A stretch of 27,189 nucleotides of DNA from a virus: the UHGV virus genome UHGV-0126599. One strand, given 5' to 3'. The notes under the pieces were generated by a model. It was not told the origin of the DNA. It saw nothing but the letters and a program-made list of their open reading frames with translations, and searched no databases. Made by a program: the position numbers and the translations under genes. Shown one piece after another: positions 1 to 27,189 of this stretch. Numbering within the stretch: the first letter of the stretch is position 1; every line of letters starts with the position of its first letter.

Positions 1-184
1 TTTTAAATGCAAATAGCAATCATATTCAATAAGGCAAGACGATCAGGATCAGTGAAAATGTCATTTTTGACGTAATTACCCTTACTTTATGCATGGCCTT
101 AACAAAGACATCATCTTTCCGTTGCAGATCTTCGCCCTTTCAAATAACGTACTTTACAACTTTCCCGAACAAGGAGTTGTGCCC

Positions 185-481
185 GTGTTGTATGTTATTT
201 ACGCTCAAGACAAAGCTGATAGCCTCGAAAAACGCCTTTCCGTTCGTCCGGCACATTTAGCACGTTTACAGTTACTGCATGATGAAGGTCGTTTGTTGAC
301 AGCTGGTCCAATGCCAGCGGTAGACAGTAACGATCCAGGGGCTGCGGGATTTACTGGCTCAACCGTTATTGCTGAATTTGAATCGCTGGAAGCAGCTCAG
401 GCCTGGGCCGATGCTGACCCGTACGTAGCGGCAGGAGTCTATGAACACGTTTCAGTGAAACCATTTAAGAAAGTGTTATAA
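185..481 (+). CDS. yciI: YciI-like protein (host gene, about 98 aa)
   Basis: ORF 89-481 translation ([28 protein letters not shown]...[20 protein letters not shown]) looks like the YciI family. GTG at 185 lies 8 nt after AAGGAG (171-176) and gives about 98 aa; the ORF-track Met at 89 has no RBS support. Confidence 0.55.
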
Positions 482-547
482 TTTATTAGAAATTTGCACT
501 TAAATCAAAAAGTTAAGGACAATTTAACCACCAATCAATAAATTAAA

Positions 548-583
548 GGGCACATTAAAGTACACAATATTTGTGCCCTTCTC
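548..583. terminator. Candidate bidirectional terminator between convergent yciI and invertase genes
   Basis: Inverted repeat aagggcaca (546-554) / tgtgccctt (572-580) with T-rich tracts on both sides. The loop is about 17 nt, so strength is uncertain. Confidence 0.35.
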
Positions 584-599
584 TGTTTCTTTCCCGTTA

Positions 600-1148
600 T
601 CAGCTAGCTGGAAACTTTTTATACAGAGTTGAGAGCCCTACTCCATACGTTTTTGATACGCTTTGTCGTGATTCACCGGTTGCCATCCGCTCCCCCATTT
701 CCCGCCATTGCTCATCCGTAAACTTAGGCCTGCGACCACCAACTCGCCCTTTTGCCCTGGCTACGGCCAGCCCTGCTAAGGTACGTTCGCTATTAAGATC
801 AGATTCATATTGTGCTGCGGAAAGGATGTTACGAAAGTTATAGCGGCCGCTGGCTGTTTTGAGATCCACGCCATCGGTAATACTGCGGAAGTTGATACCC
901 TTTTCCTGTAACTGCTGGAACATCAACAGCGCATGCAGAACGTTGCGGCCTATCCTGTCCAGCTTCCAGACCACCAGTTCATCCCCCGGCTGCATAGTGG
1001 CGATCAGCCGTTTTAGAACCGGCCGATTCGATTTCCTCCCGCTGGCATGCTCTTCAAAAATTTTCTCACAACCCGCTGACTTGAGCGCCGTTAGTTGCAA
1101 TTCAGTGTCCTGGTGGTTTGTTGATACTCGGGCATAACCGTAAATCAT
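600..1148 (-). CDS. Serine DNA invertase (Hin/Gin/Pin/Cin family)
   Basis: Translation MIYGYARVSTNHQDTELQ...GRRPKFTDEQWREM has the hallmark resolvase/invertase N-terminus with catalytic Ser and a C-terminal HTH. ATG at 1148 is preceded by AGGAG; the upstream Met at 1256 in the ORF track is less likely. Confidence 0.9.
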   Translation of the reverse strand: MIYGYARVSTNHQDTELQLTALKSAGCEKIFEEHASGRKSNRPVLKRLIATMQPGDELVVWKLDRIGRNVLHALLMFQQLQEKGINFRSITDGVDLKTASGRYNFRNILSAAQYESDLNSERTLAGLAVARAKGRVGGRRPKFTDEQWREMGERMATGESRQSVSKTYGVGLSTLYKKFPAS

Positions 1149-1152
1149 GGGA

Positions 1153-1179
1153 TTTCTCCTGTTATGAAAACAGGAGAAA
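1153..1179. promoter_or_regulatory. Perfect 11-bp inverted repeat (TTTCTCCTGTT-ATGAA-AACAGGAGAAA) overlapping the invertase RBS
   Basis: Seen directly: 1153-1163 is the reverse complement of 1169-1179. On the invertase mRNA the AGGAG Shine-Dalgarno sits inside the stem. Confidence 0.4.
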
Positions 1180-1200
1180 CGGCGAAGCATCACCAGATTT

Positions 1201-1578
1201 TTGATGGTTATAAAAAAGGTTGGTTTGGGAGAAGCGGCGAAAAGGGATGTGGGCACAGGAGATAATCAGATACCTGATATGTCTTACTGGTCTTCACCGG
1301 CAGGCGGAATTAATTTCCCGAATGGGTTCCAGATGCGATTCGGGACTATCGCTGGTACTGGTGGAAAATTATTTTCTACGCCATTTACAAATCAGTGCTA
1401 TGGCATTGTTTTCGGACAAACATATGGAGCCAACTACTGGATGTTCAGCCCGATGTACAGAGCATCTGATCTGAGTAATACCGGTTTTGCATTCATTAAC
1501 AAAGCCTGGTCTGGCGTTCCGGGGGTAGGTTCTCAGGACGCTGGTGAATCAGTTTTTTATATTGCAGTAGGGTATTAA
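1201..1578 (+). CDS. Alternative tail-fibre C-terminal segment (S'v-like), silent in this orientation
   Basis: ORF runs through the left crossover site; after the shared GLGE residues it encodes a distinct C-terminus (...SYWSSPAGGINFPNGFQMRFG...). It has no promoter or upstream constant part in the current orientation; the fusion to the constant part would be in frame after inversion. Confidence 0.7.
   Translation: MMVIKKVGLGEAAKRDVGTGDNQIPDMSYWSSPAGGINFPNGFQMRFGTIAGTGGKLFSTPFTNQCYGIVFGQTYGANYWMFSPMYRASDLSNTGFAFINKAWSGVPGVGSQDAGESVFYIAVGY
1208..1233. repeat. Left hix/gix-like crossover site of the invertible segment
   Basis: TTATAAAAAAGGTTGGTTTGGGAGAA; its reverse complement shares the first 14 nt (TTCTCCCAAACCAA) with the site at 3005-3030. 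Confidence 0.7.
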
Positions 1579-1579
1579 T

Positions 1580-2023
1580 ATGGAAATGGTTTATAGCGCC
1601 TCAAATAATAGTTTTTTCGCTAAAAATGATGTGGCGAAATATGAACAGGCCGGATGGGAACTTGCTGATATTGTCGAAGTGACATATGACACTTACCTGG
1701 AATTTATTGAAGACAGAACGTTGCAAGGGAAAGTACGCATCGCGGGTGATGATGGCCTTCCCACCTGGGGGGAAATTCCACCGCCAACTCATGAGGAACA
1801 AATTGCCGCAGCCGAACTGGAAAAGCAGCAATTGATTAATCAGGTCAACGAATACATATACAGTAAGCAATGGCCTGGTAAAGCAGCGATTGGTCGCCTG
1901 AAAGGTGAGGAACTGGCGCAATATAATTTGTGGCTGGATTATCTGGACGCACTGGAACTGGTTGATACCTCCAGTGCTCCAGATATTGAATGGCCTACGC
2001 CTCCGGCAGTTCAGGCCAGATGA
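1580..2023 (+). CDS. Tail fibre assembly protein, alternative copy (U'-like)
   Basis: 147 aa; C-terminal motif LDYLDALELVDTSSAPDIEWPTPP typical of Tfa chaperones; ATG immediately after the S'v stop. Confidence 0.85.
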   Translation: MEMVYSASNNSFFAKNDVAKYEQAGWELADIVEVTYDTYLEFIEDRTLQGKVRIAGDDGLPTWGEIPPPTHEEQIAAAELEKQQLINQVNEYIYSKQWPGKAAIGRLKGEELAQYNLWLDYLDALELVDTSSAPDIEWPTPPAVQAR

Positions 2024-2606
2024 CATCCGGCGCGGTGCTCGTATCTGTTGCCGTCACCGCGTCAATGTAATCAAGCACGGCGTTAAGCCGGGTGGTTTCT
2101 GCCTGCGTCAGCTTCCGCCCGGCCTGTAATTTCAGCTGAATCAGACTGATCGAAGCCATTGCAGCATCAATCAGTGACTGGCGCTGTGCTTCTGCCGCTT
2201 CTACTGCGGCGCTATGCTGTGCCTCAGTATCTGTCACCCATTTCTCACCATCCCATTCATCGTATGGAGTTAACGGGGCGATAGTGGTTGTATTTTCAGG
2301 ATATTCGCCAATTTCGGTGATGGTGATTTCATCGCCGTTTTCAGTGTTGTAAACAGTTTCGCCACGATGGTCAGCAACGTATTCCCAACTGGTTAAATCA
2401 GCCTTGCGGCAGATTGCGAAACCTTCTTTTTTGCTGCCCGGCGCATCAACGCAGGAATTAGCTGGAACGCCAGCGCCAACCGGCAGATATTCAACGGATG
2501 AACCAATATATTCACGCGTTTCGCCATTGTAGTTGTAAACGGTAATAAATCCAGCCTCAGTGGCAAAACCGTTTTCATCCAAAGTGATTTTTTTTGTGGT
2601 CATCAT
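1995..2606 (-). CDS. Tail fibre assembly protein, currently expressed copy (U-like)
   Basis: 203 aa; C-terminal motif LDYIDAVTATDTSTAPDVIWPELP; start ATGATGA overlaps the fibre stop; 3' end overlaps the convergent U' gene by 29 bp. Confidence 0.85.
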   Translation of the reverse strand: MMTTKKITLDENGFATEAGFITVYNYNGETREYIGSSVEYLPVGAGVPANSCVDAPGSKKEGFAICRKADLTSWEYVADHRGETVYNTENGDEITITEIGEYPENTTTIAPLTPYDEWDGEKWVTDTEAQHSAAVEAAEAQRQSLIDAAMASISLIQLKLQAGRKLTQAETTRLNAVLDYIDAVTATDTSTAPDVIWPELPEA

Positions 2607-3286
2607 GCTGCCCTTACAATGTAGTTAAATGCAATGTTGCGCGGCCTTGTTTCAGTCCCACCCGTCGCATTAGTTTCCCTACTGGAGGTGCCTCCGGTTT
2701 TTAATACATCATCTGCGCTGGTAGCTGATGTTGCCCCGCTAACTCGGATAGCTAATAAATGCGTATGAGATTGGATTGCTCCTCCCTGCGCAGATAGCAA
2801 TGCACGGCCACTATCTATCCCTCGACCATCATCCCAGCCACGAATAAATTCACCGCGTAAATCAGGCACTTTATTTGTCGGATAAGCCTTTGCCAGTTTC
2901 GGGTATTCTTCAGCAGAAAAAGGCGCACCGTTGCATTTCAGCCAGCCTGTAGGCGGAGTGGCCAAAGGCCACGGGACAGGCACACCAACGGGTAATGCTG
3001 AGCCTTCTCCCAAACCAAGGTTTGTGGTAATCGCTGTCGCCAGCTTTGCCACCAGTCCATCAACGTCACCATCATCGAGCGCGTCCAGTTCGGCGTTCGC
3101 GATAAACTGCCCCAGTACAGCCGCCATCGTCGACGGTTGGCGCAGCGCTTTACTGACCTGTGCGCTGGATGCTTTACCCGAGGAGAATCCTTTCTTCAGT
3201 GCGGTTAGCGTCTCCCATTCCTCCTGCGAGGTAACATTTGCATTAGCATCTGTCGCAAACGCTTTAAAATCATTAGTTCCAGCCAT
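2603..3286 (-). CDS. Tail fibre protein (short constant N-terminus plus invertible variable C-terminus)
   Basis: C-terminus ...HTHLLAIRVSGATSATSADDVLKTGG...RPRNIAFNYIVRAA is typical of Mu S / T-even gp37-type fibre tips. ATG at 3286 overlaps the upstream stop (TAATG); the ORF-track start at 3304 is less likely. Confidence 0.8.
   Translation of the reverse strand: MAGTNDFKAFATDANANVTSQEEWETLTALKKGFSSGKASSAQVSKALRQPSTMAAVLGQFIANAELDALDDGDVDGLVAKLATAITTNLGLGEGSALPVGVPVPWPLATPPTGWLKCNGAPFSAEEYPKLAKAYPTNKVPDLRGEFIRGWDDGRGIDSGRALLSAQGGAIQSHTHLLAIRVSGATSATSADDVLKTGGTSSRETNATGGTETRPRNIAFNYIVRAA
3005..3030. repeat. Right hix/gix-like crossover site inside the tail-fibre gene
   Basis: TTCTCCCAAACCAAGGTTTGTGGTAA: two imperfect 12-bp half-sites around a central AA, resembling hix/gix sites as I remember them; encodes LGLGE in the fibre. 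Confidence 0.7.
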
Positions 3287-3966
3287 TAAAGTAATCTCCC
3301 CCATGCGCCGTCATCAAAACCGGCGATGTATTCGTTATCCATGTCAAATCCAAAGAATTTTGTTCCTTCGGACGGTGTTTCGACCGAGGGTGTTTCAACG
3401 CCGCCAGCCCATACACCAGCAGCTTTAACGGTGAGATAACCCTGTTTGATAGCGGCTATCAGTTCGAGTGACACATCAGAAATATCAGTCTCGGGAAAAA
3501 CCCAGACCGATATCGTCATGTCCTGGTTATCGACGATCTGCATCTTCAGTCCAGAGCCTGCGGTAGCAGCGTCAAGGATGGGAGGCAGAGAGTCGTTCCG
3601 ACCATCCCAGTTGTTGATAGCGATTTTCGCTTTCAGAATGATGCGGTACGTCTCATCACTCAGCGTCGTATAGCCAGAATCAGGATCATATGGCCCTTGC
3701 CAGATGCCCTGGTCATATCCGAGCCCGTCAGTGTCCCAGCTGAAATAAACGCCGCTAATTGGCTGGCTGACTATACGACTACGCCCAATCCACAGGCCGA
3801 GGATATCGAGTTGCACGCCAACCGCCGTATCGATATCGAAGGCTGTTACAAGCCCTGACATAGTGCTGGACACATCAATCAGCGGGCGGGTGCTCAGATC
3901 TATATGGTCAAAAAAGAGTGGCTTGGTAGCGTGGTAGTTAGTGATCAGTTCGGTGTATTTGCTCAT
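3286..3966 (-). CDS. Baseplate wedge/tail protein (Mu gp48-like position)
   Basis: 226 aa ORF between the baseplate J gene and the fibre; ATG at 3966 overlaps the J stop (ATGA). Assignment by synteny. Confidence 0.6.
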   Translation of the reverse strand: MSKYTELITNYHATKPLFFDHIDLSTRPLIDVSSTMSGLVTAFDIDTAVGVQLDILGLWIGRSRIVSQPISGVYFSWDTDGLGYDQGIWQGPYDPDSGYTTLSDETYRIILKAKIAINNWDGRNDSLPPILDAATAGSGLKMQIVDNQDMTISVWVFPETDISDVSLELIAAIKQGYLTVKAAGVWAGGVETPSVETPSEGTKFFGFDMDNEYIAGFDDGAWGRLL

Positions 3967-5162
3967 GAGGTCACCGTGATAGTGACGTGACTCGCAACGC
4001 ATGACGCAGATTCGTCATAAGCAATATCGATATTTCCGCTTGCGACTGAGTCAGAGGATTTGCCGATGAGCAGCTCCTGAATGTCGTAATAGCGAGCACT
4101 GCCTCCGCTTACCACGCCAAGGTTTGCCGGGGAATAAATACGACTCAGCAGAACGTCGTCGCCAATTGTCAGGCCATTAATATAGCCGGCAACAGCCTGT
4201 TTGATCTGCTCGCCGATTTGAGAGGTATACCCGGTAAAAACTTTCAGGGTAATGGCTACGAAAATTGGCACATCGGTAGAGCGTGAAAAACTGATGACGT
4301 GAGGATTACCGTAAGTATCCGGCACCGTGACAGAAGTTGTCCCGTAGGTTGCCGTTCCCTGTCCTTTATTCCCCCTGATGGTCTGGGCTATTTCGGTAAC
4401 ATCCCCACCATCGACGATGGCGGAAATTGAGTGCGGCGGCAGCCCGTTGCTGTCTGTTGTTCCTGTGTCGTTCTCATACAACTTGTGACGTGTCACGCCA
4501 GCAACGTTAGCTATTGCACCGTCGACACCTTCAAACGATGTGATCGATGGTAGCGCGACGCTTTGCCCCTGCCGAATGCGCAGCTCTGCGTCGGTTTCGG
4601 CTGGTGAACCGACAGTAGCCGAAGCTGGGTTGGTTACCGACACCCAGCCGCGAGTCGGTGTGTTAATGGTGGTAATAGTCCCGGCCATCGCCGCAACCGA
4701 ACCGCTATTCGCACATGTGGCCGTCACCAGCACAGTACCATCAACGCCGATCGCTACACTTGCGGGAAAATTCCAGATAATGCCGTTTTTATCCCGTGCG
4801 GAGCCATTCGTGATAGTCGTGCCTGCCGTACCGGTTAACAGAAGGTCAGCAGTAGAGTTTGTCGCTACTTTTCGCGTGATCCCGTTAATTTTCACATTGC
4901 TGCTAAGCGCTGCGGCCTGCGCTGTCGTCGGTGAAAAAGAGTTGTAGATCCCGATAGCGGTGTTGTTAGCGTCATGCACCGCAAGAGCCACCAGCGCGAC
5001 CATCTGCCCGTCTTTGCTGTCTGGTTCGAGGTAGGCATCACTACCGTAAATCTGCCTGAAATAGCTGGTCAGTGTATCTAGGATTGTCTGGTAATCAGGC
5101 GCACTAATCCCCTGGGCGGTTACCGTTGCCGATAGCCCCAGCGTGTCGAGGTTCAAAGCCAT
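3963..5162 (-). CDS. Baseplate J-like protein (Mu gp47 / P2 gpJ family)
   Basis: 399 aa; size, position and sequence character fit the baseplate J family. Confidence 0.8.
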   Translation of the reverse strand: MALNLDTLGLSATVTAQGISAPDYQTILDTLTSYFRQIYGSDAYLEPDSKDGQMVALVALAVHDANNTAIGIYNSFSPTTAQAAALSSNVKINGITRKVATNSTADLLLTGTAGTTITNGSARDKNGIIWNFPASVAIGVDGTVLVTATCANSGSVAAMAGTITTINTPTRGWVSVTNPASATVGSPAETDAELRIRQGQSVALPSITSFEGVDGAIANVAGVTRHKLYENDTGTTDSNGLPPHSISAIVDGGDVTEIAQTIRGNKGQGTATYGTTSVTVPDTYGNPHVISFSRSTDVPIFVAITLKVFTGYTSQIGEQIKQAVAGYINGLTIGDDVLLSRIYSPANLGVVSGGSARYYDIQELLIGKSSDSVASGNIDIAYDESASCVASHVTITVTS

Positions 5163-5516
5163 TTATGCCTCGCTTGTTACAGTCGTCTGGCCGTAGATTG
5201 TGTCAATGGAGGAAGTGAAGGTGACGCGACGGCTGGTGCCGTCATAATTGGTATCGAAGGAAAGAATCGACAGAACGCCCGGTGTATCCTGTATGCGTTC
5301 GCGTATAGCCAGGATGTAGACATCTGATCGCTGCTTCCCAAGCACTGACTGAACATACGGCGTGCCTTCCGTCAGATCGAGAAACCACTGACCGCGCCAC
5401 AGCTCGAAACGGGTTTTTACGGCCTGGGCGACACATTCCGGACTGTCGATAAGGAAAGTATCGTCACCCTGGCCGAAAGTGTAATCGCCTTCAGTATCTT
5501 CGCGACGGTATCGCAT
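5163..5516 (-). CDS. Small baseplate protein (gp25 / gpW / Mu gp46-like)
   Basis: 117 aa, translationally coupled (TAATG) to the upstream spike gene; assigned by synteny. Confidence 0.6.
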   Translation of the reverse strand: MRYRREDTEGDYTFGQGDDTFLIDSPECVAQAVKTRFELWRGQWFLDLTEGTPYVQSVLGKQRSDVYILAIRERIQDTPGVLSILSFDTNYDGTSRRVTFTSSIDTIYGQTTVTSEA

Positions 5517-6256
5517 TATTGCGGCCCTCCGGTAGTTCCCCCGCCAGTCTGTACTCCGCCATGTTTATGCGTGGCGACACTGATACCAGAAGCTGTTACG
5601 TCATTCGTTACCGTCACCGGCCCAAGCATCGTCGCAGTACCGCCGCTTTCTCCCATTCCCTGAGACAGGTTACCGTTAATCGTTACGTTGCCGTTCAGCG
5701 TGATAGTCGGGGATGTGATTGTCGTTCCACCCTCAGCCGTAGCCGTAAGCTTGCCCGGCGTTTTAACGGTGATGTTATGCCCTGCTGCGACCTCTACGAA
5801 CGCCGAGCCATCATCGGTTCGCAGCTGCGCGGCGCTGGTACTGATACCGCTGATTTTCTGCGCTTGCGACTGCGGGCCAACGATGGCGAACGCATCAGAT
5901 AAGTCATGCTGGCGCGGGTCGACGGTCTCCTGAACGCCGCCGCTCTGCCACCAGAAATCGATGCAACGGTCGGCAAAGATCAGCAGGCACTCGTCGCCTT
6001 CTTTTACCGGAAAGGTCAGCGTGCAACCGCCGCCGCGCGGGAAGATAACCGGCACATCCACCAGCGGTTTTAATTCGGTGGAGCCATCGCCAACAATACC
6101 GCGAAGCGCTACCTCTACCGTGCAGGTAACAGTATCAGGATCGAACGACTGAATGATGCCGGGCATCGCTACGCGCATCTGGGTAGACACCGAATCGGCA
6201 ATGGCCTGCGCGGTCTGCTGCTCACCGCCGATCTGTGATTGAGTTGGAATTGGCAT
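5516..6256 (-). CDS. Baseplate spike / assembly protein V-like (Mu gp45-like)
   Basis: Gly-rich C-terminus (GGVQTGGGTTGGPQ) and OB-fold-like N-region. ATG at 6256 follows the terminator of the inserted cassette; the ORF-track extension to 6430 overlaps that terminator and the upstream gene. Confidence 0.7.
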   Translation of the reverse strand: MPIPTQSQIGGEQQTAQAIADSVSTQMRVAMPGIIQSFDPDTVTCTVEVALRGIVGDGSTELKPLVDVPVIFPRGGGCTLTFPVKEGDECLLIFADRCIDFWWQSGGVQETVDPRQHDLSDAFAIVGPQSQAQKISGISTSAAQLRTDDGSAFVEVAAGHNITVKTPGKLTATAEGGTTITSPTITLNGNVTINGNLSQGMGESGGTATMLGPVTVTNDVTASGISVATHKHGGVQTGGGTTGGPQ

Positions 6257-6261
6257 AAAAA

Positions 6262-6290
6262 CCCCATAAAAAAACCCGCTCGGTGGCGGG
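6262..6290 (-). terminator. Intrinsic terminator directly after the inserted two-gene cassette
   Basis: Minus strand reads TAA-ACCCGCCACCGAGCGGGTTTTTTT: a GC-rich 6-bp stem with a 6-nt loop and a 7-T run starting right after the stop codon. Confidence 0.6.
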
Positions 6291-6728
6291 TTATAATTTT
6301 GCTTCTGGATAACATCTACAGCGACCATCAGGACAACACTTTCCCTCCCCGGGATGACCACTTTTAGGAGGCTTACTCCACGAAAATGTTTTCCCATTAT
6401 TTTTAGCGCATTCTGCACACTCGTCACCATCCTCGCAGGAGCGCCAAATATAACGTTTAATACCCAAGCGAGATTGCCTTATCCTCTCTGCCTCGGAGTG
6501 ACGACGGCTGTTTTCGGCGAGGTGTTCAGCATGGCGCGCGTTATCCTTCTCAATTTCTTCTTTACTTCGCCGCTTCCCATTTGCTGGCTTTGATTTTTGG
6601 TAAGCAACCCGTTTATTTCGATTGTATGATTTAATAATTGCGTCTTCATTTCTGCGCTTTTTAAATTTTAAATATTTAACAAATGCAAAAGCAATTACGA
6701 ATAAAATAATAATATATGCAGGTTCCAT
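6291..6728 (-). CDS. Membrane-anchored Cys-rich protein with an F-like C-terminal motif (accessory/moron gene)
   Basis: N-terminal hydrophobic helix (PAYIIILFVIAFAFVKYL) followed by a basic tract, then YIWRSCEDGDECAECAKNNGKTFSWSKPPKSGHPGEGKCCPDGRCRCYPE. AT-rich DNA; start TAATG-coupled to the upstream gene. Confidence 0.65.
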   Translation of the reverse strand: MEPAYIIILFVIAFAFVKYLKFKKRRNEDAIIKSYNRNKRVAYQKSKPANGKRRSKEEIEKDNARHAEHLAENSRRHSEAERIRQSRLGIKRYIWRSCEDGDECAECAKNNGKTFSWSKPPKSGHPGEGKCCPDGRCRCYPEAKL

Positions 6729-7096
6729 TATTTAACCTTTACGCAATCATAAGTTGCATATTGTCTTGGTGCACCCATGCTGGCTTGCAGCCACTGAGCA
6801 TTGAGGATAGCTTTTCCGTTTCGCTTTATGTACTCAAGACCAACCCATCGCCCCGGTTGGTTTGTAGCCATACGCCAATCCATTTTTATATTGTCGTAGT
6901 CTTCTTTTTGTTTCAGAAATGTCAATTTCTGATACTCGGGCTTTGCTCCATTTATGCGAGGAAAGCCGTCATTAGTACCACTCGTTGAGAAAGTGAAATC
7001 ACCGCACTTCATATAGACTTTTCCTGCTGCATTTGCACCAGCAACAGCTGTTAAGCAAATTAAGCCAGAAAATATTCCTGAGATTATCCTTTTCAT
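6728..7096 (-). CDS. Secreted/periplasmic protein of unknown function (accessory/moron gene)
   Basis: Signal peptide MKRIISGIFSGLICLTAVAGANA with a likely AxA cleavage site; two Cys in the mature part; AT-rich; start TAATG-coupled to the hub gene stop. Confidence 0.65.
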   Translation of the reverse strand: MKRIISGIFSGLICLTAVAGANAAGKVYMKCGDFTFSTSGTNDGFPRINGAKPEYQKLTFLKQKEDYDNIKMDWRMATNQPGRWVGLEYIKRNGKAILNAQWLQASMGAPRQYATYDCVKVK

Positions 7097-8160
7097 TAGG
7101 CACCCGTTTTCATCAAAGTCGAATCATTAATCAGGGTAGAAGCTCCACGCGCAAAGCACATCAAATCCATGTACCACGCCTGACCTCTGGTGTCGCCAGT
7201 ATAGTCGATAGCTTTGACGATATAAACGCCATCTGTCGCAATGCTGGCAGCCTGTGACGTCGTGCCGGTCAGCACACGGTTGCCGTTCTCTTCTGTTTCG
7301 GTGATACGCCCGGGCGACTGTGCGATTTCGCTATTGCCGAGCGCGGCGCGGTACACCGAAGCCTGATCGAGCTGGATAAGACCATTAATACGGATGTTTG
7401 GGTTTATCAGGCACCGCACGTTTACTCCGCCGCCCATCGTTTGTTGCGGCATACCGATCAGGCCAGTATCGGCATTCAACACAATGGCTTCGTGAATATA
7501 TTTATCCTCCGGCACCATCTGGACCTGACCATCCACCAGCTGCCATGTCGCTTTGCACTGCGCAGCAATATTATCCATCACGTTACGGGTGGATGAATAA
7601 ATCGCACGGCCACGAGGAAACACGGTATCAGGAAAGTCACCGGTAATGCCCTGCGTCACGCCGAACGCGTTGAAATCCTGCATAGTCGCCCGGTGCAGGT
7701 CCGCAACGGTATAACCAGCGGCAAGCGTGGTGATGGTAGTCGCGTAGAGGAACGCTTCGTGGTTACTGATGGCCTGAATCAGCACCCAGGAATCGGTGAT
7801 GTTGTCCTTCCCGGTGACGGTGAAGCGAATATCACCGTCAAATATCAGGCCGTAGTTCTGACCGTTCACCTGCCCTACCTGGTCTGGTGAAATCTCCCGG
7901 GCGACACCAACCTGGCTCGCATCAACATCCGGCGCAATACCGTCATACCCGGCAATGATGCGAATTTTTGCAAACTCCTGCCCCAGTATCTTGTTCGTGG
8001 TATCGGTCGAAAGGTTGTAAATTTTCACGTTCGCCACTCGCGGCCAGCGTGTATCTGCCCACTCGATCTGGAACGTGACCTTAAAATCAGACAGGGAAAC
8101 GCCCTGCCCGTTCTGGTCCAACAGTTGCAGCTCAAAATGGCGCATCCAGTTAAGAGACAT
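7096..8160 (-). CDS. Baseplate hub protein (P2 gpD / Mu gp44-like)
   Basis: 354 aa; size and position between tape measure and spike match the hub family. Confidence 0.65.
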   Translation of the reverse strand: MSLNWMRHFELQLLDQNGQGVSLSDFKVTFQIEWADTRWPRVANVKIYNLSTDTTNKILGQEFAKIRIIAGYDGIAPDVDASQVGVAREISPDQVGQVNGQNYGLIFDGDIRFTVTGKDNITDSWVLIQAISNHEAFLYATTITTLAAGYTVADLHRATMQDFNAFGVTQGITGDFPDTVFPRGRAIYSSTRNVMDNIAAQCKATWQLVDGQVQMVPEDKYIHEAIVLNADTGLIGMPQQTMGGGVNVRCLINPNIRINGLIQLDQASVYRAALGNSEIAQSPGRITETEENGNRVLTGTTSQAASIATDGVYIVKAIDYTGDTRGQAWYMDLMCFARGASTLINDSTLMKTGA

Positions 8161-8162
8161 TT

Positions 8163-8468
8163 CTACTCCTGCACGAAAATGAGGTGGCTGTATGTGCCGA
8201 GGTTGGTTTTGGTGGGCTCGTCCGGTGCGCCTACATCGCAGCCAACGAGCAGCGCCCCGTTAATACCTAGTTGAGGATATTGCTCAAGAAGATTTACACC
8301 GGTTACCAGCGGCACGCCAGAAAGAAGCGGTTCGCCACTGCTATCTTGTACATCCAGAATCCAGCCAGCAGAATCACGCCAAATGACTCTCAGCGTGTAT
8401 GTTGTCTCTGCTAACTGAATGCGAAATAGCTGGTTATCCGGCGATAAAGGGATTTCAGTTACATTCAT
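8163..8468 (-). CDS. Small tail/baseplate protein
   Basis: 101 aa ORF, ATGA-coupled to the upstream gene; assigned by synteny only. Confidence 0.5.
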   Translation of the reverse strand: MNVTEIPLSPDNQLFRIQLAETTYTLRVIWRDSAGWILDVQDSSGEPLLSGVPLVTGVNLLEQYPQLGINGALLVGCDVGAPDEPTKTNLGTYSHLIFVQE

Positions 8469-9091
8469 TGGATACCTATAGAGTTACCAAGACTGGTTCC
8501 TTTTAGTCCATCAAACCACCCTGTTGACTTAATTACCGATTCATTTACTGGGGTGGTGGATTTAGTCCCGGAATTCTGCACCGCAGATGTACTAACCCCG
8601 TCCTGCATATCGGATTTATCAGCAACGGTGACATTTTTTGTATGCGTTATGATGACTTCACGCAGGGTAAGCGTGCAGTTCAGCACGTTCTCGCTGGTTT
8701 TATCGGTCGTCACCTCAATGGCTCGCACCAGCATATTGGTGTACACCCTCTTCCCGGTAACCACATCGAACGGTACGCGCTCAAGCTGCATATCCAGCAG
8801 CTTTTGGTATGTCTCCTTTGGGCTAAGCCCAGCGCTAAGACCGATTGAAGATGTATCAATGAAGTCCAGCAACGAACCGCCACCAGCGAAGCCGCATTCC
8901 ATTGTGACTTCGCTGGGGCGCTTATACGCATGATCGGCGATGAAGCCCGAAGCGCTATTCGTTGTTGGCTTCTCCACCGGGTGCTCAGTAATTTCGAGCG
9001 CATCAGAATGCTTTTCGGAGACGACCACGCTGGGAATTAATATGCCAATTCGCCGGGATTGCTGGCGAAAAATAGCGGAGAGAATATCCAT
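8465..9091 (-). CDS. Tail/baseplate protein downstream of the tape measure
   Basis: 208 aa ORF, TAATG-coupled to the tape-measure stop; assigned by synteny only. Confidence 0.5.
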   Translation of the reverse strand: MDILSAIFRQQSRRIGILIPSVVVSEKHSDALEITEHPVEKPTTNSASGFIADHAYKRPSEVTMECGFAGGGSLLDFIDTSSIGLSAGLSPKETYQKLLDMQLERVPFDVVTGKRVYTNMLVRAIEVTTDKTSENVLNCTLTLREVIITHTKNVTVADKSDMQDGVSTSAVQNSGTKSTTPVNESVIKSTGWFDGLKGTSLGNSIGIQ

Positions 9092-11094
9092 TAGCTCGGC
9101 ACCGTTCGAAGTTGTTGAGTTAGTTGTGAATTAACGTTCTTCTGCCGCTCAACTGTGATATTGGCAGCCTCACGTGGATCAGATACACCGTGAATATTAA
9201 TAACCGTTTCTTGCTGTATGTTTTGTGAAGCACCGCCACCAGCGGCCATACGAACCAATTCACTTGGGTAAGGGTTTCTCCCGTTCTCATGATGGATAAT
9301 TCCATTCATCAGAGAGGACATTACCTGCGGATCTTTAAGGTTGAGAATGGCATCAGGAGCCACACCCATCATTTTCGATAACTGAGCAATGTAAGCACCG
9401 GTATTATTTTCATTCCCCGGTGCCCACGTAGAGATTATATCGTTAAGGGTTTGCAGCGGCTTGCCTGTCGTCTTACCTTCAAAGTAGCGCATTAATTGTC
9501 GGGAAAGCGCTTTCAGGCCATCATAGGCAGTTTCAAACCGGGCGAACCTGCCGCCAGGCCTTTCGAGCGTCGCCCCAGATTGCCCACGAAAGTCGATATT
9601 ACCGGGGTTATTATTTCTAATACCTCGTGGAGCTTTAGCAGACTGGGCATGTTGGTCAGGCTCATCATCACCAAACCACCCGCGAATGGTTCTGCCTACG
9701 CTGCGCGGGTCAAATCCCAGATTCTCCTTAACCCAGTCAGCGCTTCTGTTGGCGCTATCCTCTACTGCCGGTGTGGCACTCGGTTGCCCGCTGCCCTGAT
9801 TTAGCAGCTGTTTGCCTATACTAGCGGCCTGCGCCCAGTTGCCATCTTTTATGGCATTCAGCAAATCAGCGATCATGTTCAGCATCTTGCCGAACTCACC
9901 CATTTGCGAAATGAAGTTGCTAAAATCCCACTTTAGGGACCATGACTTGGGGTCAATACCGAGCAACTTAGCCAGCGCTTTTGTCAGGTCCGTAACAGTC
10001 TTTTTCAGGTCACCAATCATTTTGACGGCCTGATCAATTTCAGTCTTCCATTTCCCCCAGTCAATCAGGCTTTTGCCACCTTCTTTCCACGTCTGGTAAT
10101 CATCCAAGAGCAGACCAAGTGCAATAATAAGCGTCGTTATCATGCCCAAGGGTGATGACATGAAAGCGGTATTTAGCAGCCGCCATGCAACCAACAGCCC
10201 ACTGAACAATGCGATAAGCTGCTGCGTGGCTGGGTTCAGCTTTTTGAACCAGGCGATCACACCCTCAACAGCTTGCCCAGTTCGCCATAACACGCGGGTA
10301 ATCGCGTCACCTGCCCAGAGAATTCCTTTGGTGATCTTCGTGATGACCGCTTCAATCTTCGGCCAGTTGTCGAGTATCTGCCTGCGGAAGTTATCAATAC
10401 TGCCAGCAAGGCCACCAGCTAGGTTAGAGCCAATCTTGTCTTTCGCCTGTCCAAGCGTCATCGTCAGATTACGCATGGAGGTCATGAAAATATTGGACTG
10501 TTTAGCCGCTGACTCAGCATTAAAACCAATACGCTTTGCCGTCAACGCGTACTCAGAACTGAGCTGCCCCATCCCTCTGCGCATCGCCATCAGCGTGTTT
10601 TCATCGATGCCAAGCATCTGCGCGTATTGTTTCGCGCGGTAATACGGCATGTTGTTGAGCTTTTGCCCAACGCCAGTAAAGATGGCCGCAGTATCACGCA
10701 TCTTTCCGCTGGCATCGCGGGTCTGGACACCAAGACGGTTCAGGAACCCTTCCGCCCCCGGATTGCTACGCATGAAGCCAGCCAACCCTTCGAGGGAGGA
10801 CATGGCCGACTCAGCGCTGGCGCCAGTTTGCGATGCGGCATAGCCCAGCGCTTTGATGCCCTGGACGCTGGCCCCCGTCCGCTGGGATGCCCAGTAAATT
10901 TTATCCAGACCATTCGCGATCTGGGTGGTAAATCCGACAATGCTCAGCGCTGCTCCTTCCACCACCGCGCCGACCTTCAGAACGTTCGCGGTAACGCCTT
11001 TCAGCACTGCTTCAAACTTATTAGCGCCAGCCTGATCGATATCGAATCCCAGCGAAACAAGGAAATCTTTAATCGTATCTGCGTTACCGCTCAT
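9091..11094 (-). CDS. Tail tape measure protein
   Basis: 667 aa with long helical segments and a membrane-like hydrophobic stretch (ALFSGLLVAWRLL...LIIALGLLL); sits after the chaperone pair. Confidence 0.85.
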   Translation of the reverse strand: MSGNADTIKDFLVSLGFDIDQAGANKFEAVLKGVTANVLKVGAVVEGAALSIVGFTTQIANGLDKIYWASQRTGASVQGIKALGYAASQTGASAESAMSSLEGLAGFMRSNPGAEGFLNRLGVQTRDASGKMRDTAAIFTGVGQKLNNMPYYRAKQYAQMLGIDENTLMAMRRGMGQLSSEYALTAKRIGFNAESAAKQSNIFMTSMRNLTMTLGQAKDKIGSNLAGGLAGSIDNFRRQILDNWPKIEAVITKITKGILWAGDAITRVLWRTGQAVEGVIAWFKKLNPATQQLIALFSGLLVAWRLLNTAFMSSPLGMITTLIIALGLLLDDYQTWKEGGKSLIDWGKWKTEIDQAVKMIGDLKKTVTDLTKALAKLLGIDPKSWSLKWDFSNFISQMGEFGKMLNMIADLLNAIKDGNWAQAASIGKQLLNQGSGQPSATPAVEDSANRSADWVKENLGFDPRSVGRTIRGWFGDDEPDQHAQSAKAPRGIRNNNPGNIDFRGQSGATLERPGGRFARFETAYDGLKALSRQLMRYFEGKTTGKPLQTLNDIISTWAPGNENNTGAYIAQLSKMMGVAPDAILNLKDPQVMSSLMNGIIHHENGRNPYPSELVRMAAGGGASQNIQQETVINIHGVSDPREAANITVERQKNVNSQLTQQLRTVPS

Positions 11095-11327
11095 TGGCCG
11101 CTCTCCATTTATCTACCCGGGCGTCGTTATCCTCGCGCATGTCGAGGTAGTCATTGAGAAGCGCGATGCGGCAAAGGTCTACCGCACCGCTGTTAAGGTC
11201 TTTCTGGTCAATATGGAAGGCAAGCGCCGGGCGAAGAATAAAATCTTCACCGCCCGGCAGGCTGTTGAAGGTTATTCCGCTAGCGGGGTGGGCGTCTCGC
11301 TGGTAGGGAGTCCTTGCAAAAAATTTC
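11084..11327 (-). CDS. Predicted -1 frameshift extension of the tail assembly chaperone (G-T / E-E' type)
   Basis: Slippery A-AAT-TTT-TTG in the chaperone 0 frame (plus 11317-11329). The -1 frame is open from there for about 80 codons and stops at 11084-11086, just past the tape-measure ATG; the other shifted frame stops almost at once. Confidence 0.5.
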
Positions 11328-11697
11328 CCAGCGAGTCGGCGACCACCCGCGCCACCAGTTGCAGCATGGTAAGCAGGTCGATATCGTCAAACGCCATTTC
11401 GCCATGCTGGCAGACCGGCACCCAGCCTTTCATGTGCTCGCGTGAAACAACGGAAAGACAGGGGAACAGGATAGCGTCCACGTCGCCATCACTCAGATCG
11501 GACACAGCATTGGCAATCTTTGGCAGGATGGTAGCCATCGCGCCTTCGGTGTCTTTGCTGCTGATCTTCTCCTGAACGCTCCGGAAGTCCGAAACCATCC
11601 CGGCCAGAACCGGCAACAGCTTGCGGGACACCTTCAGCTGTTCGAAAACGCTGAGCTTTGCGGTGCGATATTTCACGCCTTTAATTTCGAATTCCAT
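11272..11697 (-). CDS. Tail assembly chaperone
   Basis: 141 aa ORF between tube and tape measure, with the frameshift signature in its 3' end. Confidence 0.7.
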   Translation of the reverse strand: MEFEIKGVKYRTAKLSVFEQLKVSRKLLPVLAGMVSDFRSVQEKISSKDTEGAMATILPKIANAVSDLSDGDVDAILFPCLSVVSREHMKGWVPVCQHGEMAFDDIDLLTMLQLVARVVADSLGNFLQGLPTSETPTPLAE

Positions 11698-11700
11698 GCG

Positions 11701-12141
11701 TTAAAACTCCCCGAGAAGCTGGTCAATCTTGCCGCAGTCGAATACCCAGGCGACGGTTCCGCCCTCTTTAGCGTTATTGAAATCAGGCTGTTTCTGGAAT
11801 GCACACGAACGCGCAGTAGAAATATCACCCGATGCCGTGTTGCGAATGACGATCACGTTATTGCCCCAGGTGGCAGAGGACTGGCTTTGCGCGTTATACG
11901 CCAGAGACAGCTTTTTATTCACCGGGGAGGTTTTGAGTAGCGTCACCGTAATGGTGCCTGACTTATCGGCGTGCAGGCTGTGCATCACCTCGCCATCGGC
12001 ACCGATGGTCATGGTGTTTTTGTTGCCGCCCATGGTCTGGGTGATACCTTCCTCAGAGTTCGCAGAACCCTGACCAAGATCGATAACGCCGGTCGGCCCG
12101 GTGAGCGACGCGGTTACATCGAGAAAAGAATAAGTTGCCAT
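11701..12141 (-). CDS. Tail tube protein
   Basis: 146 aa, immediately downstream of the sheath gene. Confidence 0.7.
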   Translation of the reverse strand: MATYSFLDVTASLTGPTGVIDLGQGSANSEEGITQTMGGNKNTMTIGADGEVMHSLHADKSGTITVTLLKTSPVNKKLSLAYNAQSQSSATWGNNVIVIRNTASGDISTARSCAFQKQPDFNNAKEGGTVAWVFDCGKIDQLLGEF

Positions 12142-12151
12142 TTATCGCTCC

Positions 12152-13312
12152 TTAGCGAACCACGTTGATCTGCACATCGGCATAATGAACTGCGCCAGCC
12201 AGCTTACAGGCCACCTGGATTAACGGTGCTTTGCGCGCTTCGCGGTCGGCCTGCGCCTGTTCGGACAGCGGTTGCGCATACACGTAATAGCCTTTGGTCA
12301 GCGTATCGCCGGAATTCAGCTGTCCGATAGGGCCACCATTCCACACGCCAGCAGCTACCAGACCGTTCGTGACGGACTGATCCATGGACTGTTCAACGTT
12401 GGAAAGCAGACGGGTAACACCGGCATCAGTCTGCGGAATTTTGGTGGTGCTGGTGTAAAGCAGGTTATAGAGGTTGGTCTGAACGTAGTTCTGCAACCAG
12501 TCGAGCCCGTGGCGCTCGTCGAAGAAGTCACCGTTCGCCATGACACCCTGTTGCAGGATCGCCGTGTCGTTGGCGTAGTACACGAACACGTTCGCATTCT
12601 TCGTATCCACCGCAGCCGCCTGGCCTACCGTCAACGTTTCGTAGGTTACGCTTGGTTCCTGTTTGAACTTCAGGGTAATGGTGGTATTGCTGCCGTTGAA
12701 ATTGACAGTAAACGCACGACCGAAAGCAGAAACCGCTGCGTAAGGGCTGCTGGTGGAATACTGAATAAAGGTACGGGCATACTTGCCAGCCTTTAATTTC
12801 GACGCAACATCGGTCGTCGAAGTCGTGCTGATAATCTCGGCGTCGGCAGAGGTCACACCAAAGATACGGCTAAGGCTGGACGCTTCAATAAGTTTGGCGA
12901 CCTCAATCACGTCATCAGCATCAAGCACATCGCCACCAGCGACAACATCATCAGCGACAACCAGCCCATACCAGTTGGTATATTGCAGGCAGGCATTAAC
13001 GGCTTGCACGATAGTTTCAGTATCTCCACTCTCGGAAGAACTCAGCGTCTTCGCCCAGCGACCAACATAAACCTGTGTCGGCTTCGGTGACTGGCTGAAG
13101 AAAACCTGCGCTGCTTTATATTCCGGGCTGTCGACACCGAAGTCTTCGCCAATGTCCTCAATGGAAGCATATAGGCGAGTACGTTCTGTCACCGGAATGA
13201 CAGTGGAAGAGCCAAGGATTAGCAATGCGCCGAAGTTACGACCAGTAGCCGCTTTCGGCGAGATGATCACATCAACGTTTACAACGTTGGATACAGGTAA
13301 GCCCTGCGTCAT
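12152..13312 (-). CDS. Contractile tail sheath protein
   Basis: 386 aa; size, position and sequence character fit a sheath. Confidence 0.8.
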
Positions 13313-13315
13313 AGT

Positions 13316-13879
13316 TTATTCTCCAAAAAAGGTGACTGGCACTTCCACCAGCGATTTGATGCCATACTCGCGGACAACCTTCCGGCGCAGTCGCACCGTC
13401 ATGTCGTAACGGCGAACCCATTGCTGGTTGATAAGTTCGGGGAAAGGGGTCAGAGCGGTATAGTCGCCAAGGGATAAACCAAGCGCGTTCAGCTCAGCAT
13501 TGTTTTGCGGGACAGATATACCATCGCGAAAACGGGACGCATAAGACATACCAGCCGGACCATAGAACGACGCCATGCACTCGAACGTTTCATGCCTCCA
13601 GAGCTGAGCGCCCTCTTCAGTCTGCCCGATGAATGCAGGGTTGTTATCAATGAGCAACCCGGTAACGCCAAACGCGCACCAGTTCGTTTCAACGGGTGGC
13701 AGTGGCGGCTGATTTTTCTGCCAGCGCGGACGAACCATTCCAGACGGCAAGCCGGAAACATTGCGCATCCACTGGCTTAGCAGCCTGTCGAGCGCTTCGT
13801 CATAAGCCGGATCGCCGCTGGTGGGTGTCAGCCAGCCGCGCTCTGTGCTGGTGTTATTGCTCAATGGGAGTTCCCCCAT
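13316..13879 (-). CDS. Head-tail connector / tail completion protein (putative)
   Basis: ORF 13316-13921; ATG at 13879 (MGELPLSNN...) chosen over the GTG at 13921; function from position only. Confidence 0.45.
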   Translation of the reverse strand: MGELPLSNNTSTERGWLTPTSGDPAYDEALDRLLSQWMRNVSGLPSGMVRPRWQKNQPPLPPVETNWCAFGVTGLLIDNNPAFIGQTEEGAQLWRHETFECMASFYGPAGMSYASRFRDGISVPQNNAELNALGLSLGDYTALTPFPELINQQWVRRYDMTVRLRRKVVREYGIKSLVEVPVTFFGE

Positions 13880-14243
13880 CAAACGGCAGTAATTCACAAT
13901 GAGCCTGGACGAAGCCAGCACCGTAAGCCGTATACGGGTCGACGAATGTCACGCGATAATCACGGTTCTGATACGTCACGATATCGGCATCACGGCCAGT
14001 CTGCCCCTGCGTCAGCCGCTCAGTTGTCACGATGAGAATCGCGCCGCTGATAACCTGCCCGGCCTGCATGCGGCGGTTTTCCAGGGAGCGGTCAACAGTA
14101 ACAACCCCGGCAAACTGCGTTTTAACTTCGCTGTCGCTGCCGATCCCGTCATCGTCCACCGTTTGCGCGCGACGCGTTACCCACAGGTTGAAGTCGCAAA
14201 AATCGGGGTCAAAAAGCACGTCTGTTACATCAAGAGTCGGCAT
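13854..14243 (-). CDS. Head-tail joining protein (putative)
   Basis: 129 aa ORF in the connector cluster. Confidence 0.45.
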   Translation of the reverse strand: MPTLDVTDVLFDPDFCDFNLWVTRRAQTVDDDGIGSDSEVKTQFAGVVTVDRSLENRRMQAGQVISGAILIVTTERLTQGQTGRDADIVTYQNRDYRVTFVDPYTAYGAGFVQAHCELLPFDGGTPIEQ

Positions 14244-14784
14244 CTTTATCCCTCACAATATGGGTAATAGCTCTGCGATATTGCCCGGTGTCGATTAGCG
14301 GTTTCACCAGATCGGTTCCAGGAGACTCACCAGCAGCGCGCCGCGCAAGTTCCTCTTTTGCCCCTTTGCGCCCACGACGAGCCCGGGCTTCAACAGTGCT
14401 GTCAGCAAGCGGCGTAAAGCCGGTAATAGTCATGTAACGCCTGACGCCATTAGCGGCCAGCGTTCCGGCGCGGTTGAGCGATCTTTCCGCACCCGCCGCA
14501 TTACCATCAAGCGCAGCCTGCGCCGCTGCTTTAAGCTGCGGCACTATCTGTTCCTCTACCGATTTAACGCCGGGGATCAGGTGCGGGCGTGGGGGGATGT
14601 TTTGCGCTGGTGAGCCGTATTCGTTGACGTAACCGATCCCGGCATTACCAAACGGAACATCCTCACGCTCGCTGTCTTCTTCCGGGATGCCCACCAGCAC
14701 TTCTTTTTTACCGATGGATTTGAGCGCATCCAGAATGGCCTGAGCGTTATCCACCCTCGTTGTCACACCGCTTTTGAAACTCAT
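14230..14784 (-). CDS. Head completion/morphogenesis protein (putative)
   Basis: 184 aa, ATGA-coupled to the upstream gene. Confidence 0.45.
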
Positions 14785-15188
14785 AGCTGGCGACCGCCCG
14801 CACCAAACATCGTGATCAGCTGATAAAATTCAGCGCCATATCGGGTGTTATTCCAGAAGCCTGCGTCAGGGTTTAGCGTCGCGCTGGTGTCATAGCTGAC
14901 GCTTACCTTGTCAACGGACTTAGAGGACTGAACACCATTGGTTGAACCGCCCGGGCCGCCAACCAGCATCGCCCGGCTATCTGCCGCCCAAAGCGTCATG
15001 TAGTGCGCAACGAACAACTCGGCAAAATACGGAAACAACTTTTTGCCGGTGACCTTTTCGCTTAGCAGCACATCGGCCAGATTCAGACGAAACTCGATTT
15101 GCGCTTCGGGATATTTGGCAGGGTCAGCAAACTGCGGGAAGTCGCGGCGAAAATCACTTACTGTTGGCAGGCTTTGATTCTTTGGCAT
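14781..15188 (-). CDS. Head-tail adaptor protein (putative)
   Basis: ORF 14781-15224 whose track start is TTG; ATG at 15188 (MPKNQSL...) preferred. Confidence 0.45.
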
Positions 15189-15543
15189 CTTTCGCCCCAT
15201 TACCGCCAGTCTGGGCGGCAGCAATCTGCGCTTGCAGGCTGTCGTTCTGCTCTTGCAGCTTGAGCAGCGCTTCTTTCAGATCGGCAATCAGCTGATCTTT
15301 ATCGACAATCTGCTTATCTTTGTCGGCAATCTGCGCTTGCAGGCTGTCGATAATGGGTTGCAGATCATCGGTGTCGCTAATCACGCTTTCGGAAAGCTCA
15401 GAGTGCGCCTGGGTGAACCAGTGAGACGCGACCTCTTCCGGTACGTTATGCCGCCCCCGGCCAAACTCCTGTTTTGACTGATCGCCGAGCGTCAGCGTAA
15501 ACGGAGTGTGAACATGGATGGTAACCAGCTTTTCTTTCGCCAT
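15154..15543 (-). CDS. Coiled-coil phage protein with an internal repeat
   Basis: 129 aa; the repeated DSLQAQIA segment is encoded by a perfect 24-bp direct repeat; function unknown. Confidence 0.5.
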
Positions 15544-15584
15544 TTTCAGTTTCCTTCTGGCCCCTTTCGGGGCCGTTCTGGTTA

Positions 15585-16526
15585 TCAGATACCGTCCACG
15601 TAGGACAGGGTTTCTTTGTACACTGGCTCAACCGCACCGAGCTTGCCGTAGTAGGTCGCAATCTGGTACAGACTGCGATACTGGATAGGAACGCTCTGCA
15701 ACGGCACCAGCGGATAGCGCACATATTTCTTGTCGTTGGTGTAGGCGACCATACGGTCTTTACCGCCAACCCCGCGCCCTTTCAGCCATTTAACCGCTTT
15801 GATTTCCAGCGGAACGCCGTTCTGGTGGAAAGCGATAGTGTTCACGGCCAGATAGGTCAGCAGTGACTGGTTACCCGCTTCGGAAACCTTACGGCTCGCC
15901 AGCAGTGAATACTGCTCTGGCGGAATGCGCAGATCAGAAGGCACGACGGAATAACCGGATGCTGCCCAGGCATTCGACAGAATGCTGTTCACGCTATCGA
16001 GAATCTCGTCGTTGGTGGAGTTCGCCCAGGTCTTCGGCGCATTGTTCAGCGTCACACCGACAAGGTTTGCCAGCCCTTTCAGGCCGAGCGCATCATCGCC
16101 AATGTAAACCTGCTCGTCGTTGTCCATCTGCCATTTGAGCTGCATCCCGTCGTACTTCTGGGTATCAATCGGGCGACCTACCTGCTGAGCTGCTGCCAGC
16201 TCTACAACGGTCCAGCCCAGTTCCATGCCCCAGAGGTTCAGCGGATTGCCGTCTTTGCCGATATCAACATTCACGCCAGCAATAGCAGTGGAGTCTTTGC
16301 CTACCCAGTTTTTACCGTTCGGATTTGCGCCAGTACCAGCAGCGCCAAAACTGGTGTTAGTCCAGCTGGAAATGTCATCTGCGATAGAAACGTCTTCACG
16401 CAGCTGAATATCGCGGGTCCAGGTGTAACCCACCAGCGGCAGGTTCAGCGTCTGGTCGAGTCGCTCCAGCTCCCCGATGAGAAAGGCACCAGAGCTATCA
16501 ACGGTTGCCTGATCAAAAGTAATCAT
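15585..16526 (-). CDS. Major capsid protein
   Basis: 313 aa; position after protease/scaffold and decoration-like genes and overall character fit a major capsid protein. Confidence 0.7.
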   Translation of the reverse strand: MITFDQATVDSSGAFLIGELERLDQTLNLPLVGYTWTRDIQLREDVSIADDISSWTNTSFGAAGTGANPNGKNWVGKDSTAIAGVNVDIGKDGNPLNLWGMELGWTVVELAAAQQVGRPIDTQKYDGMQLKWQMDNDEQVYIGDDALGLKGLANLVGVTLNNAPKTWANSTNDEILDSVNSILSNAWAASGYSVVPSDLRIPPEQYSLLASRKVSEAGNQSLLTYLAVNTIAFHQNGVPLEIKAVKWLKGRGVGGKDRMVAYTNDKKYVRYPLVPLQSVPIQYRSLYQIATYYGKLGAVEPVYKETLSYVDGI

Positions 16527-16537
16527 TCGTCTGTTCC

Positions 16538-17041
16538 TTAAATCTTCCAGGAGATTTCTGCATTGCCGTTAGCGTCACCGGCCCCTGTGAATTCGGCGTT
16601 GGTCAGCGCCACGTTTTTGCCACTGACGGACGTGGACATGAAGCCGCCCAGCGGCACTTTGATGGATTCATCAGTGGAGACGACAACGTATACCGGGTCG
16701 CCTTTTTTGATGGTGCTGGCATCAAAATCAGAGCCGAGATTAACGGTCATGTAGCCACGCTTCATGGCGTCACCCGGGAAGTTCTTATCCGTCCCCACCT
16801 GGCGAACCATGTCTGGCTGCGATGTGGTCGGATACGGACGAACGTAGATCCCCTTCACCTTGTCGGCGGTGTCACCGTCCGCCAGCGGCACGAAAAAGCC
16901 GTCAGCGTCATATTTGCCAGCCAGACCATAGGCAGCGAAGGCGTTAGCGGATTTAAGGATCACCGGTTCGACGGTTAAGTCCTGCGGGCGAGAGATAGCC
17001 CCGGCAATGCCAACAGGCATCCGGTACAAATATGCAGTCAT
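16538..17041 (-). CDS. Capsid-associated protein (decoration/cement-like, putative)
   Basis: 167 aa between the protease/scaffold and the major capsid gene. Confidence 0.45.
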   Translation of the reverse strand: MTAYLYRMPVGIAGAISRPQDLTVEPVILKSANAFAAYGLAGKYDADGFFVPLADGDTADKVKGIYVRPYPTTSQPDMVRQVGTDKNFPGDAMKRGYMTVNLGSDFDASTIKKGDPVYVVVSTDESIKVPLGGFMSTSVSGKNVALTNAEFTGAGDANGNAEISWKI

Positions 17042-17045
17042 TGGA

Positions 17046-18278
17046 TTATCCTTTGCGGTTAGACCAGAAGTCGGCGTTTTGTTTGTTCAGGGAAGCGATG
17101 CTGGTCATGCCCATATTTGGACGTTGTGCATCGCCCGTGGTGCTGCGGGTGTTTCGCCCTTTGGCAATCTCAGACACGGCGTTAAACGCCATATCGACCG
17201 ATTGCTTGGGCAATTTGCGGATATCTGCATCACCGACAACCTGGCGAACCAGTGTTTTGTCAGCGGCGGACAGCACATCACGTTTGAACGCGGTCGGTTT
17301 CACCTTACGGCTCAGATCGATACCCGGAACGATAACTTCGGCACGATAAGCAGCGTCACCGGTAATCGTGGTTTCCTCTTCGTCGTCCTCACCGTCGCCG
17401 GTAGGGTCTTTGTTATCTTTGCCGTCAGGCTTATCGTCGTTATCGCCCGTTGCAGTACCTTCCAGCTTAGCCAGCAGGGCTTTGAGCAAGGTTTTGATAT
17501 CGTCCTCGCCGTCGCCGGTTGGCTCTCCGCCCATTTCCGGCTTTTTGTCCGGAAATGGTTGTTGCGGTGAAAGATTAATGTTGAGGTTAACGCCGCTCGG
17601 CAGATCCCCTTCATCGCCCGTTACCGCCGCTGGCGCAGAGTCCAGCAGTTCGTTCATGGTGTCAGCATCACCCGTTTTGATGGCCGTGCGCATGCGGGTC
17701 CACCAGCTTTTCTTTTGATTTGCCATTGTGTCTCTGTCTCCAATTGCACAACGATTTCCGGCTCTGCCTTTAGGGACAAGAGCCACATGGTTTCCGGTAA
17801 TATCGACCTGCTCGGCTTTTCCGGGTTCGGTCTGCTCGTACTCAGCGTCATAGCCGCACGACACTTCGCGCAGACCATCTTCGATCAGCTGAATGGCGCT
17901 TTCGTCTTTGACGATAAGGTCAGCCAGCATCAAATCAGACTGATCACCAGTCCCGCGCCGAACGTTCTGAAGATGCCCGACCGCAAGCTCTTTCCAGTTC
18001 TCGGGGTTGACCAGCCGCACATTCCCGTTTTCATCTTCAGGATGCAGGATCGTGATGCTCATCCCTTCGAATGAGGCGAGCGTGGCCGGATGGAATACCT
18101 GATCAGGAGAGCGCGTTACGACTATCTCGCCGAGCTTGTCGGGTTTGAGGTTTGGCAGATCGGCAGCGCCGTAAAGCTGCTTACCCGTTCGACCTATCGG
18201 CACGTCTTTGCACAGTAGCGAGCCGTCAGCCAGCTGATAACGGGTTTCCCCCAGCCGGGTATTGAAAAAATATTTCAT
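17046..18278 (-). CDS. Prohead protease / scaffolding-like protein with an acidic repeat linker
   Basis: 410 aa; a conserved N-terminal domain followed by an acidic low-complexity region with repeated PTGDGEDD; sits between the F-like and capsid genes. Confidence 0.5.
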   Translation of the reverse strand: MKYFFNTRLGETRYQLADGSLLCKDVPIGRTGKQLYGAADLPNLKPDKLGEIVVTRSPDQVFHPATLASFEGMSITILHPEDENGNVRLVNPENWKELAVGHLQNVRRGTGDQSDLMLADLIVKDESAIQLIEDGLREVSCGYDAEYEQTEPGKAEQVDITGNHVALVPKGRAGNRCAIGDRDTMANQKKSWWTRMRTAIKTGDADTMNELLDSAPAAVTGDEGDLPSGVNLNINLSPQQPFPDKKPEMGGEPTGDGEDDIKTLLKALLAKLEGTATGDNDDKPDGKDNKDPTGDGEDDEEETTITGDAAYRAEVIVPGIDLSRKVKPTAFKRDVLSAADKTLVRQVVGDADIRKLPKQSVDMAFNAVSEIAKGRNTRSTTGDAQRPNMGMTSIASLNKQNADFWSNRKG

Positions 18279-18292
18279 GGTTTACCTGCGAT

Positions 18293-19066
18293 TCAGGCGA
18301 GATAAGAATGAGGGTTGGGGAAGACGATTTCTTTGTAACAGCGGCAGTTCGGGAGCTCGCCAGCGTGACCGGTCATGCCGTCAAGCGTTGGAGGTCGGCC
18401 CCATTCGACAAACTTCCCTTCCATCTCTCGATGAGAATGCCGGACGTCGCCATCTTCGGCTGTACGCCAGATATAACCATTCGAGCCGATTGACAGCGCA
18501 CGCGCCTGATCCAGTGCACCGGTTGCGCGCCCAAGCTCAGTCCGGGCGATAAGGTTCGCTCGTGAGCGTGACACGTCACCGGAAGCAGCTATCTCTTTCG
18601 CGAATGGCTCAGCGCGGCCACCAGTTACTACAGCCTCGATGGCCTTGTTCTGAATGTCATACACCCGATCGGCGGCCTCAAGAGGCAGAGATTTGATGTA
18701 CTTAATTTGCTCGGCGACGATGGATTTCATCACCTGGCCTACCGGGGCGCGGTCGACCATGTTGCGTAGTTCTGCGCTGATGTTCCGACTGTGCTGACGC
18801 CACTGCTTTTCATTCTGGCGCGCAATGTCGGCGGTGAAGCTCTCAGCAACCTTAGTCGCCCAGGGGGTGATGATTTCGCTGTAGCGCTCCAGCGCATCCA
18901 TTATTTCGGTGACGCTATCGTTTGAACCATCGTAGCGACCATTTACGATATCCCCGACCGCCCGCGCTATCTGCCGTAGGCTCGTTCGATATCGGATCTC
19001 CGCCTGGCGGCTCTGGCGGTTTGTCGCCAAGTTCGCCGATGCCTGGCGGCGCTTCGTCTTCGGCAT
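18293..19066 (-). CDS. Head morphogenesis protein (Mu F / SPP1 gp7 family)
   Basis: C-terminal motif YIWRTAEDGDVRHSHREMEGKFVEWGRPPTLDGMTGHAGELPNCRCY is diagnostic of the family; the start overlaps the portal 3' end by about 150 nt, so the true start may be internal. Confidence 0.75.
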   Translation of the reverse strand: MPKTKRRQASANLATNRQSRQAEIRYRTSLRQIARAVGDIVNGRYDGSNDSVTEIMDALERYSEIITPWATKVAESFTADIARQNEKQWRQHSRNISAELRNMVDRAPVGQVMKSIVAEQIKYIKSLPLEAADRVYDIQNKAIEAVVTGGRAEPFAKEIAASGDVSRSRANLIARTELGRATGALDQARALSIGSNGYIWRTAEDGDVRHSHREMEGKFVEWGRPPTLDGMTGHAGELPNCRCYKEIVFPNPHSYLA

Positions 19067-20384
19067 TCTCGATATCCTCGTCGGTAATGGATGCCCCGAT
19101 GCCGGTGACGTCAGAGTTTTCGCGCAGGTCGGTCATCGCCGCCTTACGCGTCATCAATCCGTCGCCCAGCGCGGTACTGATCGCGTTGGTGGTGTTTACG
19201 GCCACCGTTGATCGGTCAACGTCTGACATTTGCCATAGCGGGTTAAACTCAAACGTGAAATCGTCCGGCAGCGGCTTTCCGAGTTCCGAGCGGTGCATAA
19301 TGTCCAGTATCCGGCGCATCGGCAGCCGTAAGCGGCGCTCCTGCAATGAGCTCACCCGGTCGTAATAGTTGGCGAGGTCTGCATCACCAGTAGAGAAGCC
19401 TTTCGGGGATTGACCGAACAGGCGTACCAGCGGGATACCAACGGCACCGCTGATCTGCTCAGCAAACTGCGAAAGAATGTCATCCAGACCACTAAAGCTG
19501 TACTGGTGGGTTTCGAACTTATCCCGCGAGTCCATGAGCGTCATACCTTCATTGCTCTGGAACTGGCGGATCAGGTCGATGTTCTTCAGCAACGCTTCGA
19601 ACGCCGGGCCTCCAAGCGCGATAAGCTCGCGCAACTTCTCCACGCTATAGGTACGCAGATGCGCTTTATATACCAGCTGCGCCGCGCCGACAGTAGCGCT
19701 ATCGAACGCAGTAAGCCGATCCCAGATACGCTCTACAACCGACATTCCCCATTCGTTTTCGGTCATCTTCTGCTGGAATGGCAGCGTGACGCCATCAAAG
19801 CGGATCAGGCGGCTGTGATGGATGCGCCAGGCCGGAATGCCCGTTGCGGTGGTCACCACGTCGTAAAACTCAGGCTTGCCGAGGTCCGGCCCCATCTCTT
19901 TAATGCGGCGTGTCAGCACCGGGTTAATCATCCAGCGGTCGAGCGGGAGAATGCCCTTAAACTTGCCCTCGCCAATGGTTTCGAGTCGCAGCGGGGTCAT
20001 TGGTGCTTGCCCCTCGATCATGATGAAGCCGACCGCGCCGCCGTAGAGGCGCGACCATTTCAGCACGTCGTTCAGCGCATCCCAGATCTGCAACTCATCC
20101 AGTTGCGCTTCGAGGGTGCCACGGTCTTTGGCGTCAATCTCCGAGGTGATGCGAATGCCTTTGCGGGTCATATCGTCCGGGATAGCGTCGACCGCTTCGC
20201 CGATAACCCACGAACCGCGATATGACCATTCCACCAGCATGCGGTTTCGGCTGGTGAAGTTCGCCCGGTAGGTCGATGCTGAATGCTGGTTAGGCGTCTG
20301 CATCCCCACGCGGGCGACAAAGTTCTCATAGCCATCAGCGGTGGCCTGCGCCGTTCGCTGAGAGGCTTGCTTGTTTCGTGCCAT
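18915..20384 (-). CDS. Portal protein
   Basis: About 490 aa directly after the large terminase; ATG at 20384 (MARNKQ...) has a GGGAGG RBS and overlaps the TerL stop (ATGA); the ORF-track start at 20411 is TTG. Confidence 0.8.
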   Translation of the reverse strand: MARNKQASQRTAQATADGYENFVARVGMQTPNQHSASTYRANFTSRNRMLVEWSYRGSWVIGEAVDAIPDDMTRKGIRITSEIDAKDRGTLEAQLDELQIWDALNDVLKWSRLYGGAVGFIMIEGQAPMTPLRLETIGEGKFKGILPLDRWMINPVLTRRIKEMGPDLGKPEFYDVVTTATGIPAWRIHHSRLIRFDGVTLPFQQKMTENEWGMSVVERIWDRLTAFDSATVGAAQLVYKAHLRTYSVEKLRELIALGGPAFEALLKNIDLIRQFQSNEGMTLMDSRDKFETHQYSFSGLDDILSQFAEQISGAVGIPLVRLFGQSPKGFSTGDADLANYYDRVSSLQERRLRLPMRRILDIMHRSELGKPLPDDFTFEFNPLWQMSDVDRSTVAVNTTNAISTALGDGLMTRKAAMTDLRENSDVTGIGASITDEDIENAEDEAPPGIGELGDKPPEPPGGDPISNEPTADSAGGRGYRKWSLRWFKR

Positions 20385-21787
20385 CAGGCTTGCCTCCCGA
20401 GCAATTCCCAAATATCCATTGTTGTATCGGTCGGCGCGAACGCCATTATGAAAGCGTCGGCAATGTTAGGTGAGGGGATATCGCGCTTAGCCAAATCTTT
20501 CTTGCTTTCAACCATAACCCTACCGTTACGATCAAAGTCTCGGTGCGGGGTCGTCAGCTCAAGCTTTAGTTTCTCCAGGTGCGGGCACGATGAATCGATA
20601 CTTATCAACTCATCAACAGGATATTCCTCTCCATTTTTCACCGCGTTGAACGTATTACGAAAGCGATCAGCTACCAGCCACCATGCCTGGGCTTTCAGAT
20701 TGGCAAAGAAGTCTTTATTCGGAATGCCGTTATATTCAGAATCTGGCTCGTTCACACCAGCGCCAGCATTGAAGCGTTGATAATTAACTGGTCGTGAATA
20801 AGGATTTTCACGTCGTCTGTCTTCGTTAATTTCCGAGAATTTAGCACCAGCAGAAGCGCCAACACCAATGGAGTCATAAACGATATCAGCACTTCTCTCT
20901 GTGGCTGCCTGATATGCCCGCTGGCAGCTTTTAAGAAGCTCGTCTTCTTTTGCCTTCCATTCATCAGCCCAATACACAACGGAGCCATGACGATAAACAT
21001 TGGAGCACTTATCCGCACCGCTATCGGCAACGTCGAAGCCTATTCGCTTTCGTCCGTTTGGCTCAAAACCAAGCACCTTATGGGCATCTATTGCAGCCTC
21101 AATCCACGAAAGTTTAATAATTGCCGCGTCATCATCAGATTCGGGAACCCCCATATAAACGTGGTCAAACCCCTCCGGATCACGACGCTTTGCAGCCGAG
21201 ATAACCTTAAGCATGGTGTCTGAGAGGAATGGGTTTTCGTCGTAATTGATTTTTCGCACCAACGTATCTTCTGGTGGATCAACAACGAAATTACGCCATA
21301 CAAAGTCAGTCACCAGACCAGGGTTAAAAATAAACCAGCATTCAGATCCGCTTTTACGAATGGTTGGTTCCAGTATCTTCCACTGGTATTCCGTTAGTGC
21401 ATGGGCTTCTTCAAGCCACAAAACGCTGATACCTTCCAGGGATTTAATTTCTTCGATATTGCGCCATAAACCGTAAAACACGAATTCTGAGCCAGTGACC
21501 CGGTTGATAATTTTATTATTCAGAATTCGGAAGCGATGCCGCAGCCCAAACCGTTCAATCTGTATTTTGAGCAGGGTATATACCGACTCTTCAATTTTGT
21601 TCTGGATCTGACGTGCACAACAAAAGCGCAGGTTGTATTTATTTGCCAGAAAGACAGCAAACCCAGCAGCATCCCATGACTTTGACGATGAGCGCCCACC
21701 AAAAAGTACTTTATTTCGAGCCTGTGTCGTCCAGAAGTTCCTTAGAGCCGGATTCAGGGTCGGTTTGGATGTCAGAGTAGAAGTCAT
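20384..21787 (-). CDS. Terminase large subunit
   Basis: Walker A-like GGRSSSKSWD near the N-terminus and a nuclease-type C-terminal half. Start is ambiguous among several in-frame Met/GTG codons between 21787 and 21829. Confidence 0.8.
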   Translation of the reverse strand: MTSTLTSKPTLNPALRNFWTTQARNKVLFGGRSSSKSWDAAGFAVFLANKYNLRFCCARQIQNKIEESVYTLLKIQIERFGLRHRFRILNNKIINRVTGSEFVFYGLWRNIEEIKSLEGISVLWLEEAHALTEYQWKILEPTIRKSGSECWFIFNPGLVTDFVWRNFVVDPPEDTLVRKINYDENPFLSDTMLKVISAAKRRDPEGFDHVYMGVPESDDDAAIIKLSWIEAAIDAHKVLGFEPNGRKRIGFDVADSGADKCSNVYRHGSVVYWADEWKAKEDELLKSCQRAYQAATERSADIVYDSIGVGASAGAKFSEINEDRRRENPYSRPVNYQRFNAGAGVNEPDSEYNGIPNKDFFANLKAQAWWLVADRFRNTFNAVKNGEEYPVDELISIDSSCPHLEKLKLELTTPHRDFDRNGRVMVESKKDLAKRDIPSPNIADAFIMAFAPTDTTMDIWELLGRQA

Positions 21788-22493
21788 TAAGGTCACGATC
21801 TCCATTACCGTCATCAACGCCAGCATCACGACGAAGGCGATCCGCTTCCAGAGACACTTTGTCAGTGGAGGCGAGCCGATGCTCTATAGATGCCTTTGTG
21901 AATTCCAGCGACTCAATGCGCTGCGTGTTGCGGTGCATGGCCTTTTCAGCAGAGGAAATCAGCGAGTGCAGATCCTTCGCTTTATCATCATCGGCAAGCT
22001 CCAGTTCAGCCTGCCAGCGCCCAATGTTCTCCGCCGCCGTCAGGTTCGCCGCGCGCAGCCAGAACAACTCATCGTCGAGCGTGAGCAGCTTCGCATCTTC
22101 GGTGATTGCATCAGAGAGCAGCATCCTGCGACCGTAGCCGCCGTGCTTAAGGGCATTCTGGTTGCCAGGCTGGAAAGGAGGGTGGTTGGTGACTACGTTC
22201 CTGCGCACACGTTCGGGTTTCGTATCTGGAGGATTCGCAGCATTGGAGGATTCGCAATCACCATCAGATGGCTTGCTACCTCTGGCCTTATCGCCTTTTT
22301 TTGCCTGCGAATTCGCAGTTTTATTCGCACTTTTCTTTTGCGAATTCGCACTACCATTCGCAATTTTGATATAGCGCTTTGCAGTCGAGTAATTCAGTCC
22401 CTGCGCTTCGCACCATTCTTTGGGGGAAATGCCGGTTTTGGCATGTTCGGACAGGAACCGTTGCTGAAGCTCGCCCCAGTCCGGCTTTGCCAT
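21711..22493 (-). CDS. Terminase small subunit (HTH-containing)
   Basis: N-terminus MAKPDWGELQQRFLSEHAKTGISPKEWCEAQGLNYSTAKRYI is a DNA-binding HTH; GGAG RBS; sits immediately upstream of TerL. Confidence 0.6.
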   Translation of the reverse strand: MAKPDWGELQQRFLSEHAKTGISPKEWCEAQGLNYSTAKRYIKIANGSANSQKKSANKTANSQAKKGDKARGSKPSDGDCESSNAANPPDTKPERVRRNVVTNHPPFQPGNQNALKHGGYGRRMLLSDAITEDAKLLTLDDELFWLRAANLTAAENIGRWQAELELADDDKAKDLHSLISSAEKAMHRNTQRIESLEFTKASIEHRLASTDKVSLEADRLRRDAGVDDGNGDRDLNDFYSDIQTDPESGSKELLDDTGSK

Positions 22494-22505
22494 TGGTCAC
22501 TCCAT

Positions 22506-22988
22506 TCAAACGAGTTCAGTCTCGATGGATACTTTCTTCATGAGAGCGTTGGTAAGCTCATCAAGAATGTATGCCTGTAGTTGCGGGGTAAGGCGTCGTC
22601 CGGCTAGTGCCGTTTTGAGCCTTTCAAACTCATCGAGCATATCCTGCTCGGTCGGTAAGCCAACAACGGTTACTTTCAGTTCCATAGTCTCTTCTCCCAT
22701 CCCCTGCAGGGGATATTTGATATTTATCTGCTCAAGGGGATACCCATTATCAAGCCCACCCGTAGATGAGCTTTGTAATGGAAAGCCGTTGTGAAAGTGG
22801 CTCTCAAAAACCACAGATTCGTGGTTTTTCTCCAGCTCGGCCAGGAACTCTTTTGTCTGCTTGTTTCGCAGATAGTGGTAAGGCGACTCAGCATCACTTT
22901 TGCCACTGGCTTTCCACATATCGGTGAGGCAGATCATGCCGTCTTCTCCGACACGGATTGGTTGATTGAAGAGGGTTAATGATTTCAT
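22506..22988 (-). CDS. KilA-N domain protein
   Basis: N-terminal region LTLFNQPIRVGEDGMICLTDMWKASGK...YHYLRNKQTKEFLAEL resembles the KilA-N DNA-binding domain; ATG at 22988 chosen over the TTG at 23042. Confidence 0.55.
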   Translation of the reverse strand: MKSLTLFNQPIRVGEDGMICLTDMWKASGKSDAESPYHYLRNKQTKEFLAELEKNHESVVFESHFHNGFPLQSSSTGGLDNGYPLEQINIKYPLQGMGEETMELKVTVVGLPTEQDMLDEFERLKTALAGRRLTPQLQAYILDELTNALMKKVSIETELV

Positions 22989-23134
22989 TTCGCTGATACC
23001 TTTTGGTGGTTGAGCCTGTTCTCGTAGATACGGGCAGCCCAAGAGCGGTCAGCGTTACCACTGCCCTATCTCAAGCTCTACCCCGAAAGGCTCTTGGTTG
23101 ATATGCGCACGAGAATGCGCGGTTTACTGCGGAC

Positions 23135-23161
23135 ATAAAAAAGCCCGACCGAAGTCAGGCT
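23135..23161 (-). terminator. Intrinsic terminator downstream of the Rz/Rz1 lysis genes
   Basis: Minus strand AGCCTGAC-TTCG-GTCGGGCT followed by TTTTTTAT: 8-bp stem, UUCG tetraloop, U-run. Confidence 0.7.
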
Positions 23162-23180
23162 CTGTTATTTGGGTAACGAA

Positions 23181-23654
23181 TCATTTAAGACACTGCTCTT
23201 TGATGTAGTCCTGCATGCCGCGAATCATCTTGTCAGCGGTTGCGATTCCGTCCCGGTGATCGAAATAATTCCGTCGAGCGTCTGGAGTAAGTTCGGGGGC
23301 TCCTGCATCATCCACGCCGGTGGCGGAGGTGGCTTTTGACACTCCAGGGCAGGTTGCGGCGATGCGCAGCCGTTTAGCGCCAGAATCGACATCCCGACGC
23401 AAATCGTTAATGGTTTTTTTCGCATCGGACAATTCCTTCGTATATTTGGCATCCAGCGCAGCGACATCACGCTGGCGGGTTTGCATGTCGGTGATGGTGG
23501 CGTTTGCCAGGCTGACCTGTTCAACGGCTTTATCGCGCTGGTCTCTGTAAGTGATGGCGTTGTCGCGGTAGTGGTTTACGAAGAAAGCCAGTGCGCCGAT
23601 TAACGCCAGCACCAGCAACTGCAGCCAGTAACGCTTAACCAGTGCGCTAATCAT
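23181..23654 (-). CDS. Rz: Rz-like inner-membrane spanin
   Basis: Close resemblance to lambda Rz ([10 protein letters not shown]...[20 protein letters not shown]...YIKEQC); N-terminal TM helix. Confidence 0.9.
23225..23425 (-). CDS. Rz1: Rz1-like outer-membrane lipoprotein spanin, embedded in Rz in the +1 frame
   Basis: [20 protein letters not shown] lipoprotein signal then [22 protein letters not shown], matching lambda Rz1 architecture. Confidence 0.85.
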
Positions 23655-24100
23655 GACAGGAACAGAGCTCGCTCTGCCTCCCGCCGACGTGTCAGCCCAT
23701 TCAGCACCTTCCCACCAGCTTTATTCCAGCGCAGGAACTCATCGGCTGCACCAGCGTAATCTCCGGCGTTGAGTTTTCGCAGGAGAGTCGATGTCGACAA
23801 TGACCGCGCACCGAGGTTATACGTGAACGACACCAGGGCATCGAACTGGCCTTGTGTCAGCTTCACCCTGACAACTTTCAGCACGTCATTCTCATAACCA
23901 ACAAGCCCTGTTTTCAGAAGCCTGTCAGCGGTTTGCTGGTCGATAGTCATACCGCGCTTTACTGGCTTTCCGTCAACCGGATGGGTCCAGCCATAGCCGA
24001 TGGTCCACGGCGCATCTCCCGTTCCGGGGTCGGGGTAAGCAGTCAGCCGACAACCTTCAAATTTTTTTATCAGAGCAATTCCGTCAGGACTGGTTTGCAT
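23651..24100 (-). CDS. Phage lysozyme (GH24-type endolysin)
   Basis: [17 protein letters not shown]...WTIGYG...[12 protein letters not shown] motifs; ATG at 24100 preferred over the TTG at 24127. Confidence 0.85.
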
Positions 24101-24407
24101 CGTCAACTCCCGCCTTTTTTGCTGCAAGTTTTTTAATCAGATTGCCGATCGAATCGGTGCCGATGTATCCAATAAAGACGCTGGCTATGTAGGCGAGGTT
24201 GCTGCTCAGGCCGATAAAGTCCAGAAGGTCACGAACGAACCAGGCAATCATCGCGCACATCAGCGCATCAATTAGCGTTTTTGTTACCGCGCCGCCGTTA
24301 TAGCGACCACGCAGATACGCCATGATAAAAGCCAGCATTGCACCAATACCCTGCTCCTTGGCGGCAAGTAGCGCAGCGATGAAATCTTGTTTGTATGGCA
24401 TTTTCAT
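24084..24407 (-). CDS. Class I holin with dual-start motif (lambda S-like)
   Basis: [39 protein letters not shown]... is near-collinear with lambda S107/S105, including the Met-Lys-Met dual start; GGAGGTGA RBS. The ORF-track N-terminal extension is rejected. Confidence 0.9.
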
Positions 24408-24513
24408 AGGCCTCACCTCCGATTTTCCGGATGGTGCTGTGTGTGTTTGTAGGGGAAAGGCCGTCAGACTCTGATTGCTACATGGCATCTGAAAATGATA
24501 TCTGCGGCCTGCA

Positions 24514-24539
24514 ATAAAAAAGCCCACGGCGCGGTGGGC
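24514..24539 (-). terminator. Intrinsic terminator about 100 nt upstream of the holin start
   Basis: Minus strand GCCCAC-CGCGCC-GTGGGC followed by TTTTTTATT. Confidence 0.65.
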
Positions 24540-24794
24540 AATAGAGGGTAGTGCGTTGAGCTTTTGCTCTTATGGTCCTGGTAGGTATTTGGTGTGTGGT
24601 GACCGGTGCTGTGTTTTCCGGCATGTAAATGAACTACCCGTCGTCGCCATGGTGAGCCTTTACCTCACCATCTAGCTGATAAGTTAGCGCATCAGCCTGC
24701 GCATTCACCACAACGATAATTGCACTGCGCCTGTTTCGGTTAGCGTAACGGGATTAACCGGTCACCCCAATGCAATTATCTGTTGTGCAGATAC

Positions 24795-24824
24795 AAAAAA
24801 AGCCCCGAGCTATTAACTCAGGGC
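24795..24824 (-). terminator. Intrinsic terminator downstream of the late promoter (tR'-like)
   Basis: Minus strand GCCCTGAG-TTAATAG-CTCGGGGC followed by TTTTTTT, about 100 nt after the Q stop codon. Confidence 0.7.
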
Positions 24825-24858
24825 CATCGAATGAATGCACTACTCCATCATTGATTTC

Positions 24859-24887
24859 AGATTAAACAAAAATCGCCACTTTGTAAA
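24859..24887 (-). promoter_or_regulatory. Candidate Q-dependent late promoter (PR'-like)
   Basis: Minus strand TTTACA - 17 nt - TAATCT between the Q stop and the first terminator; hexamers are imperfect and the call is positional. Confidence 0.3.
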
Positions 24888-24929
24888 GTGTAGTTTTCTA
24901 GATAAATCCTATTTCATAGAAAACATTCA

Positions 24930-25694
24930 CTATCGCGTGACTTTGTTCAACATCTGGTTTGCGTACTCTTCCTGCTTGATGCACTCACCTACCAGACTTT
25001 CGAAAAAATCCTTGTAAGACCTGCGCCACGTGGTTTCAGGTATATCTATCACCGTTACGCAGATGTATTTACGGACGCTATCAGGTAGCAATCTGGCATA
25101 ACCACGCCCATTGCAGCGCGTACAGGTTTTATATGCAGGAACGCCGCGCTGTAGAATAGTTTTCTCTTTGTCTAATACTGTTCCTTTGCCATTGCACTGG
25201 CATGCGTTGGTCAGAGCACCCTTCCCTTTGCATTTGTGGCAAAGCACCTTAACCATCTCTCTTTTTTCGCTAAGGTGTGGCTGTCCGATATGCTTCATCG
25301 TCATTACTTCAGCTTCGACAAACTTATTTCCATTGCAGCAGTCGCACGTTCTGGTACTGGCGGCGCTCCGGGAGTAATCAGCAAAGGCGAAAGTTGCGAG
25401 AACTTGCATTACCTTTGGCTTAACATCGCTCTCAAGCTTGCGTAAGGCGGCAACCTTATCGCAGTGCTCAATTGCATATTTGGTCAGCAGGTCAATTGCT
25501 CGCTCGCGATCGTAATCGCTGATATCCATCTTACCGAGGAATGCACTGAACCCGAGATCAGCCCGGCTCTGTGTCATTCCGATCGCCGCCATAATGTCAG
25601 TGCCGGTTAATGAGTCAGATGCGGTTGCACGTGGAGCGTCGCTAATCATCGTTGACTTCGCGAAGTGGTATTTCACTGTGTTTTCGAGATTCAT
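24930..25694 (-). CDS. Late-gene antitermination protein Q
   Basis: 254 aa with Cys clusters (CDCCNGNKF..., CHKCKGKGALTNACQCNGKG, CTRCNGRG) typical of zinc-binding Q antiterminators; located just upstream of the lysis cassette; AGGAG RBS. Confidence 0.8.
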   Translation of the reverse strand: MNLENTVKYHFAKSTMISDAPRATASDSLTGTDIMAAIGMTQSRADLGFSAFLGKMDISDYDRERAIDLLTKYAIEHCDKVAALRKLESDVKPKVMQVLATFAFADYSRSAASTRTCDCCNGNKFVEAEVMTMKHIGQPHLSEKREMVKVLCHKCKGKGALTNACQCNGKGTVLDKEKTILQRGVPAYKTCTRCNGRGYARLLPDSVRKYICVTVIDIPETTWRRSYKDFFESLVGECIKQEEYANQMLNKVTR

Positions 25695-25837
25695 GCTTCT
25701 GCTCCTGATGGTTTATAGCGGCTGATGTAATTGCGTAAAATTCGGTAGTCCGTAGCAAATGAACCCGGGTGACGATAGATGCGTAACCGAGTCCATCGCA
25801 GACGAAGATGATCAGCAAAGTAGGATTCGAATGTCAT
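25691..25837 (-). CDS. ylcG: Small YlcG-like protein (48 aa)
   Basis: Hand-translated ORF, not in the track: [52 protein letters not shown] overlaps at both ends (rusA stop and Q start), same position as ylcG in DLP12-type prophages. Confidence 0.5.
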
Positions 25838-26196
25838 GCGGACTCCAGTTCAGTAATGGTCAGTTCAAGTCTGCCGCCTTTGACGACCGGCATTCTCTTC
25901 ACGCTGTAGTAGTCGACTTGTTGGTCATCGAGCCAGAACCCGGATTTCGTCAGGGCGTCGAACGCGGCCTTTTGCAGATTGTCCAGGTCGCGGCGGCGGC
26001 GATCCGGCATATGGCACTCAATGCGTATTTTCACGGGTGTAGCCAGGCCGATATCCAGCATTGAGTCTTTGATGATTCTGGCGACACTGTCGCGGTACGC
26101 CTGCCCCTCTGTGCTGATGTGCGTGCGCCCGCGATTATGGCGGTAGTAGCGGTTATTGCTCGGCGGCCAGGGCAATGTGATGTTGTAAGTATTCAT
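25834..26196 (-). CDS. rusA: RusA Holliday-junction resolvase
   Basis: 120 aa from ATG at 26196: [18 protein letters not shown]...[25 protein letters not shown] matches RusA, including the catalytic Asp region. Confidence 0.9.
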
Positions 26197-26483
26197 GCCT
26201 TGATTACCCCCTCTTTCAGCCAGATAACCTGCGTTCTCGCCATACCTTCCAGCGCGCATTCTTTAGCATACTCAGCATCGACAAAATGTGTACGGCGGTC
26301 GATCTCGTCGTGACAGGCAGAGCATGCAATGGTGGCAATAAGGTCTGGCGGTTTAATACCGGTGCCGCACAATCCAGCCAGCCGGATATGTGCCAGTACA
26401 GACGTTTCAGGATTGCCATTACATACGCCAGGGATTCTTACCTGGCATTCCCGACCACGCGCTGCTTTTCTCAAATCAGCCAT
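26193..26483 (-). CDS. ybcO: YbcO-like protein (DUF1364, putative nuclease)
   Basis: [34 protein letters not shown]...[11 protein letters not shown] closely resembles E. coli DLP12 YbcO as I recall it. Confidence 0.85.
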
Positions 26484-26646
26484 GTGACCTCCGCGCTTTC
26501 AGGCGATCCCATTTCACCTGGGTCAGTCGCGCGGTGTAGCCGAGCAGTGATGGGATTTCGGATGGCTTGAGTTCAGGCTTGCGCTTAGTGCGTGTCCGGA
26601 CCCGGTAGATTTCGTTGGTGATGATGCGAGCGAGAGGGCTAGCCAT
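26476..26646 (-). CDS. ninE: NinE-like small protein (56 aa)
   Basis: Hand-translated ORF, not in the track: [61 protein letters not shown]-coupled to ninB and overlapping the ybcO start. Confidence 0.55.
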   Translation of the reverse strand: MASPLARIITNEIYRVRTRTKRKPELKPSEIPSLLGYTARLTQVKWDRLKARRSHG

Positions 26647-27083
26647 TACGCAACCCTCCCGAAGTAATCACCTGAGTAGCGAACTTCACGGAGTTGCACG
26701 CCGTTTTGCACAGCAAATGCCTGGCTGTATTCGATGAGACTGGTCATGCGACGGATGCCCATCTTCGCAGTGCTTTCCCGGATGGCGCAGAACTCCCCTT
26801 CCAGACCCGGCACCACTTCACCAGGCTTACCGGTGGCAATGGCATGGCCTGAGACATACAGGACTTTCCATGAAGCGAGGTCGCGCGACTTGCCAGCCCA
26901 TTGCAATTGCTTCGCTGTATCGCCACAGAGAGCGTGGAAGAGGTCGTTTTGGGCGAGAGTGCGGTCAGCCTCAGAAAACTTCACCACGAGCGGCAGAGCG
27001 TCGTTAACGGGCAGCTTCCTGATGTAGTCGATGAGGTTATCGCGAACGCGTTCGTCGCGGAGGTAGAAAACAGGCTGTTTCAT
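26646..27083 (-). CDS. ninB: NinB recombination protein (Orf family)
   Basis: MKQPVFYLRDERVRDNLIDYIRKLPVNDALPLVVKFSEADRTLAQNDLFHALCGD...WKVLY resembles lambda NinB; ATG at 27083 with GGAGGT RBS; the ORF-track start at 27131 is rejected. Confidence 0.85.
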   Translation of the reverse strand: MKQPVFYLRDERVRDNLIDYIRKLPVNDALPLVVKFSEADRTLAQNDLFHALCGDTAKQLQWAGKSRDLASWKVLYVSGHAIATGKPGEVVPGLEGEFCAIRESTAKMGIRRMTSLIEYSQAFAVQNGVQLREVRYSGDYFGRVA

Positions 27084-27189
27084 ACGCCACCTCCGAGAGG
27101 TAACGCAGAATGCAGAAAATCGCAGGTGCATTTCTGCATCTGTGACAAGGTGAGAAGTTCATATTGTGGTCGCATTTAAGTCCCCTTAA

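Follow-up and report, generated by a model that had tools for sequence, protein, structure and literature searches.

DNA invertases are needed in tiny amounts, since a host-range switch would otherwise flip constantly. The manner in which this low invertase level is set is, to our knowledge, poorly documented for the phage Gin/Cin/Pin group. Serine recombinases autoregulate via their own DNA sites, as exemplified by the res sites of Tn3 and gamma-delta and by the overlap of an invertase promoter with a crossover site. In the com-mom system of phage Mu, a hairpin masking the translation start is opened by a dedicated activator protein, Com. Transcripts reading through into IS10/Tn10 are subject to fold-back inhibition, as Davis, Simons and Kleckner are said to have reported in 1985. 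For IS200, toeprinting and fusions revealed that a stem-loop in the 5′-UTR sequesters a near-perfect Shine-Dalgarno (SD) sequence, blocks 30S binding, and strongly represses translation of the transposase, and that a neighboring second inverted repeat protects against impinging transcription (PMC4513863). ISPpu9 provides another example of a transposase controlled by a structure in the 5′-UTR (PMC8450116).

The window analyzed here (the whole stretch of DNA, 27,189 nucleotides) contains a DNA invertase gene directly preceded by a perfect palindrome. This palindrome is probably a cis-acting translational throttle of the invertase gene, operating in a predicted mRNA hairpin. The locus resembles IS200 in that the gene is the recombinase gene of a mobile element, a strong SD lies in a hairpin of the 5′-UTR, and two hairpins are adjacent. 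The IS200 structure is long and imperfect (nt 69 to 138) and is associated with an antisense RNA and Hfq, whereas the stem in the window is short, perfect, and known from sequence alone. As in IS10, an upstream sequence complementary to the ribosome-binding site would silence transcripts entering from outside. However, the complementary arm of IS10 lies upstream of the element's own transcription start, whereas the start predicted for the pinL family (−31/−32) would include the arm in the mRNA, and other invertase lineages fit the IS10 layout better than the pinL family does. The palindrome is comparable to res site III in its location between the recombinase gene and a crossover site, in a shared hexamer, and in its span of 25 bp. 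Unlike the sites involved in autoregulation of the Tn3/gamma-delta res type, its half-sites lack the positions that are informative in the crossover half-sites of the pinL family. The likeness to com-mom is that of a phage gene next to an invertase locus with a translation start masked by a hairpin, the masked gene being the invertase gene itself in the window, but no factor equivalent to Com is indicated for the window hairpin.

The same element is present in phage phi80 (GenBank JX871397 / NC_021190), as 11-bp arms separated by a 5-bp spacer directly upstream of pinL. The phi80 record (L001) contains two repeat_region features designated IR3, at 3595-3605 and 3611-3621, with no function given. 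The element is thus already annotated in phi80 as an anonymous repeat. The phi80 version, referred to below as type B, is CTTCTCCTGTT TTTAC AACAGGAGAAG and differs from the window by a change of the outermost pair on both sides. In addition, the invertible segment of phi80 is degraded to pseudogene fragments, whereas that of the window is intact and has two crossover sites. A literature search on hairpin or translational control of gin, cin, pin, and hin returned nothing relevant, although we do not claim that such control is unpublished. Judged from its sequence, the element belongs to a known type of control, of which it is an unusually perfect and conserved case. It alters no general principle, but it matters for invertases as genetic switches and for the prediction of prophage inversion rates. 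For the phi80/HK225/mEp237-type prophages of Enterobacterales, a widespread lineage, it offers an explanation that can be tested.

Invertase locus and palindrome

The features of the locus are as follows.

186-481: host gene yciI, at the start of the window, with the prophage end next to it
600-1148, minus strand: serine DNA invertase gene, pinL type (182 aa plus stop), N terminus MIYGYARVST
1148-1146, minus strand: ATG start codon of the invertase gene, from the list of open reading frames and the sequence
1208-1233, minus strand: proximal hix-like crossover site, TTCTCCCAAACC AA CCTTTTTTATAA
2606-1995, minus strand: assembly gene of the late operon, directed at the invertase gene
3304-2603, minus strand: tail fiber gene of the late operon, directed at the invertase gene
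3005-3030, plus strand: distal hix-like crossover site, TTCTCCCAAACC AA GGTTTGTGGTAA, within the tail fiber gene

By its sequence, the product of 600-1148 is a member of the Hin/Gin/Cin/Pin group of serine DNA invertases, because it combines a resolvase domain and a helix-turn-helix (Pfam Resolvase PF00239 and HTH_7 PF02796, present on proteins near-identical to it) with the N-terminal motif xxxGYxRVST, through which MIYGYARVST aligns with Gin, Cin, and Hin-type invertases, and because the gene adjoins a segment bounded by two inverted 26-bp sites. The protein and the mEp237 phage invertase are 100% identical, and identity to Cin and Gin is 52%, with invariant residues in the catalytic region. 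At the DNA level, the gene and its upstream region (560-1300) are 93% identical to the pinL region of phi80. The search for crossover sites returned three matches (none expected by chance), and the two inverted hix-like sites bound an invertible segment of ~1.8 kb carrying alternative tail-fiber C-termini and assembly genes. The segment-side half of the proximal crossover site varies widely among otherwise near-identical loci (L003-L082), the variants including TTCTCCCAAACC, TTCTCCCAATTG, TGCTCCCAAACG, and TTCCGGTAAACC. This variability fits invertible regions with several partner sites, degraded ones in some loci.

The invertase reading frame is open for 36 codons upstream of the ATG (1149-1256, minus strand), across the palindrome and the crossover site, up to a GTG at 1256, and gene callers have produced versions of 201 and 211 aa of the same protein (P0001 and P0002). 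An in-frame AUG at 1190-1188 was rejected as an alternative start or as the start of a coupling open reading frame, as it has no usable SD and is absent from the other family variants.

Inverted-repeat searches returned two arms, TTTCTCCTGTT at 1153-1163 and AACAGGAGAAA at 1169-1179, which are 11 nt long, 100% complementary, and separated by a spacer of 5 nt. Read in the sense of the invertase gene, the region is GCCG UUUCUCCUGUU UUCAU AACAGGAGAAA UCCC AUG and comprises four elements.

1169-1179, minus strand: 5′ arm, the anti-SD arm, UUUCUCCUGUU on the invertase-sense RNA
1164-1168, minus strand: loop, UUCAU
1153-1163, minus strand: 3′ arm, AACAGGAGAAA, which contains the SD
1160-1156, minus strand: SD core AGGAG, within the 3′ arm, 7 nt before the AUG

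These coordinates match exactly those of an 11-bp perfect inverted repeat with a 5-nt spacer that an earlier note on this DNA had placed directly before the invertase ATG. The same note was correct in locating the AGGAG sequence inside one arm, which is the arm nearest the ATG, and the palindrome between the invertase gene and the left crossover site. The stem ends 4 nt from the ATG. The palindrome is the sole perfect inverted repeat in the whole window with arms of at least 11 nt and a loop of 3 to 8 nt. In 300 dinucleotide-preserving shuffles, the mean number of such repeats was 0.033 per window, and 3% of the shuffles contained at least one.

Predicted hairpin and candidate transcripts

Folding of the invertase-sense RNA predicted a hairpin of 12 pairs with a free energy of −16.0 kcal/mol (z = −6.1 versus shuffles), accounting for 78% of the ensemble. 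None of 200 shuffled sequences was equally stable. The energy calculated for the binding of the 8-nt window ACAGGAGA to the anti-SD was only −7.4 kcal/mol. The predicted probability of AGGAG being unpaired was 0.0002, for upstream RNA lengths of 33 to 300 nt and in both orientations of the segment (in-silico inversion), in comparison to typical values of 0.3 to 0.5 for gene starts in the window. Among 43 candidate starts, that of the invertase gene had the most sequestered SD. The stable hairpin in the invertase 5′-UTR predicted by the earlier note was therefore recovered by RNA folding, with AGGAG in its stem. Unmasking of the SD by inverted-in sequences, depending on the orientation of the segment, was rejected since the SD is paired in both orientations. 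An RNA thermometer was also discarded, as a perfect 12-pair stem of −16 kcal/mol is expected to be too stable to melt at 37 to 42°C.

Two other starts in the window have a nearly fully paired predicted SD, namely those of 24084-24407 on the minus strand (0.009) and of 21879-22580 on the plus strand (0.001), the latter being an open reading frame that may be spurious. The octamer ACAGGAGA of the SD arm recurs at 1255-1262 on the plus strand, in the coding sequence for the variable part of the tail fiber (motif GTGD). Invertase-sense RNA reading through the segment in its present orientation thus bears a second anti-SD octamer, UCUCCUGU, which did not affect the accessibility of the SD in folding.

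Upstream of the palindrome, three further elements were located.

1181-1194, minus strand: second small hairpin, GGUGA UGCU UCGCC, abutting the palindrome on its 5′ side with no spacer
1186-1191, minus strand: candidate −10 element GATGCT of a putative weak invertase promoter, inside the small hairpin
1209-1214, minus strand: candidate −35 element TTTATA of the same putative promoter, inside the proximal crossover site

No promoter passed a consensus scan of the minus strand. A permissive weight-matrix scan gave one positionally conserved candidate, which is weak (5 bits), ranks best or second-best in 9 of 12 family variants, and consists of a −35 TTTATA, a 17-nt spacer, and a −10 GAYNYT. The transcription start predicted by this consensus match lies at approximately −31/−32 (around 1179-1180), at the first base of the 5′ arm. 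If this start is right, the invertase's own mRNA begins with the hairpin. The SD was sequestered whenever transcription began at −28 (window position 1176) or further upstream and was 35 to 50% unpaired when the transcript started at −26 or later. In a scan of 500-1700 for terminators, no consensus terminator was detected save the weak small hairpin at 1181-1194. Since the late tail-fiber operon is directed at the invertase gene and 500-1700 held no terminator other than this weak hairpin, the SD-masking hairpin would also silence read-through transcripts. On the plus strand, a promoter-like sequence (TTGATA-16-AATCAT, 1121-1148) lies antisense to the beginning of the invertase coding sequence. 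RNA made from this site would be the complement of the 5′-UTR and hairpin of the invertase gene, and such sites are no commoner in the region than in shuffles.

The small hairpin contains a U·G pair on the invertase-sense strand only. Among relatives, the pair counts were CG 12 and UG 4, and GC 14 and GU 1. The corresponding changes, from U·G to C-G and from G-C to G·U, preserve pairing on the invertase-sense strand only, indicating that selection seems to act on that RNA. This small hairpin is lost in the Yokenella relative (L499).

In the mechanism that we favor, transcription in the invertase sense would allow the 5′ arm UUUCUCCUGUU to pair with the 3′ arm AACAGGAGAAA, forming a hairpin of 12 pairs with a 5-nt loop that would bury AGGAG and stop 4 nt short of the AUG. 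Loading of the 30S subunit would then be limited to the rare opening of the helix, and very little invertase would be made from any transcript carrying both arms, be it initiated at the putative weak promoter overlapping the crossover site or by read-through from the late tail-fiber operon. The low level of invertase would in turn make inversion of the tail-fiber segment infrequent. We infer all three components of this scheme, namely, transcription from upstream of −28, reduced translation, and the setting of the inversion rate. Translational throttling is preferred because the hairpin is stable, the SD is practically never unpaired, both arms are conserved, and analogous pairings are found in other invertase lineages (see below). 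On the same evidence, the proposal of the earlier note that the hairpin throttles translation is probable.

Conservation and other invertase lineages

All of the 90 exact matches to TTCTCCTGTT-N5-AACAGGAGAA found in a viral contig collection are located directly upstream of the ATG of a MIYGY-type invertase gene. The element is present in 88 of 5426 complete E. coli genomes. It was also found in Serratia, Morganella, Yokenella, Salmonella houtenae, and Citrobacter relatives, with invertases that are 79 to 91% identical. On the basis of these sequences, the element is specific to phi80 pinL-type invertases. In metagenomes, the flank pattern TCGCC-N32-33-ATGATTTAYGG proved too unspecific as a family probe, since only 2 of the 120 loci returned belong to the family, both identical to the window, and it added no stem variants. 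The scan of genome contigs with the family alignment returned only distant recombinases from other phyla (39 to 52% identity), which were left out of the analysis.

The conservation analysis covered six genera (E. coli, Citrobacter, Serratia, Morganella, Yokenella, and Salmonella), represented by 36 distinct sequences of the family. Nucleotide diversity in the stem was 0.025, with 19 of 22 columns invariant, in comparison to 0.105 at codon positions 1 and 2, 0.16 for the loop, 0.27 between the stem and the ATG, 0.39 further upstream, and 0.416 at codon position 3 (stem versus third codon positions, Fisher p = 1.7e-11). This strong conservation indicates that the element is under strong purifying selection. 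The 5′ arm is invariant save for its outermost base (type B) and one singleton. The loop is constant in length and variable in sequence among relatives (UUCAU, UUCAC, UUUAC, and UUUAU), and the SD is within the stem in every family variant. Type B sequences, that of phi80 among them, show the only recurrent stem change, a compensatory replacement of U-A by C-G in the outermost pair. The singleton stem variant has one C·A mismatch.

In a test of the individual pairs, 98.8% of the cells were paired, 1 of the 11 pairs was compensatory, and 9 never varied, a result of low power as the stem hardly varies. No G·U variant of the stem was found in more than 100 loci, and no wobble or compensatory variant of the inner ten pairs across the six genera, although synonymous sites are saturated. 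In these alignments, support for the element is conservation rather than covariation, and conservation does not separate a role of the RNA from a role of the DNA. The lack of wobbles despite synonymous divergence counts against a purely structural constraint on the RNA, under which some wobbles should be expected.

In several other invertase lineages, whose upstream sequences are unrelated to that of the window, the SD likewise pairs with a run of pyrimidines upstream of it, with wobbles, loops of 4 to 22 nt, and compensatory changes. Examples of the latter are the anti-SD/SD combinations TTCACC/GGTGAA, TTCATC/GATGAA, GTCACC/GGTGAC, and GTCGC/GCGAC. The stem of P1 cin includes two wobbles. In 9 of 26 upstream clusters, the SD was more paired than in at least 95% of the shuffles. 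Mu and D108 gin, Fels-2, and others showed no sequestration, and a Wilcoxon test against shuffles gave an overall p of 0.09, so the notion that all invertase genes hide their SD was rejected. These comparisons suggest that invertase genes hide the ribosome-binding site repeatedly, though not in every lineage.

Mosaic invertases, 86% identical overall to the window protein, are encoded by mEpX1-type genes (L056 and L061-L064), which implies that recombination took place inside the 5′ part of the gene. Their 5′ end is swapped, with an N terminus reading MQIGYVRVST and a wholly different upstream region containing a different anti-SD/SD stem.

Promoter-like sequences were found over the anti-SD arm in three of the other lineages. 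The extended −10-like sequence TGGCAT[CG]NT is located at −36/−35 in 58 of 64 distinct MLIGY/VLIGY/VQIGY upstream sequences, including that of D108 gin (loci L085, L086, L235, L253, L088, and related ones), and it overlaps the anti-SD arm CATCATCTCC in Cartapus-type loci. GATAAC[TG]T occurs at −45 in 49 of 56 MQ-type sequences, overlapping their anti-SD arm, and the predicted −10 element of P1 cin, TATAAA, likewise overlaps the anti-SD arm. The overlap of predicted −10 elements with the anti-SD arm in three lineages would reproduce the layout of IS10 fold-back inhibition, which we regard as a lead, not as a result.

This layout bears on an alternative explanation of the palindrome, according to which it would provide IS10-like insulation only. 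The invertase's own transcript would start in or after the 5′ arm and be translatable, the hairpin would form only on transcripts entering from upstream, and strong late tail-fiber transcription would thereby give no burst of invertase. Besides the IS10 precedent and the three lineages, in which own transcripts would lack the arm, this explanation draws on the late minus-strand operon directed at the invertase gene with no consensus terminator in 500-1700 save the 1181-1194 hairpin, and on the partial accessibility of the SD for starts at −26 or later. However, the candidate promoter of the pinL family predicts a start at −31/−32, by which the whole arm is kept. We consider insulation alone unlikely, although it survives better than the other alternatives to translational throttling.

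The same comparisons allow a bolder proposal, which we hold to be slightly more doubtful than insulation alone. Pairing of an anti-SD with the SD, placed over the invertase's own promoter or start, could be a recurrent, independently evolved, and undescribed form of read-through insulation of phage tail-fiber invertases. The constraint on the pinL hairpin beyond pairing would then imply a trans-acting factor, protein or RNA, that recognizes the hairpin or palindrome and licenses the invertase. If such a licensing factor exists, tail-fiber switching would be regulated rather than purely stochastic.

DNA-binding and functionless alternatives

The palindrome could also act as double-stranded DNA bound by a dimeric protein, either the invertase at a non-recombining accessory site or a phage or host regulator, which would act as a repressor of, or a roadblock to, invertase gene transcription. 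Conserved arms with a spacer fixed in length and variable in sequence are, at the level of sequence, also the look of a dimeric DNA-binding site. The arms are perfectly symmetric and conserved in sequence, the spacer is fixed at 5 bp, and wobble variants are lacking, all of which speak for such an operator. In addition, the crossover sites carry the outer hexamers (TTCTCC/GGAGAA) at one of their ends, and the distance between the outer ends is 25 bp versus 26 bp in a crossover site. Resolvases tolerate such spacing differences at res sites.

The resemblance to crossover sites is limited to these features. The earlier note had stated that the arms begin with TTCTCC and that this hexamer forms the outer ends of the hix-like sites. 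The hexamer is indeed present, but the arms start with a T followed by TTCTCC, and the hexamer occurs at one end of each site only, the other ends being TTATAA and TTACCA. Pairing with GGAG fixes four of the six positions of TTCTCC, indicating that the shared hexamer is the complement of the ribosome-binding site, which explains the match without a bound protein. The outer hexamers of the palindrome are 13 bp apart (25-bp span, odd center) versus 14 bp (26-bp span) in the crossover site. The palindrome has neither the 26-bp arrangement of two 12-bp half-sites around a 2-bp core nor half-sites containing the A-tract and the inner C/G pair.

A weight matrix was built from 39 distinct crossover half-sites taken from the proximal sites of the family. 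Its information is concentrated in the AAA tract at positions 8 to 10 (1.3 to 1.7 bits per position), in comparison to 0.3 to 0.8 bits for the outer hexamer. The palindrome halves, TTCTCCTGTTTT and TTCTCCTGTTAT, which lack both AAA at these positions and the inner C/G pair, scored −8.1 and −11.3 bits, versus +11.7 to +15.8 bits for true half-sites, and 19 to 34% of random 12-mers from the window scored as well. The loop was never found in the flipped orientation among the loci, indicating that the palindrome is not used as a crossover site. With such scores, the wrong spacing, and a hexamer forced by the SD, the suggestion of the earlier note that the palindrome is an operator bound by the invertase found no support.

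Two further considerations weigh against a protein site in general. Since the candidate −35 element falls within the true crossover site, binding of the invertase to that site could be enough for autoregulation, and no second site would be needed. Furthermore, the repeats that pair with the SD in other lineages are imperfect, contain wobbles, and have loops of 4 to 22 nt, which makes them implausible as protein sites. A LexA (SOS) box was rejected because CTGT-N7-ACAG was found where CTGT-N8-ACAG is required. Taken as a whole, a DNA operator appears improbable, slightly more so than either of the proposals based on fold-back insulation.

Least plausible by far is that the palindrome lacks a function specific to it, being a repeat that arose by chance, the relic of a pseudo-crossover site, or a terminator of transcription. 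The terminator-like flag on the neighboring small hairpin (1195-1180), with the T-rich 5′ arm of the palindrome as its tail, can be cited in favor. Against this stand the chance expectation of 0.033 per window, a stem that varies less than non-synonymous codon positions do in the six genera, and the lack of a match to any Rfam family (900-1500, either strand, E ≤ 1). As to intrinsic termination, the palindrome was called on neither strand and is followed by a U-tract on neither, the only call being the neighboring hairpin. Another perfect inverted repeat, with 9-bp arms and a 17-nt loop (AAGGGCACA ... TGTGCCCTT, 546-580), lies where yciI and the invertase gene converge and has a T-rich run after it. 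It is probably a terminator that the two genes share, close to the junction of prophage and host.

Follow-up and report, generated by a model that had tools for sequence, protein, structure and literature searches.

Organisation of the fibre module

The stretch of DNA analysed here (the window, 27,189 nt) is, like its relatives, a metagenome assembly. At one end it contains a prophage/host junction at an att80-like core (459-475), which matches the annotated phi80 attP core at 16 of 17 positions and lies within the 3' end of the host gene yciI (89-481), with similarity to phi80 beginning approximately 24 bp further in. The related contigs L003 and L006 run on through a yciA/yciB/yciC-like cluster (Pfam 4HBT, IspA and UPF0259) and ompW to trpA/trpB, and the annotated locus of E. 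coli TOK-001 names tonB and yciA-C. The late operon is complete, comprising terminase, portal, head, sheath, baseplate and fibre genes with the fibre gene in last position, and a Q antiterminator is encoded at 24930-25694.

The tail fibre expressed in this orientation (form A, 227 aa; Pfam Collar, 6.2e-15) is encoded by a continuous open reading frame on the minus strand (2603-3286), coupled to the upstream DUF2612 wedge gene by a TAATG start-stop. It is made up of a constant N-terminal part of 89 residues (3019-3286, minus strand) and a variable part A (2603-3016, minus strand) which holds the Collar domain, and it is followed on the same strand by the gene for the Tfa-A chaperone (1995-2606; 203 aa; Pfam Caudo_TAP, 8.2e-31). 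On the plus strand there is a silent fibre C-terminus, B, which extends for ~119 aa past the junction (1221-1578, read from the core at 1221, within a mechanically called open reading frame at 1201-1578), followed by the gene for the Tfa-B chaperone (1580-2023; 147 aa; Pfam Caudo_TAP, 3.5e-30), silent in the window orientation. The two C-termini are unrelated, B having no Pfam domain. Each has its own Tfa behind it, with the two sets pointing towards each other. The ends of the tfa genes share 29 nt, tail to tail, and the C-terminal 72 aa of Tfa-A are 38% identical to Tfa-B. No specific NCBIfam family was found for the fibres or the chaperones, and a simple promoter scan did not find a separate promoter for the fibre. 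A prior sequence-only reading of this DNA had proposed two alternative C-termini with two convergent chaperones, of which the minus-strand pair is in the expressed orientation; the two Caudo_TAP proteins on opposite strands and the uninterrupted fibre frame agree with it.

Two 26-bp crossover sites, inverted relative to each other and each with a 12-2-12 layout, flank these cassettes. The left site (1208-1233) reads TTATAAAAAAGG TT GGTTTGGGAGAA with its core at 1220-1221, and the right site (3005-3030) reads TTCTCCCAAACC AA GGTTTGTGGTAA with its core at 3017-3018, within the fibre gene. Read in a common orientation they are TTCTCCCAAACC AA GGTTTGTGGTAA and TTCTCCCAAACC AA CCTTTTTTATAA, with the same 2-bp core. 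They are identical at 21 of 26 positions, the segment-side half-site plus core (TTCTCCCAAACC AA) being identical at all 14, and the inverted-repeat arms (1208-1234 and 3004-3030; 27 nt) are 81% complementary. It is the outer half-site of the left site that is degenerate (..AAAAGG in place of ..AAACC); hixR likewise has one degenerate half-site. When up to one mismatch was allowed, the 27-kb window contained the 14-mer at exactly two places, inverted relative to each other, with an expectation of 0.00, as none of 100 shuffles of the window gave even a single match. Comparison with pix, cix and gix as given in the records of K-12, P1 and Mu showed the inner half-site and core to be identical to e14 pix of E. 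coli K-12. The inverted pair and its two-half-site architecture had been correctly recognised beforehand; the nearest kin of these sites, however, are e14 pix and P1 cix, which have an AA core, and not gix, which has a GA core.

Both sites encode the residues GLGE in the fibre frames (..TTNLGLGEGSA.. and ..KKVGLGEAAK..), and recombination in silico at the core dinucleotide gave an in-frame fusion fibre of 208 aa. With the right site located within the fibre gene, a flip would exchange the fibre C-terminus in frame.

Other types of invertible element were also considered. A shufflon or a tyrosine-recombinase inverton (Rci/sfx, FimB/E) was ruled out, since the enzyme is a serine recombinase and the 14-mer scan of the window found two sites only, a shufflon having more than two. 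A similar 15-mer at 4112-4126, which might have been a third, shufflon-like site, was judged to be a chance match with poor half-sites, located within the baseplate J gene. RecA-mediated recombination between the repeats was rejected as only 14 bases are identical, and we take the minimal homology for such recombination to exceed this length.

Occurrence of both orientations in public data

The fusion fibre predicted for the flipped orientation (208 aa) is present in public data as protein P0001, with 100% identity over 100% coverage, which also bears out the earlier claim that inversion at the GLGE codons is in frame. In contigs L003 and L004 this prophage occupies the same chromosomal position (yciI/att80), with its segment turned round as compared with the window, L006 and L009. 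The search for the other orientation that had been suggested as a check was therefore positive. When the window was flipped in silico at the core dinucleotides, it aligned to L003 and L004 free of gaps over 2101 nt with 14-15 mismatches, and from this it follows that at least one precise inversion has happened. The natural inversion breakpoint lies in the left site, the inversion being at the predicted core positions, and in both flipped loci Tfa-B lies directly downstream of fibre B.

The two forms are about equally represented among the contigs, seven having form B and six form A, and the samples that yielded the flipped form belong to at least three data sets. As the contigs were assembled at k = 109-127 and read through the 26-bp sites, misassembly is unlikely. 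The flipped and unflipped contigs belong to separate lineages (14 SNPs per 2101 nt), so that orientations are compared between lineages rather than within one culture, and the inversion is demonstrated strictly as one or more historical events at these sites. Similar modules or parts of them match 2748 of 5426 complete E. coli genomes, about half. In complete E. coli genomes the similarity to the constant part of the fibre stops at the end of the right site, and junction searches in them (coverage of at least 80%) found the form-A junction in four and the form-B junction in none, counts which do not amount to orientation statistics for this particular pair of cassettes.

The invertase and its possible control elements

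A serine DNA invertase of the phi80 PinL type (182 aa, full length; Pfam Resolvase 3.6e-39 and HTH_7 1.5e-9) is encoded on the minus strand at 600-1148, its start lying 60 bp outside the left site. An intact invertase just outside the segment had been anticipated from the sequence, and the gene is indeed full length with its catalytic residues retained. The protein has the layout of a small serine recombinase, namely an N-terminal catalytic domain with the active-site Ser and a C-terminal helix-turn-helix. It aligns free of gaps over 181 aa with the Gin structure 3uj3 (E = 1.4e-56, as compared with 4e-25 for gamma-delta resolvase); PinE and Gin have the same residues as Y5, R7, S9, D64, R65 and R68 and an identical recognition helix (STLYK). 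At the level of overall identity (55% to PinE and 52% to Gin) it falls short of the close similarity expected among the interchangeable Din enzymes (Hin, Gin, Cin and Pin), PinE and Gin being 78% identical to each other. NCBIfam gave no specific family for it, only sub-threshold XisF and Mpi hits. At the DNA level the gene region is 93.5% identical to phi80 pinL and 99.5% identical to HK225.

The residues that contact Fis are reported to be conserved among Din invertases, these being Q151, R154 and L155 of Hin together with the basic helix B residues K47, R48 and K51, and R154D and all tested substitutions of L155 nearly abolish Fis-activated inversion by Hin (PMC3798978). Gin and PinE have Q, R and L and three basic residues at these positions, whereas the window invertase has E150, E153 and R154 and, in helix B, K46, R47 and A50. 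The helix-E positions which lock the inactive Hin dimer (F105, H107 and M109) are N, R and I here, as the motif YNFRNI replaces FFFHVM; among representatives at 50% identity, one other full-length protein has YNFRNI. Approximately half of the substitutions at positions 105 and 109 of Hin give Fis-independent activity, so a loss of the Fis contacts need not equate to a loss of activity.

A possible enhancer is the stretch of the gene (1059-1130, minus strand) that has its counterpart in the Fis-dependent enhancers found in cin, gin and pinE; it corresponds to +19..+90, where the P1 record annotates the cin enhancer. A strict Fis motif (GnnnRWWWWWYnnnC) missed the established enhancer sites of Mu itself and was dropped; scoring was instead conducted with the looser Hubner-Arber consensus, which recovered a pair of sites at +23 and +71, 48 bp apart and with no mismatches, in gin, cin and pinE. 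With this very degenerate consensus the window has one mismatch at each of the two positions, and the site at +71 is without both the flanking G and the flanking C. Nucleotide identity is higher in the enhancer stretch (67-69%) than in the remainder of the gene (54-58%), a difference which does not separate enhancer from coding constraint, since conservation of the protein rises there as well.

A hairpin with a 12-bp stem (1152-1180, minus strand) closely precedes the invertase start, and its 3' arm contains the Shine-Dalgarno sequence AGGAGA. Its predicted RNA fold (-25.8 kcal/mol, z = -5.55) was not equalled in stability by any of 200 shuffles, and its counterpart in phi80 is annotated as IR3. 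A simple promoter scan gave no minus-strand promoter for the invertase, its hits being no commoner than in shuffles.

Given that Hin's Fis-contact residues are missing and the enhancer-equivalent Fis sites are imperfect, activation of this invertase may differ from that of its relatives. We tentatively suggest from these sequence features that the PinL-type invertases of the window prophage and the phi80-like phages could form a separate clade, one that has kept 26-bp sites of the pix/cix type and lost control by Fis and the enhancer, although at present we lean against this idea. If it is true, this would be a naturally occurring invertase that is enhancer-independent or gated in a different way, with the hairpin that covers its ribosome-binding site perhaps acting as the brake instead.

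Interpretation and relation to known fibre switches

We consider it very probable that this locus, with the anatomy, in-frame junction, intact enzyme and natural inversion described above, is a Din-type (Hin/Gin/Cin/Pin-like) site-specific inversion switch which ends the late operon of an att80 (yciI) prophage of an E. coli-like host. In the mechanism that we propose, dimers of the invertase (600-1148) would bind both 26-bp sites, cut at the central AA/TT dinucleotide and, through subunit rotation, invert the 1797 bp between the cores, this chemistry being expected from homology with Gin and Hin. The flip would join the constant 89-residue N-terminus, via the common GLGE codons, to either C-terminus A (227 aa) or C-terminus B (208 aa), and would at the same time place the cognate Tfa gene in the late transcript. 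The catalyst is probably the resident invertase and not a different enzyme of the Pin family supplied in trans. By analogy with Mu and P1, the two tips may recognise different receptors and so change host range; the particles from a population of induced lysogens would then come with two kinds of receptor-binding tip, a bet-hedging host-range device.

The closest likeness is to the e14 P segment with PinE (in K-12, stfP/ycfK - tfaP - tfaE - stfE - pinE), which flips in culture (PMC4272514; PMC12529663). Both have the order constant fibre part, site, C-terminus, Tfa, convergent Tfa, C-terminus, site and invertase; both have short fibres (about 210-230 aa), tfa genes overlapping tail to tail by 29 nt, an invertase start 55-60 bp from the proximal site and an identical inner half-site and core (TTCTCCCAAACC AA). 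They differ in that the window invertase shares only 55% identity with PinE and is without the Fis-contact triad, in the cassettes themselves, and in the baseplate neighbour (DUF2612 in the window, DUF2313/YmfQ in e14), and e14 is a defective remnant in icd while the window prophage has a complete late operon at att80/yciI. The Mu G (Gin) and P1 C (Cin) segments share with the window the constant and variable fibre halves (S/S'), the convergent cognate chaperones (U/U'), two inverted 26-bp sites of 12-2-12 layout and an adjoining serine invertase. The AA core is that of P1 cix and not the GA core of Mu gix. The Mu and P1 segments are larger (~3-4.2 kb, with long fibres, as against 1.8 kb), and Gin and Cin combine a perfect Fis pair, 48 bp apart in the 5' part of the gene, with Q/R/L where the window has an imperfect pair and E/E/R.

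In the pinL region of phi80 (also of mEp237 and HK225), the invertase gene and upstream hairpin are 93.5-99.5% identical in DNA to those of the window, and the invertase is likewise next to attP/att80. The phi80 module has decayed, with a nonsense mutation (TCA to TAA) at codon 173 of pinL that removes the recognition helix and with one crossover site retained, followed by an internal fragment of a fibre-B-like cassette, whereas that of the window is complete. Hin and hix of Salmonella flagellar phase variation are of the same enzyme class and 26-bp site architecture, but Hin flips a promoter rather than coding cassettes and strictly needs Fis contacts via R154 and L155, which are absent here.

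That the inverted sites are a chance repeat or inverted copies produced by assembly, with nothing inverting, is effectively refuted, even though the full sites match at only 21 of 26 positions and the window and its relatives come from metagenomes. The sites match those known as pix and cix, their 14-mer was matched in no shuffle, an in-frame junction is not expected by chance, and the assembly k-mers (k109, k127) greatly exceed the repeat in length, so that reads span it; in addition, the flipped form was recovered from several data sets. It is also highly improbable that the switch mainly benefits the lysogen rather than the virion, through a prophage-made fibre-like protein that blocks receptors against other phages. 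There is published precedent in the homologous e14 segment, where StfE2, made after PinQ-driven inversion, is reported to block receptors and protect the cell from other phages (PMC12529663), and the fibres here are short (208 and 227 aa), like StfP and StfE of e14, with which the sites agree throughout their inner half. Unlike in e14, however, the late operon is complete with the fibre as its last structural gene, which leads us to expect fibre expression only after induction (through the Q antiterminator), and the promoter scan gave the fibre no separate promoter.

A frozen or trans-dependent switch, which flipped in the past and whose PinL-type invertase is inactive or barely active on its own for want of Fis activation and with a buried ribosome-binding site, is a reading we regard as improbable. 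The segment would then flip only when a further Pin-family enzyme of the cell (PinE, PinQ, PinR or a Gin-like enzyme) acts on the pix-like sites in trans. The replacement of Hin Q151, R154 and L155 by E, E and R, the mismatch in each enhancer-equivalent Fis site and the hairpin over the Shine-Dalgarno all agree with it, as does the finding that flipped and unflipped contigs are distinct lineages. Cross-reaction is plausible because the inner half-sites are those of e14 pix and the enzyme shares its recognition helix with Pin and Gin, and PinQ of Qin flips the e14 segment in trans (PMC12529663). Against this, the catalytic residues are all conserved, the N, R and I at the helix-E lock include positions (105 and 109) at which Hin substitutions are often Fis-independent, and the gene is intact here while its phi80 copy has a nonsense mutation, which suggests selection for function. 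Low expression of the invertase is, moreover, normal in inversion switches of this kind.

This switch is an ordinary example of the Mu G/P1 C/e14 P class, whose mechanism is already known. Fibre cassettes that invert have been in the textbooks since Mu, P1 and e14, so that the fibre switch is conceptually nothing new, and the divergent flipping enzyme is its sole unusual part. The module is the intact counterpart of the decayed phi80 pinL module and accounts for two features of that phage, its 'internal fragment of tail collar protein' and its orphan invertase. The clean natural pair of both orientations could serve as a positive control for pipelines which call invertons in metagenomes. The locus also points to a clade of invertases with Din-type sites and without Fis-contact residues, in which the evolution of enhancer dependence would be testable with a small enzyme.

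Crossover sites and alternative fibre cassettes

Analysis of the open reading frames and domains agreed with the arrangement described in the sequence-only reading, namely two fibre C-termini and two convergent tail-fibre chaperones, Tfa-A (1995-2606, minus strand) and Tfa-B (1580-2023, plus strand), lying between two inverted sites, with the invertase (600-1148, minus strand) outside. This observation was thereby confirmed. The 26-bp sites (1208-1233 and 3005-3030) were recovered in a repeat search as arms of 27 nt (1208-1234 and 3004-3030, 81% complementary). If the half facing the segment is put first, the right site, which is inside the fibre gene, is TTCTCCCAAACC AA GGTTTGTGGTAA and the left site is TTCTCCCAAACC AA CCTTTTTTATAA. 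The two are identical at 21 of 26 positions, and at 14 of 14 across the inner (segment-side) half-site and core. Allowing at most one mismatch, this 14-mer has exactly two copies in 27 kb, in inverted orientation, and none of 100 shuffled sequences contained a match. A third candidate in the baseplate J gene (4112-4126, CCACGCCAAGGTTTG) resembles the site centre at 13 of 15 positions with poor half-sites, and is probably due to chance.

Reference sites were taken from the sequence records for K-12, Mu and P1, giving the pix sites of K-12 e14 (TTCTCCCAAACC AA GGTTTTCGAGAG and TTCTCCCAAACC AA CGTTTATGAAAA), the cix sites of P1 (TTCTCTTAAACC AA GGTTTAGGATTG and TTCTCTTAAACC AA GGTATTGGATAA) and a gix site of Mu (TTCCTGTAAACC GA GGTTTTGGATAA). 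The proposed two-half-site architecture was found as the 12-2-12 layout of pix, cix and gix, with an inner half-site identical to that of pix and the AA core of pix and cix; the suggested likeness to gix did not extend to its core, which is GA. Minus-strand translation of the right site gives ..I T T N L G L G E G S A.., plus-strand translation of the left site gives ..K K V G L G E A A K.., and cuts at both central dinucleotides give the expected in-frame GLGE fusion, of 208 aa. The fibre expressed in the window (form A, Collar domain, 2603-3286, minus strand) is 227 aa in length when counted from its start codon, the ATG at 3286, which is linked by TAATG coupling to the stop codon of the wedge gene upstream.

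The whole arrangement is that of the e14 P segment (stfP, tfaP, tfaE, stfE, pinE), with 29 nt shared tail to tail between the tfa genes and an invertase start 55-60 bp from the proximal site in both. The e14 segment flips in growing cultures (PMC4272514) and is also flipped in trans by PinQ (PMC12529663).

The opposite orientation in public contigs

A public protein of 208 aa (P0001) is 100% identical to the predicted flipped fusion (form B) at 100% coverage, and P0002 differs from it solely in having been called with a start further upstream. In the contigs encoding it, among them L003 (ERZ27293720) and L004 (ERZ917242), this prophage again adjoins yciI, with the gene order fibre B, Tfa-B, convergent Tfa-A and invertase. 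When the window was flipped in silico between 1220 and 3018, it aligned with L003 and L004 over 2101 columns with no gap and with 14 and 15 mismatches, respectively. The opposite orientation is present in these contigs, between lineages, with its breakpoints at the sites. Two contigs from other samples (L006, L009) are oriented as in the window and show no difference from it across the stretch compared; contig look-ups gave form B in seven contigs and form A in six. Misorientation by the assembler is not credible, as the assembly k-mers (109-127) far exceed the repeat. As SNPs separate flipped from unflipped contigs, what these alignments show is at least one precise inversion in the history of the element, a statement that applies between lineages and not within one culture.

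Of the 14 positions at which L003 departs from the window, eleven fall in 2891-3002, the initial ~115 nt of variable part A of the fibre, adjoining the right site, and L008, a contig in the window's orientation, has four of these in common with the L003 lineage. Such clustering suggests mosaic recombination or gene conversion beside the crossover site. The flipped lineage also has GGTTTAGGAGAA as its cassette-B inner half-site (~10276 in L003 and L004; 1227 in the window), compared with GGTTTGGGAGAA in the window, a synonymous Leu codon, and its two inner half-sites therefore differ.

Of 5426 complete E. coli genomes, 2748 have matches to parts of the module, and none covers 80% of it. Using a constant-part/junction query, similarity in most E. 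coli genomes ends at query positions 163-166, the end of the 26-bp site (window 3005-3030), past which different cassettes occur, for example with gp53-like domains; the site is thus a boundary of cassette exchange between phages.

The prophage and its host

The window, a contig from a metagenome assembly (ENA ERZ1311634 NODE_680), begins inside the host gene yciI (89-481, YCII domain), with the prophage next to it. An att80-like core, ACCATTTAAGAAAGTGT, lies at the prophage/host junction inside the 3' end of yciI (459-475), matching the annotated phi80 attP core at 16 of 17 positions, and phi80 similarity starts just inside it; by these matches the prophage occupies the phi80 integration site. 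Beyond yciI, relatives of the contig carry a yciA/yciB/yciC-like cluster and ompW, up to trpA/trpB, and tonB and yciA-C are named at the same locus in annotated E. coli TOK-001. This flank and these neighbours indicate that the host is E. coli or a close relative.

The prophage genes named here all lie on the minus strand and comprise early and lysis functions (NinB, RusA, Q-like antiterminator, holin, lysozyme, Rz), packaging and head (terminase, portal, protease, major head protein) and tail (sheath, tube, tape measure, baseplate hub, spike, baseplate J, DUF2612 wedge), ending with the fibre and Tfa chaperone. On gene content the late operon is complete, which rules out a tailocin or remnant. 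The architecture of 3286-27189 is hybrid, lambdoid early and lysis genes being joined to a tail of the contractile type (sheath, PhiTE-type tube, baseplate J, DUF2612 wedge). Among named phages, Citrobacter phage Omnitron is nearest at the DNA level, with 98% identity over part only of the query from the switch region (window 500-3400). A cargo hot spot of low G+C (6291-7096; 0.46) separates the baseplate hub and spike genes, holding two small ORFs in the window (one with a weak, sub-threshold Mu-F-like match), a 296-aa gene and a DUF4236 gene in L003 (5615-6819) and L004, and a 114-aa ORF with a Phd-antitoxin/Fic pair in L008 (5725-6972).

State and control of the invertase

The invertase (182 aa, Resolvase and HTH_7 domains) aligns without gaps to the Gin crystal structure (E = 1.4e-56; gamma-delta resolvase, E = 4e-25). 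Its identity reaches only 55% with PinE and 52% with Gin, two enzymes that are themselves 78% identical, and its gene region shares 93.5% DNA identity with phi80 pinL and 95.9-99.5% with the invertase genes of mEp237 and HK225. As had been read from the sequence, it is intact, with the catalytic Ser kept (Y5, R7, S9, D64, R65, R68 and the recognition helix STLYK are present). In phi80 (JX871397, 2631-3260), pinL has a TCA-to-TAA nonsense codon at 173 and has lost the DNA-recognition helix, and a single crossover site is left with a fragment homologous to the fibre-B cassette; on this comparison, the "orphan" invertase of phi80 is a decayed copy of the module intact in the window.

The switch interpretation is supported, and the region is very probably a functional Din-type inversion switch, in which a flip of 1797 bp between the cores would exchange the C-terminal receptor-binding part of the fibre together with its chaperone, so that an induced population would release two kinds of particle. 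A switch that is frozen, or dependent on an invertase in trans, would fit the historical record of inversion and the action of PinQ on e14; set beside the intact invertase, it is improbable. Still less likely is a role in the lysogen in which other phages are blocked, as reported for StfE2, the fibre here standing at the end of a complete late operon. Chance or artefact, given the shuffles and the k-mer lengths, can practically be dismissed.

For the functional switch, control by Fis may be unusual. Work on Hin from Johnson's laboratory found that R154 and L155 touch Fis and that R154D and all tested L155 substitutions nearly abolish Fis-activated inversion; Q151, R154, L155 and basic residues at 47, 48 and 51 were called conserved among enhancer-dependent invertases (PMC3798978). 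The window invertase has E/E/R and K/R/A at these positions, in contrast to Q/R/L and three basic residues in Gin and PinE. Its helix E reads YNFRNI, a sequence shared with the one further full-length clade representative (79% identical), against FFFHVM in Hin, Gin and Pin; about half of the substitutions at Hin F105 and M109 permit Fis-free activity (PMC4513852). The P1 record annotates the cin enhancer at +19..+90, and gin, cin and pinE have perfect matches to the Fis consensus (Hubner-Arber) at +23 and +71, 48 bp apart. The window gene has one mismatch at each, with the flanking G and C missing at +71, although this is a degenerate consensus and a conserved part of the protein is encoded by the same stretch. 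A PinL clade that is Fis-independent or differently gated is a tentative possibility. Directly upstream of the invertase ATG, a minus-strand hairpin (1152-1180, 12-bp stem, -25.8 kcal/mol, z = -5.55) buries the Shine-Dalgarno sequence; it is kept in phi80, where it is annotated IR3, and may be a translational throttle or a terminator of late-operon read-through.

Invertible fibre switches are of a kind long known, of which the window is another instance, and the modest lead that it offers concerns the regulation of PinL-type invertases.

Follow-up and report, generated by a model that had tools for sequence, protein, structure and literature searches.

The window analysed here, the whole 27,189-nucleotide stretch of the UHGV virus genome UHGV-0126599, derives from an E. 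coli prophage. In the interval between its baseplate hub and spike genes lie two small AT-rich genes, ORF-A and then ORF-B, followed by a hairpin with a run of seven T. The features of this interval and of its context are:

24930..25694, minus strand, Q-type antitermination protein, context (PF03589 Antiterm, E 8e-43)
18293..19066, minus strand, the phage's own full-length MuF head-morphogenesis protein, context (PF04233, E 6e-18)
7096..8160, minus strand, baseplate hub gene, 354 aa (phrog_196 baseplate hub, E 4e-83; PF22759 E217_GP41, E 7e-6)
6728..7096, minus strand, ORF-A, a 122-aa predicted secreted (periplasmic) protein (phrog_3443, E 2e-41)
7028..7096, minus strand, predicted Sec signal peptide of ORF-A, residues 1-23, cleavage after ANA (read from the sequence)
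6291..6728, minus strand, ORF-B, a 145-aa variable cargo (homology breakpoints against relatives with other cargo)
6663..6719, minus strand, predicted transmembrane anchor of ORF-B, residues 4-22 (mean hydropathy 2.1, then a flank of net charge +4)
6303..6518, minus strand, MuF/SPP1-gp7-like C-terminal domain of ORF-B, residues 71-142 (PF04233, phrog_324, the phage's own MuF)
6268..6292, minus strand, intrinsic terminator with a 7-bp GC-rich stem, a 6-nt loop and a run of 7 T (stem AACCCGC/GCGGGTT)
5516..6256, minus strand, baseplate spike gene, gpV-like, 246 aa (PF18352 N-terminal domain, E 9e-42; PF18946 Apex; TIGR01644 phage_P2_V)

The hub gene forms the upstream border of the locus and its stop codon overlaps the start of ORF-A. 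The spike gene, with the ribosome-binding site GGGG at 6265-6262, forms the downstream border. TAATG start/stop overlaps were located at 7098-7094 (ORF-A start) and 6730-6726 (ORF-B start), in agreement with the coupling that an earlier note, made from the DNA letters alone, had claimed for both genes. The Q gene stands upstream of the locus, at the head of the same-strand late operon. The phage's own MuF gene adjoins the portal gene (18915..20411) and encodes a paralogue of the ORF-B domain. In the tape-measure protein a peptidoglycan hydrolase domain was recognised by its match to endolysin 7q47 (E 9e-20); this C-terminal domain is encoded at 9091..9750. An Rfam search of the window gave no match.

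The AT-richness of the two genes was borne out. The GC content is 0.415 in ORF-A (GC3 0.37) and 0.411 in ORF-B (GC3 0.32), that is 0.41 for the pair, in comparison to 0.536 in the hub and 0.580 in the spike gene (0.54-0.58 for the flanks). In a windowed GC analysis the 806-nt segment comprising ORF-A and ORF-B was the third lowest among 2639 windows of the same size in the whole stretch. Low GC as the mark of a recent insertion was considered and rejected, since the orthologues in distant phages, at 31-54 % identity, are as AT-rich. The idea of a compositionally foreign insert stands as far as the atypical GC and the terminal terminator are concerned and fails for recent insertion.

The TAATG overlap leaves no intergenic space for a promoter before ORF-A. 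The sole sigma-70-like site, a weak one at 7226..7198, lies within the hub gene. The region has no more promoter-like sites than chance would give (3 found against 5.5 expected). Third-codon-position conservation in the 3' end of the hub gene, examined for a conserved promoter, gave no decisive signal, the ungapped alignment being noisy.

The signal peptide that had been proposed for ORF-A is well supported by its parts, namely a basic N-terminus, a hydrophobic core and the putative cleavage site ANA/AG, and AXA sites are kept in the orthologues (AFA/D, ALA/D, AIA/D and AHA/D). The AlphaFold2 model of ORF-A (pLDDT 85; about 52 over residues 1-20 and above 83 for the remainder) is all-beta, and as modelled the protein is a small beta-barrel. 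Residues C31 and C118 are invariant among 68 aligned homologues. ORF-A is predicted to be a Sec-exported periplasmic protein with a cysteine pair available for a disulfide, and the periplasmic location is also pointed to by some relatives in which the ORF-A domain is fused to a lipoprotein. The family comprises 105 homologue clusters, found in Enterobacterales only and with many members from clinical isolates, and it is narrow, with only 60 representatives among 1.84 billion proteins. ORF-A had no match in PADLOC, Pfam or NCBIfam and only insignificant ones among PDB sequences (avidin, a designed Kelch repeat). Comparison with the periplasmic lysozyme inhibitors MliC/PliC, Ivy, PliI/PliG and T4 Spackle revealed no fold or sequence similarity.

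The locus was compared with about 100 related loci, subsets of 88 and 80 (the latter from IMG/VR) being used for some counts. ORF-A follows the hub gene in nearly all of these relatives, Klebsiella phage Mulock included. It lies directly behind the hub in all loci that were retrieved by means of ORF-A and include the upstream flank, in 80 of the 80 IMG/VR loci, and in nine of the ten close E. coli loci, which were retrieved by their flanking DNA; it is missing in Hafnia phage yong1 and replaced in locus L008. Hub and spike, described in the earlier note as normally adjacent, are separated by at least one gene in all of the approximately 100 relatives examined except L106, a distant GC-rich metagenomic phage.

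The dN/dS values of 0.07-0.13 place ORF-A under purifying selection, and dS between its alleles reaches 0.8-0.9 versus 0.25-0.30 for the hub and spike genes. Diversifying selection on the variable N-terminal half was also considered and rejected. As dN/dS there is 0.13 and no pair exceeds 1, old alleles moved by recombination are the preferred explanation. Judged by these sequence comparisons, ORF-A is a backbone gene of the lineage, apparently present as old, reshuffled alleles. If ORF-A blocked a receptor or inhibited the tail lysozyme of its own phage, its alleles should co-vary with a partner. The distances between ORF-A alleles did not co-vary with those of the candidate partners (Spearman 0.26 for the hub, 0.19 for the C-terminus of the tape-measure protein, 0.15 for the spike and 0.01 for the fibre), which speaks, though not decisively, against a self-specific partner.

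The single-pass topology with a cytoplasmic C-terminal domain proposed for ORF-B in the earlier note agrees with the sequence. Its hydrophobic residues 4-22 are directly followed by KKRRNED, and from this flank and the positive-inside rule the C-terminus is predicted to be cytoplasmic; the structural model has a helix over residues 3-34. The domain that follows had been called Cys-rich and zinc-finger-like, and turned out to be homologous to MuF/gp7, corresponding to the C-terminal half of that head-morphogenesis domain. ORF-B matched PF04233 at E 6e-5 over profile positions 40-109 of 112 (24.3 bits versus a cut-off of 29.6), TIGR01641 with 20.3 bits versus a cut-off of 39.65, phrog_324 (head morphogenesis) at E 7e-11 and the phage's own MuF at E 5e-11 with 36 % identity. 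PF04233 matches are on record for several members of the B family, and cysteines C104, C107, C132, C137 and C139 are conserved. By these similarities ORF-B appears to be a MuF paralogue in which an N-terminal membrane anchor is joined to the C-terminal half of the MuF/SPP1-gp7 domain.

The ORF-B family comprises approximately 37 clusters. A close copy was found in one of 5426 complete E. coli genomes. E. coli 2021CK-01361 (NZ_CP107720.1) has the same locus, and homologues, down to 37 % identity, occupy the same position in phages of E. coli, Salmonella, Klebsiella and Serratia. A comparison of ORF-B with cognate and foreign MuF proteins gave a mixed signal from only two cognate pairs, with the cognate MuF not clearly closer. 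ORF-B had no match among PDB sequences. PADLOC gave no family for ORF-A or ORF-B, and Pfam and NCBIfam gave no defence or exclusion match.

In relatives the place of ORF-B is taken by other genes. Against relatives with other cargo, homology breakpoints fall at 6280-6298 and 6729-6744 in 11 loci, and the hub and spike genes are 96-99 % identical in relatives whose slot holds other cargo or nothing. The length of the slot varies from 62 nt (empty, in L075) to 1714 nt. At least 26 cargo types, unrelated to one another, were counted, among them Phd/Doc, DUF4236, an EACC1-like gene, a P22 antirepressor and, in L099, the YafO toxin. Most of the cargoes have a signal peptide, a lipobox or a membrane segment. 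PADLOC analysis of ten cargoes gave only weak HEPN and SngB matches (E about 0.003). Cargo types and ORF-A alleles reassort: one cargo occurs with different A alleles, the same A allele (98-99 %) is accompanied by other cargo in L004 and L019, and in 77 of 88 loci ORF-A is found but ORF-B is not. Every B homologue in enterobacterial relatives lies directly behind an A homologue (gap of 0-4 nt); in L106 a B-like gene stands between Dit and plug in the absence of any A-family member. On this comparative evidence ORF-B is an accessory gene, in a slot running from the ORF-A stop codon to the terminator.

The two-gene cassette proposed in the earlier note has to be revised, as ORF-A is a backbone gene in nearly all relatives and the two genes are not an obligate pair. 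Universal orthologues of both genes were taken there as the sign of core genes; ORF-A has them in nearly all relatives, whereas ORF-B is swapped or absent in close relatives. Literature searches on the locus (STY1065/STY2022, baseplate hotspot) gave nothing relevant.

The terminator had been placed right after the second stop codon, and this holds. Its stem (6292-6273) begins within the ORF-B stop codon, the T-run occupies 6274-6268 and 12 nt separate its end from the spike gene. The folding energy of -11.1 kcal/mol (z = -1.0 versus shuffled sequences) is not exceptional alone. The call is nevertheless supported, since a hairpin with a T-run is kept in 86 of 88 related loci at a distance of 15-21 nt (mostly 15-17 nt) from the spike ATG. 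It comes in 31 sequence variants, whose stems show compensatory changes. Pairing is preserved in the stems AACCCGC/GCGGGTT, AAACCAGC/GCTGGTTT, AAGCCGC/GCGGCTT, AAGCCCAC/GTGGGTTT and AAGGTCGCA/TGCGGCCTT, and the T-run/RBS sequence TTTTTTTATGGRGTTTTTATG is conserved among the loci. The hairpin variant tracks the cargo type, the terminator is retained in the empty slot, and in the Klebsiella locus L102 every inserted gene carries a further hairpin of its own.

The locus resembles phage morons such as lambda lom and bor and HK97 gp15 in that an extra gene of atypical composition among the late genes is followed by a terminator under Q-type late antitermination, and in that ORF-B is absent or replaced in close relatives. 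HK97 gp15 is reportedly a small inner-membrane protein encoded by a superinfection-exclusion gene inside the tail operon, and ORF-B is likewise predicted to be a small inner-membrane protein. Unlike morons, the locus has no visible promoter of its own, its genes are translationally coupled to the hub gene and ORF-A is not a sporadic but a fixed gene of the lineage; its proteins show no sequence similarity to gp15, Lom or Bor. The moron arrangement claimed in the earlier note stands for ORF-B, which is accessory and has its own terminator in an operon with a Q antiterminator, and does not suit ORF-A, which is nearly universal.

A fixed position with conserved flanks and many alternative cargoes, including toxin-antitoxin modules, also characterises the hotspots of P2-like phages and P4-like satellites, for which PMC10884400 cites Rousset et al. 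2022. In comparison to these hotspots, the slot lies inside the baseplate module, holds mostly single small envelope proteins with no cargo beyond a weak PADLOC match (E about 0.003), and has as its limits a conserved gene for a secreted protein and a terminator.

With MuF/SPP1 gp7 (PF04233, TIGR01641) ORF-B shares the motif W-x-(S/T)..D...C/R..C/H...GK..W...P..GHPGE..C.CRC. It differs in covering approximately 70 of 112 profile positions, below the gathering threshold, in having a membrane anchor and in being dispensable in close relatives. In SPP1 the portal is bound by gp7, and the usual place of a muf gene is directly after the portal gene (PMC5576092), whereas ORF-B lies in the baseplate module, approximately 12 kb from the portal gene.

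The predicted locations of ORF-B and ORF-A recall T4 Imm (membrane) and Sp/Spackle (periplasm), and the hydrolase domain of the tape-measure protein would be a possible target for a Spackle-like inhibitor. T4 Spackle is helical. ORF-A is all-beta, there is no sequence or fold similarity to the T4 proteins, the A and B genes adjoin each other and have late expression, and ORF-A does not co-vary with the C-terminus of the tape-measure protein. Another comparison is offered by Tab, the tail assembly blocker of Pseudomonas phage JBD26, a small prophage moron in the late operon which stops virion assembly, disturbing that of related phages (PMC10884400); Tab serves as a precedent for the MuF mimicry suggested below for ORF-B.

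The explanation we prefer is a layered accessory locus within the late operon of a lambdoid-regulated temperate myophage. To this explanation as a whole we give about an even chance, and in the anatomy and evolution of the locus as described above we are highly confident. The first layer would be the fixed ORF-A gene for a small disulfide-bonded beta-barrel exported to the periplasm. Behind it would lie a recombination slot whose content is swapped among relatives, here ORF-B, with its helix in the inner membrane and the C-terminal half of MuF/gp7 displayed to the cytoplasm. The intrinsic terminator would close the slot before the spike gene. During lytic growth ORF-A and ORF-B would be translated along with the hub via the TAATG coupling, and Q-modified RNA polymerase would pass the terminator. 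Such read-through seems to be needed, as the terminator and the spike gene leave no room for a promoter between them, and the terminator would therefore act only on transcripts that are not antiterminated. This limitation argues that ORF-A and the cargo are also transcribed in the prophage, with the baseplate genes downstream insulated from that transcription. Since the terminator is conserved although the operon is antiterminated by Q, we infer expression of ORF-A and the cargo from the repressed prophage, and the presence of the Q antiterminator fits moron logic.

That ORF-A and ORF-B protect the lysogen or the infected cell at its envelope is a tentative guess, which we consider more doubtful than the layered arrangement itself. 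ORF-A would act in the periplasm on the incoming tail tip. ORF-B would act at the inner membrane face, mimicking the MuF surface for partner binding (the portal in SPP1), and would in this way disturb DNA delivery or head assembly of competing phages that bear MuF. It is improbable, though conceivable, that ORF-B belongs to an undescribed defence class as a membrane-tethered MuF/gp7 decoy, capturing the portal or DNA end of competitors and blocking head assembly or genome delivery, with ORF-A as a lineage-wide periplasmic exclusion factor acting on incoming tail tips.

Several observations weigh against the layered explanation. A promoter is not evident, PADLOC gave no match and ORF-A does not co-vary with a partner. 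The tight coupling to the hub suggests mainly late lytic expression, and a dominant-negative MuF mimic could then harm the assembly of the phage itself. ORF-B also shows no clear preference in similarity for its cognate MuF over foreign ones.

The constant position of B homologues directly behind A homologues in E. coli, Salmonella, Klebsiella and Serratia phages, the equal AT-richness of both genes and the parallel to periplasmic Sp and membrane Imm of T4 could mean that ORF-A and ORF-B are one horizontally acquired module of a periplasmic and a membrane partner working as a unit. This is rather unlikely, given that ORF-A is so often without ORF-B, that one A allele has other cargo in L004 and L019, that homology breaks off precisely with the stop codon of ORF-A and that L106 has a B-like gene but no A-family member. 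Even less credit is given to both genes being core tail-module genes for virion components or baseplate assembly factors. ORF-A is nearly universal here, coupled to the hub and under purifying selection, and the B-like gene stays in the baseplate module (Dit-plug) even in distant L106. However, the Sec signal peptide and cysteine pair direct ORF-A to the periplasm, whereas tails assemble in the cytoplasm; ORF-B is swapped for unrelated genes or nothing beside hub and spike genes 96-99 % identical; ORF-A is absent from yong1 and replaced in L008; and the base composition is persistently atypical.

Lysogenic conversion for host benefit, in which ORF-A and many of the cargoes would alter surface or periplasmic physiology like lambda Lom and Bor, would agree with the signal peptides, lipoboxes or membrane segments of most cargoes, with the confinement of the ORF-A family to Enterobacterales and its many clinical isolates, and with the lack of a defence-family match. 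We hold it to be quite improbable, as some occupants of the slot (toxin-antitoxin modules, the antirepressor, the EACC1-like gene) suggest functions in conflict, the ORF-B domain is phage-derived with no obvious host role, and deep, reshuffled alleles such as those of ORF-A are more typical of specificity loci. Instead of insulating prophage transcription, the hairpin and T-run could also be an attenuator or RNA-stabilising 3' end dosing the spike and downstream baseplate genes in lytic growth, and at the same time a recombination anchor. Its constant spacing from the spike start codon, in most loci 15-17 nt, the conservation of TTTTTTTATGGRGTTTTTATG, its persistence in the empty slot and the homology breakpoints in or beside it speak for such a role. 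On the other hand, a dosage split at this point is not obviously useful, as the tape-measure, Dit, plug and hub genes, all of them low-copy tail genes, precede it; Q-type antitermination is established to override such terminators normally; and the inserted genes of L102 each bring their own hairpin, as expected of moron units. This role is accordingly judged unlikely.

The locus, read as a layered accessory locus, is a fairly ordinary accessory-gene ("moron") hotspot, of a known kind at a new position. It does not overturn current ideas and extends the moron/hotspot picture to this position, a cleanly bounded accessory slot in the baseplate operon of a widespread enterobacterial temperate myophage group. 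With more than two dozen cargoes in approximately 90 loci, mostly unannotated envelope proteins and toxin-antitoxin pairs, the slot lends itself in practice to the mining of new exclusion or defence genes. Two uncharacterised families are defined, the narrow secreted beta-barrel of ORF-A and the membrane-anchored MuF fragment of ORF-B. Since the MuF domain occurs in about a third of tailed phages and its function is still unknown, a phenotype of ORF-B could also help to show what MuF binds.

The hub and spike genes of the phage baseplate are separated by two small genes, ORF-A and ORF-B, and a hairpin.

Features of the hub-spike locus and two further genes of the phage
8160..7096, minus strand, baseplate hub
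7096..6728, minus strand, ORF-A, 122 aa
6728..6291, minus strand, ORF-B, 145 aa
6292..6268, minus strand, hairpin and T-run
6256..5516, minus strand, gpV-type spike
18293..19066, full-length MuF head protein
24930..25694, Q-type late antiterminator (PF03589)

In both small genes the start codon overlaps the stop codon of the gene before, as TAATG. The GC content of ORF-A and ORF-B is 0.415 and 0.411, in comparison to 0.536 for the hub and 0.580 for the spike gene (GC3 0.37 and 0.32 for ORF-A and ORF-B), and their 806-nt block ranks third in AT-richness among 2639 windows of the same size. The earlier note's description of the sequence, with two small AT-rich, TAATG-coupled genes followed by an intrinsic terminator, was thus confirmed.

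The window represents most of a temperate myophage with co-directional genes in the order Q-type antiterminator, holin, lysozyme and Rz, terminase, portal, full-length MuF, head and tail genes, followed by tape-measure protein, Dit, plug, hub, spike, sheath initiator, baseplate J, wedge and fibres. The nearest named relative is Citrobacter phage Omnitron, with the temperate Klebsiella myophage Mulock farther off. The 667-aa tape-measure protein ends in 219 residues (window 9091-9750) with homology to an endolysin (PDB 7q47, E 9e-20) and to Gp29 in entry 9vvp; the tail thus carries its own peptidoglycan hydrolase. Two dips in GC content were seen elsewhere, one of 0.42-0.47 covering the 5' portion of the large-terminase region (20400-21800) and one of 0.43 just downstream of the Q gene (24600-25200).

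The segment 600-3304 looks, from its sequence, like an invertible host-range switch of the Mu G-segment or P1 C-segment type. It contains a minus-strand serine invertase gene (600..1256, Resolvase and HTH_7) adjoined by plus-strand ORFs 1201..1578 and 1580..2023, the latter encoding a tail-fibre assembly protein, which are faced by minus-strand fibre (2603..3304) and Tfa (1995..2606) genes. An inverted repeat of 27 nt (81% complementary, 1208-1234 and 3004-3030) lies at the two ends. The plus-strand ORF beyond the invertase (89-481), with a YCII domain (E 9e-32), is probably host DNA, and therefore the prophage end would be near 500-600.

For comparison with the window, 11 annotated relatives were taken from E. 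coli genomes and from GenBank phages. In all of them the spike-side homology breaks at 6280-6298 and the hub-side homology picks up at 6729-6744, exactly at the ORF-A stop codon, so ORF-B alone is the variable unit. Scanned with the ORF-A alignment, IMG/VR gave 215 relatives, and 80 loci were retained. In every IMG/VR locus with both flanks present an ORF-A homologue lies directly behind the hub, and the slot between it and the spike measures 62 to 1714 nt. The accessory insertion proposed in the earlier note for both genes therefore stands for ORF-B, which alone is enclosed by the homology breakpoints, and falls for ORF-A. One slot (locus L075) is empty except for the hairpin, and the remaining loci sort into at least 26 unrelated cargo types, including those below.

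Cargo found in the slot
DUF4236 gene, opposite strand, 15 loci
Two distinct signal-peptide proteins, 9 and 8 loci
Phd/Doc, 9 loci
EACC1-like gene, opposite strand, 8 loci (PF19953 at its cut-off)
ORF-B, 6 close copies and distant singletons
Membrane protein with a 70-aa partner
181-aa cysteine-rich protein
258-aa protein with a possibly HEPN-like partner (weak profile match only)
Arc-like protein with a P22-type antirepressor
YafO toxin pair, in a more distant E. coli prophage

Of 5426 complete E. coli genomes, 40 contain ORF-A-like DNA and one has ORF-B in a close copy. The EACC1-like cargo of loci L004, L005, L012 and L019 encodes 116-121 aa with a central hydrophobic stretch and matches PF19953 (EACC1, effector-associated constant component) exactly at the gathering score; such an opposite-strand gene recurs in the slot as far away as Hafnia phage yong1 (L100, 5495-5860).

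A functional pair of ORF-A and ORF-B is a less likely alternative. Cargo type and ORF-A allele reassort freely, and the ORF-A allele of the window accompanies other cargo in loci L004 and L019; the two genes do not form an obligate pair.

The 7-bp hairpin (-11.1 kcal/mol) is unremarkable against shuffled sequences when taken alone. Of 88 loci, however, 86 have a GC-rich hairpin with a T-run 15-21 nt ahead of the spike start codon. It occurs in 31 sequence variants, and the changes between their stems are compensatory, so the window hairpin is real and the terminator noticed earlier behind the second gene is upheld. In a Klebsiella locus every additional inserted gene is accompanied by another hairpin. 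In that K. pneumoniae prophage (L102, 2950-3776) two consecutive terminator hairpins follow the B-like gene, then a KilA-N gene after a leader of about 150 nt and a third hairpin before the spike, which looks like moron (late-operon accessory gene) units stacked within a single slot.

Only the T-run and a ribosome-binding site separate the hairpin from the spike gene, so the downstream baseplate and fibre genes must be transcribed by read-through, which fits the Q antiterminator encoded upstream. Because late transcription ignores the terminator, selection can keep it only through its action on other transcripts. This indirectly suggests additional transcription of ORF-A and the cargo in the absence of Q, i.e. 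in the prophage; no promoter for them was identified in the region. The empty slot has a hairpin too, and the hairpin variant tracks the cargo type. Host-directed lysogenic conversion and a purely regulatory role of the hairpin are less likely alternatives.

Residues 4-22 of ORF-B form a hydrophobic helix followed by KKRR, so by the positive-inside rule the remainder is predicted to be cytoplasmic. This location fits the cysteine-rich domain, which probably binds metal; of its cysteines, five are invariant throughout the family. The MuF/SPP1-gp7 domain is matched in its C-terminal two thirds by residues 71-142 (PF04233, E 6e-5, under the gathering score; phrog_324, E 7e-11; TIGR01641, E 5e-4), with 36% identity to the phage's own MuF (E 5e-11) and 35-43% to MuF proteins of many other phages. 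Besides the anchor helix, the structural model (pLDDT 83) has another long helix and a small domain at the C-terminus, for which no resembling solved structure was found. Jamet et al. (PMC5576092) place muf genes immediately behind portal genes, state that SPP1 gp7 binds the portal and call the function of the MuF domain unknown. Since its anchored architecture and genomic place differ, ORF-B was rejected as a MuF head protein and is regarded as a MuF-derived protein of new architecture in a new genomic place.

Profile search gave about 37 ORF-B clusters (120-170 aa) in E. coli, Klebsiella, where they are common, Enterobacter, Serratia and Salmonella. All enterobacterial contexts examined show the order hub, A-like, B-like, hairpin and spike, sometimes with one further inserted gene. 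In a distant, GC-rich metagenomic phage (L106, JGI metagenome 3300054967) the hub adjoins the spike, and a 155-aa B-like protein without the anchor is encoded between Dit and plug (1906-3030), behind a 195-aa protein that is Cys-rich at the N-terminus and has one membrane segment; again a hairpin lies 3' of the B-like gene. Thus the MuF-fragment gene keeps to the baseplate module despite its change of position.

The ORF-A family is narrow, with 105 clusters at 90% identity, exclusively in Enterobacterales; a profile search of 1.84 billion proteins gave no more than 60 representatives. In two relatives (P0116, 292 aa; P0128, 265 aa) its domain ends a lipoprotein whose N-terminal domain of about 190 aa is unannotated, a further pointer to the periplasm. 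Pairwise identity averages 0.70 for ORF-A (0.58 in its N-terminal part), whereas the hub has 0.87 and the sheath initiator 0.90. A dN/dS of 0.07-0.13 rules out positive selection as the driver, and with synonymous divergence of about 0.8-0.9, three times that of flanking genes, indicates old alleles moved by recombination. Allele distance did not correlate with any candidate partner. A structural role for the two genes is a further, unlikely alternative. Hafnia phage yong1 is without ORF-A, and in one E. coli prophage (AR_0118; L008, 1822-2937) a 371-aa lipoprotein replaces it.

Taken jointly, the anatomy and the evolutionary reading make it very probable that this is a moron-type accessory hotspot of unusual layering, in which a fixed gene for a secreted protein is followed by a swappable slot and a terminator. 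Morons and cargo hotspots of temperate phages are well known; in the literature searched, the hub-spike position of the slot, the family of ORF-A and the MuF fragment with its anchor appear not to have been described. As to function, we tentatively put forward an envelope-level conflict, i.e. superinfection exclusion or defence, as the likeliest, because envelope-targeted proteins dominate the slot, which also holds toxin-antitoxin modules, an antirepressor and the EACC1-like gene, and because the allelic structure of ORF-A is deep. ORF-B might then mimic the partner-binding surface of MuF at the inner membrane. HK97 gp15 and T4 Imm and Sp are known analogues of such exclusion or defence, and Tab of JBD26 (PMC10884400) is one of interference with assembly.

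Follow-up and report, generated by a model that had tools for sequence, protein, structure and literature searches.

The stretch of DNA analyzed here (UHGV virus genome UHGV-0126599, 27,189 nt; hereafter the window) is a lambdoid prophage whose minus strand encodes NinB, an HNH endonuclease, RusA, a Q-like antiterminator, holin, endolysin and Rz. The lysis genes (23181-24527) are followed by terminase, portal, the F-like head morphogenesis protein (F), capsid and an E217/PhiTE-type contractile-tail module, the last gene of which is a DNA invertase; the Q gene lies upstream of the lysis genes and of everything from terminase through portal and F to the tail genes. ORF145, a short MuF-like protein referred to here as a mini-MuF, is encoded in the baseplate cluster between the hub and spike genes, and the gene that comes after portal is that of the 257-aa F protein. 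The features of the locus, and those elsewhere in the window that bear on it, are as follows.

24930..25694, minus strand: Q-like antiterminator of the late operon (phrog_127, E 1.4e-102)
18293..19066, minus strand: resident MuF (F-like head morphogenesis) protein, 257 aa, with the Pfam MuF domain at aa 137-243 (18338-18658)
7096..8160, minus strand: baseplate hub gene (E217_GP41-like), the upstream flank of the slot
7198..7226, minus strand: candidate promoter, sigma-70-like TTTATA-17-TATACT, inside the hub gene and ~100 nt upstream of ORF122
6728..7096, minus strand: ORF122, a secreted protein of 122 aa with a cleavable signal peptide (...AGANA/AGK) and two conserved Cys (phrog_3443, E 1.8e-41)
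6291..6728, minus strand, stop codon included: ORF145, mini-MuF protein with a membrane anchor, 145 aa (from the ORF list)
6263..6292, minus strand: intrinsic-terminator-like hairpin AACCCGCCACCGAGCGGGTT followed by TTTTTTT (terminator scan)
5516..6256, minus strand: baseplate spike gene (assembly protein V), the downstream flank, with the start as annotated in relatives

The two small genes are closely packed, with the start codon of ORF122 overlapping the hub stop codon and that of ORF145 overlapping the ORF122 stop codon. GC content was 33-41% over positions 6500-7100 (ORF122-ORF145), as against 52-62% in the flanking baseplate genes. The GC-rich hairpin and its run of seven T residues stand directly 3' of the ORF145 stop codon and 7 nt before the spike start; the spike ORF, taken mechanically, reaches 6430, and the start annotated in relatives corresponds to 6256. 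For ORF122, phrog_3443, a family without known function, was the sole match, and none was found in Pfam, NCBIfam or PADLOC. A counterpart of ORF145 is annotated as a CDS in E. coli 2021CK-01361. Within ORF145 the following parts were distinguished.

6666..6719, minus strand: N-terminal transmembrane helix, aa 4-21, AYIIILFVIAFAFVKYLK (hydropathy 2.57 over 17 aa)
6543..6578, minus strand: basic motif GKRRSKEEIEKD, aa 51-62, with the signature P-x-RRR-S/T-x-EE-x-x-A-D (alignments)
6300..6539, minus strand: MuF-homologous region, aa 64-143, consisting of a helix and then the Cys-rich mini-MuF core (Pfam, phrog_324, BLASTP, Foldseek)
6408..6419, minus strand: CxxC (C104, C107), in place of the canonical MuF R-x-x-H (alignments, codons read)
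6312..6320, minus strand: C-R-C (C137, C139), common to canonical MuF proteins (NCRC) (alignments, codons read)

The transmembrane helix bears out the earlier suggestion that a MuF-like domain has been fused to a membrane anchor. It is followed by KFKKRR, and its N-terminal flank (MEP) carries no positive charge; by the positive-inside rule, and from homologues that have neither a transmembrane helix nor a signal peptide, the anchor is predicted to lie N-out/C-in, which would place the mini-MuF domain in the cytoplasm. An AlphaFold2 (AF2) model of ORF145 (pLDDT 83) comprised a helix at residues 3-34, a second helix at residues 56-88 and a small C-terminal domain.

A first-pass annotation of the sequence had aligned the Cys-rich C-terminus of ORF145 with the C-terminus of the resident F protein. 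Both reading frames were present with the sequences quoted there (145 aa at 6291-6728 and 257 aa at 18293-19066, both on the minus strand), and the alignment held: BLASTP matched aa 71-142 of ORF145 to aa 176-246 of F with 27/76 identities (36%) at E = 5e-11, and the strings reported as shared (YIWR, EDGD, GK-F-W, PP, GH-G and CRCY) were all recovered in it. The Smith-Waterman score of the pair was 111, far above that of shuffled controls (29.9 ± 4.5 for 2000 shuffles of ORF145; z = 18), none of which reached it. When ORF145 was compared with all six-frame ORFs of the window that reach 90 aa, its sole non-self match was F (score 102; next best 35).

Profile searches led to the same family. The Pfam model Phage_Mu_F (PF04233) matched aa 64-137 of ORF145 over profile positions 40-109 of 112 (E 5.7e-5), with a score of 24.3 bits that lies under the 29.6-bit gathering cut-off; the resident F protein scored 66.1 bits over positions 2-109. 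Likewise, TIGR01641 (SPP1 gp7 family) gave ORF145 20.3 bits, under its cut-off of 39.65. A curated family-model cut-off is passed by some relatives (P0032, 46 bits), and many have a precomputed PF04233 match. The best PHROG family for ORF145 and for the resident F was phrog_324, 'head morphogenesis' (7e-11 and 1.7e-89, respectively). No unrelated zinc-ribbon family in Pfam or NCBIfam matched ORF145, and identities as a DksA/TraR, anti-sigma or unrelated zinc-ribbon protein were ruled out by the same searches. A Foldseek comparison of the AF2 model with BFVD returned viral 'minor capsid / head morphogenesis' proteins over ~90 residues (probability 1.00, E values down to 3e-5), so that structure prediction for ORF145, too, pointed to a MuF fold; no solved MuF structure was found. 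These results confirm homology between the last ~70-75 aa of ORF145 and the C-terminal half of the MuF domain.

An exhaustive profile search with the ORF145 family against 1.84 billion representative sequences yielded 3403 matches at E ≤ 1e-3 and 208 at E ≤ 1e-10. The family is a large, old and uncharacterized one of ~80-200-aa proteins spread over many bacterial lineages. Counts within it were made on 156 proteins, namely the 150 best matches of the profile search and six earlier homologues. The pattern CxxC...CxC was present in 121 of these 156, nearly all of the 121 being 63-200 aa long; 30 of them have an N-terminal transmembrane helix, 3 a C-terminal one and 88 none. Canonical RxxH...CRC proteins (n = 23 of the 156) first appeared around E ~1e-14 and were 156-517 aa long, most of them 200-350 aa. 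Many of the mini-MuF proteins without a transmembrane helix open with a short hydrophobic motif, MxWLxxLF, which to judge from its sequence may be an amphipathic membrane-binding helix. Alignments showed a shared layout of anchor or MxWLxxLF, basic RRS-x-EE motif, helix and mini-MuF core, and a regular expression for the full basic signature was matched by 54 of 148 short members.

The core reads G-x-x-x-Y-x-W-R-x-x-x-D-x-x-x-C-x-x-C-x-x-N-x-G-K-x-F-x-W-x-x-P-P-x-x-G-H-P-G-x-x-x-C(C)-x-x-G-x-C-R-C. ORF145 keeps the W, D, GK, PP, GH-G and CRC of the MuF core and has CxxC for RxxH, and a short Cys-containing insertion precedes the shared CRC in mini-MuF proteins. Its residues C104, C107, C137 and C139 were invariant in 8 close and 60 diverged sequences, the remaining Cys being variable, and Gly positions were likewise invariant across at least 60 diverged sequences. 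One of the invariant Cys pairs aligns with the R and H of the MuF RxxH, and the other is MuF's own CxC. The replacement of the RxxH segment by cysteines, noted at first pass, is therefore real in ORF145; it is not unique, since full-length MuF proteins of ~300 aa with CxxC for RxxH exist in several metagenome-assembled (MAG) lineages, and a genome scan with the 8-sequence alignment returned mostly full-length proteins of this CxxC type, not mini-MuFs. The replacement thus falls inside the range of the MuF family and occurs in head proteins as well. The two Cys pairs are most naturally read as a structural zinc site, and the earlier idea of a membrane-tethered zinc module fits the four invariant cysteines, as far as sequence can indicate.

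Purifying selection on the mini-MuF genes is strong: dN/dS was 0.14 between ORF145 and its copy in E. coli 2021CK-01361 and 0.04-0.07 among homologues of the Klebsiella/Enterobacter type. Database labels for the proteins were 'phage minor head protein', 'gpF-like domain' or 'hypothetical'. Cys-rich, truncated or membrane-anchored MuF variants were not described in the MuF-toxin and polyvalent-protein literature that we searched, although the search was incomplete and novelty is unproven.

The order hub, ORF122-like gene, mini-MuF gene, spike recurred at no fewer than 15 prophage or viral loci of E. coli, Salmonella, Klebsiella and their relatives, and at 15 of 16 related loci the mini-MuF gene was preceded by an ORF122 homologue; the secreted partner measures 110-122 aa in enterobacterial prophages. 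At syntenic loci identity to the window was 44-83% for hub, plug, spike and J, 31-48% for ORF122 and 44-61% for ORF145. The isolated Klebsiella phage Mulock carries the pair as genes 020 and 021, both annotated as 'hypothetical'. A GC-rich hairpin with a T-run followed the mini-MuF gene in 11 of the 13 prophage loci compared (window excluded), with differing sequence.

Close relatives in E. coli differed in what the slot contains. The whole cassette was present in 1 of 5426 complete E. coli genomes, and a further 41 matched parts of the query only, chiefly the flanks and the ORF122-like gene. In E. coli prophages with flanks 86-98% identical to those of the window, the ORF122-like gene was kept and the second gene was swapped. 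At least six alternative second genes were seen. Two of them run on the opposite strand, one for a DUF4236 protein whose transmembrane helix is C-terminal and one for an EACC1-like membrane protein with a Pfam score that just equals the threshold; the others are a 53-aa ORF and genes for a Cys-rich protein of 181 aa and for secreted proteins 106 and 128 aa long. The terminator before the spike gene was kept in all 6 cargo variants examined. Fusions of DUF4236, TM2 and mini-MuF (P0047, P0178) link the mini-MuF to one of these alternative occupants of the slot.

Mini-MuF genes also occur in other settings. One belongs to a further tail cluster of the E217 type, next to the gene of an 86-aa multi-TM protein (L046), and another, together with a gene for a secreted 128-aa protein, runs antisense to tail genes and adjoins a HigB/HTH pair (L051). 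Solitary copies, in chromosomal or mobile-element surroundings, had as neighbors an integrase and a PIN gene, HigB, or resolvases and transposases; some copies sit among ordinary chromosomal genes, and one solitary copy is near a sigma-70-family gene. The neighbors are often small secreted proteins. PADLOC gave no match for ORF145, ORF122, P0022 or P0167, and for the alternative cargo it gave a marginal match to SngB alone (E 0.0025; the cargo of locus L055).

With its own terminator, deviant GC content and replacement among close relatives, the hub-spike cassette has the architecture of a moron in the sense of Juhala and Hendrix. In lambdoid phages, Q-modified polymerase ignores intrinsic terminators, and with a Q antiterminator upstream a terminator inside the late operon is tolerated; its retention amid baseplate genes makes sense if it ends the transcript of unmodified polymerase, that is, in the lysogen. 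Our best explanation, offered tentatively and as a possible rather than a probable one, is that ORF145 belongs to a lysogen-expressed moron and is a membrane-tethered, zinc-bearing MuF-like module that interferes with phages of the MuF type. In the lysogen, unmodified RNA polymerase would transcribe the cassette as far as its own terminator, which Q-modified polymerase would read through during lytic growth. The N-out/C-in anchor would hold the zinc-stabilized module at the inner membrane, on its cytoplasmic side, where it could bind the partners of MuF, such as the portal oligomer and/or the DNA end, or the ejected head proteins of MuF-type phages; such binding would exclude or poison superinfecting phages, and the secreted partner would act in the periplasm. 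The antisense copy and the solitary copies support the independence of the mini-MuF gene from the late genes.

Several observations stand against this explanation. Sigma-70-like sites were no commoner in the window than in shuffles, and the TATACT of the candidate promoter overlaps the conserved D-Y-T codons of the hub gene; a site ATTACA-17-TATACT occurs at the same relative position in two related loci (L007, L030), again within conserved hub coding sequence. The overlapping start and stop codons couple translation of ORF122 and ORF145 to that of the hub gene, so that both proteins are produced during late expression as well. The two genes keep to one slot where the baseplate proteins are only 50-80% identical, and a slot conserved over such deep divergence looks more like a lineage-conserved feature than a recent add-on. 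PADLOC gave no match to a described defense family. Finally, the explanation supposes that half a MuF domain can bind a portal, and a decoy that does so could also harm the phage that carries it.

The thought that ORF145 might act as a decoy against superinfecting phages with Mu F-type head proteins goes back to the first-pass annotation and is plausible. A broader form of it, to which we attach rather little likelihood, would make the mini-MuF proteins an anti-phage class of 'structural decoys': tethered, zinc-stabilized half-MuF domains, carried in prophage morons and genomic islands and often accompanied by a secreted partner, that would capture the portal, the ejected MuF protein or the DNA end and so block entry or head assembly, with the carrier spared because the decoy would be tuned to foreign F/portal pairs.

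The main rival explanation, which we regard as unlikely, is that ORF145 is a late accessory of the phage's own cycle, either a membrane tether for the portal or procapsid or a small membrane-inserting protein of tail assembly or DNA injection. T4 gp40 is known to assist the T4 portal at the membrane, and a late role would suit both the translational coupling to the hub gene and the homology to a portal-binding domain. The strong purifying selection and the synteny of hub, secreted protein, mini-MuF and spike at the 15 or more loci, Mulock included, with flanks 50-80% identical, speak for such a role as well. However, ORF145 is dispensable, since unrelated genes take its place in near-identical prophages, and a copy antisense to tail genes, solitary chromosomal copies away from phage genes and a terminator conserved between the mini-MuF and spike genes are all difficult to reconcile with a late accessory.

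A host-directed role in lysogenic conversion, in which the tethered zinc module would sequester or regulate a cytoplasmic factor of the host and the partner would act in the periplasm, appears improbable. The model for it is the membrane-bound anti-sigma factors. The membrane anchor together with the predicted cytoplasmic Cys4 domain speaks for such a role; the moron architecture, the frequency of small secreted proteins as neighbors and the solitary copy near a sigma-70-family gene are also consistent with it. Yet the Pfam and NCBIfam searches gave no match to anti-sigma or other regulatory zinc families, the sole detectable homology of the protein is to a phage head protein, and its strongest association is with phage tail clusters.

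The first-pass annotation had further interpreted the C-terminus of ORF145 as a diverged intragenomic duplicate of the resident F, fused to a membrane anchor. This interpretation is largely refuted, and we consider it very improbable, although the two proteins are homologous, share the strings listed above and have phrog_324 as their common top family. When aa 70-145 of ORF145 were ranked by local BLASTP against 156 relatives (the best profile-search matches plus the resident F), F came only 154th (43 bits, 38% identity), and 23 unrelated full-length MuF proteins, also assigned to phrog_324, were closer at 55-70 bits (best P0102, 52% identity). Of the 24 positions with identical residues, just 11 use the same codon, and two of these 11 are Trp. 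Identity at the nucleotide level was 51%; these values give no sign of a recent copy or of gene conversion, and gene conversion between ORF145 and F was ruled out on the codon evidence. The mini protein of Klebsiella phage Mulock scored 112 against its own F and 108 against the F of the window, 'EDGD'-like strings are common across the mini-MuF family, and the anchor-linker-domain architecture is found across many bacterial lineages, also outside phages. The relation between ORF145 and the resident F is thus an old paralogy within the Mu-type F family and not a duplication in this phage.

That ORF145 is a decaying, functionless remnant of a truncated F gene is scarcely credible and stands refuted: it covers half of the MuF profile and scores below the Pfam gathering threshold, but dN/dS is 0.04-0.14, Cys and Gly positions are invariant over at least 60 diverged sequences, the full-length architecture is conserved and the AF2 model is confident. 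A role in lysis, as a holin or spanin, was also rejected, because holin, endolysin and Rz genes already adjoin Q and the predicted topology and Cys4 domain of ORF145 do not suit a spanin.

MuF/gp7 proteins are among the commonest components of phage heads, and to our knowledge no role other than capsid targeting has so far been described for the MuF domain. In the mini-MuF proteins, half of it has become a separate, widespread, strongly conserved and membrane-associated family located in moron slots and genomic islands, for which the automatic label 'head protein' is wrong. Whatever the function, this correction of the label is of use for annotation, as are two further results: the alternation of Cys4 and RxxH suggests that MuF contains a metal or structural site, and the slot between hub and spike is a clearly defined cargo hotspot. 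If mini-MuF proteins do interfere with MuF-type phages, they would add a new case of defense in which a virion component is mimicked, and would help to identify the binding partners of the conserved MuF core.

Four known systems invite comparison. Imm and Sp of T4 are phage-encoded exclusion proteins, one of the membrane and one exposed to the periplasm, whose genes imm and sp are not adjacent; the pairing of a membrane protein with a periplasm-exposed one may be likened to that of ORF145 and ORF122, as an analogy only and not as homology. MuF polymorphic toxins use an intact MuF domain to bring the toxin at their C-terminus into the capsid (Jamet et al. 2017, PMC5576092). They and the mini-MuF proteins alike combine MuF, reused as a module, with other parts, whereas the mini-MuF is a C-terminal half-domain behind a membrane anchor and has no toxin domain; cysteine, zinc or transmembrane variants of MuF are not mentioned in that paper.

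HK97 gp15, the prototype of the classical moron, is an inner-membrane superinfection-exclusion protein whose gene, with promoter and terminator, lies inside the tail operon (PMC3594210). ORF145 is like it in being small, in having an N-terminal membrane segment, in lying in a lambdoid late tail cluster with deviant GC content and a terminator of its own, and in having homologues outside prophages as well. The two differ in that they share no sequence similarity, gp15 being YebO-like and without a MuF or Cys-rich domain, and in that the promoter and the exclusion phenotype, demonstrated for gp15, are only proposed for ORF145.

The MuF/gp7 protein of SPP1 binds strongly to the portal oligomer and also binds to DNA; a few copies of it are packaged, and it helps to initiate infection (PMC6316719). 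ORF145 shares with the Phage_Mu_F/SPP1 gp7 proteins the elements G-x-x-x-Y-x-W, D, G-K-x-F-x-W, PP, GHxG and CRC, together with the predicted fold. It departs from them in comprising half a domain (positions 40-109 of 112), in having CxxC for RxxH and an extra Cys-containing insertion, in carrying a membrane anchor and in its length of 145 aa versus ~250-500 aa; mini-MuF genes, moreover, lie in a baseplate cluster or in islands rather than after the portal gene, and the genome already has a full-length F. By descent, then, the domain of ORF145 is a member of the MuF/SPP1-gp7 superfamily, but ORF145 itself stands outside the family in its curated sense.

The slot between the baseplate hub and spike genes (window 5516-8160) is a cargo hotspot, as observed in the window and at the corresponding loci L002-L004 and L055-L057. 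Across these loci the second gene of the slot was one of at least seven unrelated small genes, the majority of them encoding envelope proteins, while an ORF122-like secreted gene was retained. ORF122 occupied the slot more constantly than did ORF145, the membrane-anchored mini-MuF protein. Genes for DUF4236 and EACC1-like proteins, both on the opposite strand, were among the alternative cargo, and a terminator ahead of the spike gene was retained in all six slot variants examined.

6728-7096, minus strand: ORF122, secreted, mature protein of ~95 aa

ORF122 carries two conserved cysteines (CGDF...YDC-KVK), and its only match was phrog_3443, a group of unknown function. A candidate role for ORF122 is that it could serve as a periplasmic exclusion factor.

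In two metagenomic proteins of 332 aa (P0047 and P0178) a mini-MuF domain shares one polypeptide with DUF4236 and a membrane domain, TM2, which ties the mini-MuF family to DUF4236 proteins, the occupants of the same slot in L003. In the tail cluster of metagenomic locus L051, which is of E217 type, genes for a mini-MuF protein and a secreted 128-aa protein were inserted antisense to the tail genes, and a HigB-like toxin/HTH pair formed a separate insertion that likewise lay opposite the tail-gene strand.

L051 3746-4534 and 8397-9097, strand opposite the tail genes: the insertions

Full-length MuF head proteins of ~300 aa on MAG contigs assigned to Calditrichota, Schekmanbacteria and others (L010-L027) carry W-x-T-x-G-D-E-R-T-C-P-E-C...C-R-C, in which CxxC replaces RxxH. 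Judged from these residue patterns, the RxxH/CxxC position would appear to be a metal or structural site with two alternating solutions in genuine head proteins. Within ORF145 (window 6291-6728), GC content was ~0.33-0.39 in the anchor and linker versus ~0.48-0.50 in the Cys-rich domain, a contrast that may stem from amino-acid composition (Lys/Asn/Ile-rich versus Gly/Cys/Pro-rich).

The true start of F, the resident head morphogenesis protein, is uncertain, since its maximal ORF (start 19066) overlaps the portal ORF (end 18915) by 152 nt (18915-19066), F of the isolated Klebsiella phage Mulock is just 182 aa and begins near residue 76 of F in the window, and the portal stop is closely followed by an internal Met of F, aa 56 (nt 18901). 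For the spike, the mechanical ORF (5516-6430, minus strand, 304 aa) extends upstream across the terminator and enters ORF145 by 140 nt; relatives are annotated with a start equivalent to window 6256 (MPIPTQSQ...).

600-1256, minus strand: DNA invertase (phrog_125), adjoining the tail-fibre region
22506-27131: lambdoid end of the window, with NinB, HNH, RusA, Q, holin, endolysin and Rz

The position of the invertase next to the tail-fibre region suggests an invertible host-range segment. Given the lambdoid genes at the window end, the phage is a mixture in which the control genes are lambdoid, the head is of Mu-F type and the contractile tail is of E217/PhiTE type.

What the first reader, a model, noticed from the sequence alone, without database searches (positions are those of the whole stretch)
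11084..11330. Programmed -1 ribosomal frameshift predicted in the tail assembly chaperone
The chaperone 0 frame contains the slippery run G-GGA-AAT-TTT-TTG about 17 codons before its stop. Only the -1 frame stays open from there, for about 80 codons, and it terminates at 11084-11086 just inside the tape-measure gene. This matches the conserved G/GT (lambda) and E/E' (P2) arrangement, in which the long product is needed for tail assembly. The 178-nt gap between chaperone and tape measure otherwise has no ORF in the track.
Basis: partly seen in the sequence, partly recalled or inferred. Interest (0 to 1): 0.45.

Follow-up and report, generated by a model that had tools for sequence, protein, structure and literature searches.

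The report
Tail chaperone -1 ribosomal frameshift site
This E. coli prophage almost certainly makes a short and a long version of its tail assembly chaperone by letting some ribosomes slip back one base, which is the ordinary, well-known arrangement in long-tailed phages, though public annotation of this prophage misses it.

Summary
On the minus strand, the 141-codon chaperone gene (11697..11272, Pfam Phage_TAC_15) contains the in-phase tract G_GGA_AAT_TTT_TTG (11329..11317). This tract holds three overlapping X_XXY_YYZ heptamers. From it, only the -1 frame stays open. It runs 79 codons to TAA 11086..11084, 8 nt past the tape-measure ATG (11094).

The -1 frame is real coding sequence:
- It matches Pfam DUF6889 (1.3e-11) and phrog_4364 (2.4e-17).
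- It is open in 61 of 61 unique relatives and has no conserved start codon.
- Variation is highest at its third codon positions, and dN/dS is about 0.16.
- Protein conservation begins exactly at the slip site.

Synonymous sites in the tract are frozen. GGA, AAT, TTT and TTG make up 98-100% of codons there, against 10%, 41%, 52% and 12% elsewhere in the same genes. Phages at only 30-40% identity (Burkholderia, Bordetella, Ralstonia, Acinetobacter) keep DUF6889 in the -1 frame at the same position, with different heptamers.

No conserved stimulatory RNA structure exists, as in P2 E/E+E', which also shifts at TTTTTTG.

GenBank already annotates the frameshift product in relatives (Klebsiella phage Mulock, Burkholderia phage Magia). 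RefSeq instead calls a 27-aa "DUF6889 protein" that starts at ATC. This is a new member of a known kind, of modest interest.

The parts
11272..11697 (-). Tail assembly chaperone, 0-frame (short) product, 141 aa
   Evidence: ORF. Pfam Phage_TAC_15, 4.4e-33 (114.9 bits, cut-off 22). phrog_1688 tail assembly chaperone, 4e-57.
11317..11329 (-). Slippery tract G_GGA_AAT_TTT_TTG, made of three overlapping in-phase heptamers: G_GGA_AAT 11329-11323, A_AAT_TTT 11326-11320 and T_TTT_TTG 11323-11317
   Evidence: Sequence. The T6 run is present and in the same phase in 63 of 63 related loci. At the site, GGA is 58/59, AAT 57/57, TTT 59/59 and TTG 54/55. Elsewhere in the same genes these codons are 10%, 41%, 52% and 12%.
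11087..11323 (-). -1 frame extension, 79 sense codons: FFARTPYQRD...KWRAANER. The predicted long product is 204 aa (residues 1-125 of the chaperone plus 79).
   Evidence: Translation. Open in 61 of 61 unique relatives, while the other sense frames are open in 0 of 61. Codon-position entropy 0.73/0.61/1.41 and median dN/dS 0.16. Protein alignment.
11099..11206 (-). DUF6889 domain match within the extension (extension residues 40-75)
   Evidence: Pfam PF21829, 1.3e-11, 44.5 bits against a cut-off of 23.9. phrog_4364, 2.4e-17, over extension residues 26-79.
11084..11086 (-). TAA stop of the -1 frame, 8 nt downstream of the first base of the tape-measure ATG
   Evidence: In 56 related loci where a tape-measure start was identified, the -1 stop lies 1-17 nt past that ATG or GTG, or further where the script picked an upstream TTG.
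9091..11094 (-). Tape measure protein gene (667 aa) with a C-terminal lytic transglycosylase region
   Evidence: phrog_2276 tail length tape measure protein, 1.3e-237. RefSeq calls it 'transglycosylase SLT domain-containing protein'.
11701..12141 (-). Tail tube gene immediately upstream (context)
   Evidence: Pfam KPP10_Orf10, 5.8e-60. Annotated as DUF3277 / Phage_Tube_PhiTE in relatives.
12152..13312 (-). Tail sheath gene (context; contractile tail)
   Evidence: Pfam DUF3383, 4.6e-102. phrog_205 tail sheath, 4.6e-129.

Best explanation

Most ribosomes read the 0 frame and make the 141-aa chaperone. A minority slip back one base on the tract G_GGA_AAU_UUU_UUG. They then continue in the -1 frame for 79 codons and make a 204-aa protein, the chaperone body plus a C-terminal DUF6889 domain.

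The slip is driven by tRNA re-pairing on the heptamers. The most likely sites are A_AAU_UUU and/or U_UUU_UUG. G_GGA_AAU is possible too. No downstream RNA structure is involved. Shifting on either of the first two heptamers gives ...SLGN-FFARTP.... Shifting on the third gives ...SLGNFL-ARTP....

By analogy with lambda G/GT and P2 E/E+E', the short form would coat the tape measure protein. The rare long form would use its extra domain to recruit tube subunits, so that the tube and sheath polymerise to the measured length.

Shown here: the sequence anatomy, the coding status and conservation of the -1 frame, and the nucleotide-level constraint on the slip tract.
Inferred: that ribosomes actually shift, which heptamer they use, the ratio of the two products, and the role of DUF6889.
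For: (1) Position between the tube and tape-measure genes, with Phage_TAC_15 membership.

(2) The -1 frame matches DUF6889 at 1.3e-11 and phrog_4364 at 2.4e-17.

(3) In 63 loci from many Enterobacterales genera (47-100% aa identity), the T6 run is always in the same phase. The -1 extension is 77-84 codons in 62 of them and ends just past the tape-measure start.

(4) Only the -1 sense frame is open across the gap, in 61 of 61 unique relatives. The other sense frames are open in 0 of 61 and the antisense frames in 2-22 of 61.

(5) Third-position entropy is 1.41 bits against 0.73 and 0.61, and dN/dS is about 0.16. No alignment column carries a conserved start codon that is also present in the window.

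(6) Conservation in the -1 frame (FFARTP) starts immediately at the tract, and the wobble pattern switches frame there.

(7) Synonymous sites of GGA, AAT, TTT and TTG are frozen at 98-100%, against 10%, 41%, 52% and 12% elsewhere in the same 62 genes.

(8) 39 of 40 phage records match the conceptual fusion as two pieces. Seven distant phages at 30-40% identity have DUF6889 in the -1 frame ending at the tape-measure start. Their heptamers differ (C_CCT_TTT, G_GGA_AAT, G_GGT_TTT/T_TTT_TTC) but sit at the homologous LGxF position.

(9) Annotated frameshift products exist in Klebsiella phage Mulock and Burkholderia phage Magia.

(10) A rare +1T variant (T7) fuses the two parts in frame exactly at the tract, giving ...SLGNFFAYTPYQ....

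(11) P2 shifts at TTTTTTG without a hairpin (PMC3091744). H_HH.U_UU.Y heptamers, which include A_AAU_UUU, are among the most shift-prone in E. coli (PMC4066793).
Against: There is no direct protein or ribosome-profiling evidence.

No stimulatory stem-loop or pseudoknot lies at 5-9 nt. The first 45 nt downstream fold no better than shuffles (mean z +0.56 over 62 loci), and RNAalifold finds no consensus structure.

G_GGA_AAU and U_UUU_UUG are not in the top efficiency class for E. coli in reporter assays (PMC4066793), so the shift rate may be low.

One of the two search patterns used to collect relatives ([AG]DSLGNFL) selects for the amino acids at the site. Amino-acid conservation there is therefore partly by construction. 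The synonymous-site and frame evidence is not affected.
Confidence: 0.9

Rival explanations
1. Transcriptional slippage. RNA polymerase occasionally adds one extra U on the T6 run, producing an mRNA in which the chaperone and DUF6889 are in frame. The protein would be the same but the mechanism different.
For: The invariant element across all relatives is the homopolymeric T6 run. A genomic T7 variant gives exactly the fused protein. Sequence alone cannot separate the two mechanisms.
Against: Six T is shorter than the runs generally associated with efficient slippage by bacterial RNA polymerase (general knowledge; see the review PMC5009743). The frozen GGA and AAT codons extend the constraint beyond the T run, into what tRNA re-pairing needs (A_AAT_TTT, G_GGA_AAT). 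Distant relatives have no long homopolymer at the site, only heptamers such as G_GGA_AAT followed by ACT (Bordetella phage) or C_CCT_TTT (Burkholderia phages).
Confidence: 0.06
2. DUF6889 is an independent small gene translated from its own start in the gap, as RefSeq annotates it (27 aa, starting at window 11167).
For: PGAP annotates a separate 'DUF6889 family protein' in every close E. coli match. Databases hold many 27-93 aa stand-alone calls for this domain.
Against: The RefSeq start is ATC. The window has no ATG, GTG or TTG ORF of 20 aa or more in that frame. No start-codon column is conserved: the best, 89% ATG, is CTC in the window and lies after 58 conserved residues. Purifying selection covers the whole 79 codons, starting at the slip tract. 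The stand-alone database entries have different, arbitrary N-termini.
Confidence: 0.03
3. A chance open frame plus a chance slippery run, with no second product.
For: A single 79-codon open frame in G+C-rich DNA and one in-phase heptamer per gene are each unremarkable on their own.
Against: Family matches, conservation of the open frame, dN/dS of 0.16 and frozen synonymous sites across dozens of genera.
Confidence: 0.01

Closest known systems
Klebsiella phage Mulock CPT_Mulock_014/015 (MN098327), 'tape measure chaperone' and 'tape measure chaperone frameshift product'
   Same: Same gene family (about 56-68% identity) and the same order of tube, chaperone and tape-measure genes. It has the identical GGGAAATTTTTTG tract in the same phase. 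Its -1 extension, FFERTPRQ...KWREANER, ends inside the tape-measure gene.
   Different: It is a different host and phage. The frameshift there is an annotator's prediction, not an experiment, and the genome announcement does not mention it.
Bacteriophage P2 E / E+E'
   Same: A contractile-tailed phage with the chaperone gene between the tube and tape-measure genes. It makes a -1 shift at TTTTTTG near the end of the short ORF, with no downstream hairpin (PMC3091744). The window contains the same heptamer in phase.
   Different: No detectable sequence homology: Pfam gives only Phage_TAC_15 and DUF6889. The window's tract carries two further overlapping heptamers. The products are larger (141 and 204 aa, against 91 and 142 aa).
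Bacteriophage lambda G / GT
   Same: The same logic: a short abundant chaperone plus a rare -1 frameshift fusion ending at the tape-measure gene. Both are needed for tail assembly and both are absent from virions (PMC5009743). The slip site begins with G_GGA_AA.
   Different: Lambda uses G_GGA_AAG (Lys tRNA) and has a non-contractile tail. There is no detectable sequence similarity. The role of DUF6889 as a counterpart of the T domain is inferred only.
Pakpunavirus / Vandenendeviridae TAC-N / TAC-NC locus (Pseudomonas phage Adele; PMC12846349)
   Same: The tail module is related (tube family KPP10_Orf10, sheath DUF3383). The downstream ORF is routinely mis-annotated as a separate hypothetical protein. 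A -1 frame is conserved, with a poly-T motif (GTTTTT) at the end of the short gene.
   Different: Homology between that chaperone and this one was not tested here. The motif differs in detail, and those are lytic Pseudomonas phages.
Burkholderia phage Magia gp15/gp16 (NC_070954)
   Same: A distant homologue (about 37% identity over the matched part) with an annotated -1 frameshift product. DUF6889 is in the -1 frame and ends 7 nt into the tape-measure gene.
   Different: The slip heptamer is C_CCT_TTT rather than the A/T run, and the chaperone is longer (186 aa).

Membership tests
Conserved tail-assembly-chaperone -1 frameshift of long-tailed dsDNA phages (lambda G/GT type; Xu, Hendrix & Duda 2004, as summarised in PMC5009743) | The gene pair lies between the major tail/tube gene and the tape-measure gene | tested here: met
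   The order is sheath 13312-12152, tube 12141-11701, chaperone 11697-11272, tape measure 11094-9091.
Conserved tail-assembly-chaperone -1 frameshift of long-tailed dsDNA phages (lambda G/GT type; Xu, Hendrix & Duda 2004, as summarised in PMC5009743) | The second reading frame overlaps the 3' end of the first, in the -1 frame, and lacks its own initiation site | tested here: met
   The -1 frame is open from codon 104 to 11084. No canonical-start ORF of 20 aa or more exists in it. No start column is conserved.
Conserved tail-assembly-chaperone -1 frameshift of long-tailed dsDNA phages (lambda G/GT type; Xu, Hendrix & Duda 2004, as summarised in PMC5009743) | An in-phase X_XXY_YYZ slippery heptamer lies in the overlap | tested here: met
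   There are three overlapping heptamers at 11329-11317. Their synonymous sites are frozen.
Conserved tail-assembly-chaperone -1 frameshift of long-tailed dsDNA phages (lambda G/GT type; Xu, Hendrix & Duda 2004, as summarised in PMC5009743) | The arrangement is conserved among relatives despite sequence divergence | tested here: met
   It holds in 62 of 63 genome loci, in 61 of 61 unique gaps, and in 7 distant phages.
Conserved tail-assembly-chaperone -1 frameshift of long-tailed dsDNA phages (lambda G/GT type; Xu, Hendrix & Duda 2004, as summarised in PMC5009743) | Both short and long proteins are made in a fixed ratio, and both are required for tail assembly | not testable with these tools
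   This needs proteomics or western blots and genetics.
Pfam PF21822 Phage_TAC_15 | Score above the gathering threshold | tested here: met
   114.9 bits against 22; the match covers residues 6-128.
Pfam PF21829 DUF6889 | Score above the gathering threshold, in the -1 frame translation | tested here: met
   44.5 bits against 23.9.
P2 gpE / lambda gpG sequence families | Detectable sequence similarity to those chaperone families | tested here: not met
   The Pfam scan at E<=0.01 returned only Phage_TAC_15 and DUF6889. The locus works like these systems but is not a sequence-family member.
Structure-stimulated -1 frameshift sites (IS3/IS911, dnaX type) | A stable hairpin or pseudoknot 5-9 nt downstream of the heptamer | tested here: not met
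   z = -0.4 for the window. Mean z is +0.56 over 62 loci for the first 45 nt. There is no consensus structure and no Rfam hit.
Structure-stimulated -1 frameshift sites (IS3/IS911, dnaX type) | An upstream Shine-Dalgarno-like stimulator about 10-14 nt before the site | tested here: inconclusive
   GGGTGGTC (11348-11341) ends 14 nt before A_AAT_TTT. GGTGG is present in 49 of 60 relatives. Its Val codon is GTG in 56 of 59, against 50% elsewhere. Pairing with 16S rRNA and any effect are untested.

The most novel reading that the evidence does not exclude
The invariant 13-nt tract may be a structure-independent 'tandem' frameshift cassette. Three overlapping heptamers would give ribosomes successive chances to slip. 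The unusually frozen GGGUGGU element 14 nt upstream could help by pairing with 16S rRNA. Together these would set a long:short ratio different from lambda's roughly 1:30. DUF6889 would then be a previously unassigned counterpart of the lambda T domain that recruits DUF3277/KPP10-type tube protein in this large group of contractile-tailed temperate phages.
Probability: 0.25. Interest if true: 0.35.

Novelty: new member of a known kind. Interest (0 to 1): 0.25.

Why it matters
The main value is correct annotation. The same prophage family occurs in 119 of 5,426 complete E. coli genomes and in many other Enterobacterales. RefSeq currently shows a 27-aa 'DUF6889 family protein' with an ATC start instead of a 204-aa frameshift product.

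The analysis gives DUF6889 / phrog_4364 a context: it is the C-terminal, -1-frame domain of the long chaperone isoform.

It also provides a clean comparative example of a frameshift site held in place by selection on synonymous positions, without any RNA structure. It does not change the understanding of phage tail assembly.

Tried and rejected
- **Downstream stimulatory structure.** I folded 73-nt and 136-nt stretches of the window. I also folded the 45-nt and 110-nt stretches that follow the T6 run in 62 unique loci and ran RNAalifold on two alignments. Nothing is conserved.
  - The window's 8-bp stem CUCGCUGG/CCAGCGAG brackets the tract, but its pairs hold in only 35-90% of relatives, without covariation.
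  - The hairpin at 11258-11226 lies about 59 nt downstream and is not conserved.
- **Rfam.** An E-value search of 10900-11800 found no family.
- **Promoter and terminator scan.** Nothing on the minus strand in or near the gap.
- **Structure prediction.** The natural fusion P0004, run as a single sequence, gave pLDDT 39. This is unusable, so no fold search was run.
- **PDB sequence search.** The 204-aa product has no relative with a solved structure.
- **NCBIfam.** No model matches either part.
- **In-frame fusions in databases.** I considered whether these mean that no frameshift is needed.
  - P0001 and P0081 read the -1 frame from well upstream of the tract (in P0001 with further local disruption), which is most simply explained by upstream indels or assembly errors.
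  - P0004 is a T7 variant. Its pattern has 0 matches in IMG/VR, against 108 for the T6 form of the same lineage. Out-of-frame is therefore the norm.
- **Mulock genome paper.** It says nothing about the frameshift.
Full report
**What is there**

All genes in this part of the window run on the minus strand. Their order is tail sheath (13312..12152; Pfam DUF3383 4.6e-102, phrog_205 'tail sheath'), tail tube (12141..11701; KPP10_Orf10 5.8e-60), a 141-codon ORF (11697..11272) and a 667-codon tape-measure gene (11094..9091; phrog_2276 1.3e-237). The 141-aa protein is a tail assembly chaperone (Pfam Phage_TAC_15 4.4e-33; phrog_1688 4e-57).

Its 0-frame reads ...TCG CTG GGA AAT TTT TTG CAA... with CTG at 11331-11329. 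The tract G_GGA_AAT_TTT_TTG (11329..11317) therefore holds three overlapping, correctly phased X_XXY_YYZ heptamers.

From this point the 0 frame ends 15 codons later (TAA 11274..11272) and the +1 frame stops after 16 codons. The -1 frame runs 79 codons to TAA 11086..11084, 8 nt past the first base of the tape-measure ATG (11094). No ORF of 20 aa or more with a canonical start exists in that frame. The gap is 177 nt rather than 178.

**Is the -1 frame coding?**

Yes. Its translation matches Pfam DUF6889 (1.3e-11, 44.5 bits against a cut-off of 23.9) and phrog_4364 (2.4e-17).

I collected 65 distinct loci from one genome per species (47-100% aa identity; Escherichia, Enterobacter, Photorhabdus, Pantoea, Serratia, Rahnella, Cedecea and others). 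I analysed the 62 with a complete chaperone gene, plus the window itself.
- In all 63 the T6 run is present in the same phase.
- In 62 the -1 extension is 77-84 codons and ends a few bases past the tape-measure start.
- The single exception (L028) has a 5-nt duplication inside the extension, and the rest of the domain continues intact in another frame.
- Across 61 unique gap sequences, the -1 sense frame is stop-free in 61. The other two sense frames are stop-free in 0, and the antisense frames in 22, 2 and 17.
- The aligned extension proteins share a clear motif pattern: FFxRTP...LPGGEDxxxRP...G.VDL.DIAxMNDxL...N...W.
- Per-codon-position entropy in the -1 frame is 0.73/0.61/1.41 bits. Median dN/dS for unsaturated pairs is 0.16.
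- No alignment column holds a conserved start codon that would explain the conserved N-terminal 58 residues. The best column (89% ATG) is CTC in the window.

**Is the slip tract under selection as nucleotides?**

Yes. In 59 unique sequences the codons at the site are GGA 58/59, AAT 57/57 Asn, TTT 59/59 and TTG 54/55 Leu. Third positions of the ten codons upstream carry 1.2-1.8 bits of entropy. Elsewhere in the same 62 chaperone genes, GGA is 10% of Gly codons, AAT 41% of Asn, TTT 52% of Phe and TTG 12% of Leu.

Immediately after the tract, the position of highest variability moves from 0-frame position 3 to 0-frame position 2, which is -1-frame position 3. Selection on the -1 frame therefore begins at the tract.

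One caveat applies. One of the two peptide patterns used to find relatives was [AG]DSLGNFL, so amino-acid conservation at the site is partly by construction. Synonymous-site and frame conservation are not.

**Which heptamer?**

- T_TTT_TTN is present in 59 of 59.
- A_AAT_TTT is present in 57 of 59; the two exceptions have AGT.
- G_GGA_AAT is present in 52 of 59. Five relatives have CTT or CTC before GGA, at the level expected from Leu codon usage.

P2 E/E+E' is reported to shift at TTTTTTG with no downstream hairpin (PMC3091744). In E. coli reporter assays the most shift-prone classes include H_HH.U_UU.Y, which covers A_AAU_UUU. They do not include G_GG.A_AA.U or U_UU.U_UU.G (PMC4066793).

A Bordetella phage homologue has only G_GGA_AAT at the homologous position, so that heptamer can evidently serve too. 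I conclude that the shift occurs somewhere on this tract, most probably on A_AAU_UUU and/or U_UUU_UUG. The product is 204 aa in every case, and only residue 127 (F or L) depends on the site.

**Stimulators**

There is no stable structure at the canonical 5-9 nt spacing. The window gives z = -0.4. The first 45 nt after the T6 run in 62 loci give mean z +0.56. RNAalifold finds no consensus pairing downstream or around the site, and Rfam finds nothing. The lack of a hairpin matches what is reported for P2 (PMC3091744), and heptamers alone are significantly shift-prone in E. coli reporter assays (PMC4066793).

One untested lead remains. The Val codon seven codons upstream is GTG in 56 of 59 (50% elsewhere). 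This forms GGGTGGTC at 11348-11341, 14 nt before A_AAT_TTT, and it might pair with the 3' end of 16S rRNA.

**Depth of conservation and prior knowledge**

A tblastn of the conceptual 204-aa product against 50,697 phage records found 40 records. In 39 of them the match consists of two adjacent pieces.

In seven distant phages (Burkholderia Magia, BgManors32 and vB_E192a, Bordetella IFTN9, Ralstonia PY059YO380, Acinetobacter Ab105-1phi, Edwardsiella ZHS; 30-40% identity), the DUF6889-like sequence is in the -1 frame. It ends within a few bases of the tape-measure start. Five of them carry different heptamers at the conserved LGxF position. Edwardsiella ZHS and vB_E192a have no canonical in-phase heptamer there.

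GenBank/RefSeq records for Klebsiella phage Mulock and Burkholderia phage Magia already carry a joined CDS noted as 'tape measure chaperone frameshift product'. A 2025 paper argues for the same thing in Pakpunavirus and Andersonviridae, whose tail modules belong to the same tube and sheath families (PMC12846349).

The window itself is 100% identical over this kilobase to an E. coli chromosome (WEM25). Related sequence occurs in 119 of 5,426 complete E. coli genomes. There RefSeq annotates a 27-aa 'DUF6889 family protein' that begins at an ATC codon (window 11167). This looks like an artefact of profile-guided annotation without the frameshift.

In a library of 1.84 billion representative proteins, DUF6889 appears almost only as 27-93 aa fragments with arbitrary starts.

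**Fusions in databases**

Three proteins in the 5.8-billion-sequence search carry both domains. Two read the -1 frame from well upstream of the tract (one with further local disruption), which points to upstream indels or assembly errors. The third (P0004, 213 aa; a 16-member cluster that includes fragments and UniRef100_W1F673 from E. coli) is fused exactly at the tract, because the run is T7 instead of T6. The T7 pattern has 0 matches in IMG/VR, against 108 for the T6 form of the same lineage. The fusion is therefore a rare +1T variant. It shows what the long product looks like, and it shows that the out-of-frame arrangement is the selected state.

**Mechanism and function**

The most likely mechanism is tRNA re-pairing on the heptamers, giving a minority long product (confidence about 0.9 that a recoding event joins the two frames). 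The functional model is taken from lambda (PMC5009743) and is inference here. In it, the short form coats the tape measure, and the long form's extra domain recruits tube protein.

Transcriptional slippage on the T6 run would give the same protein. I rate it at about 0.06, because the constraint extends to GGA and AAT and because distant relatives lack a homopolymer. Independent initiation (0.03) and chance (0.01) are effectively excluded.

**Verdict**

The finding is real and correctly interpreted. It is an ordinary instance of a well-known phage recoding event, already annotated in relatives. Its value lies mainly in correcting annotation and in placing DUF6889. The result rests on comparative sequence analysis only.

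Noticed in passing
window 11084-11167 (minus strand); L001 2234-2317: In every close E. coli match, RefSeq/PGAP annotates a separate 27-aa 'DUF6889 family protein' (WP_371831623.1). It starts at an ATC codon, with no canonical start. It is most likely a fragment of the frameshift product.
   Followed up: yes
L003 2082-2723 (Logan SRR23924998); proteins P0004, P0121 (UniRef100_W1F673): A related E. coli prophage lineage has variants with T7 instead of T6 at the slip tract. This fuses the chaperone and DUF6889 in frame (213 aa). The T7 pattern has 0 hits in IMG/VR, against 108 for T6. It could be a homopolymer mutation in defective prophages or an assembly error. Such a phage would make only the long form.
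   Followed up: partly
L028 (Enterobacter sp. R1(2018)), about 100-120 nt after the T6 run: This is the only locus with a truncated -1 extension. It has a 5-nt duplication (CCGGC) at the 3' arm of the local GC-rich hairpin, and the rest of DUF6889 continues intact in another frame. The downstream gene does not look like the usual tape measure.
   Followed up: partly
window 11341-11348 (minus strand), GGGTGGTC: The Val codon seven codons before AAT is GTG in 56 of 59 relatives (50% elsewhere). This gives a GGTGG/GGGTGGT element 14-16 nt upstream of the slip site that could pair with the 16S rRNA 3' end. It is a possible Shine-Dalgarno-like stimulator, or it may be coincidence.
   Followed up: partly
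window 11226-11258 (minus strand): A perfect 8-bp inverted repeat, GCCGGGCG-N17-CGCCCGGC, which can extend through an inner GAAG/CUUC stem. It lies inside the -1 extension, about 59 nt after the tract. It is too far away to act as a classical stimulator, it is not conserved in relatives, and no T-run follows it.
   Followed up: yes
window 11084-11094 (minus strand): The tape-measure ATG overlaps the end of the -1 frame (ATGAGCGGTAA). The same 1-17 nt overlap recurs in nearly all relatives. This suggests translational coupling, or at least a fixed end point for the long product.
   Followed up: partly
window 9091-11094 (minus strand): The C-terminal third of the tape-measure protein matches lytic transglycosylase / endolysin families (phrog_873 residues 476-655, phrog_7182). 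RefSeq names the whole protein 'transglycosylase SLT domain-containing protein' rather than tape measure.
   Followed up: no
L263 (Edwardsiella phage vB_EpM_ZHS) and L264 (Burkholderia phage vB_E192a): These distant homologues keep DUF6889 in the -1 frame but have no canonical in-phase X_XXY_YYZ heptamer at the LGxF position (GGG GAT TTT ATG; GGT TCT TTT ATC). If they shift, they may do so on a T_TTT tetramer.
   Followed up: no

Follow-up and report, generated by a model that had tools for sequence, protein, structure and literature searches.

The stretch of DNA analysed here, referred to below as the window, comprises 27,189 nucleotides of the viral genome UHGV-0126599. The genes for antiterminator Q, the holin S, lysozyme and Rz, together with all features of the spacer between Q and the holin, lie on its minus strand throughout (Table 1). 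The interval from Q to the holin belongs to a lambdoid prophage, in which it forms the promoter-proximal leader of the late operon (lysis and morphogenesis) and carries a modular non-coding RNA cargo. In E. coli ET729 and KCJ3K291 the interval is 99.8-100% identical. Read 5' to 3', it consists of a late promoter with a pause element (pR'), a first terminator (tR'), a long stem enclosing an insert (stem A and insert 1), a four-armed cloverleaf RNA, a 3' tail, a second terminator and the holin mRNA leader. A first-pass annotation had taken the region for a Q-to-holin late leader, as the Pfam matches to PF03589 and PF05106 and the lysozyme and Rz genes on the same strand bear out, and had described a spacer of about 255 nt devoid of a convincing ORF; indeed, no ORF of note fills it. 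The same annotation had correctly placed both terminators, a 10-bp inverted repeat, a hairpin and a 26-codon ORF. Holin S can be read from the sequence as starting at Met1 (24407) or Met3 (24401; MKM...), and the complementarity between its leader and its start region is a 14-nt inverted repeat (I2, 86%).

Table 1. Features of the Q-to-holin interval of the window
Feature	Coordinates	Strand	Basis or description
Antiterminator Q gene, 254 aa	24930..25694	-	Pfam PF03589 Antiterm, E 7.9e-43; ORF table
Q stop codon	24932-24930	-	ORF table
Putative late promoter pR' and pause element	24847..24887	-	Alignment with lambda
tR', first intrinsic terminator	24795..24825	-	Stem 24825-24801 and T run to 24795
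Stem A, 17-19 bp	24711..24785	-	MFE of whole leader; inverted repeat I3, 92%
Cloverleaf RNA, 118 nt	24595..24712	-	MFE of isolated element gives exactly the four-arm fold
Payload arm, 47 nt, copy of 16S rRNA helix 11 (E. coli 240-286)	24637..24683	-	Rfam SSU model
26-codon ORF	24650-24570	-	ORF table
3' tail, 55 nt	24540..24594	-	Small hairpin GAGCAAAAGCUC, then single-stranded ...CACUACCCUCUAUU
Second intrinsic terminator	24516..24539	-	Stem 24539-24522 and T6 at 24521-24516
Holin mRNA leader	24408..24515	-	Contains CAUUUUCAGAUGCC (24497-24484), complementary to S start region
Holin S, lambda family, dual start	24084..24407	-	Pfam PF05106, E 9.4e-30

The promoter is defined by a −35 element TTTACA (24887-24882), a 17-nt spacer and a −10 element TAATCT (24864-24859), followed by a sigma70-pause-like element AATGAT at 24852-24847, with a predicted start at 24852. 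It is absent from the output of a simple promoter scan. The string TTTACA-17-TAATCT-GAAATC-AATGATGG matches lambda TTGACT-17-TAAATT-TGACTC-AACGATGG (also given as TTGACT-17-TAAATT-TGACTC-AACGATGGG) position for position, and this base-for-base alignment with lambda pR' and its pause element supports the candidate late promoter that had been noticed between the Q stop and tR'. By analogy with lambda, we infer that it acts as a late promoter with a pause element.

Both intrinsic terminators are real and are kept in relatives. The tR' stem has 11 pairs, 6 of them GC, followed by T7; the same ATCTGCACAACAGGTAAGAGC follows it and lambda tR', and the same hairpin is also present after other Q/pR' types in locus L131. 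The second terminator has a stem of 6 pairs (5 GC) followed by T6, is identical in loci L129, L130 and L131, and occupies the position of the terminators of the prophage small RNAs STnc100 and PasD; it is best read as the 3' end of an RNA unit in the style of these RNAs. Since terminator-like sites in 23000-27189 number 5 against a shuffled expectation of 4.4, with no excess, the case for both terminators is built on their strength, strand and position and on the fact that relatives keep them. As in lambda, polymerase leaving pR' (~24852) in the absence of Q would halt at tR' and yield an RNA of ~57 nt, while Q-modified polymerase would pass tR' and the second terminator into S, R and Rz. The suggestion that the spacer houses a 6S-like short transcript is not borne out, as the predicted RNA of this kind, only ~57 nt long, ends at the first terminator, outside the spacer.

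Folding of the whole leader (z = −5.09) yields stem A, in which CAACAGAUAAUUGCAUUGG (24785-24767) pairs with CAGUGCAAUUAUCGUUG (24727-24711) around insert 1 (24766-24728). Relative to the lambda/HK629 version (GGUAAGAGCAUUG/CAGUGCUCUUAUC) its changes are compensatory, and many further covarying versions exist. The last 2 nt of stem A are shared with P1, the 7-bp closing stem of the cloverleaf, in which UGUGGUG (24712-24706) pairs with CACCACA (24601-24595). P1 is followed by an AAU linker, hairpin 1 (GCGCAGGCUGAUGCGC, 24702-24687; 4-5 bp, loop AGGCUGAU), the payload arm and hairpin 2 (GCCGGAAAACACAGCACCGGU, 24622-24602; 5 bp), which abuts the closing stem. The loops of hairpins 1 and 2 can pair with each other (GCUGA/UCAGC), and a probable kissing contact between them would give a tRNA-like elbow. 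In the window, the hairpin 2 loop is longer than usual and atypical (AAAACACAGCA), allowing only 4 kissing pairs. The element otherwise follows the family pattern GAAUGCGCAGGCUGAUGCGC ... payload ... GCCGG-loop(CAGC)-CCGGY with a complementary 7-bp closing stem; an exact 20-mer of the scaffold occurs once in the window, at 24706-24687, against a chance expectation of 0.01, and identical or near-identical copies are found in family loci L130, L131, L228, L251 and L278.

Known families did not account for this RNA. No Rfam family reached its gathering score over the cloverleaf or spacer, ARAGORN reported 0 tRNA genes, RF00005 gave no match either at gathering score or at E up to 10, and at relaxed thresholds the only meaningful Rfam match was that of the payload arm to the SSU model. 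The covariance-model and folding scan that had been proposed for the spacer returned a cloverleaf from the folding and neither an Rfam family at gathering score nor a tRNA. Of the two readings offered earlier, a structured RNA is upheld by the four-arm fold and by stems that covary across the family, and the remnant of a lost cargo gene, taken as a protein gene, gives way to a conserved, covarying cloverleaf with an rRNA-like arm.

The family to which the cloverleaf belongs was gathered by two half-site HMMs plus pairing, because payload lengths of 27-230 nt make a single covariance model awkward. It comprises 165 distinct elements with 149 distinct payloads in 217 loci, the payloads rising to 175 once loci from bacterial genomes are added. 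Each of two independent anchors was found in >120 IMG/VR contigs, and an exact 20-mer of the scaffold is present in genomes of at least 120 bacterial species of the Gamma-, Beta- and Alphaproteobacteria and beyond. The scaffold hardly varies, in contrast to a hypervariable third arm with ~150-175 unrelated payloads. In the family alignment (A1), 94.6% of cells are paired, as against 27-47% when slid; 18 of 24 pairs show double changes, and none of 500 shuffles reached the observed score. All 7 inner pairs of P1 carry many double changes, whereas further pairs are merely 52-68% paired. The putative loop-loop pairing shows covariation as well: of 6 distinct elements in which U22 has become C, 5 also carry the change A44 to G. 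Variants of the loops are found in few contigs (12, 10 and 3, versus >120 for the consensus), and the uncompensated ones are C21 to A (n=3), G23 to U (n=3) and locus L208. Among E. coli relatives, mosaic joints coincide with module borders. One family member, in locus L008, lies downstream of cI in Stx2a phages. The scaffold is modular, with a near-invariant frame and a freely exchangeable arm, and both the structure and the family are well supported. An encoded CCA end is not the rule in this family: N-CCA follows the stem in 15 of 151 elements, about twice chance.

The payload carried in the window is a copy of helix 11 of 16S rRNA. The arm aligns to positions 172-218 of the SSU model with a posterior of 1.00, no non-canonical pairs and a score of 33.2 bits (E 1.2e-7), which is below the gathering score of 50; a 29-nt block within it is 86-90% identical to E. 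coli 16S 254-282. The hairpin reported earlier at 24648-24668 is the tip of this 47-nt hairpin. It is not part of an rRNA gene, as only the 47 nt match and the flanks are phage scaffold. The helix-11 hairpin is also found in a second, unrelated scaffold in ~75 further viral contigs, and between copies A-U/U-A swaps preserve the helix while loop and internal-loop bases are identical. Payloads were compared with 16S, 23S, 5S, RNase P RNA, the tmRNA region, 6S, 4.5S and three tRNAs. The helix-11 payload is the only one of ~150-175 to resemble these host stable RNAs above a reversed-sequence control, so that payloads in general cannot be regarded as mimics of host stable RNAs; an RNase P-like string, GGAGGAAAGUC, in one payload is at chance level by our own estimate.

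In the ribosome, 16S helix 11 interacts with protein uS17 (PMC4604426; PMC3359968), which also contacts helices 7, 9, 20 and 21 (PMC3359968). The predicted partner of the helix-11 payload is, by analogy, most plausibly uS17, although given these additional contacts helix 11 alone may bind it poorly. A literature search found no uS17-binding rRNA mimic of the phage helix-11 kind. Nor did it find any phage rRNA mimic or tRNA-like hypervariable prophage RNA, with coverage that was incomplete, so that an earlier description is possible.

The data presented above have led us to favour, as probable though well short of certain, a model in which the late leader carries a modular cloverleaf cargo that is processed and serves as a display frame, its helix-11 payload likely binding uS17. 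According to this model, polymerases that leak through tR' would stop at the second terminator. The late transcript would then be processed: the long stem A may be a target of RNase III, and the tRNA-shaped module one of RNase P, RNase E or other enzymes that process tRNAs. Cutting would release a stable RNA made up of the cloverleaf, tail and terminator, with the layout of the Hfq-bound prophage sRNAs PasD and STnc100, in which the scaffold would provide a display frame that is both stable and open to processing. That tRNA enzymes recognise the module is conjecture, because the T- and D-loop consensus is missing and CCA ends are so infrequent; likewise, we infer the transcript ends, the processing and the Q dependence for the window prophage. 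A bolder version, which we think improbable when taken whole, would make the cloverleaf a natural RNA display cassette: a tRNA-shaped frame with a loop-loop-kiss elbow, cut out and stabilised by host tRNA-processing enzymes, with which phages of many Proteobacteria would express interchangeable payloads, of which helix 11 would be a trans-acting decoy or recruiter of uS17. If true, the phage would interfere with or exploit 30S assembly during lytic growth, a case of phage-encoded rRNA mimicry.

The strongest competitor, which we judge possible but rather unlikely, assigns the function to the 3' tail. The tail would be a working Hfq-type sRNA with its seed just upstream of the second terminator, the cloverleaf only a protective or processing 5' domain and the payload functionless. 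PasD and STnc100 are both Hfq-associated, the predicted seed of PasD (UGUGAG) is in the tail, immediately ahead of the terminator, and not in the structured 5' domain, and in the tail of the window a C/U-rich stretch is left single-stranded ahead of a U-tailed terminator. The tail also persists in relatives in which a genuine tRNA-Asn replaces the cloverleaf. Such a tail RNA leaves unexplained, however, why the helix-11 payload is kept near-unchanged in ~100 viral contigs and two scaffolds with helix-preserving swaps, and many family members precede ORFs rather than a tail and terminator. The tail is neither PasA nor PasC, both of which are antisense to late genes (Table S6).

There is only a slim chance that the spacer is decaying junk, in which the degenerate remains of a tRNA array and a captured rRNA fragment lie between terminators that serve as a double lock on the late genes. 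Real tRNAs do occupy the site in relatives, lambda retains only a vestigial scaffold, insert 1 can be read as resembling a degraded T arm, and the count of terminator-like sites is no higher than chance. Decay is nevertheless difficult to reconcile with a scaffold 20-mer conserved exactly across classes of Proteobacteria, with abundant stem covariation and loop variants that are rare and partly compensated, or with the finding that unrelated virulent phages carry the element at ~91% identity, as an independent unit that has a terminator to itself. The evidence for purifying selection on the cloverleaf element is already strong. The perfect 10-bp inverted repeat at 24598-24607 and 24759-24768 is present as described, as the core of a 25-nt pair that is 76% complementary, but it does not amount to a meaningful feature. 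By a rough estimate of ours, chance alone would yield about 0.16 such perfect 10-mers in 581 nt, and a functional long-range helix was rejected as the repeat is missing in relatives with another insert, is near chance level and competes with the conserved fold.

Equally hard to sustain, and to our mind highly improbable, is a cloverleaf that acts in cis on polymerase or ribosome, either as a put-like antiterminator carrying transcription past the second terminator or as a regulator of holin translation. Its position upstream of both the second terminator and S would suit such a role, and several family members are found in 5' leaders, with an ORF some tens of nucleotides further on. Yet the ORFs that follow the element belong to many unrelated clusters (19 of 146 in the largest), which also excludes a riboswitch-like leader of one gene family; in Jedunavirus-type phages the element stands apart as a convergent unit and has its own terminator at the end; and antitermination is already supplied here by Q. 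Finally, the likelihood that the spacer encodes a small protein is negligible: the 26-codon ORF noted beside the hairpin exists, but its start is not conserved, the ATG being part of the helix-11 3' strand (CACCAUGG) and reading AAG in the second scaffold type, its length and frame differ in the Jedunavirus copy, no Shine-Dalgarno sequence lies upstream, and the region is conserved in the pattern of a paired RNA.

In lambdoid phages, the gap between Q and the holin is commonly regarded as a leader to which tRNAs, toxins, sRNAs or other cargo may be added. Part of it proves to be a sharply defined RNA family absent from Rfam, whose frame extends from Enterobacteria to Burkholderia, Xanthomonas and Rhizobium. 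A frame that stays invariant across hosts so diverse implies a host partner that is conserved too and can now be sought, and the frame could serve as a natural scaffold for RNA expression in bacteria. Under the favoured model, the helix-11 payload provides a concrete and cheaply testable hypothesis of uS17 binding and, if this is true, a new phage route to ribosome biogenesis.

The family also connects structurally to two poorly understood prophage sRNAs of pathogenic E. coli and Salmonella. STnc100 (Rfam RF02076) and PasD1/PasD2 (= EcOnc13) are prophage Hfq-associated sRNAs of Salmonella, EPEC and EHEC, encoded at the same site, the Q (PF03589)-to-holin region of lambdoid prophages, on the late-gene strand; PasD1 of EPEC is abundant and Hfq-dependent (PMC8550237). 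When the window fold was compared by inspection with the RF02076 consensus and the PasD1 (EPEC) sequence, the same layout emerged: a closing stem ...UGGUG, the AAU linker, hairpin 1, a variable middle and a hairpin 2 (CCGGGAGGCACCCGG) abutting the 3' strand CACCA...; a tail and an intrinsic terminator complete it. RF02076 matches locus L007 (2838-3043) at 48 bits, while on 24380-24960 of the window it gave no match at its gathering score (47 bits) or at E up to 10. Membership of the window element in STnc100 is ruled out by score; the proposed relationship to STnc100 and PasD is based on a common layout and on short strings that they share. Their hairpin loops differ from those of the window in lacking the GGCUGAU/AUCAGC pair, and PasD starts right at a pR'-like promoter and uses tR' itself as its terminator, whereas the window unit comes after tR' and ends at the second terminator. 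A hypervariable arm, tRNA shape or rRNA-like payload is not described for STnc100 or PasD in the literature examined.

The lambda pR'-qut-tR' region aligns with the window in its promoter, its terminator and the pause-like element at +1 to +6. In lambda, the short constitutive 6S RNA is extended by Q-dependent read-through, and the StxS RNA of Stx phages is a comparable pR' leader RNA. The lambda short RNA is 194 nt long, against ~57 nt predicted in the window, and lambda has a mere cloverleaf vestige at ~44860-44905 with no helix-11 arm.

Stx phages carry ileZ-argN-argO tRNA cargo between Q and the lysis/toxin genes. The expectation that tRNAs may be found at this site holds for relatives of the window prophage as well, since E. 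coli EC2001 carries a tRNA-Asn at exactly the same place. This cargo and the cloverleaf occupy the same slot and are swapped at the same junction before the same tail (...GTCCCGCCA/AATACCTACC in the tRNA-Asn locus L129, ...CACCACACACCA/AATACCTACC in the window). Related tails occur in loci L010, L075, L079 and L094. Both have four arms, a 7-bp closing or acceptor stem and a last hairpin stacked on the closing stem. Unlike a tRNA, the cloverleaf has no anticodon arm, no regular CCA and no T- or D-loop consensus in its loops AGGCUGAU and AGAUCAGCA, and its third arm is hypervariable.

Other tRNA-like or tRNA-scaffolded RNAs include the bacterial Y RNA YrlA, mascRNA and the tRNA scaffolds engineered for RNA expression. 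Like the cloverleaf, they present another RNA module on a tRNA-like frame, which can confer defined ends and protection from nucleases. They keep genuine T and D loops, however, while the elbow of the cloverleaf would be a Watson-Crick loop-loop pairing, and the cloverleaf has no link to Ro/Rsr. For the payload, the closest parallel is provided by the leaders of ribosomal-protein operons, which mimic rRNA sites, for example those for S8, S15 and L1. In both cases a short RNA outside the ribosome reproduces a protein-binding helix of rRNA. The operon leaders are usually loose mimics that act in cis on host mRNAs in autoregulation, whereas the helix-11 copy is near-exact over 47 nt and is carried by phages in a trans-type RNA.

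At its right end the window carries, on the minus strand, the nin-Q-lysis region of a lambdoid prophage, and the N-terminus of its holin, MKM (Met1 at 24407, Met3 at 24401), is the lambda dual-start motif. Both terminators that the first-pass annotation had placed between the antiterminator gene Q and the holin were recovered on the lysis-gene strand by a terminator scan. Since 23000-27189 holds five terminator-like sites versus 4.4 in shuffles, this count is uninformative by itself; the weight of terminators 1 and 2 rests on their strength, their co-orientation with the operon and their conservation in relatives. Alignment with the lambda late promoter pR' (TTGACT, 17 nt, TAAATT, TGACTC, AACGATGG) located its counterpart in the window, where GAAATC and then AATGATGG follow the −10 element. 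The A of lambda AACGAT (44587) is the 6S RNA start, and the hexamer is the sigma70-dependent pause element used by Q. By analogy, transcription in the window is predicted to start at 24852, and a transcript running from there to the first terminator would measure ~57 nt. Terminator 1 was named tR' because AUCUGCACAACAG follows the terminator in the window and in lambda alike. In E. coli ES3, the window's tR' and everything downstream follow a lambda-type pR' and a different Q gene. The two terminators and the late promoter are ordinary lambdoid anatomy; the spacer is not.

Features of the Q-to-lysis region and its upstream neighbors
Feature	Coordinates	Strand	Remarks
NinB, YbcO, RusA	right end of window	−	
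Antiterminator Q, 254 aa	25694-24930	−	PF03589
pR' −35, TTTACA	24887-24882	−	lambda alignment; followed by 17-nt spacer
pR' −10, TAATCT	24864-24859	−	lambda alignment
Terminator 1 (tR')	stem 24825-24801 + T7	−	hairpin-plus-T-run scan
Long stem, 17-19 bp	24785-24767 with 24727-24711	−	encloses 39-nt insert; 5' of cloverleaf
Terminator 2	stem 24539-24522 + T6	−	hairpin-plus-T-run scan
Lambda-family holin		−	PF05106
Lysozyme and Rz	lysis region	−	

Q contains two Antiterm (PF03589) stretches, a weak, sub-threshold match to the DnaJ-type CxxCxGxG zinc finger (E 8.8e-5, 23 bits versus a cutoff of 32.7) and, at residues ~117-200, four CxxC-type repeats. In the leader of the holin gene S, CAUUUUCAGAUGCC (24484-24497, minus strand) is complementary over 14 nt, at 86%, to GGCCUAUGAAAAUG (24399-24412), which spans both holin start codons; this pairing could be a long-range structure that governs an S107/S105-type dual start, comparable to lambda sdi.

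The suggestion that the spacer encodes a structured RNA proved correct: the RNA belongs to a widespread and apparently uncurated family. A tRNA search and an Rfam scan of the interval returned no tRNA and no family at threshold. By megablast of the interval, 24714-24595 (~120 nt) shares 91% identity with intergenic DNA of unrelated virulent phages, including Klebsiella Jedunavirus SBP and E. coli phages ZCEC13 and CWW26, in which it separates baseplate genes on the opposite strand and precedes a terminator of its own; 24730-24684 also matches dozens more phages of Escherichia, Klebsiella, Salmonella, Erwinia, Hafnia, Enterobacter and Yersinia. Side by side, the copies display a constant frame (5' GUGGUGAAUGCGCAGGCUGAUGCGC, 3' AAGCCGGAGAUCAGCACCGGCCACCAC) around a variable middle, the payload. 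Two IMG/VR scans, anchored on the 5' and the 3' half, gave at least 120 contigs each, and pairing of half-site HMM matches across 217 loci yielded 165 distinct elements with 149 distinct payloads of 27-230 nt (175 with bacterial-genome loci added). At least 120 species-representative genomes contain the exact 20-mer GAAUGCGCAGGCUGAUGCGC, among them those of Gammaproteobacteria (Citrobacter, Klebsiella, Erwinia, Pantoea, Pseudomonas, Xanthomonas, Dyella, Stenotrophomonas, Halomonas), Betaproteobacteria (Burkholderia, Pandoraea, Cupriavidus, Massilia, Comamonas, Thauera), Alphaproteobacteria (Rhizobium, Methylobacterium, Pelagibacterium) and a few others. Genes 3' of family members are mutually unrelated, so the element is not the leader of a single gene family. 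Across this host range the loops are invariant while the stems and payload drift, a pattern indicating a strict tertiary fold, the presence of a conserved host partner, or both.

Some loci (L064 8904-9173, minus strand; L010, L171, L174, L175) carry two units, in tandem or close together, interleaved with genuine tRNA genes. The commonest payload variant is found in Stx2a-converting and mEp460-type phages (Stx2a_1447, L008 1517-1645; mEp460, L004), where it comes just 3' of the repressor gene cI, in the same orientation and after tRNA-like fragments; in those lysogens the repressor transcript may therefore be the source of its expression.

In isolation, the window element (24712-24595, minus strand) folds into a cloverleaf of four arms, namely a closing stem, hairpin 1, the payload arm and hairpin 2, with an MFE of −41.3 kcal/mol (z = −1.86); for the whole leader z = −5.09. 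When pairs were counted in an alignment of 98 distinct frames with the payload taken out, 94.6% of cells fell in standard pairs versus 27-47% with the partner slid by 1-3 columns, both sides had changed in 18 of the 24 pairs, and the covariation score of 0.295 (0.100 in shuffles) was reached by none of 500 shuffles. The 7-bp closing stem is free to vary (GUGGUG/CACCAC, GUUGGUG/CACCAAC, GCAGAUG/CAUCUGC, GGAGAGG/CCUCUCC, GUGGUCUG/CAGACCAC, UGAUAGUU/AACUAUCA), two additional outer pairs are merely 52-68% paired, and the stems of hairpins 1 and 2 covary too. One frame half was fixed by each scan, a caveat to these figures; in the 3'-anchored set neither the closing stem nor hairpin 1 was constrained, and both still pair. 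The hairpin 1 loop AGGCUGAU is complementary over 5-6 nt to the hairpin 2 loop AGAUCAGCA, and as both are almost invariant the alignment is little informative on their pairing. A targeted search found loop-1 variants to be rare (12, 10 and 3 viral contigs versus at least 120 with the consensus). Where the third position changes from U to C (GGCCGAU), loop 2 changes from A to G (AUCGGC) in five of six distinct elements; a C to U change gives U-A once and U.G twice, and changes of C to A and G to U (three cases each) are uncompensated.

A loop-loop kiss, supported but not proven by these variants, would make the cloverleaf tRNA-like in architecture: its 7-bp closing stem resembles an acceptor stem and leads through a short linker to hairpin 1, the counterpart of the D hairpin, the third arm takes the place of the anticodon arm, hairpin 2 stacks on the acceptor-like stem as a T hairpin does, and the two outer loops would be joined. 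That it is a tRNA is ruled out, as it was missed by every detector run, its loops are neither T nor D loops, and N-CCA follows the closing stem in only 15 of 151 cases.

An equivalent of the long stem, differing yet complementary in sequence, precedes most family members, and in many of them its insert ends with a genuine-looking T arm (e.g. GGUUCGAnUCC). In the window the insert (24728-24766) starts with GGUGACCGGU, and this start gives rise to the 10-bp inverted repeat with 24598-24607 described in the first-pass annotation; the hairpin at 24648-24668 and the 26-codon ORF described with it are likewise present. This start reads like the 5' strand of the closing stem (GGUGA) fused directly to a hairpin-2 strand (CCGG). 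It may be what is left of a second scaffold that collapsed, or it may pair alternatively with the 3' strands of the real hairpin 2 and closing stem.

In E. coli relatives, the joints of the mosaic coincide exactly with the borders of the modules. 730V1 has the lambda/HK629 stem and insert, then an identical cloverleaf. In EC2001, a real tRNA-Asn (3' end ...GTCCCGCCA) abuts the tail AATACCTACC..., which in the window comes after the cloverleaf end ...CACCACACACCA; the cloverleaf thus sits in a tRNA slot and is swapped like a tRNA. Lambda retains the stem and insert, and its cloverleaf is vestigial. In NC_001416 (~44783-44905) the stem and insert come immediately 3' of tR', the vestige is degenerate and payload-less (GUUGUGCUGAAU..ACCGGAAGCAGAACCGGAUCACCAAA), and a second terminator-like hairpin (GGCAGGAGG..CCUCCUGCC UUUU) stands ~145 nt 5' of S.

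The payload of the window is a copy of 16S rRNA helix 11, a helix that holds a kink-turn. The sole significant result of a relaxed Rfam scan was a match of 24683-24637 to the SSU rRNA model over helix 11 (33.2 bits, E 1.2e-7), with all pairs canonical. E. coli 16S 240-286 reads GGGAUUAGCUAGUAGGUGGGGUAACGGCUCACCUAGGCGACGAUCCC and the phage copy CUUAUCAGCUAGAUGGUGAGGUAAAGGCUCACCAUGGCGACGACGGG; unpaired and loop bases (AGCUAG, GGUAA-GGC, GGCGACGA) are retained, and the helix is preserved by two-sided changes. This is the only one of ~150-175 payloads to resemble host stable RNAs above a reversed-sequence control. A pattern scan found the hairpin in 100 viral contigs, none resembling a real rRNA gene, with about one quarter in the cloverleaf and three quarters in a different three-way junction, GCUUUGG-GCUGGC-AGACGGUU-helix 11-CGGCC-hairpin-GCCAGC-ACCAAAGC (L224 7585-7624, minus strand; L221; L006 1501-1543; ~75 other IMG/VR loci). 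Between the two settings the helix changes from AUGG..CCAU to UUGG..CCAA with identical loops, which contradicts the idea that the payload is a decaying captured fragment. Yersinia phage vB_YenM_30.14 has a related junction of the second kind annotated within a CDS, probably through a mis-called start, and in L224 the element lies directly 5' of an ORF of ~210-233 aa that is rich in Cys and has several CxxC motifs. The primary assembly protein uS17 makes contact with helix 11 in the ribosome (PMC4604426; PMC3359968). The most economical inference is a putative binding of uS17 or another helix-11 ligand by the phage RNA; binding of uS17 itself is held to be less likely than not.

The overall picture that we favor, with some reserve, is of a late leader and a processed cloverleaf RNA displaying a payload. 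As in lambda, Q-modified polymerase would pass both terminators into the lysis genes, while polymerase escaping tR' without Q would halt at terminator 2. The late transcript would be processed too, leading to accumulation of a stable cloverleaf-plus-tail RNA; the long stem, at 17-19 bp, is of a size fit for RNase III, and RNase P, RNase E or 3' trimming enzymes may act on the tRNA-shaped module. The frame would serve as a stable display cassette, with the payload presumably working in trans. A literature search of incomplete coverage found neither the scaffold-plus-payload principle nor the helix-11 copy described.

The STnc100 model (RF02076) matches a different site in one locus (L007) and failed to detect the window element even at E up to 10, which makes the latter a sister group of the same layout rather than an STnc100 member. 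The STnc100 consensus has GcaUGGUG, AAU, a hairpin, variable hairpins and CCGGGAGGCACCCGG directly before CACCAugC, then a tail and terminator; PasD1 of EPEC E2348/69 follows the same plan (CGCAUGGUGAAU...), with a predicted seed, UGUGAG, in its tail. PasD and STnc100 have been linked and placed beside Q (PF03589) and holin (Zhu, Shabalina and Storz, bioRxiv 2026), and Pas sRNAs are Hfq-dependent, with high read counts for PasD1 and PasD2 (Table S2 of Pearl Mizrahi et al., PMC8550237). On the sister-group reading, the RNA unit has its 3' end at terminator 2, and its likely Hfq-type part is the 55-nt tail with a small hairpin, a C/U-rich single strand and the terminator. Post-cloverleaf tails (window 24540-24594; L010, L075, L079, L094) form a loose family of their own, built as ...CCUACCAGGGACC..., a small hairpin, ...ACCCUCAU... 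and a terminator; the C/U-rich stretch that precedes the latter is reminiscent of an anti-Shine-Dalgarno-like seed. The PasD unit begins at a pR'-like promoter, so that its terminator doubles as tR', whereas the window has a separate short tR' ahead of the unit. The spacer RNA family is kin to STnc100 and PasD in layout; the rRNA-copy payload of its member in the window is unusual.
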